From Candidatus Bathyarchaeia archaeon (lineage in GTDB: Archaea > Thermoproteota > CALKCG01 > B24 > JAWCPE01): a stretch of DNA of 64,000 bases. Both the position numbers and the translations under genes were made by a program. How positions within the stretch are numbered: position 1 is the first letter of the stretch; each line of letters begins with the position of its first letter. Positions 1 to 64,000 of this stretch are shown here, one piece after another. The DNA lies in the NCBI GenBank assembly GCA_038870415.1, contig JAWCPE010000001.1:6806-70805 (forward strand). The letters are read 5' to 3'. The notes under the pieces were generated by a model. That model had not been told where the DNA came from. It saw only the letters and a program-made list of their open reading frames with translations, and did not search any database.

Positions 1-93
1 GCTCTTGTCGCGGCGACGACGCTGTTCCTGGTGGGGGCCGGCTTCATGATCTACAGGATGTATCAGCGGACTAAGAACAAGACCTCAAGGTGA
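1..93 (+). CDS. 3' end of an upstream membrane protein (partial; enters the window mid-gene)
   Basis: Frame 1 reads ...ALVAATTLFLVGAGFMIYRMYQRTKNKTSR then TGA at 91-93. It looks like a hydrophobic helix followed by a basic tail. No ORF-track entry because it is partial. Confidence 0.3.
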   Translation, partial: ALVAATTLFLVGAGFMIYRMYQRTKNKTSR

Positions 94-97
94 GCCT

Positions 98-1309
98 TTG
101 ATTAGGCCCCTTGACGTCCTACGTTTCGCCCTTAGCATACTATCTGAGAGGAAGATCAGGGCATTCCTGACCATAATTGGGATAGCTATAGGCCCCGCAT
201 CCATGGTGACTATCATAGGAACCACCGAAGGATACTCCCAGACAATCCTAGATCAGCTGGGCTCCCTTGGAGAGAACATGATCGTCGTCTTCCCGCAAAG
301 AGGGTACACGGTAAGCGATACAACGATCTCTACCGTGAAGACGATGGCTGGCGTAGAGCATGCTGTGGCCTTCTATTCTACGGAGGGTGCGTTTAGGCGA
401 GCTGACGGAACGGAGCTGAAGGTCTCCCTGTACGCGACGGATCTGAACGTGCTCTTCAACGCCATGACAAGTCTCGAGCTTGAGCATGGCACGCTCCCAC
501 TCAAGACTGCGACTACGTCCGGAGTATTGGGATACGAAGCCGCCCATACCACAGATGCGAAGCCACTCTACAAGGTAGGCGACGCCGTAACGGTCAAGAT
601 CTACGTCCTGAAAGGAGACAAGCTGGAATCCAAGTCTGTTTCGCTGAGGATATGCGGCCTACTTCAGAAGCATGGCAGCGCGCTCGTCGTCAACCCTGAC
701 CGAACCATCTTCCTCCCCTCAGCCGCCGGCAGAGGCCTACTAGGGCTAGCCCAGTATACGGGCATCTTCGTTCTCGCCGACGACCCCTCTCACGTAGACA
801 AGGTCGCCGCGGCGATCAAAGATAAGTACAAGGACCTTGTTCAAGTTATTGCTTTCCAACAGATAGCAAAGGCGATAAGCTCAGTCGTGAACATTCTGGA
901 GTTCTTGCTGTTTTCTCTCTCGATCTCTGCCTTCGCCGTCGCTGTGACGGGAACTATGGCTACGATGTTCACCTCAATCATCGAGAGAACGAGGGAGATC
1001 GGTGTGTTGAAGGCGCTCGGTTTCTCTAGCAGAAACATCACCGTGTTTATAATGACTGAGGGACTTATCATGAGCATCATAGGGGGGGCCTTCGGCGTAG
1101 TAGTAGGGACCGTCGGGGCGCACGTTCTCTCTTCTTCAGGGTCATTCTCGATGGGTGGGTTACTCTCCATCACCGCAGAGCCCGCGATAACGCTCCAACT
1201 GATCCTCAAATCCCTCGGAATGGCAGTCTCAGTCGGAACCCTAGGAGGACTGATACCGGCCTATAGGGCTTCAAAGGTACCGCCGATAGTCGCCCTAAGG
1301 TACGAGTAA
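98..1309 (+). CDS. ABC transporter permease, FtsX/MacB-like
   Basis: 403 aa with a TTG start. N-term MIRPLDVLRFALSILSERKIRAFLTIIGIAIG fits the FtsX/MacB consensus. A large extracytoplasmic loop is followed by C-terminal TM helices (GVLKALGFSSRNITVFIMTEGLIMSIIGG). Confidence 0.8.
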   Translation: MIRPLDVLRFALSILSERKIRAFLTIIGIAIGPASMVTIIGTTEGYSQTILDQLGSLGENMIVVFPQRGYTVSDTTISTVKTMAGVEHAVAFYSTEGAFRRADGTELKVSLYATDLNVLFNAMTSLELEHGTLPLKTATTSGVLGYEAAHTTDAKPLYKVGDAVTVKIYVLKGDKLESKSVSLRICGLLQKHGSALVVNPDRTIFLPSAAGRGLLGLAQYTGIFVLADDPSHVDKVAAAIKDKYKDLVQVIAFQQIAKAISSVVNILEFLLFSLSISAFAVAVTGTMATMFTSIIERTREIGVLKALGFSSRNITVFIMTEGLIMSIIGGAFGVVVGTVGAHVLSSSGSFSMGGLLSITAEPAITLQLILKSLGMAVSVGTLGGLIPAYRASKVPPIVALRYE

Positions 1310-1564
1310 GTCGAGCGAGGGGAGACCGTCTTCAGCGTCGTGAACTCGTCCCCCATGGGGGATGAGTTCACCCACACCCGAGAGCAATGCTTAACGGATA
1401 GTGTATTGCAAGCATCGCCTATCACAGCTCGACAGATACCCTCTCGGACGTACTCTACGGCGCCGACCTTAGATGCTCTTAACCGCTTAGTCCACCTTCT
1501 GATAGGGGGCCGAGAAGTGGGCGGTAAGCAGCTGATGTAGCTGAGCATCCGACGGCTTGCGAGT

Positions 1565-2293
1565 CTAGGCTCGGCTTAGAGTAGCCAGCTTGTCGAGGGC
1601 GGTAAGAGCCTCCGTAAGGTTCCTGACCTCGTAGTCGGGGCGTAAGCTTTCGTAGGGCATAAGGGCACCTCGTCTGTTCAGCCAGACCGTCTTTAAACCC
1701 ACGGCCTTAGCGGGCTTGATATCGGTTAAGGGCGCGTCGCCTACGGTGGCGGTCGAGGCTGGCTTGGAGCCCGTCAGTTCTAGGGCCTTGACGAAGTACT
1801 GGGGCTCAGTCTTGAGGACGCCGAGTTCCCGCTCGCCGAAGATATAGTCGAAATATCCGCCTGGAAAGGCCTGGTTTAGGGCAGCTCCCTTAGCCTGCGA
1901 ATCCTCGCCCGTAGCAAGGCAAACCTTGAAACGCCTCTGCCTCAACCCTACGAGGAATCCTTCGACATCCGGGAAGAAGAGCGGGCTCCTTAAGCATTCC
2001 TGCTCTGCTCTACGGAATCTCGCCTTAAGCTCTGAGATGAGGCTCTCATCTTTGGGTCTCCCGAAGTACTGTGCTACGAGTCTCCCGTGGAAGTCTAGGT
2101 CATCGTGCCTGTCGGGGTACTTGAAGTGCACGATCTCCCTGTGGATCCTGTTCACGTAGATGCCTAAGAACTCGTCGCCAGTCATGCCTAGGTAGCCTTC
2201 GAACGCCTCAGCGTACTTGGAGTCCGTGTCGTGAAGCGTATTGTCGTAATCCACGAAAACCGTGAAGACGGGTTTGAAGCCCGCGCGACTCAA
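1565..2293 (-). CDS. HAD-superfamily hydrolase
   Basis: 242 aa. The N-terminal FTVFVDYDNTLHDT is an HAD motif I (DxD). Motif III-like GDAPLTDIKPAKAVGLKTVWLNR lies near the C-term. Confidence 0.75.
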   Translation of the reverse strand: MSRAGFKPVFTVFVDYDNTLHDTDSKYAEAFEGYLGMTGDEFLGIYVNRIHREIVHFKYPDRHDDLDFHGRLVAQYFGRPKDESLISELKARFRRAEQECLRSPLFFPDVEGFLVGLRQRRFKVCLATGEDSQAKGAALNQAFPGGYFDYIFGERELGVLKTEPQYFVKALELTGSKPASTATVGDAPLTDIKPAKAVGLKTVWLNRRGALMPYESLRPDYEVRNLTEALTALDKLATLSRA

Positions 2294-2681
2294 GTCGTCT
2301 CCAGCCTTGCCTTGGCCGACAGGGCCTCTTAACGCTTTCCTCGACCAATCGAGTTACCATCCGTGAAAGGTGTTGAGCTTCAGCCCAGCCTCTCCATGGC
2401 GTGTAGGCTTGGCTTAGGCTGAAGCTGCCCGCTCCAGCCTTCTAAGCCTTTCCCGCTTCAGCTCCGCTCCTTTAACCTACTTAAGGGATTTCAGTGTGGC
2501 CTTGCTCATGCATGATGCGGCTTGCCGGGCTCATCATACGTGAGAGGGCCCTCCCTCCGGCTGATGCTCCACTGGGCGTATCCCTACTACCGTTGCAGCG
2601 GCTTGGATGCCTCTCTGAGGCGTTAGGGCCCTAGTAGGTGGATAAAGAAGCCTACCCATAGGAGGGAATAGCTTAAAAGTC

Positions 2682-2701
2682 AACATGTATAACTGTTGAT
2701 T
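2682..2701. promoter_or_regulatory. Perfect 6-bp inverted repeat TCAACA-N8-TGTTGA between a TATA-like TTAAAAG and the start of the small regulator gene
   Basis: Sequence tcaacatgtataactgttga lies directly upstream of the TTG/ATG of ORF 2701/2725. gcttaaaagtc sits just 5' of it. Confidence 0.35.
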
Positions 2702-2724
2702 TGAAAAGGCGCACGGTCCAAGCC

Positions 2725-3048
2725 ATGAGCCAGAGCTTCGACATCATCGAGAAGCTAAAGGAGCTTGAGAGGCGAGTAGAAGTCCTAGAGCGGACCCTAG
2801 GCAGGCCTCAAGAGAAGGCCGGCCCCGGCATGAGCGTGCAGGAGCTTCTCAACCTGCCCGACAGCCTCCGGAGGACGATGCTCGCCGTGAACGAGCTGAA
2901 GGAGGCGACGGCCGAAGAGGTCGCCGGTAAGTCTAACAGAACGAGGAGCGTCGAGACGATCTACCTTAACCAGCTCGTCAGAATGGGCTACTTGACAAGG
3001 ACCAAGAAGAAGAGAAAGGTCTACTTTAAGCCTCTTAGATACTACTAG
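2725..3048 (+). CDS. Small coiled-coil / winged-helix-like DNA-binding protein (putative regulator)
   Basis: The ORF track starts at TTG 2701; an internal ATG at 2725 gives MSQSFDIIEKLKELERRVEVLERTL, a heptad coiled coil. The C-term EATAEEVAGKSNRTRSVETIYLNQLVRMGYLTRTKKKRKVYFKPLRYY looks like a wHTH with a basic tail. Confidence 0.45.
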   Translation: MSQSFDIIEKLKELERRVEVLERTLGRPQEKAGPGMSVQELLNLPDSLRRTMLAVNELKEATAEEVAGKSNRTRSVETIYLNQLVRMGYLTRTKKKRKVYFKPLRYY

Positions 3049-3115
3049 CCCTCCAGAAGTACACACCAATCGTGAGGAAGACTTAAGTCCATACCCGCCG
3101 CTTAGCGATGAGGCT

Positions 3116-3757
3116 GTGAAGAGGCTGAAGAGGGGGATGAGGATGAAGCCCTCTACAGGTCTTGCAGTCTTATGCCTCCTGCTCATCGTTTCAACGCCGA
3201 TGCTGGCATCCGCCGCTAAGCCTTCGACGAAGAGGCTCTGGGCCGAGGGCTACAGCGCCTTGGCGATCCTCATGACGCAGGAGGAGGAGTGGAAGGCGGT
3301 CGAGGGAATCCACGTCAAAGAGTCGCTTGTAGGCCCCTTCGACCTGATCGTCGTTTACAACATGACTTCAATGGACCCTGCCTCAGCCGTTCCGTGGAAG
3401 ATTTTCGTAGATAGTCCCTATGCGCTTCCTCTCCTCGTCCTAGTCTTCAACGACTCAAGGATCACGGTTGTAGGCTCGATCACCGTGAGTAAAGTCGGGT
3501 TGCACGCGAGGGTTGAGATGGGATACACCAGCCTGGTCATCGACGCTCTCACGCCGGTGAGGCCTCAGATACTCTCGTTTCACTTCCCAGGCGAGACTGG
3601 CCGGTACGCTCTGGACGTGAGGGGGATGCACTTCCCGGCCGTAGCGTCCGTACAGCTTGGTCAGGGCCTGGTCTCTGAGGGGCAGGACATCGTGATGGTG
3701 GCTTGGCTGACAGGGTTCCTAGTTCAGGAGGCCAGGATCGAGCTCAACCAGTTATAG
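3116..3757 (+). CDS. Hypothetical secreted protein (N-terminal signal peptide)
   Basis: 213 aa. The basic N-terminus followed by LAVLCLLLIVSTPMLASAAKP is signal-peptide-like. No recognisable catalytic motif. Confidence 0.5.
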   Translation: MKRLKRGMRMKPSTGLAVLCLLLIVSTPMLASAAKPSTKRLWAEGYSALAILMTQEEEWKAVEGIHVKESLVGPFDLIVVYNMTSMDPASAVPWKIFVDSPYALPLLVLVFNDSRITVVGSITVSKVGLHARVEMGYTSLVIDALTPVRPQILSFHFPGETGRYALDVRGMHFPAVASVQLGQGLVSEGQDIVMVAWLTGFLVQEARIELNQL

Positions 3758-3884
3758 CTGTTCCTTGTGAGGCGGCTCCGGAGTGTGTGAGAGCGCGTTT
3801 GTCAAGCGTTCGATCTGGGTTTCTGTCCCAGAGGGGGCGTGAGATGATCTTCTCTTGTGGCTCTGCGAGTCTCCCTGGGGGCGT

Positions 3885-3915
3885 AAGGCTTAAATGTTTA
3901 AGTGTTTAAATAATA
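3885..3915 (+). promoter_or_regulatory. BRE/TATA-like promoter (AAGGCTTAAATGTTTAAGTGTTTAAATAATA) upstream of ORF 3956
   Basis: An AT-rich island in GC-rich DNA lies about 40 nt before the ATG. It shares the 14-mer GCTTAAATGTTTAA with 5637-5650. Confidence 0.45.
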
Positions 3916-3955
3916 GACGGGTCTTCGGGGGCGTAGGGGGATCAGCAGGACTGTA

Positions 3956-4618
3956 ATGATGGTTATAGTCGTAGCTGCACTCGTCCTTTCAGCTCTGACC
4001 ATCAACCCTGTAGAGATACCCGCAGCCAACTGCGATGTGGTCGTCCGCGCCGCAGGCGCCCTCTTCGTCGCCTCAAACGGACCCAGTAGAGGAACTATCT
4101 TCGCGATCGAGGGAATTTACGTGGAGAAGTCGAAGTTTTTCGATTCGTTCAGCCAGGTTGTCGTCTACGAGTGGAGAGACGCGGACAACGATGGTGCGGC
4201 TTCGGAGATGGAGTTCATCCCGGTTCAAGTATTCGTGGACAACTCTCAAGCAGCCTTCCTCTTAAGGTTGGTCTTCCCGGGCATCGTCCAAGTCGTTCCG
4301 TCGGGCAGCATCCAGGTCGGTGTAGTCGAGGCTGAGAGAACTATACGGCTAAGGTACGGAGGCTCGCTGGTTGACCTTCAAGTGCGGTCTTTAGAGGGAG
4401 GCGCCTCCCCCCTTAGGGTACAATTCGTCAACAGCGTGACGGGCTGGTCCTTCAAGGCGCAAGGAGCAGAACACCCAGCGACGGCAACCGGCTACGCGTA
4501 TCTCCCTGGTCTATTGCTGGGCGAGAGCCCCGTTGAACCTGGCAGCATCGAAGGCTTCAGCGGCTCCGGCTTCCTCGTCCCGCAGGCCGTCATCAGGTTC
4601 GACAACGCCGGCGCCTGA
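3956..4618 (+). CDS. Hypothetical exported protein (signal/TM N-terminus)
   Basis: 220 aa. The N-terminus MMVIVVAALVLSALTINPVEIPAA is a hydrophobic leader. The body is beta-rich with no known motif. Confidence 0.5.
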   Translation: MMVIVVAALVLSALTINPVEIPAANCDVVVRAAGALFVASNGPSRGTIFAIEGIYVEKSKFFDSFSQVVVYEWRDADNDGAASEMEFIPVQVFVDNSQAAFLLRLVFPGIVQVVPSGSIQVGVVEAERTIRLRYGGSLVDLQVRSLEGGASPLRVQFVNSVTGWSFKAQGAEHPATATGYAYLPGLLLGESPVEPGSIEGFSGSGFLVPQAVIRFDNAGA

Positions 4619-4771
4619 TCCCTTAGCAACCTGACGCGGCAGTAGAATAGGGGACGCCAACCCAGCTTTTATGCGAGGCCCCTAGAACGTCAATGCTAGA
4701 AGAGTCTACTTGGCGGCATCCTTCGGCGGTCTCGTATTCCCGCCCTGCGATGGTCGTGTTCACGGTCCGGC

Positions 4772-5554
4772 TCAGAGCGCTGTCAGTGGTAGGTTGTGGA
4801 TGACTATTCCGTTACGCGTGATCTCCATAGGGCAGTATTCTTCGTAGATCTTTGTCGCCCTCATCTTCACGATCCTTATGAAGCGGGAGACGCCGCCCTC
4901 CTCGCCCCTCTTCCTGAACTCTATCACGCCGTCTGCTAGCTGCTGGCAGGCGTTCTCTATCTGCTCACCGTGTATGCCCGTGTGGATTGTGGCTATCCCG
5001 ATCGCTTTGGAGATCCTGCAGGCGTAAGCGCTGGATTGAAGGAATCGGAGCACGTTCTTCGCCTCAAGCGCCTGGAAGAGCGGGGTGACGGAGTCGAAGA
5101 TCATGAGGAGGTCTCTGCCCCTGATGCCCGTGAAGAAGTACTCTTTTCCTTGAAGGATCATCTCGCGCAGGTTGAAAGGGATCTCCACCATCCTGTCAGG
5201 TGAGACGGCTAGCTCCTCAACCTTCCAGGACTTCGTCTTCTCCAGGACGAGTTCCATCCCCTGCGAATATACATCCACGAACTTGAGCGCACCCCTCTCC
5301 TCGTAGGGTGTCACGTCCCAGCTGAACCTCTCCATGTTCATCCTGACGTCTTCAGCGGGCTCGTCGACCGCGTAGTATAGGACGTTGAAGCCGCGCTGGA
5401 GGAGGTTCCACGCGACTTGGTTGCAGAAGATGGACTTGCCGCTGCCGACGTTCCCCATGAGGCCTATCGAGGAAGGCCGGGGGAAACCGCCCTCTATGAG
5501 CGCGTCAAGAGCCTCGATCCCGGTGGGAACCCTCTTCACGCTGTCCAGAATCAA
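4772..5554 (-). CDS. KaiC-like RecA-superfamily ATPase (single domain)
   Basis: 260 aa. GIEALDALIEGGFPRPSSIGLMGNVGSGKSIFCNQVA contains a Walker A. The KaiC/RadB-like layout TGIxxLDxxLxGG is present. A Walker B-like LLMIFDSV is also present. Confidence 0.8.
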   Translation of the reverse strand: MILDSVKRVPTGIEALDALIEGGFPRPSSIGLMGNVGSGKSIFCNQVAWNLLQRGFNVLYYAVDEPAEDVRMNMERFSWDVTPYEERGALKFVDVYSQGMELVLEKTKSWKVEELAVSPDRMVEIPFNLREMILQGKEYFFTGIRGRDLLMIFDSVTPLFQALEAKNVLRFLQSSAYACRISKAIGIATIHTGIHGEQIENACQQLADGVIEFRKRGEEGGVSRFIRIVKMRATKIYEEYCPMEITRNGIVIHNLPLTAL

Positions 5555-5634
5555 GCCCCGCCCCTGCCAAGCCTATCTATATTTTAACTTTTAAACTCTT
5601 AAGCCTATCGCCTCCTTAGGCGTCGCGGTGAGGT

Positions 5635-5655
5635 AAAAGCTTAAATGTTTAACTG
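5635..5655 (+). promoter_or_regulatory. BRE/TATA-like promoter AAAAGCTTAAATGTTTAACTG upstream of the UbiA-family gene
   Basis: The same 14-mer GCTTAAATGTTTAA as at 3887-3900. It lies about 30-45 nt upstream of the candidate starts at 5659/5684. Confidence 0.45.
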
Positions 5656-5683
5656 TCAATGCCAAGAGGGGGCGGCTTAGGGG

Positions 5684-6649
5684 ATGCCGATGGGCAGCAG
5701 CCCGGGGACATCGATGAGAACGATCATAGCTTTACTCTCGCTGCTCCGGCCGCGCACCTGGGTCTTCGCCGCCTCCACGTTCCTCTTCGCTTACCTGATG
5801 GCAGGCGAAGTCGTCCTGTGGCAGGCTCTTCTAGGCACGCTCATCTGCAGCCTCACGACGGCCGCAACGAACATCCTCAACACGTACACTGACCGCGAAG
5901 AGGATTCGGTCAACCAACCGATCCGAGCACTTCAGCTGAGCCAGGTAGGGCTTAGGAATGTTGCTTGGATCACGGTTGGGCTCTATCTGTCGGTCATACT
6001 CCTCTCCTTGCTGTTAGGCCCTCTATTCTTCGCGCTGAGCCTCGTGGCAGTTGTTGACTCGCTGCTTTACTCATTACCGCCCTTCCGGTTGAAGAGACAT
6101 TGGCTTACAGGGATGCTCTCCTTCACAGGCGTAGTCTCTTTCTCGTTCCTCGCAGGCTGGACTCTTGCTCAGCCCATGGCAGCCGTGCCGCCAATCTTCT
6201 TCCTCGCCTCATACTTCTTCTTCACCTACTTCTCGCTTAAGAACATCCCCGACCGCTTAGGAGATTTAAGGTTCGGCGTCAGAACACTGATGACACTGCA
6301 TCGAGGGTATAGAAAGGGAGTTCAGACCAGCTTTGCTGTCTTAGCCTCGCCGTACGCATTGCTCGCCGCCCTTGTCTTGCTCGGCTGGCTCAACACAACC
6401 TACCTAATATGCTTCTCGCTCCTGCCAGTCCTTCTATACGTCGGCTTTGCAACAGCCGCTGCGAAGAGTACGGCCCAAGCGGAGAAGCTCCACACGTACG
6501 GTTTCCTCTACGGAGTAAGCTTCCTGCTGCTTCTCTACTTCCTAGCCGTGCCCGGCATCCTGTCGCTGACCCTGATCGCGTCGGTCTACGCGTTCCTCTT
6601 TCTCGTGATGAAGGTCATCGTCTTGGACTCAAGGCGAAGCGGCTGTTAA
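5684..6649 (+). CDS. UbiA-family membrane prenyltransferase (possibly digeranylgeranylglyceryl phosphate synthase)
   Basis: 321 aa and polytopic. The first Asp-rich motif NILNTYTDREEDSVN matches NxxxDxExDxxN. The second motif is DRLGD (DxxxD). It has 8-9 predicted TM helices. Confidence 0.7.
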   Translation: MPMGSSPGTSMRTIIALLSLLRPRTWVFAASTFLFAYLMAGEVVLWQALLGTLICSLTTAATNILNTYTDREEDSVNQPIRALQLSQVGLRNVAWITVGLYLSVILLSLLLGPLFFALSLVAVVDSLLYSLPPFRLKRHWLTGMLSFTGVVSFSFLAGWTLAQPMAAVPPIFFLASYFFFTYFSLKNIPDRLGDLRFGVRTLMTLHRGYRKGVQTSFAVLASPYALLAALVLLGWLNTTYLICFSLLPVLLYVGFATAAAKSTAQAEKLHTYGFLYGVSFLLLLYFLAVPGILSLTLIASVYAFLFLVMKVIVLDSRRSGC

Positions 6650-6976
6650 GCCCCCTGTGGCATAAGTACGTTGATCCAACCGGTGTCCTACGCCTCTTAC
6701 ACGTATCAGGGAGGGCTTTCAATCAGAGCCTTTAGAGCTAGGTTTCCGTTGAATCAGGGCCTCCCACACGCTCCTTTGACGGCATGAAACCACACTAAAC
6801 CATGGTGGAAGGCGCTGTCGACCCGCGTATCCCAGCCTAGCTGGGAAGGTTTCTCTCATCGACATCATGCTTATGTGCAGAACGGGCCGAGGCGAGATTG
6901 CCGGCTTTACTTGCCTTGTGTGAGTGTGAGCTCGGCTCCGAAGCCTATAACTGGACCTAAGACGAGAGTGGAAGCC

Positions 6977-7789
6977 ATGGACCTCCTGCCGGTCATGAGG
7001 GGCGCCGTCAGACATGCAGCTGCGGAGGCTCTCGCGCTATTGGGATCGCCGGCTGCAAGGCGTGTTATCGGAAGGGGATCAGGCGGCGACCTCACTCAGG
7101 GCATCGACGATGCTGTTGAGACCTCGATCACTCGTTTCCTTGAGGCCGAGATCGGGGACTGCGCCATCGTTAGCGAGGAGCGGGGCTGGATCACCGTAGG
7201 CAGAGGCGGCCCACCATTCTTCATCCTAGACCCTCTAGACGGCACGACGAACGCGCTTAGAGGCTACCCATGCTTTTCCATATCTCTCGCCGCGAGCATG
7301 GGGCTGCGCCTCAGGGAGATAACCGCTGGCGTAGTCTTAGACGTTGCTCACGATAACCTGTACTGGGCTCGGAGAGGAGGCGGCGCCTTCCTGAACGGCG
7401 TCAAGGTGAAGCCGTCACAGACGGAGACGGTTGAGGACGCCTTGATAGCGATAGACCTGAACCTGCGCAGAGCTCTGCCCTCCTACCTCGCGAAGGTCAG
7501 CCCCATCATAGATCGCGCTGAGCATGTTAGGTTCCTCGGCACAGACGCTCTGGAAACCTGCTTCGTAGCCTCAGGAGCCTGCGACGCCTTCGTCGACCTA
7601 AGGGGCACGCTGAGGTTGACTGACCTCGCAGCTGCGACATTCATCGTCCAGGAGGCCGGGGGCACGGTTGTCGATGCGAGAGGCGCCCAACTGGATATGG
7701 CGGTCGCGCCTGAGAGCCGAGGCTCCTTCATCGCCGCGTGCACCAAGGGGCTCTGCGACCGGCTTCTTGAACTTACGCGACGAAGCTAA
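6977..7789 (+). CDS. suhB: Inositol monophosphatase / fructose-1,6-bisphosphatase family protein
   Basis: The ORF track begins at GTG 6875; the conserved N-terminus begins at ATG 6977 (MDLLPVMRGAVRHAAAEAL). The IMPase signatures IVSEERG and FILDPLDGTTNALRGYP are present. Confidence 0.85.
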   Translation: MDLLPVMRGAVRHAAAEALALLGSPAARRVIGRGSGGDLTQGIDDAVETSITRFLEAEIGDCAIVSEERGWITVGRGGPPFFILDPLDGTTNALRGYPCFSISLAASMGLRLREITAGVVLDVAHDNLYWARRGGGAFLNGVKVKPSQTETVEDALIAIDLNLRRALPSYLAKVSPIIDRAEHVRFLGTDALETCFVASGACDAFVDLRGTLRLTDLAAATFIVQEAGGTVVDARGAQLDMAVAPESRGSFIAACTKGLCDRLLELTRRS

Positions 7790-7832
7790 GCTCTGTCGGT
7801 TCGACTTCCCTCTTCTAGGCCTGGGCTTCCAG

Positions 7833-8738
7833 TTAGACGAAGTTACTCCAGTACCCTGCCGACTCTCTCAGCTCCTCGAGGACCTGCTGCTCCGGCGCCT
7901 CGAAGGCGTGGATGATCTCAAGCATAAGGTAGACTTCCTTGGCACCGGAGGCTTCTATGGCCTCGATCATCTTCTCAGGCTTTATCACGCCGACATCGTT
8001 GTACTTCTTCGTGAACGGCCAGTGACGGTCTCCCCTCCCATCTGTCTGTTGTACATGGATGACCGGGGACTCAGCTGCCAACTCCCTAAGCCAAGCGTAC
8101 GTGTCTAGGTCGCGTCCCTCAACGCCTGCGGCGCACTGGTGACCCGTGTCGATGGCGAGTCTTACAGGAACGCCTTTGCCAACGTTGACCCTTGCGAGGA
8201 GCCGCTTGGCATCCGATATAGTGGAGGGCGGCTCCCGGAGCAGAGGCATAGGCTCCCACAGGAGCATCTCAAGGCCCATAGTGGCGGCGCGAGAAGAGAG
8301 GAATCCCAGGCTCTCCACGACGGCGTCTTCCATCAGGAGTCGTCTCCGCTCATCTTTGTAGTCCGGGTAGCTTTGAGCGGCGAGGTGCCCACCAGTGGCC
8401 TTCGCCTTAAGATTTGCTGTGAGACCTATGGCTTCAGTGAACCAGTCTATGGCGTCGATCCTCATCGCTGCGTTCGGATGAGATAGGAGGTTGAACGAGT
8501 AGGCTGCTAACCCCGTGAAGGTGGAGTGGATGGTGAGGCCATGATCCTTCACGGCGTCTAGGGTCTCGGAGACCATCCATGACCGCGCGGGCTGGGAGGT
8601 TCTAGGGTCGAGCAGGTCGAAGGAGAACTGGACCAGCTTCAGCTCGAGCTCGTGAGCGCATATCTCAGCCCAGTCGCCTGCGAGAGGCCACCTCTTCACC
8701 GCGAAGCAGTTGTTTACCCCCAGGTGGAAATCCGTCAA
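7833..8738 (-). CDS. Sugar-phosphate isomerase/epimerase (xylose-isomerase-like TIM barrel)
   Basis: 301 aa. N-term MTDFHLGVNNCFAVKRWP. The metal-site-like HVQQTDG and LMLEII are typical of AP-endonuclease-2/xylose-isomerase-like TIM barrels. It is adjacent to an FGGY kinase. Confidence 0.6.
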   Translation of the reverse strand: MTDFHLGVNNCFAVKRWPLAGDWAEICAHELELKLVQFSFDLLDPRTSQPARSWMVSETLDAVKDHGLTIHSTFTGLAAYSFNLLSHPNAAMRIDAIDWFTEAIGLTANLKAKATGGHLAAQSYPDYKDERRRLLMEDAVVESLGFLSSRAATMGLEMLLWEPMPLLREPPSTISDAKRLLARVNVGKGVPVRLAIDTGHQCAAGVEGRDLDTYAWLRELAAESPVIHVQQTDGRGDRHWPFTKKYNDVGVIKPEKMIEAIEASGAKEVYLMLEIIHAFEAPEQQVLEELRESAGYWSNFV

Positions 8739-8755
8739 GTCAACTCGCTCCTATC

Positions 8756-10294
8756 TTAGCCTGTTACGTCCTTCAAGGCTTTGAAGATTCCCTTACTCGC
8801 ATTGTAAAGCTGAAGGTAGAGGGCGTAATACCGGTCGTAGGTCTTCTTCCTTCCCAGGTCGGGCTTCGTCACCTCGCTCACCTCAAGCCATTCGTTGATG
8901 ACATGGTAGCCTTCAAGCGTCCCCGTGCCGACGCCTGCGAGCAACGCGTCCCCGAGAGGTGCACCGGGGCTTTGGGCAATGTACGTCATCGAGAGCCCAG
9001 TCACGTCGGCGAGGATGCTTCTCCAAAGCGTTGACTTCGCCCCGCCGTTCACGAGGAGAGCCCTCTTCAGCGGCATGCCCGCCGCAGCTGCCGCCTCTAG
9101 GCTGTACCTAAGAGCGTACGCGATGCCCTCAAGGAATGCGCGGAAGATATGCGCCCTTGTATGGTATAGGGTCAGTCCTATCAGGCATCCTCGGACGTAG
9201 TCGTCCCAGTAAGGGGCCCTCTCGCCGACCATCATGTGAGGCAGAAAGATCAACCCCTCTGAGCCCGCAGGGACCTTCTCCGCCTCTAGGTCGAGGATAG
9301 CGTAGGCGCTCAGGTCTAGGTCCTGAGCTATCTTCGCCTCCACCTTGCCCAGTTGGTCTCGGAACCATCTGACGCAGTAGCCGGCCGTGACGATGCCCGC
9401 GAACGAGTAGAGCGCCTCCCGGTCATCTGCCACGTAAGGGTAGTTCACAAGCTGCGGCGAAAGCCTAGGTTGCCGGCTGATGAAACCGTTGCACATCGAC
9501 GTGCCGAGCATCGATGCTAGGTCGCCGTCCTCGAGCGCTCCGACGCTGAGGGCGCTCACAGGCGCATCTATGCCGCCGGCGGAGACCGGCGTGCCCCTCT
9601 TAAGCCCTGTCAGCCTTGAACCCTCCTCGGTGAGCTCGCCGACGACCTCCTTGGACATCGAGAGCCTCTCAGGGAAGAAGCTGCGCGGTATCCCGAGGGC
9701 ATCCATAGCCTCCTCGGACCAATCTCGCTTCTGTATGTCTAGGAGGCCTCCGTAGTTGCCGGCGCTTGAGAGGTCGATGGAAGGGTTGCCTGTCAGCCTG
9801 TAGATGCAGTAGGCGTTAGGCGTCATCAGCTTGTCGATGCGGCTCCACACCTTCGGCTCGTTGAACTTGATCCAAAGCATCTTCGCGTAGCCGTAGTAGG
9901 GGTCGACCACGTTCCCCGTCAGCTTGAAGAGGCGGTCTACACCTATGTTCTGCCTGACCCAGTCGCATTCAGCTGTAGCTCGACGGTCAGCCCAGATTAT
10001 GCATGGTCTAAGAGGCTTCATCTCTTTATCGCAGGGGATTCCGCTGCCGCCGTAGAGGCCGCTTATACAGAGGCCAGCCACCTCGGCGGGGTTGATCCCT
10101 GAATGCTCGACGACCGCCTTGATAGTCTTCGTCACTGCGCCAAACCAGACATCCGGCCACTGCTCCGCCCACCCAGGCCTAGGAGCTAGTACATCATACT
10201 CCTCGAATGCCGAGGAGAGGACTCTCCCATCCGTCTTCACAAGGACCGACTTAGTTCCCAGCGTCCCAATGTCGGTACCGAGCAGGTAAGCCAT
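8756..10294 (-). CDS. FGGY-family carbohydrate kinase (xylulokinase/glycerol-kinase-like)
   Basis: Start placed at ATG 10294 (MAYLLGTDIGTLGTKSVLV, the FGGY N-terminal phosphate-1 motif). The C-terminal LLVNGGAKSTLWRSILADVTG is an FGGY C-domain motif. Confidence 0.85.
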   Translation of the reverse strand: MAYLLGTDIGTLGTKSVLVKTDGRVLSSAFEEYDVLAPRPGWAEQWPDVWFGAVTKTIKAVVEHSGINPAEVAGLCISGLYGGSGIPCDKEMKPLRPCIIWADRRATAECDWVRQNIGVDRLFKLTGNVVDPYYGYAKMLWIKFNEPKVWSRIDKLMTPNAYCIYRLTGNPSIDLSSAGNYGGLLDIQKRDWSEEAMDALGIPRSFFPERLSMSKEVVGELTEEGSRLTGLKRGTPVSAGGIDAPVSALSVGALEDGDLASMLGTSMCNGFISRQPRLSPQLVNYPYVADDREALYSFAGIVTAGYCVRWFRDQLGKVEAKIAQDLDLSAYAILDLEAEKVPAGSEGLIFLPHMMVGERAPYWDDYVRGCLIGLTLYHTRAHIFRAFLEGIAYALRYSLEAAAAAGMPLKRALLVNGGAKSTLWRSILADVTGLSMTYIAQSPGAPLGDALLAGVGTGTLEGYHVINEWLEVSEVTKPDLGRKKTYDRYYALYLQLYNASKGIFKALKDVTG

Positions 10295-10489
10295 GTAGGT
10301 CACCGCCTCACAGCTCGCCCGCTGGTGACTTAAGCGTTCTTGAATGGACACGGCTAGGCAGAGAACCGTCGGGGTACCGTTACGGGTCGTCAAGCAACCT
10401 GCGACAGTCAGAGAAGAGTTAATTGGACAAGGGCTACGCTATTTAGGTAAGTAAGCCTTTCCTACGGGTAGAGATAGGTCAGGGGGGAG

Positions 10490-11089
10490 GTGCGGCTGGA
10501 GGGAGACGTGAAGAGGCTGGCGGACCTCAAGGCCAGGCTGCAGAGGAGACTTGAGAGCCTACAGCAGGAGCTTGAGGAATTGCAGCTGATAATGTTGTTT
10601 CTCGACGAAGTCTTAGCAGAACGGAGCTTTCGCCGAATAGAGGCGGCTCCTCCCTCCCCTGGAGTCTCCATGTCATCTGTCCAGACTGAGCCTCCCCAGG
10701 CGCTGGCGATGCCCACCGCATCCGTCGAGTACAGGCAGGTTATCCCGTTGAAGAGCTCAGACGGTCTGCTTCTGGGCACGATCTACGTAAGCGACGAGGA
10801 TGCAAGGATCGTTCCCTCAAGCGACCTCAAGCTGAGCATATCGATTCCTCCTTTCCAACCCTTCTTCCTGAACAGGGTGCTAGAACCGATGGCTAGGAGA
10901 GACCAAGAGGCGGCGGCTGCAGGCGACATCCAGCCAGACCGACGCTTCTCATACGAGGTTCTCGAAGAGGGAGGCATCCTAAAGGAGGTCATCATCCACA
11001 ACTACGGGGATGAAAGGAGGCTGAGGGAGGTACGAAGCTCGGCGAGGTGGACGCTGGACAAGATGTACGAGAAGACCCGCGGCTCCTAG
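10490..11089 (+). CDS. Hypothetical protein with N-terminal coiled coil
   Basis: 199 aa. N-terminus LKARLQRRLESLQQELEELQ. No known motif. A GGGGGGAGG SD-like run lies immediately upstream, so the exact start is uncertain. Confidence 0.4.
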   Translation: MRLEGDVKRLADLKARLQRRLESLQQELEELQLIMLFLDEVLAERSFRRIEAAPPSPGVSMSSVQTEPPQALAMPTASVEYRQVIPLKSSDGLLLGTIYVSDEDARIVPSSDLKLSISIPPFQPFFLNRVLEPMARRDQEAAAAGDIQPDRRFSYEVLEEGGILKEVIIHNYGDERRLREVRSSARWTLDKMYEKTRGS

Positions 11090-11171
11090 CCTGCCTCGTT
11101 CTCGAGGTGAGCCGTTAAATAACAGGGGATGAAGTACAGCTGGTCAAAGCGGACTGAGGCTGGAGAGAAAC

Positions 11172-11588
11172 GTGACTGAACGGAGAACGTACAACGAGAT
11201 GCTTGAGGCTGCGTACGCGAAGCTCCCAGTCCTCGGAGGCACCGGGGAGCGGTTTGAGACACCGAAGGCCATTATCTCCTCTGTGGGCAACCGGACTTTC
11301 ATCCAGAACTTCAAGGAGATCTGCGACCGGCTCAACCGCGACCCAAACCACGTACTAAGGTTCCTTTCAAGAGAGCTTGCCACAGCCGGCTCATGGAAAG
11401 AGAATTACGCTGTCTTTCAAGGAAGGTTCCTCTCCGAGGGAATCCAGAGGCTCATCAGCCGGTACGTGTCAGACTTCGTCACATGCCCGGTCTGCAAGAG
11501 GCCAGATACAAGGATTGAGAAGCAGGGAAGGTTCTCGTTCCTGGCCTGCGAGGCATGCGGCGCAAGGTCAGCCGTAAGGAGTGTCTAG
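11172..11588 (+). CDS. eif2b: Translation initiation factor 2 subunit beta (aIF2-beta)
   Basis: 138 aa. MTERRTYNEMLEAAYAKLP...FIQNFKEICDRLNRDPNHVLRFLSRELATAGS matches the e/aIF2-beta core. A C-terminal C4 zinc ribbon CPVCKRPDT...CEACG is present. Confidence 0.92.
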   Translation: MTERRTYNEMLEAAYAKLPVLGGTGERFETPKAIISSVGNRTFIQNFKEICDRLNRDPNHVLRFLSRELATAGSWKENYAVFQGRFLSEGIQRLISRYVSDFVTCPVCKRPDTRIEKQGRFSFLACEACGARSAVRSV

Positions 11589-11590
11589 CC

Positions 11591-11890
11591 ATGACGGATG
11601 TCTATCTCAACGTCATCAGGCATGGCCGCCACGTTCTCGTCGCGGCATGCGACGCCGAGATCCTCGGCCGGACGCTACGCAATGGAAAGGTCGAGTTCTA
11701 CGTCAACGAGAAGTTCTACAAGGGAGACAAGGTAGGCTTAGACGAGGCGATCCAGCTCATAAGAGATGCTACGTCCGCGAACCTCGTTGGGAACAACCTT
11801 GTACGGAGGGCCACCCTGGAGGGACTGGTTCACCCCCAAGCGATCGCTGTCATCTCAGGCGTCCCCCACGCCCAGATCGTCAAGCTGTAA
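11591..11890 (+). CDS. DUF424-like protein, co-transcribed with aIF2-beta
   Basis: ATG at 11591 lies 2 nt after the aIF2-beta stop. MTDVYLNVIRHGRHVLVAACDAEILGRTL...GKVEFYVNEKFYKG is characteristic of COG2412/DUF424. Confidence 0.5.
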   Translation: MTDVYLNVIRHGRHVLVAACDAEILGRTLRNGKVEFYVNEKFYKGDKVGLDEAIQLIRDATSANLVGNNLVRRATLEGLVHPQAIAVISGVPHAQIVKL

Positions 11891-11987
11891 AGCAGACAGC
11901 CACCTGACCTGTCGCGGCGGTACTCTCCCGTTTTCATGAGAGGTGCACGGTAACAGGGTTGCCGTGCGGAATCCGGGGTCTTCTGTT

Positions 11988-12929
11988 CTAGACGGCTCCT
12001 AGGACTAGGCTGAGAAGCGTCATCCTTGTCAGGAGCCCGTAGTAGACCTGTTTGAAGTACCGTGCATGAGCTGTCGAGTCTACTTCAGGGGAGATCTCGT
12101 CTATCCTCGGCAGGGGATGCATGATGATCGCGTTAGGCCTCATAGCTCGAGCGGTTCCACCGTCTATCCTGAAGGAGCCTTGAACCTTCAGGTACTCCGA
12201 CGGGTCGGCGAAGCGTTCCTTCTGGATGCGCGTCACGTAGAGCACGTCCAGCTCAGGCAACACCTCGTTGAGGTCGCTCACCTCAGAGACTGGTATGCGG
12301 TCTTTGATATGCTCGACGACCTCACGTCTCATCTTGAGCAGTTCCGGCGAGATCAGGTACAGTTTAACCTTATACATCGACAGAGCGGTGGCGAGCGAGT
12401 GCGTCGTCCGCCCGTACCGGAGGTCCCCTAGAAGCCCTACGGTAAGCCCGTCGATGCGTCCCATCTCGCTCTTCATCGTGTAGAGGTCGAGCATCGCCTG
12501 CGTCGGGTGCTCCTGAGCCCCTGACCCAGCGTTGATAACGGGCACGTCCACCATCTCTGCGGCCAGCTGCGCAGCGCCCTCCGAGGGATGACGTAAAGCG
12601 ATGACGTCAACGTAGTTCTCTACTACCCGTACGGTGTCAGCGAGGTTCTCACCCTTCTCAACGGAACTGAGCCGGGGCTCACCCATGTCCAAGGTTAGGC
12701 CGCCGAGCTTCTTCATCGCCGCCTCGAAGCTGAGCCTCGTCCTCGTGCTTGGCTCAAAGAAGAGGGTTGCCAGCGTCCTACCCCTCAAAAGGTCAGGATG
12801 CTGCTTCGCGAGGCTCTCGATCCCGTCCGTCGCGGAAAGGATGCAGTCTAGTTCTTCTCGAGTGAAGTCTCTGATCGAGATTATATCCCTTCCCCTGAGG
12901 CCCCCCACCGATGCATTCCCCTTACCCAC
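11988..12929 (-). CDS. pyrB: Aspartate carbamoyltransferase catalytic subunit
   Basis: 313 aa with a GTG start. The carbamoyl-phosphate-binding motif STRTRLSFE is present. HPTQA (HPxQ) and HPLPR motifs are also present. Confidence 0.92.
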   Translation of the reverse strand: MGKGNASVGGLRGRDIISIRDFTREELDCILSATDGIESLAKQHPDLLRGRTLATLFFEPSTRTRLSFEAAMKKLGGLTLDMGEPRLSSVEKGENLADTVRVVENYVDVIALRHPSEGAAQLAAEMVDVPVINAGSGAQEHPTQAMLDLYTMKSEMGRIDGLTVGLLGDLRYGRTTHSLATALSMYKVKLYLISPELLKMRREVVEHIKDRIPVSEVSDLNEVLPELDVLYVTRIQKERFADPSEYLKVQGSFRIDGGTARAMRPNAIIMHPLPRIDEISPEVDSTAHARYFKQVYYGLLTRMTLLSLVLGAV

Positions 12930-12939
12930 AGCTAACCCG

Positions 12940-12962
12940 TTGACTAAAAAGGCTTAACCGTG
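12940..12962. promoter_or_regulatory. Shared divergent promoter region of pyrB (-) and pyrI (+), with BRE/TATA-like ACTAAAAAGGCTTAACCG
   Basis: The two starts are only about 100 bp apart. The sequence reads as an A-rich BRE plus TATA on both strands (revcomp GGTTAAGCCTTTTTAGTC). Confidence 0.4.
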
Positions 12963-13034
12963 GTCTCGACGCAGCGAGCAACGCTTTAGTGTGCGAGCCA
13001 TGCTCAAAGGGTCTGGTTGGCTGAAGGTGTCAGG

Positions 13035-13502
13035 ATGAGCGGTGGGGAGGAACTGAGGATCCGGAAGATCGAGGAGGGAACCGTCATCGACCATATCCCT
13101 GCAGGGTACGCGTTGGCTGTTCTCAGGATCTTAGGCATAACCGGAAGGGAAGGCATGGAGGTGAGCGTCGCGATGAACGTTCCCAGCTTAAAGCTCGGTC
13201 GGAAGGACATCGTCAAGATCGAGAAGAAGGAGCTCAGGCCTCAGGAGGTTGACAAGATAGCGTTGATCGCGCCGAGGGCCACTATCAACATCATCAAGGG
13301 GTACGCGGTACACGAGAAGCAGAGGGTGAAGCTTCCGCCGAGCATCGTGAACGTTGTGCGGTGCGCGAACCCGGCGTGCATCTCGAACAGTCGAGAGCCT
13401 ATCAAGCCTACCTTCCGCGTCAAGAGCGACGAGCCGCTACTTCTGGAATGCCACTACTGCCACAGGGTGATGGAGAAAGAGGATGTCGTGAAGCAGTTCT
13501 GA
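13035..13502 (+). CDS. pyrI: Aspartate carbamoyltransferase regulatory subunit
   Basis: ATG at 13035 gives MSGGEELRIRKIEEGTVIDHIPAG, the PyrI N-terminal allosteric-domain signature. The C-terminal Zn domain CANPACISN...CHYCHR is present. Confidence 0.9.
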   Translation: MSGGEELRIRKIEEGTVIDHIPAGYALAVLRILGITGREGMEVSVAMNVPSLKLGRKDIVKIEKKELRPQEVDKIALIAPRATINIIKGYAVHEKQRVKLPPSIVNVVRCANPACISNSREPIKPTFRVKSDEPLLLECHYCHRVMEKEDVVKQF

Positions 13503-13544
13503 CCAACCGGCACTATCGAGCCGGGCATCGTCCCTGTGTAAACG

Positions 13545-15854
13545 TCAGATTCCAGAGAGTTCCTCAGCGGAGTACCTTCTCCTCGTGTTCAGAGCGGCTA
13601 GACGTGCCCCCGTCCAGTGGCGAAGGGGAAGGTACCGCGTCGAAGCCCTCCCGTAGGTTGTCAAGCCAGCGGAGCTGCCGCAGTTAGGGCATCGCTTAAC
13701 TAAGCCCGTCATTCTCAGTCGGCAGCGGGCACACCAAGTCACTAGACGAGAGTAGGCAAAGAGGCCGACAGCGTACTTCTCGATGATCTTCGCCGTGGCG
13801 GTCATCATGGCGTCCTTGTCAACCTCTTCATCTACCTCGAGAAGGGTCAGATGCCCGCCTCTGCTGTGGCTGCTCAGCGCGGCTTCAGCTGTAAGCCTAT
13901 CGCTAAGCGGGATATCGGCTTCAAGCGGGAGAACCGTGACGCTGGTGTAGTACGGAGCCCTAGGCCCCGTCCTTCCCCCAGCTGCGACTTGGCCATGCTC
14001 CTCGTAATCCAACTTCGCGAGCCTCTCGGCCGCTTCGGCACCAGCGATCTGAGTCAAGACGACCTCCTCACCGACCTCCTTACTGCGGTCAGAGAGGAGC
14101 CTCGCCATGCTCCGTAGACAGTGTTCAGCAAAGGAGCTGGAGCTTGAGGTCTCATGAATGTGGTTTCCTGTTTGCAGCACGGTCGCCTCATCTAATCCGA
14201 CGAAGCTCACGGCCATAACTACCTCGTCGAATCTACAGGGAGCTTCGCCGTTCCCCCCAAAGAGGAAAGGCAGGAGGTTGCCTTTGATCCGTTCATACAG
14301 GGCTCTGTGACGGACCGCGAGGGCCTCTAGGGCAAGGCTTACGGAGCTCTCAAGCTCAGCTTCAAAGGCACCTTCGTCCCCGCGGGAGAGACAGGCGATC
14401 CTAGGCAGGTCAAGGACTACGCCTCCTACGTAGGGTCGACCGAACTCGCCGTTTCCGGCTGAGGGAAAGCAGGCTCCGTCAGGCGTGTAAGCCCTGTTCT
14501 CCGCCCCTCCTGTCAGGTTGGCGAACAACACGGTACCCGCGTGAGAGGCAAGCCTGTGGGCGAGCTGGAACGGCTCATCCCAGCGGGTGGCGCTCATCCT
14601 AGATCGCAGCTTCAGGATGGGTACTGTGTCGAAGAGGGGCACGCATGCAGGTCCAGGGTTTAACGCCTTCAGAAGGGCGGTTGCAACTCTGCGCGCTTCA
14701 TCTTCGTGCTCGCCCCAGCTCCCCAGGGCTTTCCCGGCCCTCTCCTCAACGATGCCCTTAGGGATTTCCAACTCGAGCCCTATCGCTAGGCCCCCGGCGA
14801 GGTCGGGGCCAGCAGAGAGCTTGGCGAGGTCGATGAGGAACTCTCTAAGAGCCTCCTCTAAATCCTCATCGGAGGTACCGCGGGCGTAAGGTGCCAGCCA
14901 CACGTTGAACATGTCTAGGCTCTGTCCAGCGTTTACCTCCGGCCTGAAGGCTTCCAAGGCCTTTGACAGTCGCCTCAACGCAGACCTAAGCGACCGCGAT
15001 GGTTCGAATGGAATCGCGCTGAGCCCCTGTGCGACGCGGTTGCTTCCCTCCGCGACGAGTTGAGGCAGTTGGAGCAGCGCGTAGTCGGGCTTCAAGATGT
15101 ACGTTCCGAGGTTCTCGATGTGGATGCGGCCTGAGAGGTGGGCGTCTGCCACCTGCCTCGGTAGGGCTTTCAGCAGGACGTACTCCCTCAGCACTGAGTC
15201 GGCTGCCTCTTCTCGGACGGCTTCGCTGTTCAGTCCAGCCTCGCTCTTGGCCTGGATAAGCTTGGTGACGTCGTGCACAGGGAGCCCTAGCCTCGTCAGG
15301 CGGTGCCGGTACTCCTCAAGTCCCTTCTCGATGAGGACGGCGTTGACTATCTCGCGGATCAAGGGAGCTGTGAGATACCGGACCTCCAAGCCGAGAAGCC
15401 GGTCTTCCACCTCGCGTGCGACCTGCTCTGCAAGGTCGAGAGGCATCTGAGCCTCGTCTACGAGGGCTTTTACGATTCTTCCCCTTTCGAACTCCTCTAT
15501 TGCCAGCCTCGAGGTTCTCACGAGGAGTCTGCCCGCCTTCTTCAACGCGTCCTCGTCCAGTTCCTGTGCGAACTCGACGAGCTTCACGCCCATCTCTGTG
15601 AGCCTGTACTTCCTAGTCCTCCTGTCGGCCTCCACCAGACGCGCCCTCTGGACGCTCCTCAAATGGTAGGCGAACCGCCCGGTCTGCTTCTCCGGGTCCA
15701 ACCCCATCTTTTGCATGATCTCGCTGTAGGTCATGGGGCCGCGTAGGTGGAGCAGACGTAGGATCTCAAGCCTGATGGGCGACGAGGAGGCGCTGAAGAC
15801 CCTGACCCCAGCCCTCCTCCTGAACGCCTGAGTCATAGTCATGGACAGAGACAC
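13545..15854 (-). CDS. ArsR-type wHTH fused to a class III ribonucleotide reductase (NrdD)-like domain; likely a non-catalytic paralog
   Basis: 769 aa. The N-terminal IRLEILRLLHLRGPMTYSEIMQKMGL...RKYRLTEMG is an ArsR/SmtB wHTH. The body aligns to the bona fide NrdD at 62242+. SGRIHIENLGTY matches GDIHIHNLESGS. PRAPYYTSVTVLPLE matches DAPYYTSVLVPTVEE. The C-terminal Zn ribbon CARCRLRMTGLVKRCPNCGS matches CPKD..CDLCHG. At the glycyl-radical position RVVGYYRP, this protein has RASTRYLP. Confidence 0.6.
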   Translation of the reverse strand: MSLSMTMTQAFRRRAGVRVFSASSSPIRLEILRLLHLRGPMTYSEIMQKMGLDPEKQTGRFAYHLRSVQRARLVEADRRTRKYRLTEMGVKLVEFAQELDEDALKKAGRLLVRTSRLAIEEFERGRIVKALVDEAQMPLDLAEQVAREVEDRLLGLEVRYLTAPLIREIVNAVLIEKGLEEYRHRLTRLGLPVHDVTKLIQAKSEAGLNSEAVREEAADSVLREYVLLKALPRQVADAHLSGRIHIENLGTYILKPDYALLQLPQLVAEGSNRVAQGLSAIPFEPSRSLRSALRRLSKALEAFRPEVNAGQSLDMFNVWLAPYARGTSDEDLEEALREFLIDLAKLSAGPDLAGGLAIGLELEIPKGIVEERAGKALGSWGEHEDEARRVATALLKALNPGPACVPLFDTVPILKLRSRMSATRWDEPFQLAHRLASHAGTVLFANLTGGAENRAYTPDGACFPSAGNGEFGRPYVGGVVLDLPRIACLSRGDEGAFEAELESSVSLALEALAVRHRALYERIKGNLLPFLFGGNGEAPCRFDEVVMAVSFVGLDEATVLQTGNHIHETSSSSSFAEHCLRSMARLLSDRSKEVGEEVVLTQIAGAEAAERLAKLDYEEHGQVAAGGRTGPRAPYYTSVTVLPLEADIPLSDRLTAEAALSSHSRGGHLTLLEVDEEVDKDAMMTATAKIIEKYAVGLFAYSRLVTWCARCRLRMTGLVKRCPNCGSSAGLTTYGRASTRYLPLRHWTGARLAALNTRRRYSAEELSGI

Positions 15855-16025
15855 CTAGGGCTCTAGAAACTATCCTTTGAGCCTATAAAAACGCGGAGCA
15901 ATGCTGCAATGAGAGGACACGGCCTAAGCGCGCTCTCAGAGCTAGACCCTACATATGCGGCTGAGGGGCGATCCGAGATACTCCCCCGGGGACGGCTCTA
16001 TGCTCAGCCTCCTAGTGGGAGCTGT

Positions 16026-17531
16026 TCAACTCATCTCTTTCCATGCTCTGTAGGTGCCGTAGTCCACGTACTCCCTCTTGGGGTTCTCTATCTGTTCCCG
16101 GACCGTTATCGACCTAAGCCTCTTCTCAAGGATGAGGTCGGTGACTGTGAAGACGTAGGATTCGCTCCCTGCCCCCGACCCGTAACTGGTGGCCAGTATC
16201 CTATCTCCGGGCTTAGCGATGTCGAGTACGGCGGCGAGAGCTGTCAAGCAGGAGCCGGAATATAGGTTCCCGATCTTCTCCACTACTAGGCCTGGCTCTA
16301 CCTGTTCTCTCTGGAAGCCCATCTCGAGGGCTGCCGCGAGCGGGTACCGTGCGTTCGGAGAGTGATTCACGACGTACGCGAAGTCGCGTGGCCCCAGCCC
16401 GCTCTGCTTCAGCACGTTGCTCATCGCGGTCGTCACATGCTTGAAGTAGGCGGGTTTCCCAGTGAACCTACCGCCGTGCCGGGGGTACTTCTCCCCATCC
16501 CTGCGGTAGAAGTCCGCGGTATCGGACGTGTACGGCGCGTAATGGTCGAGGGTCGCGATGACTCCATGTTCGCCGAAGATGAACGCGGCGGCGCCAGCGC
16601 CAACGGTGGAGTCGAGGGCGTCGTGGGGTGCTGCCTGCGAGTTGTCTGAGCCGATGACCATAACGTTAGAGCCGGCGAAGACAGGGTAGGCTACGAGAGC
16701 CGCGGCGTCTATGAACAGATCCGTAGCAGCCTTGCAGGCGAACTGCGTATCTACACCGCCCGACATGAAACCGTCCTCGTACTTCTCACCCAGCTCAAGG
16801 GACTGACAGACCGTAGACATCGAAGGCTTCACCGCGTAAGGCGTAGACTCGGAGCCAAGGAAACACTTCTTCACATCCCTGCTCTTGATGCCTGCGTGGA
16901 TCAGCGCTCTGCGCCCCGCCTCGACGGCGAAGGTGGCTGTATCTTCGTCCTGGAAGGGAACCGTCCTCTCCTCGACTCCTCCGCTCGACGCGGGGTCTTC
17001 GTTCCTCACCCGGAACTTGGGCAGATAGACGCCGTATCCGACGATCCCTGGCCGAGATTTCTCATGAGCCTCCTTCACTTCGCATACCGGAGGGAACTGG
17101 CGGTAGTAGTCGTCCGCGAAAGAGAAGTTGAGGCTTGAGTAGGAGACGATGCCGCTTCCGCCGTTCGCGTAGAGCCTCCTAAACCTGGGGACAACTTCCC
17201 GACCGATGAGGTCGGAGATGTCCACCTCAACTTCGCCGGGGAGCTGGTCCGTGATCCGTCCGGGCACCTTGAGGGCGCCATCGTCGAAGCTCACTATCCC
17301 AACGAGGAATGAGGAGAAGTGACTGAACCTGTTCGTGGGTTTCCGGACCACGGTACCTGTGTAGAGGACGCCTGTGCTCTCGAAGTAGTCGAGGTAGCTC
17401 ATCTTGCTGCTTCTACCTTCCACGTTGCAGAACGATTTCGGCGGGAAGTACGTTGCGCCGCAGTTTTCGCACTTCGCGGCCGTTATCCTGTAGTCGATGA
17501 GCGTCTTCCTTCTGATCGTGGCTTCGCTCAT
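16026..17531 (-). CDS. HMG-CoA synthase with N-terminal fused DUF35 (Zn-ribbon/OB-fold) domain
   Basis: 501 aa. Residues 1-130 carry a DUF35-like AAKCENCGATYFPPKSFC plus an OB segment. The rest matches archaeal HMGCS (GIVGYGVYLPKFRV, DEDTATFAVEA, GSESTPYAVKPS). Its start overlaps the thiolase stop by 4 nt. Confidence 0.85.
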   Translation of the reverse strand: MSEATIRRKTLIDYRITAAKCENCGATYFPPKSFCNVEGRSSKMSYLDYFESTGVLYTGTVVRKPTNRFSHFSSFLVGIVSFDDGALKVPGRITDQLPGEVEVDISDLIGREVVPRFRRLYANGGSGIVSYSSLNFSFADDYYRQFPPVCEVKEAHEKSRPGIVGYGVYLPKFRVRNEDPASSGGVEERTVPFQDEDTATFAVEAGRRALIHAGIKSRDVKKCFLGSESTPYAVKPSMSTVCQSLELGEKYEDGFMSGGVDTQFACKAATDLFIDAAALVAYPVFAGSNVMVIGSDNSQAAPHDALDSTVGAGAAAFIFGEHGVIATLDHYAPYTSDTADFYRRDGEKYPRHGGRFTGKPAYFKHVTTAMSNVLKQSGLGPRDFAYVVNHSPNARYPLAAALEMGFQREQVEPGLVVEKIGNLYSGSCLTALAAVLDIAKPGDRILATSYGSGAGSESYVFTVTDLILEKRLRSITVREQIENPKREYVDYGTYRAWKEMS

Positions 17532-18754
17532 GCTAGGTCCCTCGCCAAGATGTGGACGGTGCAGATACCACCGGTCCCACCGATGTTGTGGCAGAGAGCC
17601 GTATTCAGGTCGCCGTCAACGCTTACCTGGTTTCTGCCAGCTTCTCCCCGCAGCTGTTTGAAGCACTCGTAAGCCTGTCTGACGCCGGTCGCCCCGACAG
17701 GGTGGCCGTCAGCCTTCAAGCCGCCCCCCGGGTTGACGGTAAGCTCTCCCCTCGGTCCTTGGTACGGGATGTGCCTCGAGCCCTTGAAGGATTCGTAGCT
17801 CTCGTAGACGCCTCTCCAGGCCTCCCCCCTCTTGTAGAAGCCTGAATCCTCGAGGAAGAGGAGCTCCTCGATCGTGAAGCAGTCATGGACCTCAGCGAGC
17901 CTTATATCCTCCATCGTCAGGCCCGCATCTTCTATGGCTGCGCGGGCTGCGAGAGCCGTCGCCTTGATGCTGATGATGCTCTCGCGGTTTGAAAGCGAGA
18001 CGTCATCTGTGGCCTGCCGGCTCGCCACGATGTAAATAGGGGTATCCGTGTACTTTTTCGCCTGTTCTGGACTTGTGAGGACTAAAGCGACGGCGCCGTC
18101 TGAGATAGGTGAGCAGTGTAGGAGCCGGATCGGGTCAGCTATCAGAGGAGAGGACATCACCTGTTCCACGGTGATGTCTCGTCTGAACTGGGCGTAAGGA
18201 TTATTCACGGCATGGTGGTGGTTCTTGCAGGCCACCTGAGCCAGGGACTCTAAGCATCTACGGTCGCCCCGCCCGTAGTCGTAGATGTACCTAGCCATGA
18301 TCGCTGCGTAGAGGCCTGAGAAGGTGTAGCCCGCGTCGAACTCATGCGAGTCCGCCGCCAGCATCAGGTCGTCTATCACGTGCGCGGAGGCGTCCGTCAT
18401 CTTCTCAAAGCCGCCCACAAGGACGAGGTCGTATCGGCCCGACCTTATCCCGATACAGGCGTTGTAGAGCGCGGAGCCCCCGGAGGCGCAGGCCGCCTCG
18501 GTATTACTCATGGGGACGTTTATGCCGAGTTCACGAGACATGTAGCCGGGGAGAAGCCCCAGTTGATTTGTCGCTTGGTAGAGGAAGCTTCCGAAGTAGC
18601 AGGACTGGATGTCCTTCCGTCTCAGGCCTTTCTCCACGGATTCCATGGCTTCAATGCCGGCTTGCACCATGAGCTTCTCCGGATTCTCGTACCAGTGCTC
18701 GCCGAACTCGGTTCTCCCAACACCTACGATTGCGGCGAGAGGCTTGAAGCCCAC
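17528..18754 (-). CDS. Acetoacetyl-CoA thiolase (archaeal thiolase)
   Basis: 408 aa. MGFKPLAAIVGVGRTEFG..., a NTEAACASGGSAL active-site Cys region and a C-terminal NIGGTGGICTVHIL match the thiolase fold. Confidence 0.9.
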   Translation of the reverse strand: MGFKPLAAIVGVGRTEFGEHWYENPEKLMVQAGIEAMESVEKGLRRKDIQSCYFGSFLYQATNQLGLLPGYMSRELGINVPMSNTEAACASGGSALYNACIGIRSGRYDLVLVGGFEKMTDASAHVIDDLMLAADSHEFDAGYTFSGLYAAIMARYIYDYGRGDRRCLESLAQVACKNHHHAVNNPYAQFRRDITVEQVMSSPLIADPIRLLHCSPISDGAVALVLTSPEQAKKYTDTPIYIVASRQATDDVSLSNRESIISIKATALAARAAIEDAGLTMEDIRLAEVHDCFTIEELLFLEDSGFYKRGEAWRGVYESYESFKGSRHIPYQGPRGELTVNPGGGLKADGHPVGATGVRQAYECFKQLRGEAGRNQVSVDGDLNTALCHNIGGTGGICTVHILARDLA

Positions 18755-18899
18755 CCTGATACCTCTGGTTCTCAGCCGAGTCAGGCCGAGACCTTTTAAG
18801 ACTTGTCTTATCGTCGTAAAGGCTTAAGACAATTGTACCATAAGGACCTAGCAAACTGCTTAAGCGAGCGGAGTAGAGACCATAAGGGAGGAAGCAACG

Positions 18900-19574
18900 T
18901 TGAGGCTTGTAATACGGGTTGGAGGCTCCGTTGTCGCGTCCCCCCTCAACCCGGAACGCATCGCGCAGTACGCGGATGTGCTGAGGAGGCTGAGGCATGA
19001 AGGCCACGAGATCATCGCTGTGGTCGGGGGAGGAGCCTTCGCAAGGAACCTGATCCAGCTATCTGAGAGGATAGGGCTCAGCGCCCCAGACCAAGACTGG
19101 GTCGCTATTCAAGCCTCACGTGTCGTCGCTCAGATGCTCGCTGGGGCGCTGAGCGACGCTGCTCTTAAGGAGATCCCCCCCAGTGCCCGTCAGGCCGCTC
19201 GCATGCTTTCGGAGGGGAAGATAGTAGTTATGGGAGGGCTTGCGCCCGGCATGACCACCGATGCGGTAGCAGCCCTAATCGCGGGGAAGACCCGCGCAGA
19301 CCTCCTCGTCAAGGCTACAGACCAAGAGGGCGTCTACACAAAAGACCCTAGGAAGCACCCTGACGCCGTGAAGCTAGACCGGATCGCCTTTACAGAACTT
19401 CAGGCACATATGGAGCATAGGACGCATCAGGTTGGGATACACCAGGTCTTAGACCCGAAGGCAGCTGAGCTGCTCACAAAGGTAAGGGTGAAGACCGTGG
19501 TTCTGAACGGGTTAAACCCGCAGAACATTGAAGCGGCGGTCAGAGGAGAGAGGATAGGCACGCTCATCGAGTGA
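18900..19574 (+). CDS. pyrH: Uridylate (UMP) kinase, archaeal type
   Basis: 224 aa amino-acid-kinase fold. MRLVIRVGGSVV, VVGGGAFARNLI, IVVMGGLAPGMTTDAVAALIA, ADLLVKATDQEGVYTKDP and the C-terminal GERIGTLIE align to archaeal PyrH rather than to isopentenyl phosphate kinase. Confidence 0.85.
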   Translation: MRLVIRVGGSVVASPLNPERIAQYADVLRRLRHEGHEIIAVVGGGAFARNLIQLSERIGLSAPDQDWVAIQASRVVAQMLAGALSDAALKEIPPSARQAARMLSEGKIVVMGGLAPGMTTDAVAALIAGKTRADLLVKATDQEGVYTKDPRKHPDAVKLDRIAFTELQAHMEHRTHQVGIHQVLDPKAAELLTKVRVKTVVLNGLNPQNIEAAVRGERIGTLIE

Positions 19575-20047
19575 CGGCGCCGCGAGGACGGCCGCCTCCG
19601 GCAAGGCGTTTCTTGCCTGCAAACCAATCAAGCCGAAGGCGCTTGACGCCCAGCGTCTAGGCTCTTCAGGTCTTCACCTAGCCCGCTAGGCGCGTCCGAC
19701 CCGATACGGGCCGCGTATTCCATCGTCGAGATGCGGGTGCGAGGCAACCTCTCTATGTCGAAGGCGTGTCTTCGGTGATGTAAGGTGGTTTTCATCGTCA
19801 AGAGCCCTGCTTAGAGCTCCTAATTCAGCTGGAACGCTGCGCGAACATAGTCTGGTCGAGGGCAGTCTTCTGTCTTGGTGACCTCTCTCGGAGATGTCTG
19901 ACTCAGTAGACTCCCGCTTAGCGGCGACTACGGTCTGCTGAAAGGGCGGCAGGTGCGGCTGTCACGTCTCATTCTTCTCCGCCTTTAGCCTGGCAGTCAC
20001 GGAAGGCTTATTATCAGCCGGCTGGGATAGCCGGTCTCGACAGCGGC

Positions 20048-21100
20048 ATGGTGACCTTCAAAGCTGAGGAACTCAGGTCGTTGACACGTGCAGTTTTCGA
20101 GGCGGCGGGAGCAAGCCGTGACGAGGCTGGCAAGGTCGCAGAGCTTCTCGTCCGGTCTAACCTGGCGGGTCACGACTCTCACGGCGTCATCCGGATACCC
20201 TGGTATGTTACGCTCATCAAGGAGGGGAAGCTGAAGCCCGGAGCGAAGGTTGAGGTTATCCGCGAGACCAGCTCAACCGCCCTGGTTGACGGGAATTGGG
20301 GGTTCGGACAGGTCGTAGCTTGGCGAAGCATGGAGATCGCGGTCGAGAAGGCCCGGATAAGCGGCGTAGGGACTGTAGGCGTCTATAACTGTAACCATGT
20401 CGGCAGGCTTGTCGACTACACGGCTTTCGCCGCGTCTCAGGACATGGTAGGCATCATGATGTGTAACGACGGCGCTATCGTCGCGCCGTTCGGCGGCATA
20501 GACCGCCTCTTCAACCCCGGGCCGATAAGTGTCGCCTTCCCCGCGGGCAGCCAGCCACCGATCCTCTTGGACATCTCGACCGCCGTCGCGGCTGAGGGTA
20601 AGATACGAGTCAAGGCGCGGCGTGGAGAGAAGATCCCGTTCGGATGGATCATCGACAAGGAGGGGAGGCCGACCGACAACCCTGCAGACCTCTACGCGGG
20701 CGGCGCGATCCTTCCTCTCGGAGGAGACGTAGGGTACAAGGGTTTCGGCCTAGGGCTGTTCGTTGACATCATGAGCGGGGCGCTCACAGGCTCAGGCTGC
20801 GCGTCAAGCCCGGAGTACAAGGGCGGGAACGGAGTCTTCATGATGGCGGTGAACATCGCCAACTTCACGAGCGTAAAGGACTACAAGAGGCGAGTTGACG
20901 AGCTCATACTGAGGGTAAAGGCGTCGAGAAAAGCACCTGGCGTTAAGGAGATTCTGCTCCCAGGAGAACCTGAGCTACGTGAAGAGCAAAGACGGCTACG
21001 TGAAGGAATCTACATAGAGGAGGAGACCTGGAAAGAGATCGCTTCCACCGCCAAGGGTCTAGGCTTAGACCTACCCCTATCAGCGACCCGGGATGACTGA
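20048..21100 (+). CDS. Ldh2-family malate/L-lactate/L-sulfolactate dehydrogenase
   Basis: 350 aa. NLAGHDSHGVIRIPWYV and GWIIDKEGRPTDNPADLYAGGAILPLGG are Ldh_2 family signatures. Confidence 0.8.
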   Translation: MVTFKAEELRSLTRAVFEAAGASRDEAGKVAELLVRSNLAGHDSHGVIRIPWYVTLIKEGKLKPGAKVEVIRETSSTALVDGNWGFGQVVAWRSMEIAVEKARISGVGTVGVYNCNHVGRLVDYTAFAASQDMVGIMMCNDGAIVAPFGGIDRLFNPGPISVAFPAGSQPPILLDISTAVAAEGKIRVKARRGEKIPFGWIIDKEGRPTDNPADLYAGGAILPLGGDVGYKGFGLGLFVDIMSGALTGSGCASSPEYKGGNGVFMMAVNIANFTSVKDYKRRVDELILRVKASRKAPGVKEILLPGEPELREEQRRLREGIYIEEETWKEIASTAKGLGLDLPLSATRDD

Positions 21101-21119
21101 AGGCTATCAGGGGCAGCCC

Positions 21120-22007
21120 TTACCTCTTAGGTAGAAGCTTAGCGATCTCCTCTCTTGCCTCGGCTGTCAGCGGTTGGAGAGGCTTCCTCGGGTAGCCACC
21201 CGGCAGCCCTAGAAGGTTAAGCGCCTCCTTCACGGCTACAACCCCGTACTTCGCGGTCAGAAGCCTGTTAGCTTCCAGGATGGAAAGCTGTAGGTCTCTA
21301 GCCGTGGCTATATCTCCTTTCTCCCAGCTGTCGTAGATCTGGACGCACTCGTGTGGGAAAGCGTTCGCGACAGCGACGACCGCCCCCTTCCCACCGAGCA
21401 TCAGCGTAGGGAAGATGACGTTTCCCGTCCCAGCCATCACGGAGAAGTCCTCTCTCCAACGCGTTAGGCGGATGGTCTCCGCTATCTGGTTGATCTCGCC
21501 GCTGCTATCCTTAACGCCTATCACTTGTTCATCCTTAGCCAGCTCAGCGACGATGCTCGGCTCGAGGTTGAAACCCGTGAACTTCGGCACGTTATACAGC
21601 ATCACCGGCAGATCGACGGCTCTCACGACCTCGGTGTAGTGGTCTAACAGCTCGTTGCGGCCTGGCTTGAAATAGTACGGCGTTACGACGAGGAGCGCAT
21701 CCACCCCTACTTCCTGAGCGTCCTTGGAGAAGTCCACGGTCTCAGCCGTGGAGATGCTTCCTGTGCCCGCGATCACCTTGACGCGTCCCTTGACGGCCTC
21801 GACCACCTGCTGGATAACAGCCTTTCTTTCCATTCTGGTCAGGTAGGGGGCTTCACCGTTACTTCCGCAGGGCACGAGGCCGTGTACTCCTGCCTCAATC
21901 CAGAAACGTATAAGCGTCCTCAGTCCCTGCTCGTCAATCTCGCCTTTAGACGTGAAGGGTGTCACGTGAGGGACGTATATCCCCCGGGGGATGAAACCTG
22001 AGGCCAT
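21120..22007 (-). CDS. DapA-family aldolase (dihydrodipicolinate synthase / KDG aldolase family)
   Basis: 295 aa. GIYVPHVTPFTSKGEIDEQGLRTLIRFWIEAGVHGLVPCGSNGEAPYLT is the DapA/NAL N-terminal signature. The Schiff-base Lys context is VIGVKDSSG. Confidence 0.8.
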   Translation of the reverse strand: MASGFIPRGIYVPHVTPFTSKGEIDEQGLRTLIRFWIEAGVHGLVPCGSNGEAPYLTRMERKAVIQQVVEAVKGRVKVIAGTGSISTAETVDFSKDAQEVGVDALLVVTPYYFKPGRNELLDHYTEVVRAVDLPVMLYNVPKFTGFNLEPSIVAELAKDEQVIGVKDSSGEINQIAETIRLTRWREDFSVMAGTGNVIFPTLMLGGKGAVVAVANAFPHECVQIYDSWEKGDIATARDLQLSILEANRLLTAKYGVVAVKEALNLLGLPGGYPRKPLQPLTAEAREEIAKLLPKR

Positions 22008-22034
22008 GGGCTAGCTGCCTCTTCCCTCAGTCTC

Positions 22035-22574
22035 CTAGCGGATCGCGGATCTAAGCTCTCTAATCCGGTTCTCGACGAGTTCGACCAGCTTCTTTCTGGC
22101 CTCTTCAGCTTGAAGTTGTAGGGGCTTCATCCTGCCTACGCTCTCTGCAAGGGCTTTGTCCCCTATGAAACTGAGCCATTGTTCGAAGTCGCCTCGTTCA
22201 AGGTGGAAACTCACCGAGTCCAAGTCGACCTTCTGCAAGGCGTCGCGGAACTGAGCCAGACTGTTAGCCATAACCCCTGCAGGGCGCCCCACTGCCGAGT
22301 AGAAGCGGAAGCCCAGCTCAGAAGGCACCTCAGCCAGAAGCTTCGCGGCTTCCTCGGAGGCTCGCTCGATCCGAGCGGCGACCTCTCTGCCAGCTGCGGT
22401 CAGAACGAAGAGGCCTCGGGATTCCCTTGCGACATACCCCTGCCTCAGCAGGGCCAGTAGATAAGGTGTTACAGTTCTAGACGCCAAACCTAGCTTCTCA
22501 GCGACTTCTTTAGGCCTGACAGCTCTTCCAGCCCTAGTTAGGAAGACGAGAACCCTCTCTTTCTGCTCTGACAT
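22035..22574 (-). CDS. wHTH transcriptional regulator with C-terminal domain of unknown function, upstream of dapA-like gene
   Basis: 179 aa. The N-terminal EVAEKLGLASRTVTPYLLALLRQGYVARESRG is a winged helix. There are 27 nt between its stop and the dapA-like start on the same strand. Confidence 0.5.
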   Translation of the reverse strand: MSEQKERVLVFLTRAGRAVRPKEVAEKLGLASRTVTPYLLALLRQGYVARESRGLFVLTAAGREVAARIERASEEAAKLLAEVPSELGFRFYSAVGRPAGVMANSLAQFRDALQKVDLDSVSFHLERGDFEQWLSFIGDKALAESVGRMKPLQLQAEEARKKLVELVENRIRELRSAIR

Positions 22575-22710
22575 GCTCTTCCAGCGTTGTAAGGCCTAGC
22601 TTAAAGAAAGCCTTTACGCCTTCGCCAACTCTGCGCAGCCATCTCGCCCGACCCCGTTGGCTGAGACCCCGGGGGTGTCAAGGCTTTTCTAGCGCTCTTG
22701 AACCTCAGGG

Positions 22711-23067
22711 GTGAGAGGGGCAGGTTTGCCCAGATTGAGGGAGGATGAGGCTGACAGCGGCACGTCTACAAGCGAGGACCAGGTCTTGGTGAGGTTATGT
22801 TCCGATAAGGTCGCCTACGAGGCGAGGCCAGCGAAGCCGCAGAGATATGACCTCGGAAAGGTTCAAGCCATTCTAGCCAAAGGGGCTCCTTACGCGACGG
22901 TCGTCTTCACCCCCTACCTCATCGTGTTGAGGAGGGGTAACGTCGAGATCACGATGGCTCAAGACGGCCGACTTATCATCAGGAGAGCGGAGAGCCAGGC
23001 CGCCGCGCGAGCGGTCGCAGAGGAGCTCCTCAGCCTACTACCGAGCGCTTTGGTCAGCCAGCCGTGA
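22711..23067 (+). CDS. Hypothetical small protein
   Basis: 118 aa. YATVVFTPYLIVLRRGNVEITMAQDGRLIIRRAES has no confidently recognisable family. Divergent from the ThiI-like gene. Confidence 0.3.
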   Translation: MRGAGLPRLREDEADSGTSTSEDQVLVRLCSDKVAYEARPAKPQRYDLGKVQAILAKGAPYATVVFTPYLIVLRRGNVEITMAQDGRLIIRRAESQAAARAVAEELLSLLPSALVSQP

Positions 23068-23111
23068 GAGGCACGCTTGACAGGTTCAGGTAGCGCGTGG
23101 GTAAGCCTCGT

Positions 23112-23804
23112 CTAGGACGCGTTAAGCTCGATGATCTCGCTTTCAAGAAGGTCCTTTGCCACCATCTCCTCGATGCGGAGAGACCTCTCCGCCTCTTCGA
23201 CCCGTTGCCTACTGGGATGAGTGGCTGGGTACCTCGGTGGACCGCTGCAGCAGAGCCCTGGGCTTGTAGAGATCGCGTAAGTCCCTATCTTCCTCGCGAG
23301 GTGTTCCACCTCGACCTTGTCCATAGCGATGAGAGGCCTCAACACTGGGAGAGACCTCACGGCGTCACTTATCACTTGGAGGCTTCCGGAGGTTTGGCTT
23401 GCATGCTCGCCTAGTATCTCGCCTGTCGCAATTGAGCTGGCGTCCTCTTTAGCCGCGATGGCTTCGGCGACGCGGTACATCATCCGTCTGCAGAGGATGC
23501 AGGTCAGCTTCCTCGAGCATCTTCGAAGTATCTCAGCCAGGTCGTTTCCATGCGGCGTGACGTACAGCCGCGCCTTACCGCCAGGGAGATGCCTGCAGAG
23601 TATCCTTGCGACGTTCAAAGCTCTGGCCCTCGTCGTCTCGTCTGTGAACGGGTAGTTGTCGAAGTAGACGAAGACGGGTATGTATCCGCGCCTTATGAGC
23701 AGCCACGCTGCAACGGGCGAATCGATCCCGCCTGAGAGTAAACAGACAGTCTTGGCGGCTTGGACCGGCTGCGCATACTTAGGTATCGCTTGTGGACTTT
23801 CCAA
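23112..23804 (-). CDS. ThiI-like PP-loop ATPase (tRNA sulfurtransferase family, lacking THUMP domain)
   Basis: 230 aa. The PP-loop VCLLSGGIDSPVAAWLL is present. CILCRR (CxxC) and CCSGPP cysteine motifs resemble methanogen-type ThiI sulfur-transfer cysteines. Confidence 0.7.
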   Translation of the reverse strand: MESPQAIPKYAQPVQAAKTVCLLSGGIDSPVAAWLLIRRGYIPVFVYFDNYPFTDETTRARALNVARILCRHLPGGKARLYVTPHGNDLAEILRRCSRKLTCILCRRMMYRVAEAIAAKEDASSIATGEILGEHASQTSGSLQVISDAVRSLPVLRPLIAMDKVEVEHLARKIGTYAISTSPGLCCSGPPRYPATHPSRQRVEEAERSLRIEEMVAKDLLESEIIELNAS

Positions 23805-23959
23805 TCTAGTCAGCTAGAACGCCGTGTTGCTCTCATATATAGGCGACTGGCTGCTCGAAGCATCATCCTTGCTGAGCACGACGCGACGCCACCGAAGGTG
23901 AGAAGAGTGTCTTGAGCCCCGAGTTGATTCGGGAACGCCTTAGAACTCGGCTCGGTAAG

Positions 23960-24361
23960 CTACCCCGGGGGTCTCTTTTGGACGTAGAGGTACTCTCCCT
24001 TCTTGCCCTCCCTCGATAGGATTCCGTCTCTGACGAGTTCTGCGAGGGTGTGGGCTACGGCGCTTCTGTCGTAGTGGTAGCCACGGCGGGACATCTCATC
24101 ATGTGACTCTGAGAGGCTTCTTCCCTCTTCGAAGAAACGCTCCTGCCAGAGCGTCAGGAGGACGCTTCTACACGTGTTAAGACGGGTGAGAGGTTCCACC
24201 GCCGGTGTTGCTGTAGGCTGACCCCCAACCTGGGAGGTCTTCTCCTGTACCGCGTCGATAAAGTCCTCTACTGCCTTCTTGAGCTGAGCTTCCTCACATT
24301 GGATCTCGGCCTCGACGTTTCCGATCTTGAGCTTGATCCGTATCGTCCCAGCGGTGGACAC
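23960..24361 (-). CDS. Hypothetical protein with C-terminal winged helix
   Basis: 133 aa. The C-terminus SAVAHTLAELVRDGILSREGKKGEYLYVQKR is wHTH-like. Divergent from nurA. Confidence 0.4.
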   Translation of the reverse strand: MSTAGTIRIKLKIGNVEAEIQCEEAQLKKAVEDFIDAVQEKTSQVGGQPTATPAVEPLTRLNTCRSVLLTLWQERFFEEGRSLSESHDEMSRRGYHYDRSAVAHTLAELVRDGILSREGKKGEYLYVQKRPPG

Positions 24362-24475
24362 GTGCGGTCACTGTTGATTGTTCATGTTGAGTGCACAACA
24401 ACACTTAAATACCGAGCACCACCCCCTAGTTGTTGTTTGCACAATTTAAGCGTTGAGCAACAAGGAGGGTCCCCT

Positions 24476-25663
24476 CTGGCCCGCGTACTACCGCTCTTCC
24501 CGTCAACACCTTTCCCAGCCACAGAGCCTCAGCTCATAGGCCAGACTCCCGGGCTATTAAGCGACAGCCCGGCGCCAAGCCCATACTCGAAGCTTTACAA
24601 TGACCTGATCGACTCTGGCACGAAAGCCCTGCTGAACGGCTTGGCAAGCTACGCGCGGGAGAGGCGTGAGGCCGTCTCGAAGCTACGCGGCCGGATCACG
24701 GTGAGGAGGGCGGCGCTCACCAGTGATGGTCCCGCCAAGGGCAAGGTCGTGGGCGTCGATGCCGGTCGGAACGGTACCTCGTACAAGTTCGCCTATGTGC
24801 CCATCTACGGCGCAGTGGCGGTGCTCGTGGAGAACTACGTCGTCCGCGAAGAGCCCCTCTGCATCTCCGGCGCACCTGACATCTGGCCTGTCGAAGCGGA
24901 CCCTGAGAGGCGTGAGAGCCTCCTCCACATGGCGCTCGAATACCGGATAGCGAGACAGGCTGTCGAGCTTTGGAGACCAGACTTCGTACTCCTCGACGGC
25001 GGCATCATACTTAACCCAAGGCTTCAGCCGAGGCTGCAAGACTCCGGAGGCTACGAAGGCGACTTCTTCTCCGCCTGCACGAACGCCCTCGACCTATTGG
25101 CCGCCTGCAAGGACCGAGGCGTGACTTTGGCCGGCTTCATCAAGAGGACAAAGATGAACCATTACGGTAGAATGCTGGAAGTGCCTAATCTCCGAGATGC
25201 TGTTCTTCTGAACCCCCTCTTGGAGAGGGGCGCGTATACTGACCCGTTCCAGATGTCGAACAAGGTAACGGCCGCCTACAGACGGCTAGCTGAGGACCTA
25301 GGCTACAGCCCAGAGATGGTCGAGGTTCAGTCATGCTACCTGAAGACCGCATTAGCTCCTTTCAGGGTGGAGGTGCCCCGCTTCTGCCTACCGAAAGTCG
25401 AGGAGCTTATGTCTGTGCTCTGCGCGGCAGCTGACTCAGAGGGGATCCCCTACGCGATTCATGAGGCGGATCGGCTGGCGAGGATAACGAGGCCCACCTC
25501 GAATATCCATAGCCTCGTCCTCTTCTCAAGGGCGCTCGACCTCGTTAGAACCGGGGAGATCACCTCTGAGGACCTAGACATCCTCAGTCTAGAGCATGGA
25601 CAGGAGTGGGCGCTTGAGCAGGAAGCCCTCGGAGAACGCCTGATGGAGGCTGACACTCCCTGA
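24476..25663 (+). CDS. nurA: NurA 5'-3' nuclease (start uncertain)
   Basis: The NurA domain has GKVVGVDAGRNGTSYKFAYVPIYGAVAVL (catalytic D), FVLLDGGII and TLAGFIKR. The ORF-track ATG at 24299 would overlap the divergent upstream gene. An in-frame CTG at 24476 lies 8 nt after a GGAGG. No ATG/GTG/TTG lies between the upstream intergenic region and the conserved domain. Confidence 0.75.
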   Translation: MARVLPLFPSTPFPATEPQLIGQTPGLLSDSPAPSPYSKLYNDLIDSGTKALLNGLASYARERREAVSKLRGRITVRRAALTSDGPAKGKVVGVDAGRNGTSYKFAYVPIYGAVAVLVENYVVREEPLCISGAPDIWPVEADPERRESLLHMALEYRIARQAVELWRPDFVLLDGGIILNPRLQPRLQDSGGYEGDFFSACTNALDLLAACKDRGVTLAGFIKRTKMNHYGRMLEVPNLRDAVLLNPLLERGAYTDPFQMSNKVTAAYRRLAEDLGYSPEMVEVQSCYLKTALAPFRVEVPRFCLPKVEELMSVLCAAADSEGIPYAIHEADRLARITRPTSNIHSLVLFSRALDLVRTGEITSEDLDILSLEHGQEWALEQEALGERLMEADTP

Positions 25664-25677
25664 ACGAGATAGGCTAC

Positions 25678-27234
25678 GTGATGTCAGGTTGCAGCCAGTC
25701 AATAGCGCCCTTCGTGGTGAAGGAGGGCCGAAAAGCCTTCATCAACCAGTACTACTTTCTCCCTCACCCTATCAGGTCCACAAGAGACGGGAAGGGAGGC
25801 TACACAGCGGTCGTACCTGTCTTAGCCAGGGTCTTCCGCGTAACGCCGTACAACCCTGAGATGAACGTGGGGGGCTTCGGCCCCATCGCTGGCAAGAGAG
25901 GCGAGAGGGCCCAGTACGGGAAAACGCTAGAGTACGAGATCGCATGGGCCGAGATCCTCGGATACGTAGCTGAGACAGGGAAATGGTATCGGCTTGAGTG
26001 CAGCCCTGGTACGTGGGACCCGGTCTTCGAACCGTCGGAGATGGAGATACGTAACTTCTTCTCACTCCTCTCAGGCAGCGGGGCGTCAGCCGACTCGCCG
26101 CCCTACTTGCTGAAGGTGGGACATCACCGAGGCCTCAAGATACCGGTCTACTTAGACCTAAACGCGTTAGCCAGGGGGCATATGTTCGTCTCAGGCATGA
26201 CCAGGTCCGGCAAGAGCAGCTTCGTCCTGAACCTTATCGCCCGAGCGTTAGAGCTGACGCCTAAGCCTCACTTCGTGGTGCTCGACCGGAGGTCTGAATA
26301 CTCCGTCCTCGTTAAATACGGCGCTACGGTCATCCCGTACAAGTCGTTCCTGCCGAGAACAGGTCGGTTCAGTGGCGAAGCGCTCTCGTCTAGGCTTGGT
26401 TTCAACCCGAGCACGGGCCCTGGGAAGCTCGTAGCCGAGGCGGTCGATGTCCTCGCAAGCGAAGGCGAAGAGATCACCGGGGCTTCGCTCGTAGCGAAGG
26501 CGCGCGAGATCGCGCCGCTCGTCCTTGCACGTGACCGTGAGGGCGTCCTCGCCCGAGTCCAGTGGGCTGTCAGAACGAGGGGCGGCTTCCTCGACGAGGC
26601 GAAGGAACGAGTAGACCTAGTCGAAGCTGTCCGCGCGAATGAGGTGCTCATCATCGACTTCTCCGTGGACACCGATATAGACGAGCAGCATGCGACGACG
26701 AGGAACATCGTATCCACCCTCGTGGACGAGGCGATGCGGAGACGAGCTGACGGCGACTTCGCCGTCATCGTCGTGATCGAGGAGGCGCAGTATCTCGCGC
26801 CGGAGAAGGGCCTCAAGATCGAGGTCGGCAACCCCGAGAGGATCGGGGTCGACCGGGAACTCGTCGAGGCGATAAGCCAGGCAGGAGGCTACAATATGGG
26901 CTTCATCATCCTCACTCAGCGGCCTGCCTACGTGAGCAAGTCCATCATCTCGCAATGCAACTCTATCGTGTGCTTCAGATTGATGTCGGGCAACGACCAA
27001 GAGGCGATCATCAGGTACTCAGAGTACGGCAACGAGAGGCTGAGCGACTACCTGCCAGGTCTAGCCGACCACGAAGCGATGCTCTGGGGAATGGCTTCAC
27101 CGGTCCCCTTCCCGATAATCGCCGAGATGGAGACCCGAGAGTTCCCGAGGAAGGCAGGAGTCACAGCCAGACATGCTTGGCAAACCATGGTCGAAGCCAA
27201 GCGAAGAACTCTGGCAGTTCAGACGGCCCGTTGA
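25678..27234 (+). CDS. herA: HerA-family hexameric ATPase/helicase
   Basis: 518 aa. Walker A FVSGMTRSGKSSFVLNLIARA, Walker B VIVVIEEAQYLAP and sensor IILTQRPAYVSKSII match the HerA/DUF87 layout. An N-terminal barrel region is present. The gene lies 15 nt downstream of nurA. Confidence 0.85.
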   Translation: MMSGCSQSIAPFVVKEGRKAFINQYYFLPHPIRSTRDGKGGYTAVVPVLARVFRVTPYNPEMNVGGFGPIAGKRGERAQYGKTLEYEIAWAEILGYVAETGKWYRLECSPGTWDPVFEPSEMEIRNFFSLLSGSGASADSPPYLLKVGHHRGLKIPVYLDLNALARGHMFVSGMTRSGKSSFVLNLIARALELTPKPHFVVLDRRSEYSVLVKYGATVIPYKSFLPRTGRFSGEALSSRLGFNPSTGPGKLVAEAVDVLASEGEEITGASLVAKAREIAPLVLARDREGVLARVQWAVRTRGGFLDEAKERVDLVEAVRANEVLIIDFSVDTDIDEQHATTRNIVSTLVDEAMRRRADGDFAVIVVIEEAQYLAPEKGLKIEVGNPERIGVDRELVEAISQAGGYNMGFIILTQRPAYVSKSIISQCNSIVCFRLMSGNDQEAIIRYSEYGNERLSDYLPGLADHEAMLWGMASPVPFPIIAEMETREFPRKAGVTARHAWQTMVEAKRRTLAVQTAR

Positions 27235-27351
27235 CGAAGCCATCAACAAGAGGCTGTAGGACTGGGAATCGTGAGCCTTCCCCCGCCCCGACACTTTGGT
27301 GTCTCCCTGAAGAGGAACGTGGGTGGCGATACGTTGCCTCGTTGCACCCTT

Positions 27352-29301
27352 CTACATCGACTCTGGGGCGTCGATCCCGATGATCTCCAAGCAGTTCCTT
27401 AGCGTTATCCTCGTAGCTTCCACCAAGCATAGCCTCGCGGCTTTAAGCTCCTCGGATTCGGCCCTGAGTACCGGCAGCTTGTCGTAGAAGGTGTTGAAGA
27501 GGCTGGCCAGCTCGTTCGCAAACTCAGGCAGGAGGTTCGGCCTCAGGTTGTCCGCTGCGTCGGTGAAGACCTCGGGGAACCGGGCTACGGCGAGCCCCAC
27601 CCTCTGCTCCTCATCCCTCTTGAGTTTGTTCTCCGCCACTTGCCGTGGCGTCGATCCGGCTTTTCTAAGGATGCTGCAGGCCCTAGCGTGCGAGTACTGG
27701 ATGAAAGGCCCACTGTTCCTTTCGAAGTCCAGCACGCGGTCCCAGGTGAAGACGACCTCCTTGATAGGTTCCACGGCGGTCAGGGCGTACTTCACAGCCC
27801 CCATGCCGACGATGCGAGCGATCTCCTTCTTCCGGGCTGGGTCGAGTTCCGGGGAGCGCCTCTCCACCTCTTTCCTAGCTCTGCTCTCCGCCTCGTCCAG
27901 CACCTGGTCGAGCGTCACGTATCTGCCTCTTCTACTCGACATCCTGACGCCGGGGAACCTCACAAACCCGTAGGAGAAGTGGTGCTGCCTCGCGGCGAGA
28001 TCCTTGAAGCCCAGGATTGCTAAGGCAACCTTGAGCTGGATCTGCGGATGCGTCTGGTCCGCCCCGACGACGTTGATGACGCGGTCGGCAGACTCGAACT
28101 TCTTCAAGCTGTAGGCGATATCCCGGGTGGCGTAGAGCGTCATCCCGCCGCTTCTCGTCAGGGTCAACGAGGGAATCGCATAGCCCTTTGGGAGGCCAAG
28201 CATCTCCTTAAGCCCCAGGTCCACAGCGGCTCTCTCCGCGTCAAGCTCAAGCACGCCGTCGCTCCAGGAGACGTACGGGCTTGCCCTAAGCCCGCTCAGC
28301 ACCTTGCCGACTTGGCTGCTCCAGGCGAGTTCGCTCTCCCAGTCCCAAGAGTCGAAACTCACGCCGACTCGGTCAAGGCTCTGCTTGAAGCCGTCAAGGC
28401 AGAGCTCAGCAACCGTCCGGATCAGCGCTTTAGCTGTCTCCTCGCCGTCCTCGTAAGCCTTATTCAACGCAGATATCGCCTGCCAGGGGTCCGGGTCCTT
28501 CCTGACCTCTTCGAGAAGCCTATCGAAGAGCTCCGGGTGTCGAGGCTTAACCTCGGCGGCGACTGAGACCCACTCGTCAAGCTCTGCCCTGGTCCGTTTC
28601 GCCTCCTCTGAGTCAGGCGTCTCAGAGAGGCGCTGCAGCCTCTGCTTCAACCTTTCGATCTCGAGGATGCACGAGGCTACTGTGTAGAGTTCGCCTATGA
28701 ACTCGTCTGGTTTCCTGTCCGGCTTTTTTCGCCCAAGCTTCTCGTAAGCGTACGCGATGACGGCCATCTGCCCGCCTACATCGTCCACGTAATAGTGCCT
28801 AGACACGTTGTGGCCTCTCGCCTTGAGTATTCTCGCGAGCGCATCGCCGAGGAACGTATTCCTAGCATGTCCGATGTCTATCGGATGTGTAGGGTTGACG
28901 CTCGTATGTTCAACTATGATCCTCTGCGCCTCACTCACCTTTAGAAACCCCCATTCCCGGTCAAGCTCGACCGCCGACCGGACTGCTTCCACGATCATTC
29001 TGTCGCGGTCGGCGTAGAAGTTGATGTACCCAGGAGGCGCCACCTTGACCTCTCTGACGAAGAGAGACGCGGTAGTATCCATCGCTCCAGCGATCCGTTG
29101 AGCGAGATTGAGGGGGCTCTCCTGCCTCTCCCGCGCGAGGGAGAGACAGAGCGAGGAGCTTAACTCGCCGAGGCCTTCCCCCGGCGGTCTCTGGAGGACG
29201 AGCTGCTCCTCCGTCACGGCAGCCCTGACCTGCCTCACGCACTCTCTGAGAAGGCTTCGGCATTCCTCTCGGAAAGTGCCCCAAGGGTCGCGTGAAAACA
29301 T
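27352..29301 (-). CDS. argS: Arginyl-tRNA synthetase
   Basis: 649 aa. The HIGH region is SVNPTHPIDIGHARN. The KMSK-equivalent is VRMSSRRG. A C-terminal DALR-type anticodon-binding helical domain is present (MGAVKYALT). Confidence 0.92.
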   Translation of the reverse strand: MFSRDPWGTFREECRSLLRECVRQVRAAVTEEQLVLQRPPGEGLGELSSSLCLSLARERQESPLNLAQRIAGAMDTTASLFVREVKVAPPGYINFYADRDRMIVEAVRSAVELDREWGFLKVSEAQRIIVEHTSVNPTHPIDIGHARNTFLGDALARILKARGHNVSRHYYVDDVGGQMAVIAYAYEKLGRKKPDRKPDEFIGELYTVASCILEIERLKQRLQRLSETPDSEEAKRTRAELDEWVSVAAEVKPRHPELFDRLLEEVRKDPDPWQAISALNKAYEDGEETAKALIRTVAELCLDGFKQSLDRVGVSFDSWDWESELAWSSQVGKVLSGLRASPYVSWSDGVLELDAERAAVDLGLKEMLGLPKGYAIPSLTLTRSGGMTLYATRDIAYSLKKFESADRVINVVGADQTHPQIQLKVALAILGFKDLAARQHHFSYGFVRFPGVRMSSRRGRYVTLDQVLDEAESRARKEVERRSPELDPARKKEIARIVGMGAVKYALTAVEPIKEVVFTWDRVLDFERNSGPFIQYSHARACSILRKAGSTPRQVAENKLKRDEEQRVGLAVARFPEVFTDAADNLRPNLLPEFANELASLFNTFYDKLPVLRAESEELKAARLCLVEATRITLRNCLEIIGIDAPESM

Positions 29302-29401
29302 AAGACCGATGAACCAGAGGGGAGCCGGCTCAGAAAAGCCTTTTCCGCCGCTATACTCCGCTACAGACAGATGGATGCGCTGCTCTTCTCCGGTTCCGGG
29401 C

Positions 29402-30781
29402 TTATCTCAGTCCGGCTAGTATATCCTCTACATACTTGCGGGTCTCGTCGTTCAGTCTCTTGGCGCTCTCCTGGGTTCGAGCTTCAGACATAATCCTGAG
29501 AACAGGTTCAGTCCCTGACGGTCGGACGAGTACCCACTCTCCTCGTTTCAGAAGTTTGAACCCGTCGGTTAAATCGATCGTCTCGCCGCGGTGTCTCTCG
29601 GCTAGTGCCGTCACTACTTGTTGGGCTTCTTCTCTCGAGCAGGGAAGCTTCGTCCGCACGGAGAAGTATCTTGGCATTCGGCCTGTGATGGCCGATAGGG
29701 TCTCGCCCCTCGTGGCTAGTACCTCAAGGACCTTCGCCGCGGCGAGGATTCCATCCCGGGTGTACGACAGCCTCGGCAGGATGACGCCTCCGCAGGACCC
29801 TTCTCCGCCGATAGGGGCTCCGACCTCGATCATCTTCTGGACGACGAAGCTCTCGCCTACGCGGCTCCGGTACACCCTTGAACCGTGTCTCTCAGCGATC
29901 TCCTCGAAGAGGCTTGAAGAGGCGACGTTCGTGACGAAGGCCGAGCCGGGGTTCGCTTCGAGGTAAGAGTCAACCACCACTGCGAGTGTGAAGTCCTCAG
30001 GGAGAACCTCGCCTTTTTCATCAACGCAGACAAGCCGGTCAGCATCACAGTCATGGGCGAAGCCTACATCTGCCCCTTCTGCCTTCACGACCTCTACGAG
30101 GCCTGCCAGGGCCTCCTCAGTCGGCTCGATCGGCCTAGGGAAGGCCCCGTCGGGAACCGCGTTGATCGCCGTAAGCTTGCAGCCTAACTGCTGGAGCACG
30201 TAAGGGGTGACGAAGCTTCCAGCGCCGTTCCCCGGGTCGACCGCTACCTTCAGACCTGCCCTCGTCAAGGCTTGAGCATCAACACACTCGGTAACCGACT
30301 TCTCGTAGCGCCCGGAGAGCCGACCGGGCAGAACCCGGCCTACCCTCTCGGAGGCGACGGGTTTGACGGCTTCACTCCTCCAGTCTTCCCTTACTCTGAA
30401 CAGTTCCCTCTCGCTTAAGGGCAGCCCGTTGGGACCTACGAGCTTCAGACCGTTCCAGTCAGGCGGGTTATGGGATGCTGTGACGATTATGCCGCCCGCC
30501 GCTCCAAGATGTTTGACTGCGAAGACAGCTTTAGGCGACGGAACTACTCCGAGGTCTAGGACGTCGCATCCGACCGAGGTGAGGCCGGCGGAGACTGCGG
30601 CGACGACCATCTCACCTGTAGCCCTAGTATCCCTCCCGACCGCGACTCGGCCCTTCCCAAGCCAAGCTCCGAAGGAGGCTGATATCTCCAAGGCTGTTCT
30701 GGCTGTGAACGTCCTGCCGACGACACCGCGTACACCTGAGATGGTGAAGATAGGCTCTGAGCGAACGCTCCCCTCACTCAA
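29402..30781 (-). CDS. Phosphoglucosamine mutase / phosphomannomutase family (archaeal PGM/PMM)
   Basis: 459 aa. The active-site phosphoserine motif GIIVTASHNPPDWNGLK is present. The metal-binding site FAHDCDADRL and the phosphate-binding segment GGEGSCGG are also present. Confidence 0.88.
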   Translation of the reverse strand: MSEGSVRSEPIFTISGVRGVVGRTFTARTALEISASFGAWLGKGRVAVGRDTRATGEMVVAAVSAGLTSVGCDVLDLGVVPSPKAVFAVKHLGAAGGIIVTASHNPPDWNGLKLVGPNGLPLSERELFRVREDWRSEAVKPVASERVGRVLPGRLSGRYEKSVTECVDAQALTRAGLKVAVDPGNGAGSFVTPYVLQQLGCKLTAINAVPDGAFPRPIEPTEEALAGLVEVVKAEGADVGFAHDCDADRLVCVDEKGEVLPEDFTLAVVVDSYLEANPGSAFVTNVASSSLFEEIAERHGSRVYRSRVGESFVVQKMIEVGAPIGGEGSCGGVILPRLSYTRDGILAAAKVLEVLATRGETLSAITGRMPRYFSVRTKLPCSREEAQQVVTALAERHRGETIDLTDGFKLLKRGEWVLVRPSGTEPVLRIMSEARTQESAKRLNDETRKYVEDILAGLR

Positions 30782-31013
30782 GTTGGTTCCCTCAACGATC
30801 GACCTGTTACCGCGTAATAAGCCAAGCCATGCTGGCCTGGCTTTTTCTTTTCAGCCCTAGGGGACTGCTCCAGCCTTAGCGGTGGGCCTGGTAGCTTCGC
30901 AGGGTTGGTTGGAGAAATGAAATGTGGCGTGCTGGGAAACGAGCCTGAAATGACGGCCTAGGTCTTTACTTTCGGGTATAGGTGAAGAGAGCCCCGGGCA
31001 AGCCTGGGGATGC

Positions 31014-31643
31014 TTACTTCTTTTTAACCCAGGCTCTGCAGATCTCGACGCCAGCTACAGCGTCTCGCGCGTAGGCGTCAGCTCCAATGGCCTTCGCGTA
31101 CTCGTCGGTTAAGGGTGCGCCGCCTACGATGACCTTCACCTGCTTCCTTAAGCCTGCCCGTTCGAGCTGCTCGATGATGGCCTTCATATTTACCATGGTC
31201 GTTGTGAGCAAAGCTGAGACGCCGATTATCCCTGCCTTCGAGTTTTTAACCTCCTCGACGAACTTCTCAGGTGGGACGTCTACGCCGAGGTCGTGAACCT
31301 CGAAGCCCGCGGCGGTGAGGAGTGTGGAGACAACGTTCTTGCCGATGTCGTGGAGGTCTCCTTGAACGGTGCCGAGGACGACGACGCCGAGCGGCTCCCT
31401 CTTCTCCTTCTCCAGGTAAGGTTTGAGTACCGCCATCCCTTCCTTCATCGTCTCCCCAGCCATGATGAGCTCAGCCAAGAAGTACTCTCCCTCCTCATAC
31501 TTCTTGCCCACGATGTCCATGCCCTTCGACATTCCCTCCATGACTGCGTCGTACGGCGAGATCCCTGCCGCTATGGCATCCTCAGCGGCTTTCTTCACGC
31601 CTTCGATGTCGAAGGTGACGATACCATCCCTGAGCTTGTTCAA
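31014..31643 (-). CDS. Cobalamin-binding corrinoid protein (B12-binding cap + Rossmann domain)
   Basis: 209 aa. An N-terminal B12-binding-2 helical cap is present. GTVQGDLHDIGKNVV is the DxHxxG cobalamin lower-ligand motif. It resembles MtaC/MtbC/MttC-type corrinoid proteins. Confidence 0.85.
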   Translation of the reverse strand: MNKLRDGIVTFDIEGVKKAAEDAIAAGISPYDAVMEGMSKGMDIVGKKYEEGEYFLAELIMAGETMKEGMAVLKPYLEKEKREPLGVVVLGTVQGDLHDIGKNVVSTLLTAAGFEVHDLGVDVPPEKFVEEVKNSKAGIIGVSALLTTTMVNMKAIIEQLERAGLRKQVKVIVGGAPLTDEYAKAIGADAYARDAVAGVEICRAWVKKK

Positions 31644-31922
31644 GATCTCTTGACGGTTAGCCGTAACCCATCACCATCTAACAGGCTTGTAGCTTACCGG
31701 CGCTCAGCATATAAAACTTGCGAGCTGACCTCACTCGCAGCCTCCAATGAGGGAGTCCCACGTCCTAACTGGGCTAACTCATTCATTGAAGCGATGCCAA
31801 CCACCTCGCTGAGGGCTTCGCCCGCTGTCCGAGCTGGGCATGCGTTTAGACCAGTGGGCACTGAGGAACAGGGCAGGTAGCCGCCACCGAACATGTTTTA
31901 TCAGGCCGTAGCCACTCTCTTG

Positions 31923-32249
31923 TCGGCGGCGGGTAAGGACCGGGGAGCTAGCCCTGCCCTGTTGCCTGAAACGGGCTATACGCAGGGGTCCGTCAACCTT
32001 GAGGAGCGATGACCTGAGCGGTCGTAGGCCGAGGCTCCTCGACGAGGAGGCTTCGCCCCGCAGGGTTGGGCGGTGCAAGCAGCCCTTTCGAAGGAAAGGG
32101 TTGACCTGCTCTGCCGTCGAACCGGGCAAGGCCGGGAACGGAGCAACCCTAAGATGGACGCCCCGACGTTTGCGGGAGAACGGGGCTGAGGAAGGGGGCC
32201 TCGACACCGCGGCTGGGAGGGCATCCATCCCCGAGGGAGGCCGCCGCTA
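31923..32249 (+). ncRNA. ffs: Signal recognition particle RNA (7S/SRP RNA)
   Basis: The 5' GGCGGCGGGTAAGGACCGGGG matches the archaeal SRP RNA 5' domain, and its complement CCGCCGC lies at 32241-32247. The helix-8 apical motif GGCCGGGAACGGAGCAACC corresponds to CCGGAAGGGAGCAAC (archaeal) and GGAAACGGAGCAGG (human). Total length is about 325 nt. Overlapping protein ORFs in the track are shadows. Confidence 0.8.
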
Positions 32250-33323
32250 GACGCGCCAACGGAGCACCGCGACCAGTCCGCCTATCGAGTAGAGCTTCTC
32301 GCCTGCCTCCGTTTCCGACGAGATGATAGCCGTCTCCCCGCCCCTCTTCTCGACGGCCTCCATCAGCTTCCTAAGCGACAGCCACTCCTCCTCAGTCACG
32401 CTTCTGAGCAGCCTATCCGAGATGAGAAGCCTCTCCACGGCGCCGTACTCAACGGCCTGCTCGACCACTTCCTTACCGTAGGCGATCCTGCCGTCCTCTC
32501 TGCTAAGCCTCAGGAAGGCCTCTTCGACGAGCTTCGTCTCCAAGACCGCCCTCGCCTCAGAAGCGTACCGCGTGATCAGCCCTGCTCGGAGCGCCTCGTT
32601 GACTCCCGCGGAGCCTCCGACGCTGACGCTTCCGAGGCGGATGGCGTCCGCCAGCCTAGGCCGTCTCGCAGAGAGGTAGTCTTTGAACTCCTGCTTGACG
32701 AAGCCTGGCCCAACGATCAGGATTACGCCGGGGTCTCCGTTCAGCGCCTCCTCTAGGCTTGCTAGGGCCTTCTCGAAGTAGGCTGCTCGGGAGGCTTCCC
32801 TCTGAGCGGGCTGGGCTTTCCCGGCGGGTTCCACGTGCCATTCAGCCATCGTCTCAACGCCGAACTCCCTGAGCCCTGCCACGCAGAAGTCCTCATCATC
32901 CATCGCTACGATGAGTAGCCTAGGCCTGAAGGATTTAACGGCCTCTTGTAGCCTCTCGAGGTCATAGTTCGGCCACTCCTCTTTGATGATCACGATCGGT
33001 TCGCCGGTCTTGATGTTGAACGTGTGGTAGTTGCCCTCTACGCCTTGGAACTTCTCCGGGGCCTCCAGCACCACTCCACGGATGCGAAGCCTTCGAACGT
33101 ACCGGTCAAGTTCCAAGGCTTCAACGCGGAGGCTCAGGTTCATGGGAAAACGGTGCTTCTCAGAGGGGGTATCTTCGCCTCCGCCGACCTTGACTTCGCG
33201 GGTCGTCCTCGCATGGACTACGTCGCCGCGGCGTACGATGTGGAAGAGGTGCCAGAGGTCGTCGAGGCTCTCCGGCACCACCTTGATCCGCCCATGTTTA
33301 GGGTCTCGCGCAAGAACTCTCAC
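32247..33323 (-). CDS. pelA: Pelota/Dom34 mRNA surveillance protein (aRF1-like)
   Basis: Start placed at GTG 33323 (MRVLARDPKHGRIKVVPESLDDLWHLFHIV). The Pelota N-domain and the central and eRF1-like C domains are present (GGLVAVLRWRV at the C-terminus). Confidence 0.88.
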   Translation of the reverse strand: MRVLARDPKHGRIKVVPESLDDLWHLFHIVRRGDVVHARTTREVKVGGGEDTPSEKHRFPMNLSLRVEALELDRYVRRLRIRGVVLEAPEKFQGVEGNYHTFNIKTGEPIVIIKEEWPNYDLERLQEAVKSFRPRLLIVAMDDEDFCVAGLREFGVETMAEWHVEPAGKAQPAQREASRAAYFEKALASLEEALNGDPGVILIVGPGFVKQEFKDYLSARRPRLADAIRLGSVSVGGSAGVNEALRAGLITRYASEARAVLETKLVEEAFLRLSREDGRIAYGKEVVEQAVEYGAVERLLISDRLLRSVTEEEWLSLRKLMEAVEKRGGETAIISSETEAGEKLYSIGGLVAVLRWRV

Positions 33324-33392
33324 CGCGACGCCCGGGAGCAACCGTGGAACCTAAGTGCAGATAAAGGTTCATCCCGAGGCGGGCGGTATAGC

Positions 33393-33875
33393 ATGGAGCC
33401 GGTAGTCATACGCCCAGTCGCAGCCGGAGACCTACGACAGGTCTTGGAGATCGAGAGGCTGAGCTTCAAACGTCCCTACCCGTCCTCGTACATCGACACG
33501 TTAGCGTATCTCAGCCCCGATACTTTCCTCGTGGCGGAAGCCGACCGCAGGGTCGTGGGGTACGCCGTCTTCTCGATGAGGGGGAGGACCGCGCATATTC
33601 TTTCTCTTGCCGTGCACCCGGAGTGGAGACGTAAGGGGATCGGCTTAGCGCTGCTCAAGAACGTTGTTTGCTCGGCGAGAAGGAGTAAAGCGTCCTCCAT
33701 CAGGTTGGAGGTCAGGGAGAGCAACCTAGTAGCCCAGAGACTGTATGCTCAAGCAGGGTTCAGCGAGTCCGGACGGATTCGCGCTTACTACGAGGATGGA
33801 GAGGACGCCGTCGTCATGGAACTCACGCTCTCTAACAGCCTCAACGCCGCAGCTGGGGCCGACCGCGACCTGTAA
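33393..33875 (+). CDS. rimI: GNAT N-acetyltransferase, RimI-like
   Basis: ATG at 33393 gives MEPVVIRPVAAGDLRQVLEIE. The acetyl-CoA-binding motif RRKGIGLALL (R/Q-x-x-G-x-G/A) is present. The ORF-track N-terminal extension is antisense to pelota and was rejected. Confidence 0.8.
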   Translation: MEPVVIRPVAAGDLRQVLEIERLSFKRPYPSSYIDTLAYLSPDTFLVAEADRRVVGYAVFSMRGRTAHILSLAVHPEWRRKGIGLALLKNVVCSARRSKASSIRLEVRESNLVAQRLYAQAGFSESGRIRAYYEDGEDAVVMELTLSNSLNAAAGADRDL

Positions 33876-33960
33876 GAGTAGACGGGTCTCCGAGAAGACC
33901 CCTCTTCTCCACGGATACGTTTCGGCCTCCGGGACACCTTTATAACATGCTGATCTTGCA

Positions 33961-35118
33961 TTGATGCAAGATCAGCGGGTTCAAAGAGAAATGAACAGAA
34001 GCATGGTGGCTGTCCTCGTCACCGTAGCCTTGGTCGCAACGGCAGTCTACCTCCTTGAGGGAGAGCCACACCTGCTCGAGCCGGGACCGATGAGATCGGC
34101 TGTCGTGGTCTCGGTAGCCCTAGCGGGCGTCTTCGTCTTCTACATGCTCACCTCTCGGGCTCTGAGAGCGACGATACTCATGGCGAAGGGCACCGAGGGC
34201 GACGTGAAGATGCTGATAGGCCTCTGGAGGATCTTCGTAGCCTTCGCCGCCGCGCTTCTCCTTGTGAGCTACTACTCTCAGGGCTTGCTCGCGGCCGCCT
34301 TCGGAGCCTTCGGTGGCCTCATCATAGGTTGGTCACTCCAGGCGCCCATCAGCGGGATGGCGGCTTGGATACTCGTCACGCTCAAGAGGCCGTTCAAGGT
34401 CGGCGACAGGGTGATGCTCCCATCTTACGGGCTCGTAGGGGACGTCACGGACGTGAACCCCATGTACACCGTACTAAACCAGGTAGGCGGTGCAATAGGG
34501 AGTGAGGAGCCCGTGGGAAGGAACATCCTTGTTCCTAACGCGATGCTCTTCGGTAACCTCGTCATCAACTACACGCCCCGGCGGGAAGATGAGCCCATTC
34601 CCACCCAGGCGGCGGCCCAACAGCCTGGAGCATACATACTTGATGAGGTGGTTACAAGGATCACCTTCGATTCAGACTGGGATGAGGCGGAACGGATACT
34701 ACTTGACGCGGCGAGGGAGGTCACAGCCGACATCATAAAAGCCACCGGGCAAGAACCCTACATCCGCTCCGACATGTACGACTACGGCGTCTGGCTGAGG
34801 CTCCGCTACATGACTCTCGCCACAGACCGGCCTAGGATAACCCATGAGATCACGAAGCGCATCTTCAAGGAGTTCGCCCAGAACGATAAGCTGGACTTCG
34901 CCATACCCTACGTCTACTCGTACAAGAAAGCAGTGCAAGCTGGCCCCCTCTCAATGCCAGTCGGGATGAACTCGAGGAGTCAGCCGCTAGAGCCCATCTC
35001 CACCCAGCTCGAACAGGGAGGCCTCATCCTCTGCAGCAAATGTGGGACGGCGAACCCGCTCCGCGGCGAGTATTGCCTCAAGTGCGGGAAGAAGCTACAT
35101 GCGGTGAGAGCTGACTGA
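33961..35118 (+). CDS. Small-conductance mechanosensitive channel (MscS family) with C-terminal zinc ribbon
   Basis: 385 aa with three N-terminal TM helices. The MscS beta-domain is IIGWSLQAPISGMAAWILVTLKRPFKVGDRVML. The C-terminus has CSKCGTANPLRGEYCLKCGKKL. Confidence 0.8.
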   Translation: MMQDQRVQREMNRSMVAVLVTVALVATAVYLLEGEPHLLEPGPMRSAVVVSVALAGVFVFYMLTSRALRATILMAKGTEGDVKMLIGLWRIFVAFAAALLLVSYYSQGLLAAAFGAFGGLIIGWSLQAPISGMAAWILVTLKRPFKVGDRVMLPSYGLVGDVTDVNPMYTVLNQVGGAIGSEEPVGRNILVPNAMLFGNLVINYTPRREDEPIPTQAAAQQPGAYILDEVVTRITFDSDWDEAERILLDAAREVTADIIKATGQEPYIRSDMYDYGVWLRLRYMTLATDRPRITHEITKRIFKEFAQNDKLDFAIPYVYSYKKAVQAGPLSMPVGMNSRSQPLEPISTQLEQGGLILCSKCGTANPLRGEYCLKCGKKLHAVRAD

Positions 35119-35295
35119 GCTGTTGGCTCCGTCTCCGGCCGCTTGCTGAGGCGTATCGAGGACTATACCGCCGCTCGTGTCAAGGCTTTTATCCGATATC
35201 TTTGTATCGTCCGCTGAGACTGTAGGAGTCCTCGCCTTCAGGACAGCGACGAGGGGAGTCTGGGAGAGGAGCCCCATACATGGAGCGCGGCGCCG

Positions 35296-35631
35296 ATGGC
35301 TTCAGATGAGCAGATCGAGCTGATTCTTAAGGAGTACCAAGACGGCAAGAGCATCACACGGATAGTGAGGGAACTAGGGGTACCGAAGCACTGGGTATAC
35401 TTCGCACTCGGCTCCAAAGGCATCAAGCCACGGGCGGCTGGAGGCCAGCGGGGAACCAACGTGACGCTGCTTCGACCCATGAAGAACACTTCAAGCCGCA
35501 TGGCAACCGTCCCAGCGAGCATCATAAAGGAGCTGGGCATCGATCAGAACGAAGCGTGGGAGATAAAGTGGACGATCCTCGACCGGAAGAGGAGGCTCAT
35601 CCAAGCCGAAGCCCGGCCGTGTAGAGGCTAG
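35296..35631 (+). CDS. Small HTH + AbrB/SpoVT-like swapped-hairpin DNA-binding protein
   Basis: 111 aa. The N-terminal ILKEYQDGKSITRIVRELGVPKHWVYFAL is an HTH. The C-terminal MATVPASIIKELGIDQNEAWEIKW is AbrB/MazE-like. Confidence 0.4.
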   Translation: MASDEQIELILKEYQDGKSITRIVRELGVPKHWVYFALGSKGIKPRAAGGQRGTNVTLLRPMKNTSSRMATVPASIIKELGIDQNEAWEIKWTILDRKRRLIQAEARPCRG

Positions 35632-36684
35632 AGCGACAGCCCAATGACAGACACGTAGCTGCTTGACTGCCTCCCTCTGTGAGGGCCCTCTGAATATCAA
35701 TCAGATTGGACGCCTTTGAAGGCAGGTACCTGTTCACACATCCTAGGTTGATCGGGATGTCGAAGGGGAGCCTCACTCTTTATTCCAGCTGGGCTGAACA
35801 TCTTTAGGCAGACGCCTATCTCACCTCAGGTCACGATGCGTAGGAAGTGTCAGCCGGCTCTGGACGGCCTACTCAGACTCCTCGGAGATGAGGAATGGCC
35901 CAGCCTGGGTGAGATGACCGCTCATTTCGATGTCTGAGGAAAGGACTACCCCCGGGGTTTCTTCGCTGACTGCTCTCTCGCGCCTCGAGTTCGAGGAAGA
36001 GCATCGCAGAGCGAGGATCGCGGCTGAGAAACCAACTGGCACGACCACAGGAGCGCGGCGTCCGATTTAGCCCTTGCCCAACATACCCGTCAACGCCCTC
36101 TATCCGCAGGAACTCACCTCCTCCCCCGGGTGGTCTTGAGCCCTGGGCTGCTCGTCGATGGTCCTTCCCCTTTAGGAAGGCAACATGCCTTTTTAGCATT
36201 CTGAAGTCGAGCCGAGTATCATGCTAAGAGGTTTTTCCTCTTAGGTTGGAGGGCAGCCGTAGAACCTGAGCGGCAATCTGCAGCCACACTCGTCTGTGCG
36301 TGCGTGTGTGCACGCGCAGAGCACCTCTAGTTACGCGCTCCGTTAGGTAGTAAGCAAGCTCCCCTTACACTCGGGGCTGGGGATAGCGCTTCAGTCTGTG
36401 CATGTCAGCAGCCCTGAACATAAGGCTCAGCCTTCAGCTGGAGGCGAGTGGACTAGTCCCGAAAGCCTCCTTGGTTTCCGGGGAGAGAAACGTGCGGGTT
36501 GAACTCCTCAAAGCCGAGGGGGGAGCAATAGCTGGTTGCGGGTCAAAATACCGGGCTTTCAAAACCGGGCTTGAAGGCCCACTCAAGGGCCGTAGTGGAG
36601 TGACTCGCCGACGCGTCTCCACAACGATGGAGGCCCCTGCTCTTGCTCAGCGCCCCAGTCTCGGCTTGAACTGCTGGACCTGCT

Positions 36685-36939
36685 TCATCCACGCTTCTTT
36701 TCGTCTCTGCTTCGAAGCCACCACTTCAGGTAGTCTCTTCGTTCCTGCTTCTTCCTCTCCTCATCGCTGTCCTCGTTTCTGGCGGTGTTCCATGCCTCGA
36801 TGAGTTCCTGATGATGGAAGGTGAGGCCGCAGCTTAAGCAGCTGTAGACCTTATGCTGTGGGTCGTATCTGAGTTCGCCCCCGCACTCCGGGCAATACTT
36901 AGCCATCTCTCCCCTCAGCTTCGATGCATCAACGTCCAA
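36685..36939 (-). CDS. Small zinc-ribbon protein
   Basis: 84 aa. CPECGGELRYDPQHKVYSCLSCG is a C4 ribbon. A lysine/glutamate-rich tail follows. Confidence 0.35.
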   Translation of the reverse strand: MDVDASKLRGEMAKYCPECGGELRYDPQHKVYSCLSCGLTFHHQELIEAWNTARNEDSDEERKKQERRDYLKWWLRSRDEKKRG

Positions 36940-37054
36940 TTTCTACCTTGTGATCTCGAAACGCGAACATGATGGGACTAGCAGCCGACACTGTACTCCG
37001 CCATGACCAGTTGGGTGCCTCCGTTCAGAAAGCCGCGACGCGGTGCTGAAGTTG

Positions 37055-37747
37055 CTAGAGCCGGAGGGTTCTCTCCACGTATCTCCCTCTTCTCTCGATC
37101 TCTCGGGTCTTCCGCAGGTTCTCAGAAGCTTTTTCCTCGCCCAGCCCCTCCCGGTAGCCTTCCGAGAAGGCTTGGAAACATTCGTCCGCGATCCTGCAGT
37201 GCGTGCTGCTTAAGGCTCGTTTCATGAGTAGCAGGTCGACGCCCATATCTTCGCTGTCCCAAGAGTAGGAACCTAGGCCGAAGTCCACTAGGAAGATACG
37301 CCTGTCCGAGGCTAAGATCATGTTCGAGGTTGTGAGGTCGCCGTGAACTATCCCGGCGTGATGGAGCCTAGCTATTATTGCGCCTATCTGGCGAGATGTT
37401 GAAGCCCTCTGCTCCGGGCTGCTTGAGGCGAGGGATTCACGCAGCCTTTCACCCTCAATGTAGCTGAGTAGCATCGTCGCATCTAGGGGGCTGAGCAGCA
37501 GGACCGTAGGGGCTGGGACCCCTGCCTCTTTCGCGTCATGCAACAGCTGGGCTTCGTGAACCGTCCTCCTCGTCCTCAAAGCTTGGTCGAGCGGCTCGAT
37601 CCTGTAAGGCTTCGGCGCCCTGAATTTCCTGACCACCTTGAAGCCGTGCCATGTCCCAAGTGAGATAGTAGCCTCTGCGCCCTTGTATAGGACCCGTTCT
37701 TCCACGAAGCTCTCCGCTCGGCCGAGCACATCAGGCCTCGCGCACAT
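37055..37747 (-). CDS. bud32: Bud32/PRPK-type atypical kinase (KEOPS complex subunit)
   Basis: 230 aa. Glycine-loop-like LYKGAEATISLG, catalytic IVHGDLTTSNMIL and FLVDFGLGSYS (DFG) fit the compact Bud32/RIO-like fold. Confidence 0.85.
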   Translation of the reverse strand: MCARPDVLGRAESFVEERVLYKGAEATISLGTWHGFKVVRKFRAPKPYRIEPLDQALRTRRTVHEAQLLHDAKEAGVPAPTVLLLSPLDATMLLSYIEGERLRESLASSSPEQRASTSRQIGAIIARLHHAGIVHGDLTTSNMILASDRRIFLVDFGLGSYSWDSEDMGVDLLLMKRALSSTHCRIADECFQAFSEGYREGLGEEKASENLRKTREIERRGRYVERTLRL

Positions 37748-37856
37748 CAGGTTCCCCCCGCGTGCCGAGAGGACGAAGGTATTCGGAGCTCACGGCCCAG
37801 AGGAAACTCGATTAGCCCGGGACGGTTCCTTCATCGAAGAGAGCATGGTCTGTCAG

Positions 37857-38369
37857 CTATCGCCAGAATCTCCACGATTCTTTCACGCTTGTGTGGCCGC
37901 CGTGTTGGTATGCCTCCGGTAGGACGTAGAGGTAGATTGTGTGGCCGTTGAACCTCTCGATTCGGGTGGCTCTCCAACCGTTCATGCTGAAGTCATGGCT
38001 CACTATACGCGTTCCGGGCCTCGCTTCTCTCTCGAATTTGGGCTTTAGCTTCTCGTTAGCGGTGCTCGTCAAGTACAGTGTTATCACCGTCGCCTCTGAT
38101 AGGTCCGCGCCTTGGAGGTCGGCGTTCACCAGCCTTACACGGCCCAACAGGTTCTTAGACTCGATCAGTCTAAGGTCGGACTTGTAGAGGTCTTCGCGGA
38201 GCTCGTAGCCGATCGCCATCTTCGCTCCAAACTCTGTCACCGCTGTGACCAGCATTCGAGCATCGCCGCAGCCCAAGTCGATCACGACATCTGAGGGCCC
38301 GGCTCCCGCGACTTCAAGCATCTTCCTTACGACCTCAGGCGGCGAAGCCACAAAAGGAGCTAAACTCAC
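37857..38369 (-). CDS. Class I SAM-dependent methyltransferase
   Basis: 170 aa. Motif I is VVIDLGCGDARML. Acidic residue loops follow. Confidence 0.75.
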   Translation of the reverse strand: MSLAPFVASPPEVVRKMLEVAGAGPSDVVIDLGCGDARMLVTAVTEFGAKMAIGYELREDLYKSDLRLIESKNLLGRVRLVNADLQGADLSEATVITLYLTSTANEKLKPKFEREARPGTRIVSHDFSMNGWRATRIERFNGHTIYLYVLPEAYQHGGHTSVKESWRFWR

Positions 38370-38543
38370 GTTCGGCGTCCTCCTACAGGTTCGTCTTCAA
38401 CCCCCGGTCTCCTAATAAGGATTACGTACTGGAGGGGCTCCTTCAACTTCCCAGCAGGATGACCGCTATCTTTTTATTGCTTCTGTGGTCATCTATCACG
38501 CTGCCCGAGAAGGGTCAGCGTTCATAGCGGGAGTAGGGGAACA

Positions 38544-39290
38544 GTGAGATACGAGTACACCGTGGAGACGGAGGACCTCGCGAAGTACTATCAGATGGGC
38601 GAGATCACCGTTAAGGCCCTTGACGGCATATCCATGAGGGTTAGACGGGGCGAGTACCTCTCCATAATGGGTCCGAGCGGCAGCGGCAAGACCACGCTGT
38701 TCAATATGATCGGCGGCCTAGACCGGCCTACGCGAGGTAAGATCTACATCGACGAGGTGGACATATCGAAGCTTGACGCCTACGAGCTAGCCTGGCTGAG
38801 ATGCCGCAAGATAGGGTACATCTTCCAGACCTTCAACCTCATCCCAGTCCTGACGGCTCACGAGAACGTTTCGCTCCCTATGATCTTCGCAGGTGTCCCT
38901 AGGGAGGAGCGGATGAGGAAAGCCACAGAGATACTGAGCAGAGTTGGGCTCGGAGAGAGACTGCACCACAAGCCCGCCGAGCTCTCAGGCGGACAGCAAC
39001 AGCGCGTCGCTATCGCGCGGTCATTGGCGAACGACCCAGTCATCGTCCTCGCCGACGAGCCGACCGGTAACCTCGACCTCCACACCGGGCTTGACGTCAT
39101 AACCCTGCTTCGCCAGATGAACCAGGAGAAGGGCGTCACCATAGTGACCGCGACTCACGACCTGAAGATGATTGATGTATCCGATAGGATCTTCTGGATC
39201 CGCGACGGAAAAGTAGACAGGATCGAGAAACGCGTCGACGTCATGGTGAAGCTCGGCGAGGAGACTGGCCCCCTACCAGTCAAGGAGTAG
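38544..39290 (+). CDS. ABC transporter ATP-binding protein (MacB/LolD-like)
   Basis: 248 aa. Walker [11 protein letters not shown] is present. The ABC signature [15 protein letters not shown] is present. Walker [12 protein letters not shown] and the H-loop ATHD are also present. Confidence 0.9.
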
Positions 39291-39389
39291 CCGGCTCAAC
39301 GGTAGGCTCTTCCCTGCAGCCTCGAATGTCCGGTACCCGTCGATTCCCTGGGTCGGCTCCCGACCGAGAAAAGAGTGGGAGTGTAAGCT

Positions 39390-41294
39390 CTGAGGCTCCT
39401 CTTCATCCACGCTGACAGTTTCGGGTACAAGGTCTTAGACAAGGCAATCGAGAGACCGGAGGCTCTCGAAGGCGCTGAGAGGGAAGCCTCCTTCCACGAC
39501 GTGCTCGTCGTGTTTACTACCGTCGAGCAGGCCGACGAGGATTCTCCCGCCGAGGTCGTGACGCAGGCCGCAGAGAGCGTCCTAGACGTTGCTGTGAGAG
39601 TCGGCGCGCATAGGTTGGTGCTCTACCCGTACGCGCACCTGTCCTCTCAGCTGGCTTCGCCCAGCCATTCCCTCTCCATCCTCAAGGCGATGGAAGAGCG
39701 TCTCAAGGAGAGCGGCGTCGATGTCCATCGCAGCCCGTTCGGATGGTATAAAGCCTTCACGATCGCGTGTAAGGGCCATCCGCTCTCTGAGCTCTCCAGA
39801 ACCATCGTGGGAGCGCCGGGCACGTCGGGGGAGCCTACAGCGAAGAGGGAGAGGGTGTCGAAGGCGCTCCAGGCGGAGGAGAAGCTTCAGTCAAGCTGGT
39901 TTATCCTAGACCCTGAAGGTCGTCTCACGCCGGTGTCTGAGTTCGACTTCCAGGGGAGCCCAAACCTAGAGAAGCTCGCGCGGTATGAGATGGCGAAGGT
40001 CAGGGCTGTAGCCCAAGTCCCGCCCCATGTGACTTTGATGAAGAGGCTTGAGATAGCCGCCTATGAGCCGGGCAGCGACCCGGGGAATATGCGTTGGTAC
40101 CCTAAGGGAGCCCTGATGAAGAGGCTCCTCGAGCAGTTCGTCGCCCGCAAGGTGGCGGAGTACGGCGCGATGGAGGTCGAGACACCGGTGATGTATGATG
40201 CCCACCACCCTTCGCTCGCGAGCTACCTTGACAGGTTCCCGGCTAGGCAGTACATGGTGGAGTCGGAGGACAGAGAGCTCTTCCTGCGTTTCAGCGCCTG
40301 CTTCGGTCAGTTCCTCCTAGCCAGCGATGCTCAGATCTCGTACCGGCAGCTTCCGCTGAAGCTGTACGAGTTGACACGCTACAGTTTCCGGCGGGAGAAG
40401 AGCGGGGAACTCGTAGGCCTGAGAAGGCTTAGAGCCTTCACGATGCCTGACTGCCACGCGCTCTGCGCAGACCTTGACCAAGCCCGCGTTGAGCTGGTGG
40501 CTAGGTTCCAGCTCTCGATGAGCGTGCTCAGCGAGGGGCTAGGCCTCAAGCAGGGGGATTACGAGCTTGCTGTCAGGTTCACGAAGGACTTCTACGAGGA
40601 GAACAGGGGACTCGTCCACTCGCTGGTTAGGCTCTTCGGAAGACCCGCGCTCGTGGAGATGTGGCCTGAACGTTTCTTCTACTTCACCCTCAAGTGGGAG
40701 TTCAACTTCGTCGACGCCCTAGAGAAGGCTTCAGCCCTCTCGACAGACCAGGTCGACGTGGAGAACGCGGAGCGGTACGGGATCGTCTACGTAGACGAGA
40801 AGGGAGAAAAACGGTTCCCGCTCATCCTCCACTGCTCGCCCAGCGGGGCAATAGAACGTGACATCTACGCGCTCTTAGAGAGAGCCTACCTAGCGCAGCA
40901 GAGGGGTGAGACACCCACCCTCCCATTGTGGCTTCAGCCCACCCAGATCAGGCTGATACCTGTCTCTGAGAAGGCTCTTCCGGACGTAGAGAAGGTCGCA
41001 GAGGAGATAGAGGGCCTCCAGGTTCCCGTTAGGGTCGACATCGACGATAGACCTGTAACCGTGGATAGGAAGGTGCGGGATGCGGAGTTAGAGTGGATCG
41101 AGTACATCCTCGTCGTCGGCCCACGAGAGGTGAAGTCAGGCATCTTCACGGTCAGGAAGCGTTCAACGAGGGAGATGCTGCGCCTCCCCCTGAAGGAGCT
41201 TGCCGACGCGATCAAGGCTGAGACGGAGGGAAAGCCGTTCCTGCCCCAAACGCTCTCAAAATACCTCTCGAAGAGGCCGCAGTTCCCCGGCTAG
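39390..41294 (+). CDS. thrS: Threonyl-tRNA synthetase (archaeal type, with N-terminal DTD-like editing domain)
   Basis: Class II motif 2 is FRREKSGELVGLRRLRAFTMPDCHA. An anticodon-binding domain lies at the C-term. The editing-domain homology (LRLLFIHADSFGYKVLDKAIERPE, cf. archaeal MRVLLIHSDYIEYEV) begins at CTG 39390, two codons after an in-frame TAA. The ORF-track ATG at 39501 would remove about 37 conserved residues. Confidence 0.88.
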   Translation: MRLLFIHADSFGYKVLDKAIERPEALEGAEREASFHDVLVVFTTVEQADEDSPAEVVTQAAESVLDVAVRVGAHRLVLYPYAHLSSQLASPSHSLSILKAMEERLKESGVDVHRSPFGWYKAFTIACKGHPLSELSRTIVGAPGTSGEPTAKRERVSKALQAEEKLQSSWFILDPEGRLTPVSEFDFQGSPNLEKLARYEMAKVRAVAQVPPHVTLMKRLEIAAYEPGSDPGNMRWYPKGALMKRLLEQFVARKVAEYGAMEVETPVMYDAHHPSLASYLDRFPARQYMVESEDRELFLRFSACFGQFLLASDAQISYRQLPLKLYELTRYSFRREKSGELVGLRRLRAFTMPDCHALCADLDQARVELVARFQLSMSVLSEGLGLKQGDYELAVRFTKDFYEENRGLVHSLVRLFGRPALVEMWPERFFYFTLKWEFNFVDALEKASALSTDQVDVENAERYGIVYVDEKGEKRFPLILHCSPSGAIERDIYALLERAYLAQQRGETPTLPLWLQPTQIRLIPVSEKALPDVEKVAEEIEGLQVPVRVDIDDRPVTVDRKVRDAELEWIEYILVVGPREVKSGIFTVRKRSTREMLRLPLKELADAIKAETEGKPFLPQTLSKYLSKRPQFPG

Positions 41295-41393
41295 CGCTCA
41301 GTCGGTGCCTAAACCGCAGCGTTATCGGAGCATACGCCGTCGCGACCAGAAGACGGCAGCATGCCGACGCGCCGAGGTAATCCTCTTCGCGGG

Positions 41394-42392
41394 TTACTCG
41401 AGGTCGTCGGCTAGGTAGGTGCTGTACCTTTGCTGGTCCTCGAATGGGATCTGCCCCAGCTCTTGCTGAAGGACTGTCAGAGCCGCTTGAGGGGGGATTA
41501 TGCCCCTCTCCGTGATGATGAGGTCTATGTACTCAGGCGGGGTCACGTCGAAGGAGGGGTTGCGCACCTGCACATTCTTCCACCGCGCCCTCATCTCGGG
41601 CGGTATCACCTCGTCGGGAGGCCTCTCCTCGATCTTTATCAGCTCGCCGATGATCGTTTCAGGGCTGAACTTGTAAGTTTCAGCCGCGACGAAGAAAAGG
41701 GTCCTAGACTCGTGGGCTGCGAGGGCTACCATGGAGGTCCCTATCTTGTTCACCACGGCGCCGTTCGAGGCTACCGCGTCGGCGCCTACCACCACCTTGT
41801 CGATCCTCTTCATGAAGTACCTAGCTGCGCCGTCCACGATCAACGTGACCGGTATCCCTTGGTTATCCAACGTCTCTGCGACTATCCGGCCTTGGTAGAG
41901 CGGCCGGGTCTCCGTAACGTAGACATCGATGTTCTTGCCCTGCTCCTTCGCCTTCTTCAGGATTGAGACCACCGCGTTGCTGTGGCAATGCGTCATGAGG
42001 GTGTCGCCGTCGTTGATCCTGCGAGCTCCGATCTCAGCGATCCTCGCAACAGCCTCCTTGGTGTTGGTCAGGAAGGCTTCGCACGCTGCGAGGACGGCCT
42101 TCTGAGCCTCCTCCAAGGTGAAGCCCTGCCTTTGAGCGGTGAGAGCCCTGTACATGACGTACCTTACACCGTTCGGCAACGATACCGCCGTCGGCCTGGT
42201 TGAGAGAAGATACTTCGCCGCATAGTCCAGCTCTGAGACAAGCTCGGAGGTGCTTCGCGCAGAGCTTTGAGCGGCGGTCAGTCGGAGGCATTCGACCGCT
42301 GTTTGAGCGATCCTAGTTGCGCCCCTGACCTCCATGCCTCTTATCTTGCGCCCCGCTGCTTCAACCTCCGGCAGTAGACGAGGTAAAGACAC
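41394..42392 (-). CDS. Ribose-1,5-bisphosphate isomerase (eIF-2B alpha/beta/delta family)
   Basis: 332 aa. RPTAVSLPNGVRYVMYR, GDTLMTHCHSNAV, YVTETRPLYQGR and NKIGTSMVALAAHESRTLFFVAAETYKF are collinear with characterised archaeal R15P isomerases of the eIF2B-like family. Confidence 0.8.
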   Translation of the reverse strand: MSLPRLLPEVEAAGRKIRGMEVRGATRIAQTAVECLRLTAAQSSARSTSELVSELDYAAKYLLSTRPTAVSLPNGVRYVMYRALTAQRQGFTLEEAQKAVLAACEAFLTNTKEAVARIAEIGARRINDGDTLMTHCHSNAVVSILKKAKEQGKNIDVYVTETRPLYQGRIVAETLDNQGIPVTLIVDGAARYFMKRIDKVVVGADAVASNGAVVNKIGTSMVALAAHESRTLFFVAAETYKFSPETIIGELIKIEERPPDEVIPPEMRARWKNVQVRNPSFDVTPPEYIDLIITERGIIPPQAALTVLQQELGQIPFEDQQRYSTYLADDLE

Positions 42393-42925
42393 GGTCTTCC
42401 TCTATAGGCGTTCAGCTGGGAGCTTTCATAAACGTTTCCTTACCCGGGGGGGAATTCATCCATAGAGCTACCTCGCTGAACTGAACTGTGTCATCGCAGC
42501 TCAGAAGGAAAGACTCCGAGGAGGACCCTGCGGTCCTCCCTTACGAGGAAGGCGTAGTTCACCGCCCAGTAGTTTGAGGTCGACTTCGCCCTCTCGCTGA
42601 AAGAGGCTGAGGAGTAGGCTTTCGGCATACCTTCGGCTGAGCCCCCTCTCCTTGAAGGCGGGGAGATTCGCGTAGAGCTTGGCTTAACGGGCATCCTAGG
42701 GTTCTCACCCCTCCTTCTGCCTGTCCTCTCGGCCTTCGAAAGTCATCGATTCGAAGGTTGGTTAAGGATTATTACAGCGGCCTAACGTCATACGCCCTCC
42801 AATCCCACCTGGGAAGCATAGAGCAACCCACAGCCTAACGGGCACAAGACGATCTTTAGACATACCCCCGCGGGGAGAGTGCTTATAAAGACGGCATGGA
42901 AACATGATGCTGTTCGGGGTAATCG

Positions 42926-43504
42926 TTGTCACGGCCTAAGCCATCTATCCGGATAGAGAACGTTGTCGCGTCCGTCAACTTAAACCAGGGGATAGACCTG
43001 CTCTCAGTGGTGAAGGCTCTACCCGGGGCTGTGGAGTATAAACCGGAGCAGTTCCCCGGCCTCGTCTTCAGGCTTAGGAAACCTAAGACCACAACTCTGA
43101 TATTTAGCTCAGGCAAGATGGTCTGCACCGGCGCTAGGTCCTCGGACCTAGCTAGGAAGGCGGTTAGAAGGGTCGTAAGCGAGCTGAGAACGAACGGTGT
43201 CCTCATCGTCTCCAAGCCTGACATCCAGGTGCAGAACATCGTTGCCTCCGTGAACCTCGGCGGGAAGGTAGACCTAGAACGGTCAACCTTCACTCTGGGA
43301 CGGACCTTGTACGAGCCTGAACAGTTCCCAGGGCTCATCTTCCGTATGGATGAGCCGAGGGTCGTCATACTCATCTTCGCCAGCGGGAAGCTCGTCTGCA
43401 CCGGGGCTAAGAGGGAGCAAGAGGTCACCGATGCAGTGGACAAGCTGAAACAGGTCCTGGAAGACGAGCAGCTCATCTACTACGAGGAAGGCAGCGTCGC
43501 ATAG
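42926..43504 (+). CDS. tbp: TATA-box binding protein
   Basis: 192 aa with a TTG start. The two TBP repeats are IENVVASVNLNQGIDLLSV...FPGLVFRLRKPKTTTLIFSSGKMVCTGA and VQNIVASVNLGGKVDLE...FPGLIFRMDEPRVVILIFASGKLVCTGA. An acidic tail follows. A CTTATAAAG TATA box lies about 45 nt upstream. Confidence 0.95.
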   Translation: MSRPKPSIRIENVVASVNLNQGIDLLSVVKALPGAVEYKPEQFPGLVFRLRKPKTTTLIFSSGKMVCTGARSSDLARKAVRRVVSELRTNGVLIVSKPDIQVQNIVASVNLGGKVDLERSTFTLGRTLYEPEQFPGLIFRMDEPRVVILIFASGKLVCTGAKREQEVTDAVDKLKQVLEDEQLIYYEEGSVA

Positions 43505-43643
43505 AAGGCCTGAAGCATCTAGCCTACCTGTACCGCTCAAGAGAACCGTCAGAACAAGACAAGAGTGCAGGCGGGTATCTTGCGCTGCAGCTGGGCTTTC
43601 GAAGGCTTAAGAGAGAGTAGGGAATCCTATAAGCGGTCTTAAG

Positions 43644-43829
43644 ATGTGCGAGTTTAAGGTGTTTCTCTCAGGGCAGCTCGTGTTCGAGGATGTAGTCTAC
43701 GCTAAGCTTCAGGGGAGTGACCTTGTGCTCAGAGATGTCCTCGGAAGCCAGAAGATTATCCCGTGCGCCCGCATAGTGGAGGTCAACGTCAGCTCTGAGA
43801 CACTTCTCGTAGAAGGAGTCTCTACCTAA
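43644..43829 (+). CDS. CooT-like small beta protein (N-terminal Met-Cys)
   Basis: 61 aa beginning MCEFKVFL..., with a later Cys (IIPCARIVEV). It resembles the CooT nickel-binding family in size and its Cys2 start. The assignment is weak. Confidence 0.35.
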   Translation: MCEFKVFLSGQLVFEDVVYAKLQGSDLVLRDVLGSQKIIPCARIVEVNVSSETLLVEGVST

Positions 43830-43834
43830 GCCGC

Positions 43835-45655
43835 TTACGGTTCTCCGCCCCCTAACTCTTTGCAAACGTTGGAGACTGCCCTCAACACGTGAGGGGCGGA
43901 TATAACAGCGAAGACCCGCATGAACCTCGGGGAGGCGATCTCCTTGACGACATGGCGGTCTCCGGAGGCCAGGTATCCGCCCAGCACGGCCTCCGCGAAG
44001 CCTTTTGCAAGTCGGGCGTTGAGCGTCAGATGGCTGGTGTAGTATAGGAGTTCGGCGAGGTCCCAGGTGGGCTGCAGCCCTCTCCCCGCTTGTTCAAGGT
44101 CTAGGAAGAAGACTTGGCCTCGTCCATCCGTAAGGATGTTCTCAGGTTTCGGGTCGCCTAGTATGATACCTGTGGCATGGATGCCTGCCAACGTCTTTCC
44201 TATCGCGGAGAACAATGGCAGAGCCTGCTCTAGGGCGTCGCTCGAAGAGAACGCCTTGACTGCCAGCTGTTCGAGGTCTTCGCCTTCCACGTACTCTCTG
44301 TAGAGGACCTTGTCCGCCCAGCTGATGTCGAGCACATCTGGCGCCGCGAAGCCGTGTCTCCGCAGATGGAGTAGCGCGGCGTACTCGTTAGCCATCCTGC
44401 TCCGGCCTCTGAGCGCGAACCTCTGAACCCCGACCGTCCACAAGGCCAGAGGGAACCACTTGAAGCCATGCCAATCCCTGTACTTCTTCGCGACGACACG
44501 CTTCTCTTCACCGTCCCCGGTCAACCTGATGAGGAAGACCGAGTTCACCGCCGATCCAAGTCTCTCAACAGTTCTCGCCTTTGCAGCTTCAGGAGAGCCG
44601 AGCCTCTCTGAGAGCCGTTCAATCGGCATCCGTTCCGAGAGGCTGACCAGGCCTCGCTCTGAGGGCAGGAAGAGATACCTCTCCGGTTCCTCTAAGGCTT
44701 TCTCACGGTTACTGCCCTCCAGCTCCCTCGTCAGCTTAGAAGCGAATTCTTGGGCGACCTCGAGGAGGTTGACGCCTCTACCTGCGTAGCCGTGTACCAC
44801 GTACGCGCTGGCGGCCCTCTTCACGCTCTTGGCGATCTCGGCTACCCTTGCTCGATTCGCGCCGTGCTGTACCCCTGCCTTCTCTGTTAGCTTGTAGTAC
44901 TCACCGTCATACGTGAGGATACCTTCAGCGATTAGGGCTGAGAGCGCTCTTTCGAACCCTAAGCTGATCTTCTTAAGGTTCATCTCTCTACGGTTTCCTT
45001 CCAGCATCCTTACGTAACTGTACCGAACCGGTGGATAGATGCGGGCCCTCCGCCACATCTTGTCGAGGATGAAGAAGACGGGCGAGATGAGTATCTCCGT
45101 CCAGATGCCTGGGTAGTCGGAGATTAGGCCCTGGATGCTCTCCTTAGCCGCCATCTCCGCCTCGTTCAGGTACTCCTCGGAGACCATGGGCTGGTATGGG
45201 GTGAGGAGACGGCCTGCCACAAACTCGCCGAGGTAAGCGTCCTTCACATCTCTCTCGAAGAGTTCTTTGTCGACGGCGAGAACAGAGAACATACCTTTCT
45301 CATACGGCTCGTAATGGTATCGTACATCGTCCCGGTACGGTTCAAGGACCAGAAGCACGTCCACGTCGCTATCTTTCCTAGCGTAGCCCGACACCTGGGA
45401 GCCGTAGAAGCAGGCGGCTACGACCTTCGACCCGTTCCTCTCCGCGAGCCGCTTGCACATCTCCACCGCTGCCAGCCTTGTAGCCTCATCTATCAAGGCG
45501 AGAGACAACCTTCCTCCCCTGTTCTGCTCTCCCATCCTTTCTTTCATCTTCATCGGAGCCTCTCTCATAAACGGATCGACGGCTTGCTGTCGCCGTGCGA
45601 AAACCCGAGGGTTCCAGCAGTGTCGACGAGCTGCCGGCCACTCAGTCCGCTTCAC
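43835..45655 (-). CDS. Fusion protein: minimal nucleotidyltransferase (Pol-beta-like) + winged helix + RIO/Kdo-type protein kinase-like domain
   Basis: 606 aa. The NTase motif is AACFYGSQVSGYARKDSDVDVLLV. The middle region LSALIAEGILTYDGEYYKLTEKA is wHTH-like. The C-terminal kinase-like region has VFLIRLTGDGEEKRVVAKKY (a Lys in a VAKK-type beta-3), catalytic-loop-like HATGIILGDPKPENILTDGRG and FFLDLEQAG. Exact start among the N-terminal Mets is uncertain. Confidence 0.6.
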   Translation of the reverse strand: MKRTEWPAARRHCWNPRVFARRQQAVDPFMREAPMKMKERMGEQNRGGRLSLALIDEATRLAAVEMCKRLAERNGSKVVAACFYGSQVSGYARKDSDVDVLLVLEPYRDDVRYHYEPYEKGMFSVLAVDKELFERDVKDAYLGEFVAGRLLTPYQPMVSEEYLNEAEMAAKESIQGLISDYPGIWTEILISPVFFILDKMWRRARIYPPVRYSYVRMLEGNRREMNLKKISLGFERALSALIAEGILTYDGEYYKLTEKAGVQHGANRARVAEIAKSVKRAASAYVVHGYAGRGVNLLEVAQEFASKLTRELEGSNREKALEEPERYLFLPSERGLVSLSERMPIERLSERLGSPEAAKARTVERLGSAVNSVFLIRLTGDGEEKRVVAKKYRDWHGFKWFPLALWTVGVQRFALRGRSRMANEYAALLHLRRHGFAAPDVLDISWADKVLYREYVEGEDLEQLAVKAFSSSDALEQALPLFSAIGKTLAGIHATGIILGDPKPENILTDGRGQVFFLDLEQAGRGLQPTWDLAELLYYTSHLTLNARLAKGFAEAVLGGYLASGDRHVVKEIASPRFMRVFAVISAPHVLRAVSNVCKELGGGEP

Positions 45656-45925
45656 GTAGTCCGACTCTGTGGAAGACCTCTGCGCAGCGTTCGTTGACGC
45701 GATAAACCTCTAGTCTAGGTACGCTGTACACCTGCCGTCGCCCACTTTGATATGGGTGAAGCCATGCCGGGAGGGTTTCTACAGAACGCGTAGTCCGTAA
45801 GACCTTAGTAAGGCCTCCGTCGATATGGTCGAAGATACGTAGGGTCCGAAGAGAGCTGCTGAGGCCCTTAGGCTCAGCCTGCAAACCCGAGGTGCTTTAC
45901 AGGCCGGAGAGCTGAGTGGTGTCTC

Positions 45926-47008
45926 ATGAGCGCTCGTCTCCGTGGTTCGACGTGGGGTCTCTCGCGACGCTCACGGGAGATGCTCCTGTATATCGCCGAG
46001 TTGGCGGCCAAGCATATTGTTAGCCGGCATGAAGGCGTGTTGGCGGTCTACCTTACTGGGTCTGCTGCGAGGGGGGAAGCCACGCGTTCGAGCGACCTAG
46101 ACCTTTGCGGGGTCCTCCGCGGGGACCCCGTCTTCAGCAGACAACCGCCAATCGTTGCCGCCGGGAGACCTGTCTTCTACCGTCTCCATCCGCTTCGACG
46201 CTACCTAGACGTAGAGCAGCTTCTCAGAACCTCGGTAGTGTTGTCGGCTCAGATCGTTGACTCAGTGGGGCTCTACGACCCAGAGGGGGTCTTCGCGAAG
46301 ATACAGGCGGCTGTACTCCAGCGATACGGCGATCCGTTCTACCTGAAAGCTCGAGTCTCCCTCAGCCTCGAGGTGGCAGAGCGGCATCTCCTTTCAGCAC
46401 ACCTATCAGCTCGTCAGCGGAGAGCCTCTCAGGTTGCGAGCCGACTGGTTCAACTGGTAGTCTATGGGCTAGCCCCTGCTGTCTTCTTCCTGGCCGACCG
46501 CCCTCCTACGGAGCGGAGATGCCTCGCCGCGCTGAGGCCTACATGTGAGACTCTCGGCGCAGATAATCTCTACGAGGAGATAGTCGGTCTTCTCGGCTTG
46601 GAGGAAGCGTCAAGCAGATGGGCGTGGCAAGCAGTAGGCGCGGTTAAGCAGCTCTCACGACTGGCCAGCTCCGTTTTGACGCGGCACAGCCCACAGCTGT
46701 ATTGGATGAACGCCGACTGGCTGAGCAACGCGATGGCTGACTACTTCATCGAGGGCGCGAAGGAGCTGCTCCTAGACGGGGAGAAGGAGGCGTCGATCTT
46801 CTGCTCTATGGTGATCGCATCCCGCCTCTTAGATATCGTGAACGGAGCGGAAGCCTCACTCCCCGCCGGTCTATTGATAGACATGGAGAGGCTGGGTTCA
46901 CGTGTGCTAGGCGCTGACCGTGTTGAGAAACCAGCAATGCCCGCCCGTCTGAGGAGCGCTGGAACCGTCGTCGAGGAGACACGACGGCTTGCCTCAGGCC
47001 AATTGTAG
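45926..47008 (+). CDS. Nucleotidyltransferase-domain protein with ~250-aa C-terminal helical domain
   Basis: 360 aa. The NTase motif is LAVYLTGSAARGEATRSSDLDLCGVL (GSxxRG...SDxD). The downstream all-helical region has no clear family; one possible Rx5H segment (ERHLLSAH) is present. Confidence 0.55.
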   Translation: MSARLRGSTWGLSRRSREMLLYIAELAAKHIVSRHEGVLAVYLTGSAARGEATRSSDLDLCGVLRGDPVFSRQPPIVAAGRPVFYRLHPLRRYLDVEQLLRTSVVLSAQIVDSVGLYDPEGVFAKIQAAVLQRYGDPFYLKARVSLSLEVAERHLLSAHLSARQRRASQVASRLVQLVVYGLAPAVFFLADRPPTERRCLAALRPTCETLGADNLYEEIVGLLGLEEASSRWAWQAVGAVKQLSRLASSVLTRHSPQLYWMNADWLSNAMADYFIEGAKELLLDGEKEASIFCSMVIASRLLDIVNGAEASLPAGLLIDMERLGSRVLGADRVEKPAMPARLRSAGTVVEETRRLASGQL

Positions 47009-47049
47009 AGTAGAGCCACGTTCACGAAGCATGATCGGAGAAGCGAAGC

Positions 47050-47742
47050 CTAACCGGACGCTGCAGCTGTCGCTTTGCCTCCCGTTGTTACCTTTCGACC
47101 GCCGGCCTTCGCCCTCGTAGGACTGACCAGTAGAAGGACGAGGGCGACGATGAGGATGAGGAGGCCGATGGCCGCTGCCGTCTGGAGCTGCAGGCGGAGA
47201 ACATGGACTTCCGCCCAGACGATCAAGGGAAGGAAGCCTAAGACCGCGAGTAGGCCGATTCTCCCAAGCGTCCGCATGAGGATGCGAGCCTTGTCGAGAG
47301 GCCAAGAGGCGAAAGCCAGCGCCAGACCTGCGACGATGAGGCTGGAGGACCCTGACACGAACATAGGTGGATAGCTGAGAGCCTCGAGAATAGCCCAGGG
47401 CGAAGGCCATGAGACCTGCAATGCCAAGATGCCCAGAGCTGAGATGAGGCTGCAGGAGCCCAACAGGACTGAGACCAACGCGGCGCTATTCATGACCGCT
47501 ATCCTATCGTGCGCATCGTCTGGTACCACTCGCAGCCTCAGCCAGGTCGAGACGGTGGTTAGGACAAAGAACATGGCGACCACCGGCCAGTTCGCGATGT
47601 AGTCCTGCACGGCGGAAGCCAGCCCACTCGCGGCAGACCCATGAGCAGACCAGTAGTACCCCACGGTTGCGAAGTTGAGGCCGATAGCCGCTACTAGCGT
47701 CTGCCACCAGAGGCCTCTCAAGGCTGGCGAACTCGCGACCAT
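47050..47742 (-). CDS. Hypothetical polytopic membrane protein
   Basis: 230 aa with about 6 hydrophobic helices and a basic Gly/Lys-rich C-terminus. Confidence 0.4.
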   Translation of the reverse strand: MVASSPALRGLWWQTLVAAIGLNFATVGYYWSAHGSAASGLASAVQDYIANWPVVAMFFVLTTVSTWLRLRVVPDDAHDRIAVMNSAALVSVLLGSCSLISALGILALQVSWPSPWAILEALSYPPMFVSGSSSLIVAGLALAFASWPLDKARILMRTLGRIGLLAVLGFLPLIVWAEVHVLRLQLQTAAAIGLLILIVALVLLLVSPTRAKAGGRKVTTGGKATAAASG

Positions 47743-47867
47743 TTAGACCATCAGAGCTATTCAGGACTATAGTTGAGAGGAATGGGCGCTCATTTATCGT
47801 TTGCGGCTTAGCTGAGAGAACAAACCTGCCCAGGTATAGCGGAAGCATTCGTAACGCTGAGGAGATG

Positions 47868-48230
47868 CTACGCCGCAGGCTTGACCCCGAAGAGAAGTCC
47901 CAAAACCGCGCTTGCGCCGATAATAGACAGGACTGCGAAGCTTAAGAGGGCAAACTTGACATCTCGGTTCGCTAAGAAAGCGTATGCGCATACTAGAATC
48001 CTAGTCACAGGCGTCAGGACCAGTATTAGAAGCCCGAGACTAAGTATGCAAGAGGGCTTTGCCTGAGCAATGCCTTGGGGTAGCTCCGAGAGTTCGCGCA
48101 TGACATTCACGGTATAGTTTGGCTCAGCCGGCAGGCTTAGGCTGAGCGCAAGTCCAAGGGCGAAGAGCGCTGTGCTTGCGGCCATCCCGATAACAAGGAC
48201 AAGATAGACGAGCCTGTTCACGTCAGCCAT
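47868..48230 (-). CDS. Small membrane protein (DUF1634-like partner of TauE/SafE)
   Basis: 120 aa with 3-4 TM helices. Its start overlaps the TauE stop in an ATGA overlap at 48227-48232. Confidence 0.45.
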   Translation of the reverse strand: MADVNRLVYLVLVIGMAASTALFALGLALSLSLPAEPNYTVNVMRELSELPQGIAQAKPSCILSLGLLILVLTPVTRILVCAYAFLANRDVKFALLSFAVLSIIGASAVLGLLFGVKPAA

Positions 48231-49237
48231 CAGGGCCCTCCTACAGACAACGTGGGGAGATGAAGACCGAGGTATAAGGCAAGGCCTTGGGCGGCCATAG
48301 CGTATCCGAGGTAGGCCATCAGGACGGTGAGGCTGAGCTTTAACGTCCGGCTGTTAAGCCGGTTCATCGCCCAGGTCCCGACGGTTGCGCCCAGGGTTGT
48401 TCCTATGCAGATGGGGGCCGCCGTGAAGGGGTCGAGTATCCCCGAGGCGAGGAAGACGAGGGCGCTCGTCGCCGCTGTCACGCCGATCATGAACTTGCTC
48501 GTACCTATGGCTGCCTTCACGGGCACGTTCATGTAAAGGTTCATAGCGGTCACCTTCACGACCCCGCCGCCTATGCCGAGAAGGCCTGAACCTACCCCCG
48601 CGATGTAGGAGAGCAGAGAACCGGCTCCCGCCTGGGCTACCCTGTAGTCGACCGTTGCAGCCTCAGCTTGGTCGAAGTAGCTTCCACGTATGTCAAGCCA
48701 TCTAGCTAGGCCTTTAGGAGCGGCATCAGCGTACACGTTCCTAGCGAGACGAGCTTCATCCAGTCTTCGAGTCCGGAAGGCGGCTACCGCCAAGTAGGCG
48801 AGGAGAAGGCTGAAGGCAAGAAACAGGAAACCGCCTGAGACGAAGAGCGCCAAGAGGCTTCCCGTCAACGCGCCCGCGGTTGTGCAGACCTCCAGAAAAA
48901 CGGCGAGTCTCACGTTTGTGATCCTCTGCTCCACGTACGACGAGCCGCCCGCGTTAGAGGTGGCGATTACGGATACTATACTCGACGCTATAGCCTGGTG
49001 GATTGGCACACCCAGGTAGAGTGTGAGGATAGGAACGATGAAGACGCCTCCGCCGAAACCGAGCAGCGCGCCGAAGAAGCCCGCGAAGATGCCAACCAGC
49101 ATCTGAGCGAGGACCAGAGCGAGGCTGAGCAAGGCAAACCTAGCCTCGTCAAGCAGGGCCTCTCCCTTAAAGCTTGCTCGTGACAGAGGGGCGGCTTCAA
49201 CTTCTGAAGCGTAAGGCGCGGCTTCTGAACGTCTCAC
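48230..49237 (-). CDS. TauE/SafE-family (DUF81) membrane exporter
   Basis: 335 aa. The duplicated motif GGGVFIVPILTL / GIGGGVVKVTAMNL is typical of DUF81 sulfite/anion exporters. Confidence 0.8.
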   Translation of the reverse strand: MRRSEAAPYASEVEAAPLSRASFKGEALLDEARFALLSLALVLAQMLVGIFAGFFGALLGFGGGVFIVPILTLYLGVPIHQAIASSIVSVIATSNAGGSSYVEQRITNVRLAVFLEVCTTAGALTGSLLALFVSGGFLFLAFSLLLAYLAVAAFRTRRLDEARLARNVYADAAPKGLARWLDIRGSYFDQAEAATVDYRVAQAGAGSLLSYIAGVGSGLLGIGGGVVKVTAMNLYMNVPVKAAIGTSKFMIGVTAATSALVFLASGILDPFTAAPICIGTTLGATVGTWAMNRLNSRTLKLSLTVLMAYLGYAMAAQGLALYLGLHLPTLSVGGP

Positions 49238-52200
49238 ATGAACTGGCTCAGGCTTGCCTGGGCTTTCTGTGGGCTAGCCCCGAATGACGCCTCGATCTCG
49301 TCCCTGATCAAGGCTAGCCTCTGCCTGTAATATTGGGCTACCTCGTACTTTTCAGCCATCTCTTCGGCTATCTCGACGTACTTCTCGACGCTCTTCCGGT
49401 AGACGGTGAGTCCTAGCTCTGCTCCGCACCGTGCGCATTTCCCGGTTAGCGGCGCTCTGCGGTGGGTGGAGTTGCACCTCTTACACCTGAAACGCTGCCC
49501 CGAGAAGGCGCGGAGGTTACCCATCATATCGCGTATGAAATGCGAAGAGACCACCTTCTCCACCACCTCTCGCGCGTCGACGGCCTCAAGCTGGTCTGTT
49601 AGCAAGAGCACAGCCTCGACCTTGCTCTTCATCGTGCCAAGCCGTTTGTAGGCGCTCTCCAGGTTGCAGCCGCAGATGTTCGACGACTCATGAGTGAACC
49701 TGAAGCCTTCGAACTGGGCCTCGGTGCCAAGCCTCTCCGAGACTACGTCAACGACGCCTACGAGCTGTCTAGGGTCCTCCTGCTCCCGGCAAGCCTCGTA
49801 GAAAGCCGTAGGATAGGCGGCTGCCACATCCAAGTTGTGGGCGGCGGAGTCTACCTCGTACGGGTTCAAGATAGGGGTGACGAGGAGCGGCGCATCCATA
49901 AGTCCGCCCACCTGAGAGGGCAAGTACTCGCGGGAGAAGTTTACGAAGCAGTCTAGGGCTAGGAAGACCGCGTCTTCGTCCCCGTCGCAGTCCCGTCTCT
50001 TCGCCGCGTGCCAGTAGGGATGGGCGAAGCAGACGTTCGCATCGGTGAAACCTATCACTCTCCCTACGACGCCGACAGAGGTGTGAGGCGCCAAGCCGAT
50101 GACGAGCTGGCCTACAATATCCCTGTCCGACCTAGCGTTGTAGAACGGGTGAAGCCCGTAGAAGCCGCGTAGCAGCTCGTCCATGAAGGCGGCTGACCTT
50201 GCGAGGTAGGCTAAGCACGGCCGTGGAACGATGATGTCCTGCACCTTCAACTCGCATACTTGCTCTGGGTCAGTCAGAGGAGCGCCATGCTGGTCCGTAA
50301 CGTACCCGAGCTGCCTCAACTCTTCTATGCTTGTCCCTATCTCCTTCGGTTTGAAGTGTGTGAGCGGGGCATTCGTCGCGTCGAACCTGACCGTGCCGTC
50401 CTTGAAGACGGAGAGAGAGAACCGCGCCCTGAGGAGGCCTTTCTCAAGCGGCTCCGGCACCTTACTCCTGCTCGAGAGACCCTTCACGCCTTTGACGAGT
50501 TCGCCTCGGACGATGCCGAGTCGGCTTGACGCTTCATCCATCAACTGCTTAACATCGACTGTCTGAGGCCTCCAGCCTCTCAACTGGACTCCGCAGGAGG
50601 GGCAGGTCTCAGCCTTCGCCGCGTAGGATCTGTTGCATCGAGGGCATGTAGGCTCAAGAACCGTCGCGGCTCCGCATTTGACGCAGTAAGGCCTAAAGCC
50701 GAGGCTGCCGCAGGAGGGGCACCGCATCGCCGCAAGCTCGACGCTCACGCGTGTACCGGTCGAGGCCTCGATGAGGTCGCGCTTCGAGCCGCCTGAGAGC
50801 CCCACGGGGAAGAGGACGTGGACGAGCGGCTTCATCTCTCTCCGCTTCGCCTTCTCAGGTCTCCCCATCTTCGCCCCGATGAAGGTTGGCGACTTCTCCT
50901 CAACCCGAAGCCCTGAGAGCCTCCTGACAGCCTCAAGCCCTGAGAGTCCGGGCTCAACTCTCAGCTCGGATGCGCCCAACCTTAACAGCCGTCTCAGTAT
51001 CTCGGCGTCCTCCCGGATGACGACTCTGCCGTTCTCAACGGTATGCGGGACGAGGAGCCTCTCTAGAAGCCTCTTCGCCTGCCTATCCAATGGGACCCTA
51101 AGTTCCTCTGCCTGCTCCCCCTCTAGCGAGGCCTGTCCTGAGCTCAACCATCGCCTGAGCTCTTCCAGGTCGAGCCCTGAGAGCCGCGACCATTCATACG
51201 TGTACCTTGGATGGAGGGGAACCCCAAGCGTCTCCGAGAGCCACAAAGCCTCCCTCGGCGTAGGTCGCGTGTGAAGAGGGTCGTTCACTAGGGCGTCCAG
51301 CCGAGAAGGGGAGAGCCATCCTGCCTGTAGGGCTTGCTTCACGCTGTCCGCTTCGCCCTGTCCTAGGCTTGCCTTAAGCCTCTGTGCCCACTCCTCCTCG
51401 GTGATGCCTGAGGGAAGGAGACGCCGGTTGTTCCTTAGGAAATCGTAGAAGCTGACTAGAAGGTCTCCTAGGAAGAGGACGCGTTCGATCTCCGGCCTAA
51501 GCCGAGCGGCCTGCTCCACGGTCTCAACTCTGACGACAGACCCGTCCTTAAGTCTCACCACGGGCGGCTCTATGGAGTCTACGCATGCCACCACCCCGCC
51601 CTTGCTGGGCTTCTCGACCCTCAACTGTGTACCGACCGCTAGGAAGTCCCTGAGGACGGCGACGGTCGCGGGGTGCACCCCAAGCGCTGCTAGGCCTGTA
51701 TTCCTGGCGCGTCCATAGCGTAGCCGGAATCCACCGGGGCGTGAGGGGGAGGCGAAGACCGGCCTCCCCGCGATGACTTCCTCCACGTACATAGCGTCTG
51801 TAGACTTGCCTGAGGCTTGGCCGGCCTGCCAGACGGTCTCAAGCCAGTCCCAGCCTTCGATGCCGAGCTTCTCCACGATCTTGAGGACCTTACGCGAACG
51901 GCCTGCCAGTCCGTCGTTGACCACGATGATGGCGCCGCCCCTGATCCTGTTCGTCTCAACGCGGGGGAGGTTCCGGAACGAGGTCACCTCGAAGGGGTCA
52001 GTCTCGACGCCTGTAACCTCAATCGGGAGGTTCCGCAGGATGCGGTCTAACACTTCGTCGGGCACGTGATACTGGAGGGGTCGCACGGACCGTTCGTAGA
52101 GCCGGGTCTCCTCTATGAAGCGTCTGATCTCGTCCTCCGTCGGCCTGTACCTGTCTAGGCGTAGTTTCCGACGGATGAAGTCAGCTACCACGACGATGAG

Positions 52201-52704
52201 CGCCTGCTCAGTGCCTCCCGCAGGCCTGATGGGGCCTGCGAAGTAGACGGAAAGATACCTAGACTTGTCCGCGTTCTGTTTGAACGCTACTCGGGTGATT
52301 CCCTGAAGAGGCGCGACGGTAGCGCCCTCGGTAGTTATCGCCAACGCGGTCCTGATAGCCTGCTCCGCGGCAGCCCGTTCCTCTAGGGGGCCGAAGGCGC
52401 CGTAGACGATCTCTTCGCCTACCTTGAAGGCCATCTCCTCGCGTTCCATCACCTTGCTCAGCTCACGGATCCGAGCGGCTACGCCCGGTGGGCCGACGAG
52501 AAGCTCCACCTTCTCCGCGAGGTCCCGGGTTATCCTAGGCTCAGGCTCAGGCTTAGGGTCTAGGCCCCTCGACCTCGCGAGTCGAGCTACCTCGTAGAGG
52601 CGGTTCAGCTCTCGGGCTATGGATGAGAAGTAGGCTTCGTAGGCTTGGCTCATCTTAAACTGGGCAGTAGGCTGCCCTTGGAGCGTCGTCAAATGAATCG
52701 TCAC
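49234..52704 (-). CDS. polC: DNA polymerase II (PolD) large subunit DP2
   Basis: 1156 aa. The N-terminal YFAGPIRPAGGTEQALIVVVADFIRRKLRLDRYRPTEDEI...GVETNRIRGGAIIVVNDGLAGR is collinear with archaeal DP2. The catalytic signature HPYWHAAKRRDCDGDEDAVFLALDCFVNFSREYLP is present. Zn-binding clusters CPSCG..CVKCG..CPRC..CPSCG and a C-terminal RCKRCN...CARCG are present. Confidence 0.95.
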   Translation of the reverse strand: MTIHLTTLQGQPTAQFKMSQAYEAYFSSIARELNRLYEVARLARSRGLDPKPEPEPRITRDLAEKVELLVGPPGVAARIRELSKVMEREEMAFKVGEEIVYGAFGPLEERAAAEQAIRTALAITTEGATVAPLQGITRVAFKQNADKSRYLSVYFAGPIRPAGGTEQALIVVVADFIRRKLRLDRYRPTEDEIRRFIEETRLYERSVRPLQYHVPDEVLDRILRNLPIEVTGVETDPFEVTSFRNLPRVETNRIRGGAIIVVNDGLAGRSRKVLKIVEKLGIEGWDWLETVWQAGQASGKSTDAMYVEEVIAGRPVFASPSRPGGFRLRYGRARNTGLAALGVHPATVAVLRDFLAVGTQLRVEKPSKGGVVACVDSIEPPVVRLKDGSVVRVETVEQAARLRPEIERVLFLGDLLVSFYDFLRNNRRLLPSGITEEEWAQRLKASLGQGEADSVKQALQAGWLSPSRLDALVNDPLHTRPTPREALWLSETLGVPLHPRYTYEWSRLSGLDLEELRRWLSSGQASLEGEQAEELRVPLDRQAKRLLERLLVPHTVENGRVVIREDAEILRRLLRLGASELRVEPGLSGLEAVRRLSGLRVEEKSPTFIGAKMGRPEKAKRREMKPLVHVLFPVGLSGGSKRDLIEASTGTRVSVELAAMRCPSCGSLGFRPYCVKCGAATVLEPTCPRCNRSYAAKAETCPSCGVQLRGWRPQTVDVKQLMDEASSRLGIVRGELVKGVKGLSSRSKVPEPLEKGLLRARFSLSVFKDGTVRFDATNAPLTHFKPKEIGTSIEELRQLGYVTDQHGAPLTDPEQVCELKVQDIIVPRPCLAYLARSAAFMDELLRGFYGLHPFYNARSDRDIVGQLVIGLAPHTSVGVVGRVIGFTDANVCFAHPYWHAAKRRDCDGDEDAVFLALDCFVNFSREYLPSQVGGLMDAPLLVTPILNPYEVDSAAHNLDVAAAYPTAFYEACREQEDPRQLVGVVDVVSERLGTEAQFEGFRFTHESSNICGCNLESAYKRLGTMKSKVEAVLLLTDQLEAVDAREVVEKVVSSHFIRDMMGNLRAFSGQRFRCKRCNSTHRRAPLTGKCARCGAELGLTVYRKSVEKYVEIAEEMAEKYEVAQYYRQRLALIRDEIEASFGASPQKAQASLSQFM

Positions 52705-52776
52705 CTACCGGCCCCTCGACCGGCTGGGCTACTCGATCCTTCCCATCTGGATGTCACACCATGGGTCTTAACCTTT

Positions 52777-53583
52777 TTAATGCTTCTCCGCGAGCCGCTT
52801 TCGCGTGACGCCGGCTTCCCTGATGCCCTCGACGAGGGCGGTTAGGGTCTTCTTCACGGAGGCGGGGCGTTCCTCAAGCACCGTGCCGGTGACGATGATG
52901 TCTGCCCCGGCCGAGGCTGCATCCATGACGGCGCGCTTCGTGCGAAGCCCACCCCCTACGATGAGCGGTATGTCGACGGCGGACCGGACGAACGATATCA
53001 TCTCCGGCGGGACAGGCCTCTCCGCTCCTGAGCCTGCCTCTAAGTAGACGAACTGCATTCCGAAGAGTTCGGCTGCCAACGCGTAGAGAGAGGCGAGGCT
53101 TGGCCTGTCGTAGGGGATGAGTTGTGCTTGGCCTATGAAGCCTGCTGCGCCGCCGTCGCCTACGATGATGTACCCCATCGGTAGAGCCTCGAGGCCGTAC
53201 TGCTTGATCATCGGCGCCGCAAGTGCTTGGACGCCGACGATGAAGTAGGGGTTTGAGGAGTTGAGGAGCGACATAAACCATACGGCGTCCGCGTACGGGG
53301 TGATCCCCGCCACGTTACTGGGGAAGAGGATCACGGGGACCTTAACCCGCTCCTTGATAGCCCTTACCGTTAGACTTAGCTGGTCAGTGGACGCGAGCGT
53401 CGAGCCCCCGACCATTATGGCGGCTGTGCCCGCCTCCTCCGCCTCCGCGGCGATGCTTCCCGCCTCACGGTGGTCCTGCTTCTCAGGGTCTATCAGCGTG
53501 ACGTGGATAGAGCCCTCCCGCGTAATCCTTTCTAGCAGGTACTCCTTCACTTTCAAAGGCAGGTCCACCGTAGAGGCTTTCAC
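52777..53583 (-). CDS. (S)-3-O-geranylgeranylglyceryl phosphate synthase (PcrB family)
   Basis: 268 aa. IHVTLIDPEKQ, IMVGGSTL, YLEAGSGAE and IPLIVGGGLRT match the GGGPS TIM-barrel phosphate-binding motifs. Confidence 0.9.
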   Translation of the reverse strand: MKASTVDLPLKVKEYLLERITREGSIHVTLIDPEKQDHREAGSIAAEAEEAGTAAIMVGGSTLASTDQLSLTVRAIKERVKVPVILFPSNVAGITPYADAVWFMSLLNSSNPYFIVGVQALAAPMIKQYGLEALPMGYIIVGDGGAAGFIGQAQLIPYDRPSLASLYALAAELFGMQFVYLEAGSGAERPVPPEMISFVRSAVDIPLIVGGGLRTKRAVMDAASAGADIIVTGTVLEERPASVKKTLTALVEGIREAGVTRKRLAEKH

Positions 53584-53765
53584 GGCCTAGCTCGTTGCCA
53601 CTCGATATAAGCGGTAGTCAGGCTTAAAAGAGATGATGGTGGCGCTCCTGCCTTCGCCTTAACCGACTTGAGCTGAAGGTAGGCCGATGGAGGAAACCTA
53701 CAGCCGCGCCGACGCCCTAGAGAATACTCGGATTATCATGCGAGGGTAGAGAACGCTGGGCGGGT

Positions 53766-54017
53766 CTAAACGACCGCCTTGACCTTGTAGAAGCTGTCGC
53801 ACCACAGCGAGTAGACGTCCACTGGCGCTATGCCAGGGGCTGCCTCGATCCTGTCATGCCGGTTGCAGGCGCCGCAGTGGACTACCGCGCAGCCTTCCTC
53901 CCTCTGCATCTTGACAACAACGGCTTTCCTACCGCAGACCATGCACGTGAAGACCTTAGGCAGCGTCCTTCTAGGAGCCTTGATGACCTTGCGACGCCGT
54001 CTCCCCACCCCTTCCAC
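53766..54017 (-). CDS. elf1: Elf1-like transcription elongation factor (zinc ribbon)
   Basis: 83 aa. FTCMVCGRKAVVVKMQREEGCAVVHCGACN...PVDVYSLWCD matches eukaryotic/archaeal Elf1 (FTCLFCNH...SCKICGQ...PVDVYSDWFD). Confidence 0.85.
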   Translation of the reverse strand: MEGVGRRRRKVIKAPRRTLPKVFTCMVCGRKAVVVKMQREEGCAVVHCGACNRHDRIEAAPGIAPVDVYSLWCDSFYKVKAVV

Positions 54018-54629
54018 CGAAAACGACCATCTCCAGCCGGCTCACTTAAGCCTTAGCCAGACCGGTTCAGGTTTATCAGCCGGAGCTCTCTGGGGATGAT
54101 TCAGCGATTGCCTCTCGCTCGGCGCCCCGAGCACGTCGCCCTCCGTCTCCATCTGACTGGCAGGTCTCTCCGCTTCGGTGCTTTCCCTCCGCAGATGAAA
54201 CAGAACCAGCAGACCAGCAGTCCCAACTCCCTTGTCTCGCGTAAGTCCTGCCAGCCTCTTATGTCCTCGCGTAATAATCGATATCTAACCGTAGGAGGCC
54301 ATGAGGGGCCGTTTCACTATTCGAATATCGGTCTGAGCCGGTCTTCACAGTGGTGGAAGTTGTCCTTGGACAAGGGAGCCTAGGGGACTCCTCTGCGCTC
54401 CGTGGAAGGTAGGCAGGGTAATCGTACCGATCTAGATGGAAAACCCGTGCGTCCCCCTCTGAGGCCTTCTCCCAGACAAGTGAGTTGAGGTTTGCCGAGA
54501 GGCATCGCAACGTCCAAGTGCCCACTAGTAATCTCCGTCGTCTAGAGAACGCTTCGAGGACATCCTCCCAGAGCCAGCTATCCCCCTCGGTGTAGGTAGC
54601 CCGCACATCTAATCGTGCGTTTTGAAACC

Positions 54630-54660
54630 GAGATGAGATGAGATGAGATGAGATGAGGTG
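54630..54660. repeat. Pentanucleotide microsatellite (GAGAT)5 plus a degenerate unit
   Basis: gagatgagatgagatgagatgagatgaggtg in a non-coding region. Confidence 0.9.
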
Positions 54661-55188
54661 TTGTCCTCGTCGTGGAAGACCCTAGCCTCTCTTGGAGAGA
54701 GGCTCCCGGTAAGTCACCGTGAGAACGGCGGGGAGGGCCTCCGCTCTCTCCTGGTCAGGCTCGTCTAGAACGTCGTCAACCAAGTTCGGGCCGTAGGTGA
54801 GGGGGCAACTGTAAGTCTCCATTCGAGGAAACATCCTCTTCCTATGACTCCTCTTTCGTCCACTCCCTAAGCTCGGCTAGGAGGAAGGCTCGGATATTAA
54901 GGATGAGCCTCAGCGAGGGGAGGCTGAACGCGACCGTTTCCATCAGCATCCTCATCCTCGAAGGCTTCATCAACACGCAACCATGAAAGGTCTGCTGAGG
55001 AAGAGTGACTAGACCAGTTCCATGCCTCATTTCGGTTGAGTCCAGAGCTTTCTGCGGACTTGTCTGGCGGCGTGAAAACCACCTTAACAAAGGAGTAAGC
55101 CCGAGCGTCCCCCAAGCCGCTGTGCTGCGCTAGGAGACCAAGCCGGGAATCCGCGAAAGCTTTAATCGAACACCTCGGAGCTCAAGGT

Positions 55189-55320
55189 GGGGCCGTCGGC
55201 TAGCTAGGTCTAGATGAAGACTGAAGCTCGCCTAGAGCTGCAGCGGGGAGAGGCTACGTGGCTCGGGTCCCGAAGGCGGGAACCCACGTGATCGCCGGTT
55301 CAAATCCGGCCGGCCCCACC
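55189..55320 (+). tRNA. tRNA gene with intron(s); anticodon not resolved (a CGG/Pro reading is possible)
   Basis: The 5' GGGGCCG pairs with the 3' CGGCCCC-A-CC. A canonical T-arm GCCGG-TTCAAAT-CCGGC is present. An anticodon-stem-like CGTGG...CCACG encloses CTCGGG plus a 15-nt insert. About 40 extra nt lie in the D-arm region. Total length is about 130 nt. Confidence 0.6.
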
Positions 55321-56154
55321 TTTTGACAAACCTACCACACCGCGTTAATCGTCAGGAGAATTGGACGCACCACGTGGAAACAACAAGCCGGATGCCCAAG
55401 AGCAACTATCGACAGGACCCGCCCTAAAAGGGCACAGATCGAGACGAAGAGGCGAAGAGACGAGGCCAAACAGGAGTTTAACCATCGCAGGAACCCCGTT
55501 CCCGCTACGTCTACGAGAGCGAGGGGTGAAGCTGTTTCGGAAGCGAAGATGACTTAGCTTGTAACTGGAAGCCCATGGGTACATGGCAGACAGCGCCCCC
55601 CGTCTTAGGCCTAACGCTTCCGAATGGCGATGGACATAAGGCAAGCTACATGGGGATGGGGCTACAAGGCGGCGGAATCTACATCAAGTGTCGCCCATTT
55701 AGGCAAGGGGGTCGGCGTGAAGGAGATGCCCGAGGAAGACTATAAGCTTGTCAGGAGCCTAACTGAGGCCTGCTGCCGCTTCTCCAACATAGGTCTTGAC
55801 GAGGCTTGGAAGGCGAGTTCCAGAAGCTCATGCCCGTCTCTACGAGGCCTTATGGAACGCTTTACGCGTACTGAGCCAGCGCTCGGTCGACGGTCTGTTC
55901 TATCACATCCGATCAGCGATTGAGGGATGTGCTTTACGGCGTTGCTGTTTCTCGCAGCTTCAGAGGAGGCCACCAGCTGCCCACTTTTCGGAAGACTAGG
56001 GATGCCCCTGGGCGAGAATAGCCTCTACAAGCTCTTCACGCTCGATCGAGTTCAGCGGACAGGGGTGCTGAGCGATACTGATAAAAATAAGGCAGGATAC
56101 CCCTGCCGTCGATGGGCGTCTCTAGGTGGCGAACAGTAAGGGGAGGGTGAAGCT

Positions 56155-57330
56155 TTGTCGCCTAAGGAGAGGATCTGGGCTGCGTTGAGGTTGGAGGAGC
56201 CTGATAGGGTGCCGGTCTACCCGCATGGGTTTGACCTTGGCTTCGGCATGGAGCCTCTAGGCCGAGCAGCCTACGGGCTGGACCCCTACAGGGGTTCGCC
56301 GTCGGATGAATCGTACCTGAAGGTGGTGGAGTATGCGCGGAAAGTAGGGGACCCGATGCAGGGATGGGCGCCGCGGGTTCAGCCCAACGTCTTCCTCTCC
56401 GCGTCCAAGGAGGCACGTAGGTGGACATCCAGCTACGAGGAGGACGGCTACAGGGTGGATGAGACGCGGATAGAGACCCCGAAGGGGCTGCTCACCGCGG
56501 TGTCGAGGACGCCGCCGGGCGGCCCTACGAGGCACGTGAAAGGCCTCATAGAGACCGAGGAGGACATCGACCGATTCCTCTCCGTGCCCTATGTGCCGCC
56601 GAAGGTGGACGCCAGCTCGTTCCACGAGTTCGAGTCGAAGGTCGCTGGCCGCGCAGCCCTCAGGTGCGGCGCACCTACGCCCATCATCAACGTTACCGGC
56701 CCGCAGCTCTCGTCCAGCGACAAGTTCGCGTTCTTAGCGTACCGCCACAAGGAGAGGGTTTTGGAGATGCTGGACGCCATGTACGAGCGATGCATCGACT
56801 ACTTGGAGAGTCTCCTCTCGCAGGGCGTCCAGGCGGTCTTCTGGACGGATGGGGCGGAGCTCGCGGCGCCGCCGATCCTGCCGCCCCGCCTCTTCCAAGA
56901 GTTCGTCGTGAGGTACGACCGCGGGGTCTCGAAGGTCATCCACGAATACGGCTCTGTGGTGATAATGCACTGTCACGGGAACGTGAACCGGATCCTGGAG
57001 GATGTGGTGGAGACGGGGGTAGATGGGCTTCACCCGGTGGAGCCTCCGCCTATGGGTGATACGCCGCTCGCAGAAGCGAAGAAGCGTGTAGGCGACCGCC
57101 TCTGCCTCGTAGGGAACATCGAGATGCACGACATACTCACCTGCACGCCGGAGCAGATAGACGGCAAGGTGAGGGAGACCATCCGGGAAGCCGCGCCCGG
57201 TGGGGGGCTCATCCTCTCCGTAAGCACGGGCTTCTACCAGTTCTACCGAACGGAGCAGGGAGCAAGGAACTACCTGCAATTCCTCAAGACCGGATGCGAA
57301 GCCGCGTCCTACACTCGACCGGCAATGTGA
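56155..57330 (+). CDS. Uroporphyrinogen-decarboxylase-family methyltransferase (MtaA/CmuA-like corrinoid:acceptor methyltransferase)
   Basis: 391 aa with a TTG start preceded by the SD AAGGGGAGGGTGA. The N-terminal RIWAALRLEEPDRVPVYPHGF, the HCHGNVNRILEDVVETGVDGLHPVEP metal-ligand region and a C-terminal CLVGNIE are hallmarks of the UroD/MtaA family. Confidence 0.8.
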   Translation: MSPKERIWAALRLEEPDRVPVYPHGFDLGFGMEPLGRAAYGLDPYRGSPSDESYLKVVEYARKVGDPMQGWAPRVQPNVFLSASKEARRWTSSYEEDGYRVDETRIETPKGLLTAVSRTPPGGPTRHVKGLIETEEDIDRFLSVPYVPPKVDASSFHEFESKVAGRAALRCGAPTPIINVTGPQLSSSDKFAFLAYRHKERVLEMLDAMYERCIDYLESLLSQGVQAVFWTDGAELAAPPILPPRLFQEFVVRYDRGVSKVIHEYGSVVIMHCHGNVNRILEDVVETGVDGLHPVEPPPMGDTPLAEAKKRVGDRLCLVGNIEMHDILTCTPEQIDGKVRETIREAAPGGGLILSVSTGFYQFYRTEQGARNYLQFLKTGCEAASYTRPAM

Positions 57331-57503
57331 AACGGTCATCCAAAGCGGTGCGGCAGCAAATGGCAGTGTCGAAAACTATTGGAAGCAGACGCGTAGGCCC
57401 TCTACCCGGCTTCCTTCACCCCTCTAGTTCCCGTTCGATATGAAAGCTCCACGCCCTTAGACACGTGGCTTGGCACCTCAAGGGATCGATTCCGAGCTGA
57501 GGG

Positions 57504-57631
57504 GATGGCGGACCCGTGGGGACTTTCCGCTCGCATGCTCGCTTTTGAACCCCAGACTTCCGGCTCCGCAGGCTTACGCCTAGAGTCTAACCGTCAGCGT
57601 CCTGTCCGAGCTAGACTACGGGTCCGCCTAG
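57504..57631 (-). ncRNA. Candidate structured ncRNA (possibly an atypical/multi-intron tRNA-like element)
   Basis: GGCGGACCCGT (57507-57517) is exactly complementary to ACGGGTCCGCC (57618-57628), about 100 nt apart. The minus strand has a T-loop-like TGGGGTTCAAAAGC...CCCCA. Direct repeat GCTCGCATGCTCGC inside. The region is a 600-bp convergent intergenic gap. No clean cloverleaf could be folded by eye. Confidence 0.2.
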
Positions 57632-57944
57632 ACAACACCCGACAGGGGATAAAAGGTTGTCCTTTACGGGCCCTGATTCATCTGCGGAGCCCTCTCAAGC
57701 TGACTCATCCAGAAGCCTGGAACCTGACCTGACTTGACCCGGCAGGCTGCCTCAAGGCGTTCCACCACAACGGGCGGTGAACGAAAGGTAATACCATCTC
57801 ACGGGAAAAAACGCCGTGACGTGACGGAAAGACCGGTCAGATAGGAGCAGAAAGGGAGTGCGTGGCGCCGCTAAACGAGACAACCAGCTCCCACATGAAT
57901 CAACGGTGAACTCTCGAGGAGGAGGCGGAGACCGGTTCACGCCG

Positions 57945-59555
57945 TCAATCCGTAGCTCGCCTCGGAGGCTGAAGGGCTCTCTCTAAGGCTTGGACGATGT
58001 TCGTTCTCCCCATGGCTATGATGTAGGGTCCCAGCCTCGGCCCCTGCGGCGCGCCGAGCAGTATCCTGTAGAGCGTCTGGAAGAAGCGGGGAGGCTCGAT
58101 TCCATTCCGCCGGGCAAGCTCGAAGATGGCTGTTTGAACCTCCTCCTCGGAGCGTTCAGCCCTGAGCAGGTCGATCAGCTCCTTGATGGCCGTCGCCTCG
58201 TTCTGGCTGAGGCTTACGGTGGTCTCGCGGATCTCTTCGAAGTCTCTCACCCAGTTAGCCGCGTACTCGATCCTGCTCTTGAGTTCAGCCGGGGGCTCCC
58301 CCTTCAGGTAGGAGTACCTCCTCAGCCTCGACGCGATGTAGCCTTCCCGGTCGGTGGGCGGAGCGACCTTCACCAGGTAGGTTAAGAGGTTGTACGGCAC
58401 GTGGAGCGAGGGCTTCACCGGAGGCTTCAGGTTGTGGCAGTACTCGTAGAGGCCTCGGAGCTTCCCCTCCTCACGCGGGTCCGTCACAGCCTTCCTCCCG
58501 AAGTAGATGTCCTCGAGGGCGTCGAACTCATCCATGTACCTCGGGATGTCCACGACCGACAGCCGCCGGGTCCCGCTGAAACGCTTCAACGTCAACAGCT
58601 TCAACGAGAGCGGAGAACCGTATCTGAACCAGACCTGCGGCGTGAAGACGTTCCCAGCAGATTTAGAGATCTTCCGCCCCGCCTTGTCGAGGAACATCTC
58701 GTACCTCGCGTGCAGAGGAGGCTCGTAGCCCAGTATCTCGCGGCAGACGCGGTCGTTAACCCTGACTGAGTCAGCGATATCCTTCCCGTACTCTTCAAAC
58801 CTGATATCTAGGGCGGCCCATCGGGCGGCGAACTCTACCTTCCAGCTCAGCTTCCCCTCGCCCCTCGTGTAGTCTGCTTCGCCCTTGTAGCCGCAACCCT
58901 TCAGCCACCGTCCTCTCAGCTCGATCCCGTCGCAGATGTAGAGGACGCGGCGTTCTTCCGGCATGAGCTGGTAGGCTCTTGTCGTCAGTCGGCCGCAGTT
59001 CTGGCAGATGGCGAAGTAGGGGAGCACCTCCGTGTACTTCTCCTGTCCGACCTCTTCGCTGATGACCTCGCCGACCCTCTCAGCGTTCCTGAGCAAGGTA
59101 TCGACCTGCCGGTTGAGTAGACCGCTCCGGTAGACCTCTCGCCCTGACATGTGCGTATACTCTACGTCGCAGGCGTCTAGGGCCTCCAGTAGGAGTGAAC
59201 TCATGTGTTCGCCGAAGCTCGCGTGGCATTTGAACGGGTCCGGGATAGAGGTGACCGGGTAACCGAGGTACTTCGAAAGCGAAGGGTCGAAGCCCTGAGG
59301 CACCTTCCTCAACGCGTCCAAGTCGTCTGAGAACGCGACCAGCTCGGAGTTGAAGCCCTGATCCCTAAGGGCGAGGCTCACGGCGTAGGACCGCGTCGCG
59401 TCTGCCAAGCTGCCGACATGGGGCAGCCCTGAGGCTCCGAGGCCGCTCTCCACTCGGAGTAGCCGAAGACTCCGGCCTAGCCGCCGTTCACGCTTCGCGA
59501 CTTCGGCAGCCATCTTATCGTACCAGGTGCCCCGTCCAACCACGTCTCCGGTCAT
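57945..59555 (-). CDS. lysK: Lysyl-tRNA synthetase, class I
   Basis: 536 aa. The HIGH-type region is GLPHVGSLADATRSYAVSLALRDQGF. The KMSKS-type motif is KISKSAGNVF. The C-terminal FFQTLYRILLGAPQGPRLGPYI matches archaeal class I LysRS. Confidence 0.93.
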   Translation of the reverse strand: MTGDVVGRGTWYDKMAAEVAKRERRLGRSLRLLRVESGLGASGLPHVGSLADATRSYAVSLALRDQGFNSELVAFSDDLDALRKVPQGFDPSLSKYLGYPVTSIPDPFKCHASFGEHMSSLLLEALDACDVEYTHMSGREVYRSGLLNRQVDTLLRNAERVGEVISEEVGQEKYTEVLPYFAICQNCGRLTTRAYQLMPEERRVLYICDGIELRGRWLKGCGYKGEADYTRGEGKLSWKVEFAARWAALDIRFEEYGKDIADSVRVNDRVCREILGYEPPLHARYEMFLDKAGRKISKSAGNVFTPQVWFRYGSPLSLKLLTLKRFSGTRRLSVVDIPRYMDEFDALEDIYFGRKAVTDPREEGKLRGLYEYCHNLKPPVKPSLHVPYNLLTYLVKVAPPTDREGYIASRLRRYSYLKGEPPAELKSRIEYAANWVRDFEEIRETTVSLSQNEATAIKELIDLLRAERSEEEVQTAIFELARRNGIEPPRFFQTLYRILLGAPQGPRLGPYIIAMGRTNIVQALERALQPPRRATD

Positions 59556-59977
59556 ATCGGGCCTCGTCCATCCAGCGACTGAGAGGCAGACCGTGCTCTA
59601 ATAAGGGTTCGCCGTCGTCCCGTTTTCACTAGAAAGGAGTGAAGTAGGCCGCTCTGAAGGCTGTCGCTGACGGAGTAGGGGGAGGAGCGTATGCCTCGAC
59701 CCATAGGGGCGAGCAGCCAGTTAAGGGTGAGTCTCGTTAGCAGGGTGGCTGAAACGCGGGGGAATAGGCCCTGGTAGGCTTTAGGCAGGGCCTCGCAGAG
59801 CTTCTACGTCTATCTCGATGAGTCTCATCTCCGTGAAGTCGAGCTGCGCCCTCAGGACGAGGTCTGCTAAAACACGTGAAGATGGGCGTTTCCAGCTGCT
59901 ACGATGACCAAGCTTCCTGCCCTCCTTCGGGCCTCCTGAACGACGCCCGCCGTACGAGGATACCAGTTGGGGGCTTG

Positions 59978-61126
59978 CTACATCTGCTCAAGTCTTTCTC
60001 TCAAGAGCTGCACGTAGTACCGGTAGTTCTCGAAGGGTACATCTGAGGGGACTGCATGGTCTACGCTGGGTATGTAGCCGCCCTCCCTCGCAAGAGGCAG
60101 TTTCGCCTCGATTTCCTGTTCGATGGCGTCCCTCCCCTTCGTAAGGGCGGTCTTGTCGATGTTCCCGACCAACCTGAGCTCCCTGCCGTAGGTCCTCCTC
60201 AAGGCTCGGGCGTCTATGCCTGCTTGGGCCTCGAGCGGATAGATGCAGTTCACCCCGGCCTCTAGAAAGAGCGGTGTTAAGGCATCATGGTTGCCATCCG
60301 TATCTACCATGATCGTCTCGACACCTTTCTCTCTCAGGTAACGTGTAACCTTCCTATACCGCGGGAGGAGAAACTCCTCGAAGAGAGAGGGCGAGATCAA
60401 CGGCCCGGTCCTGTAGGACATGTCCTCCCATATATTCACGTAGTCCAGCCTGACGGCTTCCACCACCCCTCGGCTTGTCTCGATGACGAAGTCGGCCCAG
60501 AAGTCGAGGATGTCCTCTAAGAGCCTCCGGTCCCTGTAGAACGCGACTAGGAGACGTTCGACGCCCATGAGGTTCCTAGGCTGGCCGAAGAAGCCTGGGA
60601 AGCCTATCCCCACCGGGTGGTCGACCACGCGGTAATACTCGACCGCTTCGTCGCCCCAGTTCTTAGGAAGCCTCCTCGGGTCGTTAGGGTTAAACCTCTG
60701 CTTTACCTTCTCCCAGTCTGCTTTCTCCTTGACGGGGAAGCCCACGAAGCCCGGTATCGAGACGCCCACCTTGAGCACCCTCTTCGTTATGCCAGACTCG
60801 TCCACCTCAAGCCTATACCGTGCGTCCTCGACCAGTGTCCGTTGGATAAACCGCGGAATAGGGGCGAAATCCACTGCTACGTCGCCTACGCAGGACTCGG
60901 CCCTGTAGGGTCCGCCTACCGGGTCGAAGCCGAAGTAGTCGTAGACCGTCTGAGGGTTCCCAAGCCCGATCGGAAGGCTGTAGGAGTGTACCCCAACGCT
61001 GGTAGGCAGCCCTTCGCGATGCCACCTGTAGATGGTCTCAGGCCAGAACCCTATGAACTCGCAGAAAGGCACCCTATCAACGGTTTCGAAACGCATCGTC
61101 CTACGGAATCTCTCTCGTGCGTTCAC
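59978..61126 (-). CDS. Uroporphyrinogen-decarboxylase-family methyltransferase (MtaA-like), second copy
   Basis: 382 aa. The N-terminal RERFRRTMRFETVDRVPFCEFIGFWPETIYRWHREGLP and the C-terminal LVGNIDKTAL match the UroD/MtaA fold. Confidence 0.8.
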   Translation of the reverse strand: MNARERFRRTMRFETVDRVPFCEFIGFWPETIYRWHREGLPTSVGVHSYSLPIGLGNPQTVYDYFGFDPVGGPYRAESCVGDVAVDFAPIPRFIQRTLVEDARYRLEVDESGITKRVLKVGVSIPGFVGFPVKEKADWEKVKQRFNPNDPRRLPKNWGDEAVEYYRVVDHPVGIGFPGFFGQPRNLMGVERLLVAFYRDRRLLEDILDFWADFVIETSRGVVEAVRLDYVNIWEDMSYRTGPLISPSLFEEFLLPRYRKVTRYLREKGVETIMVDTDGNHDALTPLFLEAGVNCIYPLEAQAGIDARALRRTYGRELRLVGNIDKTALTKGRDAIEQEIEAKLPLAREGGYIPSVDHAVPSDVPFENYRYYVQLLRERLEQM

Positions 61127-61388
61127 AGCACTCTCCCAGCTAGGCTGTCGGCTCCACGTAGTTATCTCAGTTTCGGCCCTCTATCCGAGGTTGTCGACCT
61201 AAGCCCCTAGCTCTCCCTGCGAGCGTGTTTTTCCCCGCGGGATGGTATTACCCTCCCCGCTTCTAGACGTGGCTCCGGGCGGCGTCTCCAGCTCTCACCG
61301 GGCGTTACGCGGCGATACTCGTGAAGGCCTAGGGCTAAGTATGTTGGAAACCTCCCTCCTTCATCCCCACGGCTGCGAGAGAAACGTG

Positions 61389-61901
61389 TTAACCGGGGGT
61401 CTCGTTGGTAACTGGGCATCTTGAGCGTAGCAGCTCTGCTACTACCTGTGCGAACATCCTTGAGGTCCAGCCGGGGGTCGTGGCAGGCGGCCTCCCGGCG
61501 ACGATGTTGCCGTTGACCTCGACGGGAGGCCCGTAGGCGAAGTTGCCCGCGAAGAGGCCTGCGTTCGCGAGACAATGCCTCCCGCGGCCGATAGCCGCGA
61601 CGACCCTGCCCTTTTCTTGGGCTTTCTTCAAGAGAGAGATGAGCTTAGGGTCGTGCTGCAGGTGTTGGAGCGCGCCAACTCCGCCCGCGACGATGAGCGC
61701 ATCGTAGTCCTCTGCACGGGCTTCGGCGAGGGGTATCTCCGCCTGAGCAGCCGTGCCGGAGGAGCCTCGGCAAGGGCCTCTGGACACGCTGCAGGTTACC
61801 ACCTCGATGCCTTCGCGTTCAAGCACCTCCTTAGGCTGGATGAACTCGTGGTCGGTGAACCCCGTCGGCGCGAGTATGAGCAGCGCTCTCCTACCTGGCA
61901 G
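61389..61901 (-). CDS. DJ-1/PfpI-family protein
   Basis: The conserved N-terminus RRALLILAPTGFTDHEFIQPKEVLEREGIEVV (cf. PfpI MKVLFLTANEFEDVEL...) extends upstream of the ORF-track GTG at 61826. Within that extension the only candidate initiator is CTG (61899-61901), with GAGG upstream, unless the AGG at 61890-61892 is a mutated ATG. The nucleophile-elbow region AAIGRGRHCLANAG is present. Confidence 0.65.
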   Translation of the reverse strand: MPGRRALLILAPTGFTDHEFIQPKEVLEREGIEVVTCSVSRGPCRGSSGTAAQAEIPLAEARAEDYDALIVAGGVGALQHLQHDPKLISLLKKAQEKGRVVAAIGRGRHCLANAGLFAGNFAYGPPVEVNGNIVAGRPPATTPGWTSRMFAQVVAELLRSRCPVTNETPG

Positions 61902-62241
61902 GCGGACCGCCTCAACAGGATGTCCTTACCTAAGCGTTAAAGCCTTCGGCTGTTTCCTGACCGCACGTTCGAGGCTGAGGCCTACGTTGAATCGGCACCG
62001 GCATGCCGGTGCCGATTCAACGGGCAGATGGGGTAACCATAGTCTTTTGGCAGGTTTATGTCAATTCTAGTGGCTGGATGCCAGCTAGACTCGCCGATGC
62101 TCGGAGACTCGCCCTTCCGATAGCCGGTTGGCGTTAGAGAAAAGGCGCCGGCGTGAAGTCAATTTTTATGGAGTTCTCTGTCACAAACCCTTATATGAGA
62201 TGTTCACGGTATTCATGTTTCCCCGCGTTTCTGCGGCTGGG

Positions 62242-64000
62242 ATGCCTATGTCCCTCGTAGAGGATTACCTCGCGAAGTCCACGTGGAGAATCAGGGAGAA
62301 CGCGAACTTCAACTACTCGTACAGCGGGCTTCTATCCTATATCGCGAACTCCTACCTGGCGGAGTTCGCCCTAAGAACGATGCCCCCGGAGGCGGCTGAA
62401 GCCCACAGGTCGGGGGACATCCATATCCATAACCTAGAGTCGGGGAGCCTCATCCCCTACTGTCACGGCGGCTCACTCTTCAACCTGATCAAGGTAGGGA
62501 TCAGGTCGCCGACCGTCTCTTCGAACCCGGCGAAGCATTTCTCCGCCATCGTAGACCATATCGCGAACTACTTCCTCATCAGCCAGAACGAGTTCAGCGG
62601 CGCTCAGGCCTTCGCGGACTTCGATACGCTCACGGCGCCCTTCGTCGCCTACGACCACTTAGACTTCAAGGAGACGAAGCAGTGCCTCCAGAAGCTCGTC
62701 TTCAACCTGAACTTCACGTCGAGGCAGAGCTTCCAGTCGCCGTTCACGAACCTCACCTTCAACCTGGGCTGCCCGAAGAGCCTAGCGGAGGAGAAGGCCG
62801 TCATCGGCGGCGTGGAGACCCAGGACACATACGCAGACTTCCAGGACGAGGTGGAGCTCATCAACATGGCTATGGCTGAGATATACATGGACCGCGACGC
62901 TGCAGGAAGGCCTTTCACGTTCCCAATCCCCACCGTGAACGTCACACGGAGCTTCCCCTGGGGCTCCGAAGCCGCCGACAGGATCTTTGAAGCCGAAGCG
63001 AAGGTGGGAAGCTACTACTTCATGAACTACGTCGGCTCAGGCATCGAAGAGAACACGGTAAGGTCGATGTGCTGCCGGCTCCTCATCGACACGACGCAGC
63101 TAGCGCCGCCCGGCGGCCTCTTCGTAGCCCGCGAAGGGACGGGAAGCCTCGGCGTCGTCACCATCAACATGGGCCGCGTAGGCTTCCTCGCGAGAGACGA
63201 GAGAGACTACTTCGAACGGCTCGACCGCCTCCTAGAGCTGGCGAAGATGCAGCTCATGTTCAAGGCGGAGATGATCGACCGGAGCTTCAAGAACGGGCTT
63301 CTACCCTTCGCGGAGATGTATGGGTTCTGCCCGGAGAGCTACTTCAGAACGATAGGCCTAGTCGGCCTGAACGAGAGCTGCGTCAACTTCCTAGGCCTGC
63401 CCCTCTCGAAATCCGTAGACTTCGTAGAGAAAGTGCTCCTCCACGTCCGGGAGGTGCTCCGCCGATTCCAAGCGGAGACGGGTAAACCCTTCAACCTGGA
63501 GGAGACACCTGCGGAGGGCTCATGCCACAGGCTGGCGCTCCTCGACCGGAAGCGGTTCGACGGCATCTTCACGCAGGGAACGGTAGACGCCCCCTACTAT
63601 ACGAGCGTCCTCGTCCCGACGGTCGAGGAGATCAGCCTCATCGAGAGGATGAACGTGGAGGAGCGGCTGCTCCCCCTCTTCACAGGCGGCACCGTCTTCA
63701 GAATACTCCTAGGCGAGGCCCCCGGGGCTAGCGCGGCGAAGAGGCTTGTACGACGCATCGTAGAGAACACACGGATACCTTACCTAGACCTCGGCGCGGT
63801 GCTCTCGGTCTGCCCTAAGGACCGAACGATGCTCTACGGCGTCAAGGAGACCTGCGACCTCTGCCACGGGCGGACGGAGATCTACGCCCGCGTAGTAGGA
63901 TACTATCGGCCCACGTACAAGTGGAACCCCGGGAAGCAGAGGGAATTCGCGGACAGACGCTACTACGGGATGGAAGCCCTCAACAATGCCGCCTCAGAGA
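62242..64000 (+). CDS. nrdD: Anaerobic ribonucleoside-triphosphate reductase (class III RNR, NrdD), 3'-partial at window end
   Basis: Frame 1 is open from ATG 62242 to the window end, so it is absent from the ORF track. Translation gives GDIHIHNLESGSLIPYCHGG, SMCCRLLID, DAPYYTSVLVPTVEE, the Zn site CPKD...CDLCHG and the glycyl-radical motif ARVVGYYRP. No ATP-cone. Confidence 0.9.
   Translation, partial: MPMSLVEDYLAKSTWRIRENANFNYSYSGLLSYIANSYLAEFALRTMPPEAAEAHRSGDIHIHNLESGSLIPYCHGGSLFNLIKVGIRSPTVSSNPAKHFSAIVDHIANYFLISQNEFSGAQAFADFDTLTAPFVAYDHLDFKETKQCLQKLVFNLNFTSRQSFQSPFTNLTFNLGCPKSLAEEKAVIGGVETQDTYADFQDEVELINMAMAEIYMDRDAAGRPFTFPIPTVNVTRSFPWGSEAADRIFEAEAKVGSYYFMNYVGSGIEENTVRSMCCRLLIDTTQLAPPGGLFVAREGTGSLGVVTINMGRVGFLARDERDYFERLDRLLELAKMQLMFKAEMIDRSFKNGLLPFAEMYGFCPESYFRTIGLVGLNESCVNFLGLPLSKSVDFVEKVLLHVREVLRRFQAETGKPFNLEETPAEGSCHRLALLDRKRFDGIFTQGTVDAPYYTSVLVPTVEEISLIERMNVEERLLPLFTGGTVFRILLGEAPGASAAKRLVRRIVENTRIPYLDLGAVLSVCPKDRTMLYGVKETCDLCHGRTEIYARVVGYYRPTYKWNPGKQREFADRRYYGMEALNNAASE

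What the first reader, a model, noticed from the sequence alone, without database searches (positions are those of the whole stretch)
13545..15854. ArsR-type winged helix fused to a degenerate NrdD (class III RNR) body; possible pseudoenzyme turned regulator
The 769-aa protein is collinear with the genuine NrdD in the same window (62242+). The IH(I/E)NL block, the PYYTSV block and the C-terminal CxxC...CxxC zinc ribbon all align. At the position of the glycyl-radical motif (RVVGYYRP in the real NrdD) it reads RASTRYLP, so the radical Gly is replaced by Thr and the following Tyr by Arg. The PYC cysteine segment of NrdD is PDY, and the SMCC finger-loop cysteines are not evident. Instead of an ATP-cone it carries an N-terminal ArsR/SmtB wHTH. 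A radical-dead RNR scaffold that keeps nucleotide-binding effector sites and gains a DNA-binding domain could be a dNTP/NTP-sensing transcription factor. It sits downstream on the same strand of the mevalonate genes and beside pyrBI and pyrH. I do not recognise this architecture as a described family.
Basis: partly seen in the sequence, partly recalled or inferred. Interest (0 to 1): 0.8.

Follow-up and report, generated by a model that had tools for sequence, protein, structure and literature searches.

The report
Dead RNR paralogue turned nucleotide-sensing regulator
This archaeal gene encodes a copy of the anaerobic ribonucleotide reductase that has lost its catalytic residues, kept its ATP/dATP-sensing domain and gained a DNA-binding domain. 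It sits next to reductase genes in hundreds of genomes, so it is probably an undescribed archaeal regulator of DNA-precursor synthesis.

Summary
The 769-aa ORF is real. It lies at 13545-15854 on the minus strand, in a Bathyarchaeia genome. Its architecture is wHTH (ArsR-like, DUF7347), then ATP-cone, then an NrdD-like body with a Zn ribbon.

The hallmarks of class III RNR chemistry are gone:
- Radical Gly: present in 6/200 relatives; the window protein reads RASTRYLP.
- Beta-A Cys: 0/200.
- Thiyl Cys: Ala in the window protein, Cys in 91/200.
- HxHD motif reads HIEN.
- The NxN flap is replaced.

The fold is still NrdD by Foldseek, and the protein is collinear with a genuine Bathyarchaeial ATP-cone NrdD (30-35% identity).

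At least 561 stretches in species-representative genomes encode a relative. In 41/52 informative loci the gene is followed by grx-nrdD and/or pyrBI. Shorter homologues with eroded bodies occur in Nitrososphaerota, including aerobes. In Ca. Nitrosocaldus one sits directly upstream of a non-NrdD RNR. In low-GC relatives a 12-mer (TAAAAAATTAAA) occurs only in the promoters of this gene and of grx-nrdD (31/31 hits in 1.25 Mb).

Best reading: a pseudoenzyme-derived, ATP/dATP-sensing transcription factor for RNR genes, an NrdR analogue. DNA and nucleotide binding are inferred, not shown. I found no description in the literature I searched.

The parts
13545..15854 (-). Whole gene: wHTH, ATP-cone, catalytically dead NrdD-like body, Zn ribbon (769 aa from the GTG; 765 aa from the ATG at 15842)
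   Evidence: ORF and translation. Pfam architecture. A 100% identical NCBI protein, P0001, from a Bathyarchaeia MAG.
15573..15800 (-). N-terminal winged helix-turn-helix, ArsR/SmtB-like (residues 19-94); recognition-helix motif GRFAYHL
   Evidence: DUF7347 E 5e-9 and HTH_20 E 1e-6. PDB ArsR 6J05 E 0.0065 with the HL..L...LV pattern aligned. G59, F61, Y63, H64 and L65 are >=97% conserved in 200 relatives.
15309..15521 (-). ATP-cone (residues 112-182), starting VRTSRLAIEEF; the predicted ATP/dATP sensor
   Evidence: PF03477, 28.0 bits vs cut-off 25.8. It is the most conserved module: 35/78 columns are >=95% conserved. The same VRTS[RK] start occurs in the ATP-cone of a genuine Bathyarchaeial NrdD.
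13572..15227 (-). NrdD-like alpha/beta-barrel body (residues 210-761)
   Evidence: PF13597 E 9e-58, but below every NCBIfam NrdD equivalog cut-off. AF2 model pLDDT 79, pTM 0.74. Top Foldseek PDB hits are all class III RNRs, E 1e-25 to 1e-17.
15111..15122 (-). Degenerate HxHD substrate-triphosphate motif: HIEN (residues 245-248)
   Evidence: Genuine NrdDs have HIHD, HYHD or HIHN. In the family the second His appears among none of the five commonest residues of that column, and D is mostly N. The role of the motif is taken from PMC11226230.
15075..15089 (-). Beta-A strand position of the second catalytic Cys: PDYAL (Tyr258 in place of Cys)
   Evidence: Aligned with E. coli C175 and with the Cys of PYC in the window NrdD. 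No Cys among the six commonest residues of this column in 200 relatives.
14466..14492 (-). Finger-loop tip AYTPDGACF: Ala461 at the thiyl-radical Cys column, with Cys462 one position later
   Evidence: Aligned with E. coli PMGC(384)R and the window NrdD SMCCR. The family has Cys here in only 91/200 members; the preceding Gly is kept in 199/200.
13680..13733 (-). C-terminal Cys4 zinc ribbon, CARC...CPNC (C708, C711, C722, C725)
   Evidence: All four Cys are >=97% conserved in the family.
13620..13655 (-). Former glycyl-radical loop, YGRASTRYLPLR: no Gly between the conserved Arg and Pro
   Evidence: At the column of the archaeal NrdD Gly the family has A 123, T 24, S 18 and G 6 of 200. The six members with Gly lack the beta-A Cys.
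15882..15891 (-). Promoter TATA-like element TTTTTATAGG of this gene, 27 nt upstream of the GTG (39 nt upstream of the ATG); resembles Box A of relatives
   Evidence: Sequence. The 72%-identical relative L006 has a one-base-shorter version, CTTTTATAGG. The same 10-mer lies inside Box A of the family promoters in L060, L062, L065 and L066. Weak evidence on its own.
62158..62173 (+). GTCAATTTTTATGGAG upstream of the genuine nrdD: a candidate equivalent of the Box A/Box C elements of relatives' nrdD promoters
   Evidence: Sequence. Shares TTTTTAT(A)GG with this gene's promoter. Resembles L010's TATACAGATTTATGGA. Not statistically significant within the window alone.
62190..62199 (+). Probable TATA box (CTTATATGAG) of the genuine nrdD
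   Evidence: Position about 43 nt upstream of the ATG at 62242. Inference only.
62242..64000 (+). Genuine class III RNR (NrdD), cut by the window end; no ATP-cone in this genome; candidate target of the regulator
   Evidence: PF13597 E 1e-139 and NCBIfam PRK08270 637 bits, above the 548 cut-off. Has PYC, SMCC and RVVGYY. A stop codon lies about 45 codons upstream in frame, leaving no room for an ATP-cone.

Best explanation
The gene encodes a pseudoenzyme-derived transcription factor.

Origin (shown by alignment): a Bathyarchaeial NrdD that already carried an ATP-cone was duplicated. One copy gained an N-terminal ArsR-type winged helix. That copy lost the radical Gly, both catalytic Cys positions, the HxHD motif and the NxN flap, but kept the barrel fold, the Zn ribbon and, under the strongest selection, the ATP-cone.

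Proposed mechanism (inferred):
1. The protein dimerises through the NrdD body.
2. The ATP-cone reads the ATP/dATP ratio. The old specificity site may also read dNTPs.
3. The nucleotide state changes how the two wHTH domains are presented.
4. This changes occupancy of operators at its own promoter and at the RNR promoter (grx-nrdD in Bathyarchaeia; a non-NrdD, class I/II-type RNR in Nitrosocaldus).
5. RNR transcription is thereby tuned to the dNTP supply, as NrdR does in bacteria.

In low-GC relatives the quasi-palindrome TTTAA-N4-TTAAA lies at the TATA position of both promoters. That placement suggests repression by occluding TBP/TFB. The TATACAGAATTTTATAC element upstream of the nrdD promoter is a second candidate site.
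For: Dead enzyme:
- Gly 6/200, beta-A Cys 0/200, thiyl Cys 91/200 (Ala in this protein), HxHD reads HIEN, NxN flap replaced.
- Scores below all NCBIfam NrdD equivalog cut-offs.

Fold and origin:
- Foldseek top hits are all NrdD.
- 30-35% identity over ~680 aa, from ATP-cone to C-terminus, with the L010-type genuine NrdD.

Sensor and DNA-binding modules under selection:
- The ATP-cone has 35/78 columns >=95% conserved, against 6/125 and 20/225 in the mid and late body. The wHTH recognition helix is nearly invariant.

Conservation:
- 120/120 top clusters share the architecture.
- At least 561 stretches in species-representative genomes encode a relative.
- 440 representative clusters match the N-terminal wHTH + ATP-cone region at E<=1e-10.

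Synteny:
- A genuine NrdD lies immediately downstream on the same strand in 23/52 informative loci. pyrB/I lies within 6 kb in 30/52. One or the other is present in 41/52.
- In Ca. Nitrosocaldus the homologue lies 68 nt upstream of an ATP-cone + Ribonuc_red_lgN/lgC RNR, followed by pyrB/pyrI.
- Homologues with eroded bodies occur in aerobes that carry COX1/COX2.

Cis-elements in 1.25 Mb of related loci:
- TAAAAAATTAAA: 31 hits, all upstream of this gene or in the interval between it and grx/nrdD.
- TAATTTTTTAAAC: 27/28 hits upstream of this gene, the other upstream of an nrdD.
- Box A: 21/23 hits upstream of grx/nrdD and 2 upstream of this gene (4 with a looser pattern).
- Generic TATA-like words are not so restricted.

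NrdR is reported to be rare in archaea (PMC9110341).
Against: - No experiment. DNA binding, nucleotide binding and oligomeric state are all inferred.
- The shared boxes are A/T-rich and sit at TATA positions. They could be an unusual shared core promoter, or the site of a different factor.
- In the window's own 59% GC lineage the boxes are only faintly recognisable: TTTTTAT(A)GG in both promoters, not significant on its own.
- 11/52 informative loci have neither an RNR gene nor pyrBI nearby.
- No box was found in the pyrB-pyrI intergenic regions, so the pyr link is unexplained.
- The first ATP-cone motif is VRTSR rather than the usual KRDG-type (the usual motif is from my own knowledge), so ATP/dATP binding is not guaranteed.
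- Retention of the specificity site could not be mapped.
Confidence: 0.6

Rival explanations
1. Non-catalytic regulatory subunit. The dead paralogue heterodimerises with the genuine NrdD through the conserved dimer helices. It would supply or modulate allosteric control (ATP-cone), or inhibit the enzyme. The wHTH would act as a protein-interaction or accessory module rather than a sequence-specific DNA binder.
For: - The N-terminal core helices keep near-identity with genuine Bathyarchaeial NrdDs: ADAHLSG.LH and FNVFLAPF-type motifs.
- In 23/52 informative loci the gene lies directly upstream of nrdD.
- In this window the genuine NrdD lacks an ATP-cone, so a partner that carries one would make sense here.
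Against: - Homologues sit next to a non-NrdD RNR in Ca. Nitrosocaldus and occur in oxidase-bearing aerobes where NrdD is not expected.
- In most Bathyarchaeia loci the adjacent genuine NrdD has its own ATP-cone-like N-terminus.
- The wHTH recognition helix is nearly invariant, and promoter-specific shared DNA elements exist.
- In Nitrososphaerota the body erodes while the wHTH and ATP-cone persist.
Confidence: 0.15
2. Transcription factor whose main targets are pyrimidine biosynthesis genes (pyrBI, pyrH) or a broader nucleotide and replication regulon, with RNR synteny secondary.
For: - pyrB/pyrI lie within 6 kb downstream in 30/52 loci, more often than nrdD. This holds in the window, in Nitrosocaldus and in a 'Lokiarchaeota' MAG.
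- A divergent pyrH lies upstream in 6/73 loci, including the window.
Against: - None of the conserved boxes occurs in the pyrB-pyrI intergenic regions.
- The boxes are shared only by this gene and grx-nrdD.
- Gene order in this region may be ancestral synteny. Thiolase/DUF35 also recurs nearby without an obvious functional link.
Confidence: 0.12
3. Still an enzyme: a diverged barrel that performs non-radical chemistry on nucleotides, or a radical enzyme that uses a different radical site.
For: - The barrel fold and Zn ribbon are kept, and several NrdD-wide residues persist: R485, E556, R611, D616, T637, E657.
- A Cys is kept at the finger-loop tip in 46% of members.
Against: - All motifs that bind the substrate triphosphate and base (HxHD, NxN) and all radical-relay residues are lost or unconstrained.
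- The body is the least conserved part and is truncated or eroded in relatives.
Confidence: 0.04
4. Decaying pseudogene or annotation artefact (frameshift fusion of an HTH gene with nrdD).
For: None beyond the degenerate catalytic motifs.
Against: - The ORF is intact.
- The same length and domain order are found in hundreds of genomes at 35-74% identity, with strongly conserved columns.
- The gene has its own conserved promoter.
Confidence: 0.01

Closest known systems
NrdR (bacterial RNR repressor: Zn-ribbon + ATP-cone)
   Same: Both pair a DNA-binding domain with an ATP-cone. Both are encoded next to RNR genes. NrdR regulates RNR operons, and often its own gene, according to the ATP/dATP state (PMC9110341). 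The present family shows the matching genomic signature: RNR synteny, and shared elements in its own promoter and the RNR promoter.
   Different: The DNA-binding domain is an ArsR-type wHTH, not a Zn-ribbon. The protein is about five times larger and carries a complete dead NrdD body. The candidate operators (TTTAA-N4-TTAAA; TATACAGAATTTTATAC) differ from NrdR boxes as I recall them (own knowledge, not compared here). Its ATP-cone starts VRTS[RK], like that of a neighbouring genuine archaeal NrdD, which points to descent from an NrdD rather than from NrdR. The distribution is TACK archaea. It is not a member of the NrdR family.
Class III ribonucleotide reductase NrdD (e.g. P. copri 8P23, T. 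maritima 4COL, T4 1H79; genuine copy at 62242+)
   Same: Same fold (Foldseek E down to 1e-25). Collinear from ATP-cone to Zn ribbon with a genuine Bathyarchaeial NrdD. Pfam NRDD hit.
   Different: Lacks the radical Gly, the beta-A Cys, a constrained thiyl Cys, HxHD and the NxN flap. Below all NCBIfam equivalog cut-offs. Carries an extra wHTH. Public annotation as 'anaerobic ribonucleoside-triphosphate reductase' is therefore misleading.
ArsR/SmtB family wHTH regulators (e.g. ArsR 6J05)
   Same: The N-terminal 19-94 matches HTH_20/HTH_5 and ArsR 6J05, with the recognition-helix pattern aligned.
   Different: It scores below the NCBIfam metalloregulator cut-off (28 vs 55 bits). The sensor is not a metal site but, by inference, an ATP-cone plus RNR body.
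Enzyme-derived nucleotide-pathway regulators such as PyrR (PRTase-fold regulator of pyr genes). Analogy from my own knowledge, not tested here.
   Same: The concept: a metabolic enzyme scaffold of the pathway is reused as the ligand sensor of that pathway's gene regulator.
   Different: The fold, nucleic-acid target and lineage are unrelated. In the present family the enzyme activity is abolished.

Membership tests
Class III RNR (NrdD), catalytically competent | Glycyl-radical Gly in the C-terminal R-x-x-G-Y loop | tested here: not met
   The loop reads RASTRYLP. There is no Gly in any alignment register. The family has Gly in 6/200 members.
Class III RNR (NrdD), catalytically competent | Thiyl-radical Cys at the finger-loop tip (E. 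coli C384, P. copri C416) | tested here: not met
   Ala461 occupies that column and Cys462 is one position later. The family has Cys in 91/200 members, so the position is unconstrained.
Class III RNR (NrdD), catalytically competent | Second catalytic Cys on the first barrel strand (E. coli C175, P. copri C171) | tested here: not met
   Tyr258 in this protein. No Cys among the six commonest residues of the column in 200 relatives.
Class III RNR (NrdD), catalytically competent | HxHD triphosphate-binding motif and NxN flap (PMC11226230) | tested here: not met
   The motif reads HIEN. The flap segment is shortened and has no NxN.
Class III RNR (NrdD), catalytically competent | Ten-stranded alpha/beta barrel with a C-terminal Zn-ribbon domain | tested here: met
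   AF2 model pLDDT 79. Foldseek top 36 hits are all NrdD chains. The four Cys are conserved.
Class III RNR (NrdD), catalytically competent | Profile score above curated family cut-offs | tested here: inconclusive
   Pfam NRDD 196.7 bits, above the 26.2 cut-off. TIGR02487 194 bits, below 326, and all other NCBIfam equivalogs far below their cut-offs.
NrdR | N-terminal Zn-ribbon DNA-binding domain | tested here: not met
   The N-terminus is a wHTH (DUF7347/HTH_20). The only Zn ribbon is the C-terminal NrdD one.
NrdR | ATP-cone as the sole sensor domain, in a small protein with no enzyme body | tested here: not met
   An ATP-cone is present, but it is followed by a ~550-aa NrdD-like body.
NrdR | Binds paired NrdR boxes at RNR promoters in a nucleotide-dependent way | not testable with these tools
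   Only the genomic signature could be examined: RNR synteny, and specific elements shared between its own promoter and the nrdD promoter.
ArsR/SmtB wHTH regulators | wHTH profile match with a conserved recognition helix | tested here: met
   HTH_20 28.7 bits, above 27. ArsR 6J05 E 0.0065. However, NCBIfam HTH_metalloreg scores 28 bits, below 55.
ArsR/SmtB wHTH regulators | Metal or metalloid sensing site | not tested
   No analysis of metal-ligand residues was made.
Pfam DUF7347 | Profile match above the gathering score | tested here: met
   36.6 bits, above 27.6, residues 19-94. Present in most relatives.

The most novel reading that the evidence does not exclude
A whole RNR allosteric machine (the a-site ATP-cone and possibly the dimer-interface specificity site) has been retired from catalysis and rewired to a winged helix. 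It would then act as the dNTP-pool sensor that controls transcription of RNR genes of any class, and perhaps pyrimidine synthesis, across Bathyarchaeia and Nitrososphaerota. That would make it the missing archaeal counterpart of NrdR, invented independently from the enzyme itself.
Probability: 0.4. Interest if true: 0.85.

Novelty: new variant of a known kind. Interest (0 to 1): 0.75.

Why it matters
How archaea regulate RNR genes is not, to my knowledge, well understood, and NrdR is reported to be rare in them (PMC9110341). This family offers a concrete, testable candidate regulator for a large and ecologically important part of the archaea: Bathyarchaeia, and thermophilic and other Nitrososphaerota.

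It would also be a clear case of an essential radical enzyme turning into a ligand-sensing transcription factor. The series from full-length dead bodies to eroded ones shows the process in stages.

It matters for annotation too. Hundreds of database entries call this protein 'anaerobic ribonucleoside-triphosphate reductase'. That can wrongly credit a genome with a class III RNR, including aerobes, and so distort metabolic reconstructions and RNR phylogenies.

Tried and rejected
- **Frameshift or fusion artefact:** rejected. The architecture and length are conserved in every relative examined.
- **'ATP-cone replaced by wHTH':** rejected. Both domains are present.
- **Dyad search in upstreams:** a generic search in 79 upstream regions of the family gene gave only the TTTAA-N4-TTAAA element. 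This led to the box analysis.
- **Shared words in the window's own intergenic regions:** only short matches. AAAGGCTTAA proved to be a genome-wide promoter-like word rather than a regulon mark. ATGTCAATT is not enriched in the window overall.
- **Box A in the metagenome collection:** I scanned for the exact 17-mer to find further regulon members. Of 80 loci shown, 18 fall in the interval between the family gene and grx/nrdD. L157 and L168 look like the same promoter cut by a contig end, and L114 may be a variant. The rest are chance hits in unrelated, mostly AT-rich or coding DNA. No new target was found.
- **NrdG activase:** tblastn with E. coli NrdG found none in any locus at E<=1e-5. This is probably a sensitivity problem and not informative.
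- **Specificity-site mapping:** I tried to map P. copri Glu290, Asn298 and loop 2 onto the family. The PDB sequence alignments were too fragmentary, so the question stays open.
- **Exact-sequence look-up of the NCBI protein P0001:** no contig on record.
- **Literature:** searches for ATP-cone + HTH + NrdD, DUF7347, NrdD + Bathyarchae*, and two RNR family-wide phylogeny papers mention no such architecture. Subscription-only literature was not searched.
Full report
**1. The observation**

The window holds an uninterrupted 769-codon ORF at 13545-15854. A 100% identical 765-aa protein is deposited from a Candidatus Bathyarchaeia MAG under the name 'anaerobic ribonucleoside-triphosphate reductase'.

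Pfam gives this layout:
- A winged helix at residues 19-94 (DUF7347 36.6 bits, HTH_20 28.7 bits, both above their cut-offs).
- An ATP-cone at 112-182 (28.0 bits, cut-off 25.8).
- NRDD at 210-761 (E 9e-58).

The genuine NrdD at 62242+ scores 467 bits on the same model and passes the NCBIfam equivalog cut-off. The 769-aa protein is below every NrdD equivalog cut-off. BLASTP of the two gives 23% identity, E 7e-25. IHIENL aligns with IHIHNL, APYYTSV with APYYTSV, the Cys-rich C-terminal ribbons align (a full CxxC...CxxC in this protein, CPKD...CDLC in the window NrdD), and RASTRYLP aligns with RVVGYYRP.

The statement that the wHTH stands 'instead of an ATP-cone' does not.

**2. It is a dead NrdD**

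I aligned 200 family members (83 translated from loci, 117 database proteins) with four genuine NrdDs: E. coli, the window copy and two Bathyarchaeial types.

| Feature | Genuine NrdD | Window protein | Family (n=200) |
|---|---|---|---|
| Radical Gly | Gly (archaeal NrdD column) | Thr | Ala 123, Thr 24, Ser 18, Gly 6 |
| First-strand Cys | E. coli C175 | Tyr258 | Never Cys |
| Thiyl Cys | E. coli C384 | Ala461 (a Cys follows at 462) | Cys in 91 |
| HxHD (binds the substrate triphosphate) | HIHD / HYHD / HIHN | HIEN | H-[LI]-x-N |
| NxN flap | Present | Shortened, no NxN | Shortened, no NxN |

In the E. coli and P. copri registers the Gly column holds Lys or Arg, so no Gly is available in either register. 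The roles of HxHD and the flap are taken from PMC11226230.

What is kept:
- The four Zn-ribbon Cys.
- The Gly before the finger-loop tip.
- The N-terminal core helices (ADAHLSG.LH; FNVFLAPF).

The AlphaFold model (pLDDT 79.3, pTM 0.74) hits only class III RNRs at the top of a PDB Foldseek search (E 1e-25 to 1e-17, target TM up to 0.75).

The family is collinear from its ATP-cone to its C-terminus with one type of genuine Bathyarchaeial NrdD (30-35% identity over ~680 residues, E 1e-81 to 1e-126). That NrdD's ATP-cone begins VRTSK, against VRTSR in the family. The simplest history is duplication of an ATP-cone-bearing NrdD, N-terminal fusion of a wHTH, and then loss of catalysis.

**3. Selection pattern**

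| Module | Columns >=95% conserved |
|---|---|
| ATP-cone | 35/78 |
| wHTH | 16/86 (includes the recognition-helix motif G-[RK]-F-A-Y-H-L) |
| N-terminal core | 28/130 |
| Mid body | 6/125 |
| Late body | 20/225 |

A phmmer search with the first 215 residues against 1.84 billion representatives finds 440 clusters at E<=1e-10. Many of these are 590-700 aa. In ten sampled, the wHTH is present in all and the ATP-cone was detected in eight. The NRDD match shrinks to a partial 21-80 bits, and in several the match stops short of the profile's C-terminal end. These shorter forms come from Nitrososphaerota MAGs, Ca. Nitrosocaldus and one 'Lokiarchaeota' MAG.

Selection therefore preserves the sensor and DNA-binding modules while the enzyme body decays.

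**4. Distribution and context**

A pattern scan of one genome per species returned at least 561 confirmed stretches. The 80 best are almost all Bathyarchaeia, including Ca. Bathyarchaeum tardum and three other chromosome-level records (a further chromosome-level locus comes).

In 52 non-redundant loci with at least 3 kb of downstream sequence:
- A genuine nrdD follows immediately on the same strand in 23, with a glutaredoxin-like ORF between in 17.
- pyrB/pyrI lie within 6 kb in 30.
- One or the other is present in 41.

The window shows the variant in which nrdD is elsewhere (62242+) and pyrI/pyrB abut the 3' end. A divergent pyrH-like gene lies further upstream, beyond thiolase and HMG-CoA synthase on the gene's own strand.

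The most telling locus is Ca. Nitrosocaldus. There the homologue lies 68 nt upstream of an 887-aa ATP-cone + Ribonuc_red_lgN/lgC reductase, which is a different RNR class, again followed by pyrB/pyrI. Another homologue lies in a contig with COX1/COX2. The link is therefore to RNR genes as such, not to NrdD protein. This argues against an obligate NrdD-partner role.

**5. Cis-elements**

In 1.25 Mb of related loci, both strands:
- The 12-mer TAAAAAATTAAA occurs 31 times. Twenty hits are upstream of the family gene, mostly as its reverse complement inside TACTTTAATTTTTTAAACTA at the TATA position. Eleven are in the interval between the family gene and grx/nrdD, again at the TATA position. None is elsewhere.
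- TAATTTTTTAAAC occurs 28 times: 27 upstream of the family gene and one upstream of an nrdD.
- Box A (TATACAGAATTTTATAC) occurs 23 times: 21 about 85 nt upstream of grx, and two just upstream of the family gene's own box (four with a looser pattern).
- Generic TATA-like words are spread over the loci, so these are not ordinary promoters.

The proteins in these loci are only 35-40% identical to the window protein. I infer that exact 12-17-mers would not survive at that divergence without selection.

The quasi-palindrome TTTAA-N4-TTAAA is what a dimeric wHTH would be expected to bind. Its overlap with the TATA box suggests repression.

These elements are from low-GC relatives. In the 59% GC window lineage only TTTTTAT(A)GG is shared by the two promoters (15882-15891 minus strand; 62158-62173), and that is weak. 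A metagenome-wide scan for the exact Box A 17-mer recovered the same intergenic region in 18 of the 80 loci shown. Two or three further hits look like the same promoter cut by a contig end. The rest were chance hits, and no further targets appeared.

**6. Mechanism and rivals**

*Shown:*
- Loss of the catalytic and substrate motifs.
- Retention of the NrdD fold (predicted model).
- Retention and strong conservation of the ATP-cone and wHTH.
- Synteny with RNR genes of two classes and with pyrBI.
- Promoter elements shared by the family gene and nrdD in low-GC relatives.

*Inferred:*
- The ATP-cone binds ATP/dATP.
- The body dimerises.
- The nucleotide state controls wHTH-operator binding.
- The outcome is (auto)repression of RNR transcription, as with NrdR.

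I put 0.6 on this. The rivals:

| Rival | Confidence | Main weakness |
|---|---|---|
| Non-catalytic NrdD partner subunit | 0.15 | Nitrosocaldus and aerobe data; the conserved recognition helix |
| Regulator aimed mainly at pyr genes | 0.12 | No shared boxes at pyrBI |
| Residual or novel enzyme | 0.04 | Substrate and radical motifs lost; body least conserved |
| Artefact or pseudogene | 0.01 | Conservation across hundreds of genomes |

**7. Comparison with the known, and novelty**

It works like NrdR in concept but fails NrdR membership: it has no Zn-ribbon DNA-binding domain and carries a large extra body. It is a structural NrdD homologue but fails every catalytic membership feature. Its wHTH is ArsR-like and belongs to Pfam DUF7347, a domain of unknown function.

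I found no paper in the accessible library that describes the architecture or the DUF. NrdR papers state that NrdR is rare in archaea.

I rate it a new variant of a known kind: an ATP-cone-coupled RNR regulator, reached by a new route, through pseudoenzyme conversion of the RNR itself.

Noticed in passing
window 16026-17531 (-) and 17528-18754 (-): The HMG-CoA synthase is fused to an N-terminal DUF35 module (zf-ChsH2 + OB_ChsH2_C) in one 501-aa protein, directly after a thiolase. Thiolase + DUF35 genes recur near the family gene in distant lineages (L006, L056, L086 Nitrosocaldus, L091, L092). This may be ancestral synteny or an unexplained link.
   Followed up: partly
window 12948-12957 and 18818-18827, plus 9 one-mismatch sites: AAAGGCTTAA occurs in both the pyrB-pyrI and the thiolase-pyrH intergenic regions. 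With one mismatch it occurs 11 times in the window, against 1.9 expected. It is probably this lineage's generic BRE/TATA-like promoter word rather than a pyr-specific site.
   Followed up: partly
window 62058-62088: Upstream of the genuine nrdD, ATGTCAATTC (similar to 'Box C', ATGT[CT]AATTT, of relatives' nrdD promoters) is followed by a 22-nt inverted repeat, CTAGTGGCTGGATGCCAGCTAG. A second GTCAATT copy lies 100 nt downstream at 62158.
   Followed up: no
window 62242-64000 (+): The genuine NrdD of this genome has no ATP-cone, whereas the NrdDs next to the family gene in other Bathyarchaeia have a weak one. It has adjacent Cys-Cys at the finger loop (SMCC), and its first Zn-ribbon pair reads CPKD rather than CxxC. 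No glutaredoxin-like ORF is evident upstream.
   Followed up: partly
L042 2459-2875: Directly downstream of the family gene a second ORF matches the family's ATP-cone region at 45% identity, then the contig ends. It is probably the ATP-cone of the adjacent genuine NrdD, which would fit the duplication origin.
   Followed up: no
L067 (DATKLC010000012.1) and L089 (JAFGGO010000087.1): Family loci with archaeal-type pyrB (both) and pyrI (L067) are deposited in MAGs labelled 'Krumholzibacteriaceae bacterium' and 'Candidatus Lokiarchaeota'. These are possibly mis-binned contigs. The Loki case could also be genuine.
   Followed up: no
L062, L066, L080 and other relatives, about 30-60 nt upstream of the grx start: The grx-nrdD 5' leader has a conserved TTATCTCG....AAAGAGGTAATTTTCATGGG segment. 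It contains a CTC/GAG complement around the Shine-Dalgarno-like GAGGT, so it may be a leader structure.
   Followed up: no
L086 7940-7960 (Ca. Nitrosocaldus): Upstream of the Nitrosocaldus homologue lies a perfect 13-bp palindrome, TAAAATTATTTTA, at a TATA-like position. It recalls Box B of Bathyarchaeia.
   Followed up: no

What the first reader, a model, noticed from the sequence alone, without database searches (positions are those of the whole stretch)
39384..39392. Conserved N-termini of three genes begin at CTG/non-canonical codons (thrS, nurA, pfpI-like)
ThrRS editing-domain homology (LRLLFIHADSF..., cf. MRVLLIHSDY in other archaea) starts at CTG 39390, exactly two codons after an in-frame TAA and 8 nt after a GGGAGTG SD-like run. 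The next ATG is 37 codons downstream, inside the conserved domain. The PfpI-like gene's conserved RRALLILAPTGF N-terminus (61890-61901, minus) has no ATG/GTG/TTG; an in-frame CTG with an upstream GAGG is the only option unless AGG is a mutated ATG. The NurA domain is preceded by a GGAGG-N8-CTG (24476) with no canonical start before the intergenic region. Either CTG is used as an initiator in this organism (rare in archaea), or the assembly carries first-base errors at start codons.
Basis: seen in the sequence. Interest (0 to 1): 0.55.

Follow-up and report, generated by a model that had tools for sequence, protein, structure and literature searches.

The report
CTG start codons in a Bathyarchaeia genome
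Three genes in this archaeal window, including the essential threonyl-tRNA synthetase, have CTG exactly where their relatives have ATG or TTG; the CTGs are real in the DNA and are most likely rare working start codons, a known but uncommon phenomenon that recurs across this archaeal class.

Summary
CTG sits at 39390 (thrS), 61901 (minus strand, PfpI-like) and 24476 (NurA), exactly where orthologues have their start codon.

Assembly error is excluded:
- A second MAG of the same species (GCA_038852745.1, 99.84-99.9% identical, with SNPs and a 15-nt indel) has the same CTGs at thrS and PfpI.
- Logan contigs from SRR27730043 confirm the PfpI and NurA sites.
- NCBI PGAP already annotates thrS (634 aa) and PfpI (170 aa) from these CTGs.

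Evidence that the CTGs are start codons:
- The Pfam archaeal ThrRS editing-domain model and the PDB chains 2hl1/1y2q begin at the CTG codon.
- The segments between each CTG and the next canonical start are under purifying selection (dN/dS 0.08-0.28).
- All three CTGs have GGAG/GAGG 7-8 nt upstream.

Across 155 other Bathyarchaeia thrS loci the same column reads ATG 99, TTG 44, GTG 4, CTG 7, ATA 1. One clade has kept CTG across species only 66-89% identical.

Best reading: SD-assisted CUG initiation, here derived from TTG/ATG in an unusually GC-rich clade. There is no direct translation evidence. For NurA, an upstream in-frame TTG (24437) remains an alternative. This is a rare variant of a known phenomenon and is moderately interesting.

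The parts
39390..41294 (+). thrS (archaeal-type threonyl-tRNA synthetase with N-terminal editing domain), 634 aa, read from the CTG
   Evidence: A 100% identical PGAP protein, P0001, has 634 aa and starts at this codon. Pfam PF08915 model positions 1-137 align to residues 1-139, followed by tRNA-synt_2b and HGTP_anticodon.
39390..39392 (+). CTG, the inferred thrS initiation codon
   Evidence: It aligns with ATG of the 81%-identical relative L001-L004. It aligns with the start codon of 155 other Bathyarchaeia thrS loci and with Met1 of PDB 2hl1/1y2q. GCA_038852745.1 also has CTG here.
39384..39386 (+). In-frame TAA two codons upstream of the CTG, which closes the frame
   Evidence: The relative has an in-frame TGA at the same place.
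39377..39383 (+). SD-like GGGAGTG (GGAG core 8 nt before the CTG)
   Evidence: The relative has the weaker GAGAGTG at the same spacing.
61389..61901 (-). DJ-1/PfpI-family gene, 170 aa, read from the CTG
   Evidence: PGAP in GCA_038852745.1 aa from this CTG (L017 7655-8167). Pfam PF01965 model position 2 aligns at residue 5. PDB 1g2i residue 3 aligns at residue 7.
61899..61901 (-). CTG, the inferred PfpI-like initiation codon
   Evidence: There is no ATG, GTG or TTG between TAA 61928 and GTG 61826. The codon aligns with CTG in L007 and TTG in L098, and with the Met of more distant homologues of the form MxxKK. Logan contig L006 is identical here.
61910..61913 (-). GAGG SD-like core 8 nt upstream of the CTG
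61936..61942 (-). Conserved TATA-like CTTTAAC about 38 nt upstream of the CTG (inferred promoter)
   Evidence: The block CGAAGsTTTTwAC is conserved in the window, L007 and L098, within an otherwise diverged intergenic region. Its promoter role is inferred.
24476..25663 (+). NurA nuclease gene, 395 aa if read from the CTG. PGAP's 340-aa call from TTG 24651 cuts off conserved residues.
   Evidence: Pfam PF09376 matches. The conserved block PYSKLYNDLIDxGT lies upstream of TTG 24651 in all homologues. P0138 has 340 aa.
24476..24478 (+). CTG, the inferred NurA initiation codon
   Evidence: L011, L012, L015 and L014 all have TTG at this position. Logan contig L016 is 100% identical to the window and has the CTG.
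24464..24468 (+). GGAGG SD 7 nt upstream of the CTG, conserved in relatives
24437..24439 (+). Upstream in-frame TTG, an alternative canonical start for NurA (Prodigal's choice, 408 aa)
   Evidence: The conserved DNA block around it is read in three different frames in the window, L014 and L015. L015 has an in-frame TAA there, so the block is probably promoter DNA.

Best explanation
These are genuine genomic CTG codons that serve as rare, near-cognate initiation codons. The 30S subunit would be positioned by a Shine-Dalgarno pairing (GGAG/GAGG/GGAGG 7-8 nt upstream). Initiator Met-tRNA (anticodon CAU) would then pair with CUG through a first-position mismatch, as it does with GUG and UUG, so the proteins would begin with Met. 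Initiation would probably be less efficient than at AUG.

In this lineage the CTGs arose by T-to-C or A-to-C change of TTG or ATG starts. The lineage is a hot-spring Bathyarchaeia clade with 58-62% GC, against a class median of about 44%. TTG already starts about one fifth of its genes. TTG-to-CTG is therefore the easiest slip for a start codon under GC pressure, and it appears to be tolerated.

Shown here:
- the sequence is real in independent assemblies;
- the CTGs sit in the start column of orthologues;
- the coding segments downstream are constrained;
- CTG persists as the thrS start in other Bathyarchaeia.

Inferred:
- that translation starts there;
- that it starts with Met;
- that GC pressure was the driver.
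For: 1. Not an artefact. The window and GCA_038852745.1 differ by SNPs and a 15-nt indel, including a synonymous SNP inside thrS, yet share the CTG at thrS and PfpI. Logan SRR27730043 contigs L016 and L006 match the window at NurA and PfpI.

2. Start-column homology.
- thrS: CTG in the window against ATG in the 81%-identical relative, with an in-frame stop two codons upstream in both.
- NurA: CTG against TTG in four relative loci, with GGAGG conserved.
- PfpI: CTG in the window and L007, TTG in L098.

3. Domain integrity.
- PF08915 model positions 1-137 align to residues 1-139 counted from the CTG. Met1 of 2hl1/1y2q aligns to the CTG.
- PF01965 begins at residue 5. Starting at the next canonical codon would remove 37 residues from ThrRS and 25 from PfpI.
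- The NurA N-terminal block is conserved in homologues down to 47% identity.

4. Purifying selection on the segments between each CTG and the next canonical start. dN/dS is 0.175 for thrS, 0.275 for PfpI and 0.083 for NurA, against 0.11-0.19 for the rest of each gene. The 8 codons upstream of the PfpI CTG give 0.72.

5. An SD core lies 5-10 nt upstream in 3 of 3 cases, against a 9.3% background.

6. Class-wide pattern at the thrS start column: ATG 99, TTG 44, GTG 4, CTG 7, ATA 1 in 155 loci.
- Six CTG loci form a clade 66-89% identical to each other. All have GGAGG 8 nt upstream, and the stop of the upstream small gene overlaps the start as CTGA.
- L134 has an in-frame TAG two codons upstream of its CTG.
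- Two nested members, 92-93% identical to the CTG-bearing L106, have TTG instead.
- L172 carries an independent CTG with a stop three codons upstream.

7. NCBI PGAP already calls thrS and PfpI from the CTGs.

8. GC content is 58.8% in the window and 58-62% in its relatives, against a median of 44% for other Bathyarchaeia. All five start-codon changes seen in this clade replace A or T with C.
Against: - There is no direct evidence of translation: no N-terminal peptides, ribosome profiling or transcript ends.
- Reviews of archaeal initiation list only AUG, GUG and UUG as start codons (PMC7531240; PMC4705826). S. solfataricus aIF1 discriminates against AUU (PMC4705826).
- dN/dS is averaged over the whole divergence from the relative. 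It cannot show constraint after the ATG-to-CTG change in thrS.
- NurA has an in-frame canonical TTG 13 codons upstream (24437), close to where a transcript from the TTAAAT box at 24405-24410 would begin. It could act as a leaderless start.
- For PfpI the CTG is the best available codon rather than a proven one. A second CTG (61883) and an ATA (61877) follow in frame.
- The enrichment statistics rest on small numbers and on ascertainment that differs between groups.
Confidence: 0.72

Rival explanations
1. Assembly or sequencing error: the true first bases are A or T (ATG/TTG) and the consensus is wrong.
For: Only the prior that MAGs contain errors. All three changes are single first-base differences from canonical codons.
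Against: The same CTGs occur in a second MAG that differs from the window by SNPs and an indel. They also occur in separately assembled Logan contigs. CTG is found at the same thrS column in 7 unrelated metagenome contigs. Random errors would not hit three start codons and always produce CTG.
Confidence: 0.01
2. The start codons are lost. Translation begins at the next canonical codon (GTG 39501, GTG 61826, TTG 24651) and gives N-terminally truncated proteins, or the genes are decaying.
For: Canonical codons exist downstream. PGAP itself uses TTG 24651 for NurA. A ThrRS without a working editing domain can still aminoacylate: from my own knowledge, some Crenarchaeota have separate catalytic and editing ThrRS proteins. 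The PfpI-like gene is probably dispensable.
Against: Truncation would remove the first 37 residues of the editing-domain fold, model positions 2-22 of the DJ-1/PfpI domain, and a NurA block conserved in all homologues. The ORFs are intact, and dN/dS in the N-terminal segments is as low as in the rest of each gene. SD motifs sit in front of the CTGs. No SD was looked for in front of the downstream codons. CTG is kept for long periods at the thrS start in another clade.
Confidence: 0.1
3. For NurA only: the gene starts at the canonical in-frame TTG 24437, possibly on a leaderless or short-leader transcript, and the CTG is just an internal leucine codon.
For: TTG 24437 is in frame with no intervening stop. 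Prodigal calls it in the Logan contig, giving 408 aa. It lies about 27-30 nt downstream of the TTAAAT box at 24405-24410, which is the spacing expected for a transcript start (inference). L011 has the same in-frame arrangement.
Against: The conserved block GCACAATTTAAG is read in three different frames in the window, L014 and L015. L015 has an in-frame TAA there, and L014 has a 4-nt indel. All relatives have TTG with GGAGG 7 nt upstream at the CTG position. UUG is avoided on fully leaderless mRNAs in S. solfataricus (PMC7531240).
Confidence: 0.3
4. An unconventional route supplies the N-terminus: read-through of the upstream stop, a frameshift from an upstream ORF, or C-to-U editing of the mRNA that turns CUG into UUG.
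For: GTG codons lie just upstream of the TAA in thrS (GTG GGA GTG TAA GCT CTG). No other evidence was found.
Against: No upstream ORF feeds into these starts in the window. No mRNA editing of this kind is known in archaea (my own knowledge). No Rfam scan was run on the window. SD spacing fits direct initiation at the CTG.
Confidence: 0.02

Closest known systems
Alternative NUG start codons (GUG, UUG) in bacteria and archaea, read by initiator tRNA with a first-position mismatch. CTG is listed as a permitted start in NCBI translation table 11.
   Same: The same codon position is varied (NUG). SD-assisted placement is the same. ATG, TTG, GTG and CTG interchange in one alignment column across species. 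PGAP already annotates two of these CTGs as starts.
   Different: Reviews of archaeal initiation list only AUG, GUG and UUG. Here CUG is inferred at about 3 of roughly 60 genes in the window, including an essential aminoacyl-tRNA synthetase. That is far above the rate seen in other Bathyarchaeia loci.
Near-cognate (CUG) initiation in eukaryotes, where start selection is governed by eIF1 and eIF2, the homologues of archaeal aIF1 and aIF2.
   Same: Archaea use aIF1, aIF1A and aIF2 (PMC4705826). CUG is the main near-cognate codon in eukaryotic profiling data.
   Different: In eukaryotes these starts depend on scanning and often produce N-terminal extensions or uORFs. Here the CTG is the only start of the main ORF and is preceded by an SD. 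No Leu-tRNA or eIF2A-type route is implied.
Near-cognate initiation sites seen by ribosome profiling in Haloferax volcanii (PMC7261190).
   Same: About 30% of putative alternative initiation sites in that study began at near-cognate codons. This suggests that archaeal ribosomes can start at such codons.
   Different: Those were unvalidated secondary sites that the authors set aside. Here the CTGs are the primary starts of conserved genes, supported by comparative genomics rather than by profiling.
Weak start codons used to set expression level, such as the AUU start of E. coli infC (my own knowledge), and 4-nt ATGA stop/start overlaps used for translational coupling.
   Same: In a Bathyarchaeia clade the stop of a small upstream gene overlaps the thrS start as CTGA. 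The overlapping Gly codon is always GGC, although GGA, GGG or GGT would create ATGA, GTGA or TTGA.
   Different: No regulatory loop has been shown. In the window itself thrS is not overlapped by the upstream gene; a 99-nt spacer lies between them.

Membership tests
Non-canonical (CUG) translation initiation codon | The codon occupies the position homologous to the start codon of orthologues | tested here: met
   thrS: ATG in L001-L004, and the start column in 155 other loci. NurA: TTG in L011, L012, L014 and L015. PfpI: TTG in L098 and Met in distant homologues.
Non-canonical (CUG) translation initiation codon | No canonical ATG, GTG or TTG is available in frame between the upstream stop and the conserved N-terminus | tested here: inconclusive
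   Met for thrS, where TAA lies 2 codons upstream, and for PfpI. Not met for NurA, where TTG 24437 is in frame. Comparative evidence argues that this TTG is non-coding.
Non-canonical (CUG) translation initiation codon | A ribosome-binding site at functional spacing | tested here: met
   GGAG, GGAGG and GAGG cores lie 8, 7 and 8 nt upstream. The background rate is 9.3%. The organism's 16S 3' end is not in the window, so actual pairing was not tested.
Non-canonical (CUG) translation initiation codon | The sequence is real and not an assembly artefact | tested here: met
   A second MAG and Logan contigs carry the same bases.
Non-canonical (CUG) translation initiation codon | The protein N-terminus or initiating ribosomes map to the codon, and Met is incorporated | not testable with these tools
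   The organism is uncultivated.
Archaeal-type ThrRS with N-terminal editing domain (PF08915 + PF00587 + PF03129) | All three domains are present and complete | tested here: met
   PF08915 model 1-137 of 137 (E = 4e-50), tRNA-synt_2b model 1-177 of 179, and HGTP_anticodon model 1-93 of 94. PDB 2hl1 residues 1-141 align to query residues 1-141.
DJ-1/PfpI family (PF01965) | Domain match | tested here: met
   PF01965 scores 90.8 bits against a cut-off of 26.6. PDB 1g2i matches at E = 3e-13.
PfpI-type protease/deglycase | A nucleophile Cys-His in the AICHGP motif | tested here: not met
   The window protein and all of its close homologues have AIGRGRH where PH1704 has SICHGPQ. Cys100 is replaced by Gly and His101 by Arg. 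The gene belongs to the fold family but is probably not a PfpI-type enzyme.
NurA nuclease (PF09376) | Domain match, and pairing with a HerA-type ATPase gene | tested here: met
   PF09376 matches at E = 9e-19. A DUF87/HerA-like gene lies immediately downstream at 25678-27234 in the window and in relatives.

The most novel reading that the evidence does not exclude
Bathyarchaeia may treat all four NUG codons as usable initiators, so that CUG is an evolutionarily stable start codon rather than a transient defect.

Supporting observations:
- CUG is kept as the thrS start across a clade of species only 66-89% identical. There it overlaps the stop of a small upstream gene as CTGA, even though synonymous changes in that gene would create ATGA, GTGA or TTGA.
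- In the GC-rich hot-spring clade of this window, GC pressure may have pushed roughly 5% of genes onto C-containing near-cognate starts: CTG in the window, and ACG and TCG in its sister species.

This would imply unusually relaxed start-codon discrimination by the aIF1/aIF2/initiator-tRNA system in this lineage, or selection for weak starts to set expression levels.
Probability: 0.3. Interest if true: 0.6.

Novelty: new member of a known kind. Interest (0 to 1): 0.42.

Why it matters
1. Annotation. Gene callers that allow only ATG, GTG and TTG truncate or extend these genes.
- Prodigal-type calls give a 132-aa PfpI fragment and a 408-aa NurA.
- PGAP gives a 340-aa NurA that lacks a conserved block.
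- The same problem will affect other Bathyarchaeia genomes.

2. Biology. Accepted archaeal start codons are AUG, GUG and UUG. Archaeal start selection uses homologues of the eukaryotic factors, and in eukaryotes CUG is the main near-cognate codon. An essential synthetase that starts at CUG in several independent Bathyarchaeia lineages, and stably in one clade, is comparative evidence that CUG initiation works in archaea. It also provides concrete 5' regions for reporter tests.

3. Evolution. The pattern suggests that GC pressure can erode TTG starts to CTG. If so, start-codon usage partly tracks base composition.

Tried and rejected
- Exact-product look-ups for the truncated 597-aa ThrRS and for PGAP's 340-aa NurA found no record.
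Neither returned the window's own species or its 81%-identical relative; the best hit was 61% identical. They therefore could not date the ATG-to-CTG change in thrS. They were used instead as a class-wide sample of the start column.
- The tRNA scan found no tRNA in the window, so the initiator tRNA could not be examined.
- The sigma-70 promoter and terminator scan around thrS found nothing, and it is not suited to archaea.
- The automated start-column census flagged six non-canonical cases. On inspection L026 and L051 were alignment artefacts with a TTG a few columns away, and L059 was too divergent to judge. Only L035 (ATA), L019 (TTA) and the window's own thrS remained.
Relatives have AGG or AAG (Arg or Lys) there, and TTG or CTG three codons upstream.
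- L007's upstream ATG was considered as the ancestral PfpI start and judged unlikely. It lies only about 17 nt from the conserved TATA-like box, and the 8 codons after it evolve almost neutrally with dN/dS of 0.72. Both points rest on few sites or on inference.
- Pfam checks of 10 further window genes with long open stretches upstream of their first canonical start found no further hidden non-canonical starts.
Full report
**What is in the sequence**

thrS. The plus strand reads GGGAGTG TAA GCT CTG AGG CTC CTC TTC ATC CAC. The CTG is at 39390-39392, and an in-frame TAA lies two codons upstream. The next canonical in-frame start is GTG at 39501, 37 codons downstream.

PfpI-like gene. On the minus strand the frame runs from TAA (61928-61926) through GGA CAT CCT GTT GAG GCG GTC CGC CTG CCA GGT AGG AGA GCG CTG CTC ATA CTC to GTG 61826. 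It contains no ATG, GTG or TTG. The CTG is at 61901-61899, and GAGG lies 8 nt upstream.

NurA. GGAGG (24464-24468) is followed 7 nt later by CTG 24476.

**Source, and exclusion of assembly error**

The thrS product is 100% identical to NCBI protein P0001, a threonine--tRNA ligase from a Candidatus Bathyarchaeia archaeon. P0001 has 634 aa, so it is annotated from this CTG. Its contig, JAWCJY010000003.1 of GCA_038852745.1, is not the window. Over 38 kb the two differ by single-base substitutions and a 15-nt indel at 45149, giving 99.84-99.90% identity. One substitution lies inside thrS at 40805 and is synonymous.

- That second MAG has CTG at the thrS start and at the PfpI start. PGAP calls both genes from the CTG: 634 aa and 170 aa.
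- Logan contigs assembled from SRR27730043 are 100% identical to window 20785-25707, including the NurA CTG.
- The Logan contig covering the PfpI region is identical to the window around the start.

First-base assembly errors are therefore excluded.

**thrS start**

The nearest relative is 81% identical at the protein level and comes from JGI hot-spring metagenomes, with four contigs from four samples. It has ATG exactly where the window has CTG, an in-frame TGA two codons upstream, and GAGAGTG where the window has GGGAGTG.

Pfam's archaeal ThrRS editing-domain model aligns over its full length (positions 1-137) to residues 1-139 counted from the CTG. Met1 of the crystallised Pyrococcus abyssi editing domain (2hl1, 1y2q) aligns with the CTG codon. 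Starting at GTG 39501 would delete the first 37 residues of that fold. Codons 2-37 have dN/dS of 0.175 against the relative, compared with 0.113 for the rest of the gene.

**PfpI-like start**

Close homologues have Leu at the CTG position. More distant homologues begin M-x-x-K-K exactly there.

- At the DNA level, L007 (70% identical) also has CTG at this position, plus an ATG 8 codons upstream.
- L098 (70% identical) has TTG at this position.
- A TATA-like block, CGAAGsTTTTwAC, is conserved about 38 nt upstream in all three.
- The 8 codons upstream of the CTG evolve almost neutrally (dN/dS 0.72, few sites). Codons 2-25 give 0.275, and the rest of the gene 0.193.
- The Pfam DJ-1/PfpI model starts at residue 5, and PH1704 residue 3 aligns to residue 7.
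- Starting at GTG 61826 would remove residues 1-25, which carry model positions 2-22.

**NurA start**

PGAP's product, P0138, has 340 aa and starts at TTG 24651. That call cuts off a block, PYSKLYNDLIDxGTxALL, which is conserved in every homologue down to 47% identity.

In four loci from three related species (64-78% identical), the codon aligned with CTG 24476 is TTG, and GGAGG is conserved 7 nt upstream. Further upstream, the strongly conserved DNA block GCACAATTTAAG is read in three different frames in the window, L014 and L015. L015 has an in-frame TAA there, and L014 a 4-nt insertion. The block therefore behaves as promoter DNA, not as coding sequence. Codons 2-58 have dN/dS of 0.083.

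TTG 24437 cannot be fully excluded. It lies at about the distance from the TTAAAT box at 24405-24410 where a transcript would begin.

**More than chance**

- All three CTGs have a GGAG/GAGG core 5-10 nt upstream, against 9.3% of the 2375 CTG trinucleotides in the window. This gives p of about 8e-4.
- If start codons were simply lost by random single-base change, CTG would be one of seven non-canonical outcomes. Three out of three being CTG argues that CTG is the tolerated outcome. This is inference.

**How common is this in the window and its clade**

PGAP starts across window 29390-64000 are ATG 15, TTG 6, GTG 5 and CTG 2.

I compared 27 orthologue pairs between the window and its sister species. 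The window has the three CTGs. The sister species has two further non-canonical codons, both seen in two samples:
- ACG where the window has ATG 33393 (a GNAT gene);
- TCG where the window has TTG 30781 (a PGM/PMM gene, with the SD GAGGG conserved).

Pfam checks of 10 other window genes found no further cases.

For a background rate I ran a start-column census on 20 gene families from 80 other Bathyarchaeia loci. It gave 465 canonical starts and only two credible non-canonical ones, ATA and TTA. Fisher tests give p between 0.001 and 0.013 for enrichment in the window or its clade. The ascertainment differs between the two groups and the numbers are small.

This clade is the most GC-rich of the Bathyarchaeia sampled, at 58-62% against a median of 44%. 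All five start changes replace A or T with C. From this I infer GC pressure acting on a start-codon pool already rich in TTG.

**Class-wide view of the thrS start**

In 78 GTDB species the start column reads ATG 57, TTG 17, GTG 3 and ATA 1. In 77 metagenome contigs it reads ATG 42, TTG 27, GTG 1 and CTG 7.

L172 has CTG with an in-frame TGA three codons upstream, so it is an independent case.

Six other CTG loci form a clade whose ThrRS proteins are 66-89% identical.
- All read [A/G]TGGAGGnnnnnnGG CTG AGA, with GGAGG 8 nt upstream of the CTG.
- The TGA stop of a small zinc-ribbon-like gene overlaps the CTG, giving CTGA. This small gene lies upstream of thrS in 140 loci.
- The overlapping Gly codon is always GGC, although GGA, GGG or GGT would create a canonical start.
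- L134 has an in-frame TAG two codons before its CTG. That change is synonymous in the frame of the upstream gene.
- L115 and L122, which are 92-93% identical to the CTG-bearing L106, have TTG instead.

The simplest history is an ancestral CTG that was kept through speciation, with one change back to TTG. This is the strongest evidence, though still comparative, that CUG works as an initiator in this class.

**Literature**

Reviews list only AUG, GUG and UUG as archaeal start codons (PMC7531240; PMC4705826). They report that S. solfataricus aIF1 discriminates against AUU. Ribosome profiling in Haloferax volcanii found that about 30% of putative alternative initiation sites start at near-cognate codons, but the authors set those aside (PMC7261190). 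I found nothing on start-codon usage in Bathyarchaeota.

**Verdict**

- The best explanation is SD-assisted initiation at CUG by initiator Met-tRNA. Here the CTGs derive from TTG or ATG starts in a GC-rich clade.
- My confidence is about 0.7 for thrS and PfpI, and lower for NurA.
- This is a rare instance of a known kind of feature. Two of the three sites are already annotated by PGAP. The added value is the evidence that CTG starts recur, and persist, in Bathyarchaeia.

Noticed in passing
window 29390-64000 compared with L005/L017 (GCA_038852745.1): The window is not the deposited contig JAWCJY010000003.1. It is a 99.84-99.90% identical strain. There are substitutions at 30259, 31748, 35232, 35263, 37107, 38453, 40805, 51126 and 51715, among others. 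The window also lacks a 15-nt stretch (GAAGCGGGTCTTCGC) at 45149, inside the NTP_transf_2/APH-like gene.
   Followed up: partly
window 24476-25663; P0138: NCBI's NurA annotation (340 aa, from TTG 24651) removes an N-terminal block that is conserved in all homologues. Prodigal-type calls give 408 aa from TTG 24437. The comparative evidence favours 395 aa from the CTG.
   Followed up: yes
window 24399-24410 and 24444-24455; also 24424-24435 and 24458-24469: The NurA/divergent-gene intergenic region carries two TATA-like boxes that are inverted copies of each other (CAACACTTAAAT / ATTTAAGCGTTG, 92% complementary). The region is nearly invariant in relatives only 64-78% identical at the protein level. 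A second inverted repeat could pair the GGAGG SD with CCCTAG upstream. This could be a shared divergent promoter or operator, or an SD-sequestering hairpin.
   Followed up: partly
window 61389-61901 (minus strand): The PfpI-like protein and all of its close homologues have AIGRGRH where PfpI/PH1704 has the nucleophile motif ICHGP (Cys100 to Gly, His101 to Arg). They also share an invariant C-terminal RPPATTPGW motif. This looks like a DJ-1/PfpI-fold subfamily that is probably not a cysteine-dependent enzyme.
   Followed up: partly
L011/L012 (sister species): GNAT start aligned to window 33393; PGM/PMM start aligned to window 30781: The sister species has ACG where the window has the GNAT ATG. 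It has TCG where the window has the PGM/PMM TTG, with the SD conserved. In neither gene is there any canonical start before conserved N-terminal motifs. JGI gene calls truncate both genes.
   Followed up: partly
L134 2798-3004, and the homologous position in 140 of about 160 Bathyarchaeia thrS loci: A small (about 68 aa) Cys/His-rich, probably zinc-binding protein gene lies immediately upstream of thrS across Bathyarchaeia. Its stop usually falls 5-30 nt before the thrS start. In eight loci the stop overlaps the start as NTGA (six CTGA, two TTGA, no ATGA). The window's clade has lost this linkage, and an ABC-ATPase gene lies upstream instead.
   Followed up: partly
L035 6001-6003 (DAOVFC010000007.1): Another Bathyarchaeota MAG has ATA at the conserved thrS start column. 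GGAGG lies 8 nt upstream, an in-frame TAA lies 8 codons upstream, and the next canonical start is 42 codons downstream.
   Followed up: partly
window 29390-64000 (PGAP calls): TTG is used as the start codon for about 21% of genes (6 of 28) and GTG for 18%. Several TTG starts are conserved between the window and its sister species, for example at 8738, 31643 and 30781.
   Followed up: partly
window 39351-39365: A short GC-rich hairpin (GGTCGG-CTC-CCGACC) lies in the 99-nt spacer between the ABC-ATPase gene and thrS, about 25 nt upstream of the CTG. It is not conserved in the sister species. No TATA-like box is visible in this spacer, so thrS may be co-transcribed with the ABC genes.
   Followed up: no
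window 24383-24361 (minus strand): A conserved mini-ORF, ATG AAC AAT CAA CAG TGA (MNNQQ*), precedes and is in frame with the GTG start of the divergent 133-aa gene. The ATG and TGA are conserved in the window, L014 and L015.
   Followed up: no

What the first reader, a model, noticed from the sequence alone, without database searches (positions are those of the whole stretch)
43835..47008. Divergent pair of nucleotidyltransferase-domain proteins, one fused to wHTH + RIO/Kdo-like kinase
Two back-to-back genes (606 aa on minus, 360 aa on plus; 270-bp shared upstream region) each begin with a Pol-beta-type minimal NTase motif (GSxxxG...DVDV / GSAARG...SDLDL). The larger one continues into a winged helix and then a protein-kinase-like domain of the RIO/Bud32/Kdo type. 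The layout looks like a RIO2-type wHTH+kinase preceded by an NTase. The smaller one has a ~250-aa helical C-terminal domain of no obvious family. MNT domains usually pair with HEPN in toxin-antitoxin or signalling modules; an NTase-kinase fusion next to a second NTase suggests a nucleotidylation/phosphorylation signalling or defence module that I cannot assign to a known system. A CooT-like 61-aa gene sits immediately downstream on the plus strand.
Basis: partly seen in the sequence, partly recalled or inferred. Interest (0 to 1): 0.6.

Follow-up and report, generated by a model that had tools for sequence, protein, structure and literature searches.

The report
Archaeal nucleotidyltransferase–Bud32-like kinase fusion protein
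One gene here encodes an uncharacterised protein found across Bathyarchaeia that joins a nucleotidyltransferase/winged-helix module to a small Bud32/RIO-type kinase; the second nucleotidyltransferase gene beside it is an unrelated neighbour, so the pair is not a signalling or defence module.

Summary
The sequence observation holds. Window 43835-45553 (-) encodes one polypeptide: a Pol-beta NTase, a winged helix, a helical linker and a compact kinase domain. Window 45926-47008 (+) encodes a second NTase. A CooT-like gene lies at 43644-43829.

The two-gene module reading fails. A homologue of the second NTase sits next to the fusion gene only in the two closest relatives among 80 other species-level loci. 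In one other genome the two genes lie on different contigs. Defence-system models give only weak, generic matches.

The fusion belongs to a family of about 550 aa found in 471 species genomes. The best 80 are all Bathyarchaeia, in housekeeping neighbourhoods. Its kinase catalytic residues are invariant (83-84 of 84), and its closest relatives are Bud32/PRPK and Rio1. It is not the KEOPS Bud32, because a canonical Bud32 lies at 37055-37747. The N-terminal half resembles Tam41 (NTase plus winged helix) and kanamycin NTase. The canonical NTase motif is intact here but degenerate in 57 of 84 relatives. In 35 of 78 species loci the gene is followed, operon-like, by an RNase J-family hydrolase.

The smaller protein is a kanamycin-NTase-like enzyme with an intact triad.

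My best guess, not proven, is an ATP-driven Bud32/RIO-type switch acting on RNA or a ribonucleoprotein. Interest is moderate.

The parts
43835..45553 (-). Gene for the NTase / winged-helix / Bud32-RIO-like kinase fusion protein (572 aa in the NCBI model). The ORF can be extended to 45655 (606 aa), but that extension is not conserved.
   Evidence: P0001 is 100% identical over 572 aa. Homologues are 530-590 aa. The AF2 model has pLDDT 85.5 and pTM 0.81.
45179..45496 (-). Pol-beta-type NTase core (aa 20-125) with G51-S52, D63-x-D65 and D95. D102 and G109 are invariant in the family.
   Evidence: Pfam NTP_transf_2 and Polbeta. Motif counts. Secondary structure.
44888..45178 (-). Helical region plus winged helix (aa 126-222: three helices and a beta-hairpin wing at 213-222). 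K137 and E138 are invariant. Together with the NTase core it forms a Tam41-like two-domain unit.
   Evidence: AF2 secondary structure. Foldseek: Tam41 7ecd/6ig2 at E = 3e-7, TM 0.41-0.46, rmsd 6-7.6 A over about 270 columns.
44597..44887 (-). Linker (aa 223-319): two long helices, a beta-hairpin and a short helix. This is the least confident part of the model.
   Evidence: pLDDT 59-93 in this stretch.
43838..44596 (-). Compact atypical kinase domain (aa 320-572). Catalytic residues: K356, E390, G466-D467-P-K469-P-E-N472, D485-L-E487-Q488. A conserved FKWF loop lies between beta3 and alphaC. There is no activation segment.
   Evidence: Pfam APH 34.2 bits; NCBIfam arch_bud32 E = 1e-12, below cutoff. 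PDB phmmer hit to PRPK at 1e-6. Foldseek: PRPK 1.8e-9, Bud32 8unk_B TMt 0.72, Rio1 1ztf. Catalytic residues invariant in 83-84 of 84.
45926..47008 (+). Gene for a kanamycin-NTase-like nucleotidyltransferase: NTase, a helical (HEPN-like) domain and a helical tail of about 100 aa. The ORF is 360 aa; the NCBI model is 342 aa, starting at 45980.
   Evidence: G27, D39, D41 and D100 are invariant in 33 relatives. The profile matches KNTase 6p01/1kny over positions 3-243, E = 7e-11.
45554..45925 (.). Divergent intergenic region. It holds the block CGATCCGTTTATGAGAGAGG just upstream of the fusion gene, conserved in the two relatives aligned, and a unique palindrome CCTTAGTAAGG at 45803-45813 whose core is also conserved in them.
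   Evidence: No Rfam match.
43644..43829 (+). CooT-like 61-aa gene, convergent with the fusion gene. This placement is conserved only in the two closest relatives.
   Evidence: Pfam CooT 43.8 bits. tblastn hits in only 3 loci.
37055..37747 (-). Context and control: the genome's canonical KEOPS Bud32 (230 aa, with HGDLTTSN and DFGL motifs). It shows that the fusion is a separate paralogue.
   Evidence: hmmsearch with the kinase-domain profile. NCBIfam NF011463 233.9 bits (cutoff 188) and TIGR03724 212 bits (cutoff 125). BLASTP to the fusion: 29% identity over 177 aa, E = 6e-11.

Best explanation
Shown. Window 43835-45553 (-) encodes one member of a Bathyarchaeia-wide, vertically inherited family of about 550 aa. 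The protein has two halves:
(i) An N-terminal Pol-beta-fold NTase packed against a winged helix, arranged as in Tam41 and kanamycin NTase.
(ii) After a helical linker, a minimal Bud32/RIO-type kinase domain. Its ATP-binding and phosphotransfer residues are invariant across the family.

Inferred. The conserved chemistry is ATP hydrolysis or phosphotransfer by the kinase domain. That domain would act as an ATP-driven switch, as Bud32 does in KEOPS and the Rio proteins do on pre-ribosomes. The NTase/winged-helix half would be the substrate- and nucleotide-binding platform, most likely for an RNA or ribonucleoprotein. In this genome's subclade the canonical NTase triad and the GR motif are intact, so the protein may also transfer a nucleotide, for example to an RNA 3' end or a phospho-substrate. 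In the larger subclade that site has decayed, and there the gene is usually co-transcribed with an RNase J-family metallo-beta-lactamase hydrolase.

Shown. The adjacent 360-aa gene encodes an independent kanamycin-NTase-like enzyme. Its placement next to the fusion gene is a lineage-specific accident of gene order, not a functional pair.
For: Architecture and fold:
- Domain calls.
- AF2 models: pLDDT 85 and pTM 0.81/0.83.
- Kinase half: closest to PRPK/Bud32 and Rio1.
- N-terminal half: closest to Tam41, then KNTase and HalB.

Conservation across 84 relatives:
- Kinase residues K/E/D/K/N/D/E/Q are invariant in 83-84 of 84. The canonical NTase motif is intact in only 27 of 84.
- The DxD and GR motifs are kept or lost together: 23 keep both, 54 lose both, 7 are discordant.
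- D102, G109 and K137 are invariant and E138 nearly so (83 of 84).

Distribution: 471 species genomes carry a relative, and the best 80 are all Bathyarchaeia. The N-terminal module occurs only inside this fusion (115 hits).

Gene neighbourhood:
- An RNase J-family gene lies directly downstream on the same strand in 35 of 78 species loci. Gaps are mostly -34 to +59 nt.
- This holds despite 23 different upstream neighbours and fusion proteins as low as 37% identical.
- Distant members sit inside translation and transcription clusters: aIF5B-S6e-aIF2gamma-Rpo7-Spt4...S27ae-S24e, and SRP54-Pus10-L21e-Rpo4.

Independence of the second NTase.

Established knowledge: Bud32 and the Rio proteins are thought to work as ATPases on tRNA/KEOPS and pre-40S particles rather than as classical protein kinases (review PMC5007285).
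Against: - No member of the family has been studied, and no substrate is shown.
- The RNA link rests on gene order and on analogy with Bud32 and Rio.
- In this genome the RNase J-like gene is not adjacent and is not in the window.
- The catalytic loop GDxKPEN is ePK-like, with the Lys of Ser/Thr protein kinases, so true protein phosphorylation is possible.
- The only Pfam kinase-family match that passes its cutoff is APH, a family of small-molecule kinases.
- Tam41 works with only one of the three canonical acidic residues (PMC11646218), so loss of DxD does not prove loss of NTase activity.
- The relative orientation of the two halves and the position of the invariant N-terminal residues could not be inspected, because no model coordinates were available.
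Confidence: 0.5

Rival explanations
1. One reading: the two divergent NTase genes, one fused to a kinase, form a nucleotidylation/phosphorylation signalling, toxin-antitoxin-like or anti-phage defence module.
For: The two genes are divergently arranged and share a long upstream region with a conserved sequence block. The arrangement is kept in the two closest relatives. There are weak matches to MntA, HalB, PD-T4-6 and PDC-S09 models.
Against: - The pair is adjacent in only 3 of 86 loci, all close relatives. A scan for other nearby NTases found one in only 2 further loci, and not adjacent.
- Orthologues of the small NTase are unlinked elsewhere. In assembly JAWCLV01 the two genes lie on different contigs.
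- All defence and toxin-antitoxin model scores are far below any cutoff: MntA 30 bits against a cutoff of 60, and PADLOC matches of 29 bits or less on core motifs only.
- No separate HEPN gene is present.
- The surroundings are core housekeeping genes.
Confidence: 0.06
2. The fusion is a bifunctional small-molecule or lipid enzyme. The kinase domain phosphorylates a metabolite, lipid or antibiotic-like compound. The Tam41/KNTase-like half then attaches a nucleotide to it, giving a CDP- or AMP-activated product. Analogies are the choline kinase plus cytidylyltransferase pathway and ANT/APH resistance enzymes.
For: Pfam APH (phosphotransferase enzyme family) is the only kinase-family match above its gathering cutoff. 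The best structural matches of the N-terminal half are the CDP-DAG synthase Tam41 and the aminoglycoside nucleotidyltransferases. Tam41 binds CTP between its NTase and winged-helix domains (PMC7018664).
Against: - By structure and sequence the kinase is nearest to Bud32/PRPK and Rio1, not to APH or choline kinases.
- Two NTase motifs have decayed together in about two thirds of the family while the kinase stays invariant. That does not fit an obligatory two-step pathway.
- Pfam Mmp37/Tam41 is not matched.
- No lipid-synthesis neighbours recur.
- No membrane-binding segment is evident.
Confidence: 0.2
3. The fusion is the writer of a reversible protein modification (phosphorylation or AMPylation by a kinase-fold enzyme). 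The co-operonic metallo-beta-lactamase hydrolase is the eraser, by analogy with SelO and RNase Z.
For: The catalytic loop is ePK-like (DxKPEN). An MBL-fold RNase J-family partner is linked in 35 of 78 loci. There is a precedent: the MBL-fold RNase Z removes AMP added by the pseudokinase SelO (PMC12663964).
Against: This is analogy only. The kinase has canonical phosphotransfer residues, not SelO-like ones (no inverted-ATP signature was examined). There is no activation loop or substrate-docking lobe. The MBL partner carries the RMMBL RNA-specificity domain. The partner is absent next to the gene in this genome.
Confidence: 0.1
4. The kinase half is simply this organism's KEOPS Bud32, fused to an extra domain. 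JGI's automatic name 'Bud32/predicted nucleotidyltransferase' suggests this.
For: The best NCBIfam and PDB matches are Bud32/PRPK. One distant member lies beside S27ae and S24e.
Against: - A canonical Bud32 that passes both curated cutoffs lies 6 kb away, at 37055-37747.
- The fusion scores 48 bits against a cutoff of 125.
- It has GDPKPEN and DLEQ where Bud32 has HGDLTxSN and DFG.
Confidence: 0.01

Closest known systems
Bud32 / PRPK (KEOPS kinase/ATPase) and Rio1/Rio2 atypical kinases
   Same: - A minimal kinase fold with no activation segment.
- The best sequence and structure matches: PRPK at E = 1e-6 (phmmer) and 1.8e-9 (Foldseek); Bud32 8unk_B at TMt 0.72; Rio1 1ztf.
- 29% identity to the genome's own Bud32.
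- A RIO-like D-x-x-Q metal loop and a long beta3-alphaC insertion, read from the sequence.
- A precedent for fusing Bud32 to an N-terminal nucleotide-using enzyme: the Kae1-Bud32 fusion MJ1130 (2vwb/3en9).
   Different: - Scores lie below every curated Bud32 and RIO cutoff.
- The catalytic loop is GDxKPEN (ePK-like Lys), not HGDL[ST]xxN.
- There is no DFG motif.
- It carries about 320 extra N-terminal residues.
- A separate canonical Bud32 exists in the same window.
- The winged helix is not placed directly before the kinase as it is in Rio2.
Tam41 / TAMM41 (Mmp37 family) CDP-diacylglycerol synthase
   Same: A two-domain unit of NTase plus winged helix. It is the best structural match of residues 1-312: E = 3e-7, TM 0.41-0.46, rmsd 6-7.6 A over about 270 columns. 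In a global profile alignment the YGS, D-hhh and [YF][LV]AGR[LF]x[KT]P motifs line up.
   Different: - No Pfam Mmp37 match.
- The profile comparison is not significant: P = 0.017, probability 1-2%.
- The window protein keeps all three canonical acidic residues, whereas Tam41 keeps one.
- The window protein has no membrane-binding tail and is fused to a kinase.
Kanamycin nucleotidyltransferase ANT(4')-Ia (closest known relative of the 360-aa protein)
   Same: The family profile aligns over both the NTase and the helical substrate-binding domain: positions 3-243 against KNTase 10-246, E = 7e-11. The G-S / D-x-D / D triad is intact and invariant.
   Different: - NCBIfam ANT(4')-I scores 11 bits against a cutoff of 350, so it is not a resistance-enzyme orthologue.
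- It has an extra C-terminal helical extension of about 100 aa.
- It belongs to a small, mostly metagenomic family of 320-370 aa proteins (72 representatives).
- Its substrate is unknown.
MNT-HEPN (MntA/HepT) toxin-antitoxin modules and the Hailong HalB defence NTase
   Same: The minimal Pol-beta NTase core motif is shared.
   Different: Scores are well below cutoffs: MntA 30.2 and 21.8 bits against 60; HalB 15.8 against 190. There is no separate HEPN or HalA partner. The gene neighbourhoods are housekeeping.

Membership tests
Pol-beta superfamily NTase (Pfam NTP_transf_2, PF01909) | Pfam score above the gathering cutoff, plus hG[GS]...[DE]h[DE]h and a third carboxylate | tested here: met
   Fusion: 26.4 bits (cutoff 21) with G51-S52, D63, D65, D95. 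360-aa protein: 29.2 bits with G, S, D, D, D100 invariant in 33 relatives. Across the fusion family the motif is intact in only 27 of 84.
KEOPS Bud32 (TIGR03724 / NF011463) | Score above the curated cutoff | tested here: not met
   48 bits against a cutoff of 125. The real Bud32 at 37055-37747 scores 212 and 234 bits.
KEOPS Bud32 (TIGR03724 / NF011463) | HGDL[ST]xxN catalytic loop and DFG metal loop | tested here: not met
   The fusion has LGDPKPEN and LDLEQ. The family consensus is GDCKPEN / DLEQ.
KEOPS Bud32 (TIGR03724 / NF011463) | Physical or genomic association with Kae1 | not tested
   The family clustering of fusion-gene neighbours in 86 loci was not screened for Kae1, and only the top clusters were identified. 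No binding data exist.
RIO kinases (Pfam RIO1, PF01163; Rio2 layout) | Pfam RIO1 score above cutoff | tested here: not met
   17.6 bits against a cutoff of 22. The NCBIfam RIO1-like model gives E = 0.11.
RIO kinases (Pfam RIO1, PF01163; Rio2 layout) | Rio2 architecture: a winged helix directly N-terminal to the RIO domain | tested here: not met
   The winged helix is at about aa 158-222 and the first kinase strand is at aa 325. The winged helix matches structures together with the NTase, as in Tam41. No Rio2 chain appears among the top 50 Foldseek hits.
APH / phosphotransferase enzyme family (Pfam PF01636) | Pfam score above the gathering cutoff | tested here: met
   34.2 bits against a cutoff of 23.2, but the best stretch covers only profile positions 154-230 of 239, which is the catalytic core. 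This is superfamily-level membership only.
Tam41 / Mmp37 CDP-DAG synthase (Pfam PF09139) | Sequence-profile match to the family | tested here: not met
   No hit at E <= 1 for the window protein. No hit at E <= 10 for the 18 family members, though the speed filters drop most matches above about 0.1. hhalign against two Tam41 fragments gives probability 1-2%.
Tam41 / Mmp37 CDP-DAG synthase (Pfam PF09139) | Two-domain fold of NTase plus winged helix | tested here: met
   Foldseek top hit 7ecd at E = 3.2e-7, TMq 0.41 / TMt 0.46. 6ig2_A: rmsd 6.3 A over 264 columns.
KNTase / ANT(4') (360-aa protein) | Homology over the NTase plus the helical substrate-binding domain | tested here: met
   Profile A2 against 6p01/1kan/1kny: E = 7e-11 to 6e-10, positions 3-243.
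KNTase / ANT(4') (360-aa protein) | Equivalog-level score, meaning the same function | tested here: not met
   NCBIfam ANT_4p_I: 11.2 bits against a cutoff of 350.
MNT-HEPN type VII toxin-antitoxin system | MntA score above cutoff and an adjacent HEPN toxin gene | tested here: not met
   30.2 and 21.8 bits against a cutoff of 60. No HEPN ORF lies nearby. Two of 33 relatives of the small protein have an internal HEPN-like match.
Known anti-phage defence systems (PADLOC-DB) | Full-length match to a system protein, with partner genes nearby | tested here: not met
   The best match is PD-T4-6 at 29 bits, over the kinase core only. PDC-S09 gives 25 bits over the NTase motif. No partner genes are present.
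Conserved two-gene module (fusion gene plus second NTase) | Co-localisation across relatives | tested here: not met
   Adjacent in 3 of 86 loci, all close relatives. Unlinked in the loci of P0072 and P0073.

The most novel reading that the evidence does not exclude
The fusion defines a third, Bathyarchaeia-specific branch of the Bud32/RIO group of ATPase-kinases. In this branch the regulated partner is built in: a Tam41-like NTase/winged-helix module. The protein works with an RNase J-family nuclease in a so far undescribed RNA maturation, tailing or quality-control step. The NTase is active in the subclade that includes this genome and has become a non-catalytic RNA- or nucleotide-binding domain in the subclade where the nuclease gene is operon-linked.
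Probability: 0.25. Interest if true: 0.65.

Novelty: new variant of a known kind. Interest (0 to 1): 0.42.

Why it matters
Bathyarchaeia are among the most abundant archaea in sediments and remain hard to culture. A protein of about 550 aa that is conserved in hundreds of their species and has invariant kinase catalytic residues is probably part of their core cell biology, yet it is annotated only as 'hypothetical' or 'nucleotidyltransferase domain-containing'.

If it is an RNA- or RNP-directed Bud32/RIO-type switch with its own NTase module, it would add a new member to a small set of ancient ATPases that control tRNA modification and ribosome maturation. It would also give a natural example of an NTase active site decaying while the fold is kept.

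For genome annotation there are two practical results. The JGI name 'Bud32' is misleading for this family. The apparent two-NTase 'module' should not be propagated as a defence or signalling system.

Tried and rejected
- Bud32 orthology. Rejected: a canonical Bud32 was found in the window.
- The two NTase proteins as recent paralogues. Rejected: only the 77-column NTase core aligns.
- Sequence-level membership of the N-terminal half in Tam41/Mmp37. Pfam found nothing. hhalign and hmmsearch against two Tam41 fragments recovered from PDB alignments were not significant. Only fold-level similarity stands.
- Stand-alone versions of the N-terminal module. A profile search of 5.8 billion proteins returned only the fusion family, plus a few truncated or split copies.
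- Defence. PADLOC gave only weak generic hits.
- A structured RNA in the long intergenic region. Rfam found nothing there. A 22-bit SAH-riboswitch-like match at 46945-47030 is below threshold. Inverted repeats in the region are short and imperfect.
- Literature. No paper in the library links a nucleotidyltransferase and a Bud32/RIO kinase in Bathyarchaeia.
- A structure for the 360-aa protein could not be predicted, because both prediction jobs went to the fusion protein.

Full report
**What is in the sequence**

The window is archaeal and comes from a Bathyarchaeia MAG. The large protein is 100% identical to an NCBI entry named 'MAG: nucleotidyltransferase domain-containing protein [Candidatus Bathyarchaeia archaeon]'. 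The surrounding genes are TBP, ThrRS, an aIF-2B-like protein, the PolD large subunit and a TauE exporter.

- 43835-45655 (-): 606 aa as the maximal ORF.
- 45926-47008 (+): 360 aa.
- 43644-43829 (+): 61 aa.

Pfam confirms the domain calls:
- Large protein: NTP_transf_2 near the N-terminus; APH, Pkinase, Kdo and RIO1 at the C-terminus.
- 360-aa protein: NTP_transf_2.
- 61-aa protein: CooT.

The 606-aa length is over-extended. The NCBI model is 572 aa (start at 45553). The closest homologues start at 'LIDEAT', and residues 1-18 are disordered in the model. The gene is not two genes merged by a missed stop. Well over a hundred distinct homologues of 530-590 aa share the whole architecture, and the single chain folds with pLDDT 85.5 and pTM 0.81.

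**Anatomy of the fusion protein (572-aa numbering)**

| Residues | Element | Notes |
|---|---|---|
| 20-125 | Pol-beta NTase core | G51-S52, D63-x-D65, D95 |
| 126-222 | Helices ending in a winged helix | three helices plus a beta-hairpin at 213-222 |
| 223-319 | Linker | two long helices and a hairpin |
| 320-572 | Compact kinase domain | K356 on beta3; a conserved FKWF loop before alphaC; E390; catalytic loop G466-D467-P-K469-P-E-N472; metal loop D485-L-E487-Q488; only about 12 residues before the next helix, so no activation segment |

For the kinase half, PDB sequence search and Foldseek both put PRPK/Bud32 first, followed by the MJ1130 Kae1-Bud32 fusion and A. fulgidus Rio1. For residues 1-312, modelled separately (pLDDT 85.2, pTM 0.83), the best structural match is the CDP-DAG synthase Tam41: E = 3e-7, TM 0.41-0.46, rmsd 6-7.6 A over about 270 columns. 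Kanamycin nucleotidyltransferase and Hailong HalB follow. Tam41 is itself an NTase plus a winged helix, with CTP bound between the two domains (PMC7018664). The winged helix therefore belongs structurally with the NTase, not with the kinase as in Rio2.

At the sequence level, membership in Tam41/Mmp37 is not supported:
- Pfam gives no hit.
- hhalign against two Tam41 fragments is not significant.
- In a global alignment, however, the YGS, D-hhh and AGR(L/F)x(K/T)P motifs do line up.

**It is not the genome's Bud32**

A profile of the kinase half found a second kinase-like ORF in the window, at 37055-37747 (-). That ORF has the HGDLTTSN and DFGL motifs and passes both curated Bud32 cutoffs: 233.9 bits against 188, and 212 against 125. 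The fusion scores 48 bits against 125 and is 29% identical to the true Bud32. The JGI name 'Bud32/predicted nucleotidyltransferase' is therefore a domain-level label, not an orthology call.

**Family and conservation**

A scan of one genome per species found 471 genomes encoding a relative, and the best 80 are all Bathyarchaeia. One branch is labelled Nitrososphaerota by NCBI. A profile of the N-terminal half, searched against 5.8 billion proteins, returned only this fusion family.

Conservation was counted in 84 non-identical relatives taken from species-level loci:
- The kinase residues K, E, D, K, N, D, E and Q are invariant in 83-84 of 84.
- The canonical NTase motif (G ... [DE]x[DE]) is intact in only 27 of 84.
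- The GR of the AGR motif is kept or lost together with it: 23 keep both, 54 lose both, 7 are discordant.
- Other N-terminal residues (D102, G109, K137) are invariant in all 84, and E138 in 83 of 84.

The family-wide constraint is therefore on the kinase site and on a non-canonical set of N-terminal residues. The canonical NTase site survives in a subclade that includes this window. One caveat applies: Tam41 is active with only one of the three acidic residues (PMC11646218), so decay of the motif is not proof of inactivity.

**Gene neighbourhood**

I clustered all flanking ORFs of 86 loci plus the window.

- A homologue of the 360-aa NTase is adjacent to the fusion gene only in L001/L002 (the same sequence from two samples) and L007. 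These are the relatives whose fusion protein is 74-75% identical.
- The CooT-like gene and the 230-aa membrane protein at 47050-47742 travel with the fusion gene in the same three loci only.
- A motif scan for any other NTase in the flanks found one in just two further loci, and it was not adjacent.
- The 43% and 32% orthologues of the small NTase lie next to unrelated genes. In assembly JAWCLV01 the fusion gene and the NTase orthologue are on contigs 18 and 5 respectively.

The recurrent partner is a different gene: a protein of about 450 aa with Lactamase_B_2 and RMMBL domains. It matches the RNase J family model at E = 2.8e-30, below the cutoff. Its best PDB match is EF2904 (2az4), followed by RNase J structures. 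This gene lies directly downstream on the same strand in 35 of 78 species loci, with gaps mostly from -34 to +59 nt. That holds despite 23 different upstream neighbours and fusion proteins only 37-46% identical in typical pairs. Thirty-four of these 35 loci belong to the degenerate-NTase subclade.

More distant family members sit inside classical information-processing clusters: aIF5B-S6e-aIF2gamma-Rpo7-Spt4-DUF359-[fusion]-S27ae-S24e, and SRP54-Pus10-L21e-Rpo4.

**The 360-aa protein**

An exhaustive phmmer search of 1.84 billion representatives found 72 relatives, all 320-370 aa where full length. G27, D39, D41 and D100 are invariant in 33 of them. The family profile matches kanamycin nucleotidyltransferase over both the NTase and the helical domain, E = 7e-11, and two relatives touch the HEPN model.

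This is a KNTase-like, probably active, nucleotidyltransferase with an extra helical tail of about 100 aa and an unknown substrate. It is not an ANT(4') equivalog: 11 bits against a cutoff of 350. Named members of the family are from Bathyarchaeia.

**Interpretation**

Shown:
- The domain architecture, the folds and the intact catalytic motifs in this genome.
- Family-wide invariance of the kinase site.
- Independence from the neighbouring NTase.
- The absence of defence signatures.
- Linkage with an RNase J-family gene in a large subclade.

Inferred:
- The kinase domain works as an ATP-driven switch or kinase, in the manner proposed for Bud32 and the Rio proteins (PMC5007285).
- The NTase/winged-helix half binds nucleotide and substrate.
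- The substrate is RNA or an RNP. This rests on the winged helix, the nuclease partner and the translation/transcription neighbourhoods.

**Novelty and score**

All the folds are known, and databases already carry domain-level labels. I found no description of this architecture or family in the paper library, and no member has been characterised. I rate it a new variant of known kinds. Interest is moderate (0.42): the eye-catching 'pair of NTases' is a coincidence of gene order, but the fusion family itself is a widespread, unstudied, probably core Bathyarchaeial enzyme.

Noticed in passing
window 37055-37747 (-): Canonical KEOPS Bud32 (230 aa) that passes the curated cutoffs. The ORFs listed on either side (a 170-aa ORF at 37857-38369 and small ORFs) do not look like Kae1, although a review says bud32 and kae1 are adjacent in nearly all archaeal genomes (PMC5007285). 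I did not search for Kae1.
   Followed up: partly
window about 45140-45145 (between the codons for K137 and E138 of the fusion protein): The window protein lacks 5 residues that all 32 aligned homologues have (for example 'TRFVK' in the 75%-identical relative). This brings the near-invariant K137 and the invariant E138 next to each other. It may be a real in-frame deletion or an assembly error. Model confidence dips slightly there.
   Followed up: no
window 45803-45813, and 45554-45580: A unique palindrome CCTTAGTAAGG (0 expected by chance) lies in the divergent intergenic region. Its core, CTACTAAG[GC]TCTT, is conserved in L001 and L007. A second conserved block, CGATCCGTTTATGAGAGAGG, abuts the annotated start of the fusion gene and may be a TATA-like element, which would push the true start downstream to 'LIDEAT'.
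   Followed up: partly
L017-L086 (for example L064:3291-4643): An RNase J-family beta-CASP/MBL gene of about 450 aa (motif SHAHFDH; best PDB match EF2904, 2az4) lies directly downstream of the fusion gene in 35 of 78 species loci. It is often followed by a convergent 543-aa coiled-coil protein of unknown function (cluster 3, found in 26 loci).
   Followed up: partly
window 47050-47742 (-): A 230-aa multi-pass membrane protein with no Pfam match. It is conserved next to the 360-aa NTase gene in the same three close relatives (54-61% identity) and is convergent with it, 41 nt apart.
   Followed up: no
window 46945-47030 (+): A weak SAH-riboswitch-like Rfam match (22.1 bits against a gathering score of 37, E = 0.48) spans the 3' end of the 360-aa gene. 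It is probably chance.
   Followed up: no
P0209 (306 aa, 60.7-kb contig), P0234 (293 aa, 187-kb contig), P0198, P0216: A few family members are called as N-terminal-half-only proteins on long contigs. They may be split genes, frameshifts or genuine stand-alone NTase/winged-helix modules.
   Followed up: no
L010-L014 (upstream of the fusion gene): In the 44-45%-identity subclade the fusion gene is preceded, on the same strand, by a 955-aa Lhr-like helicase-type ORF (cluster 17; identified from its sequence appearance only, not by a family search). It is followed by a convergent TBP gene, as in this window.
   Followed up: no
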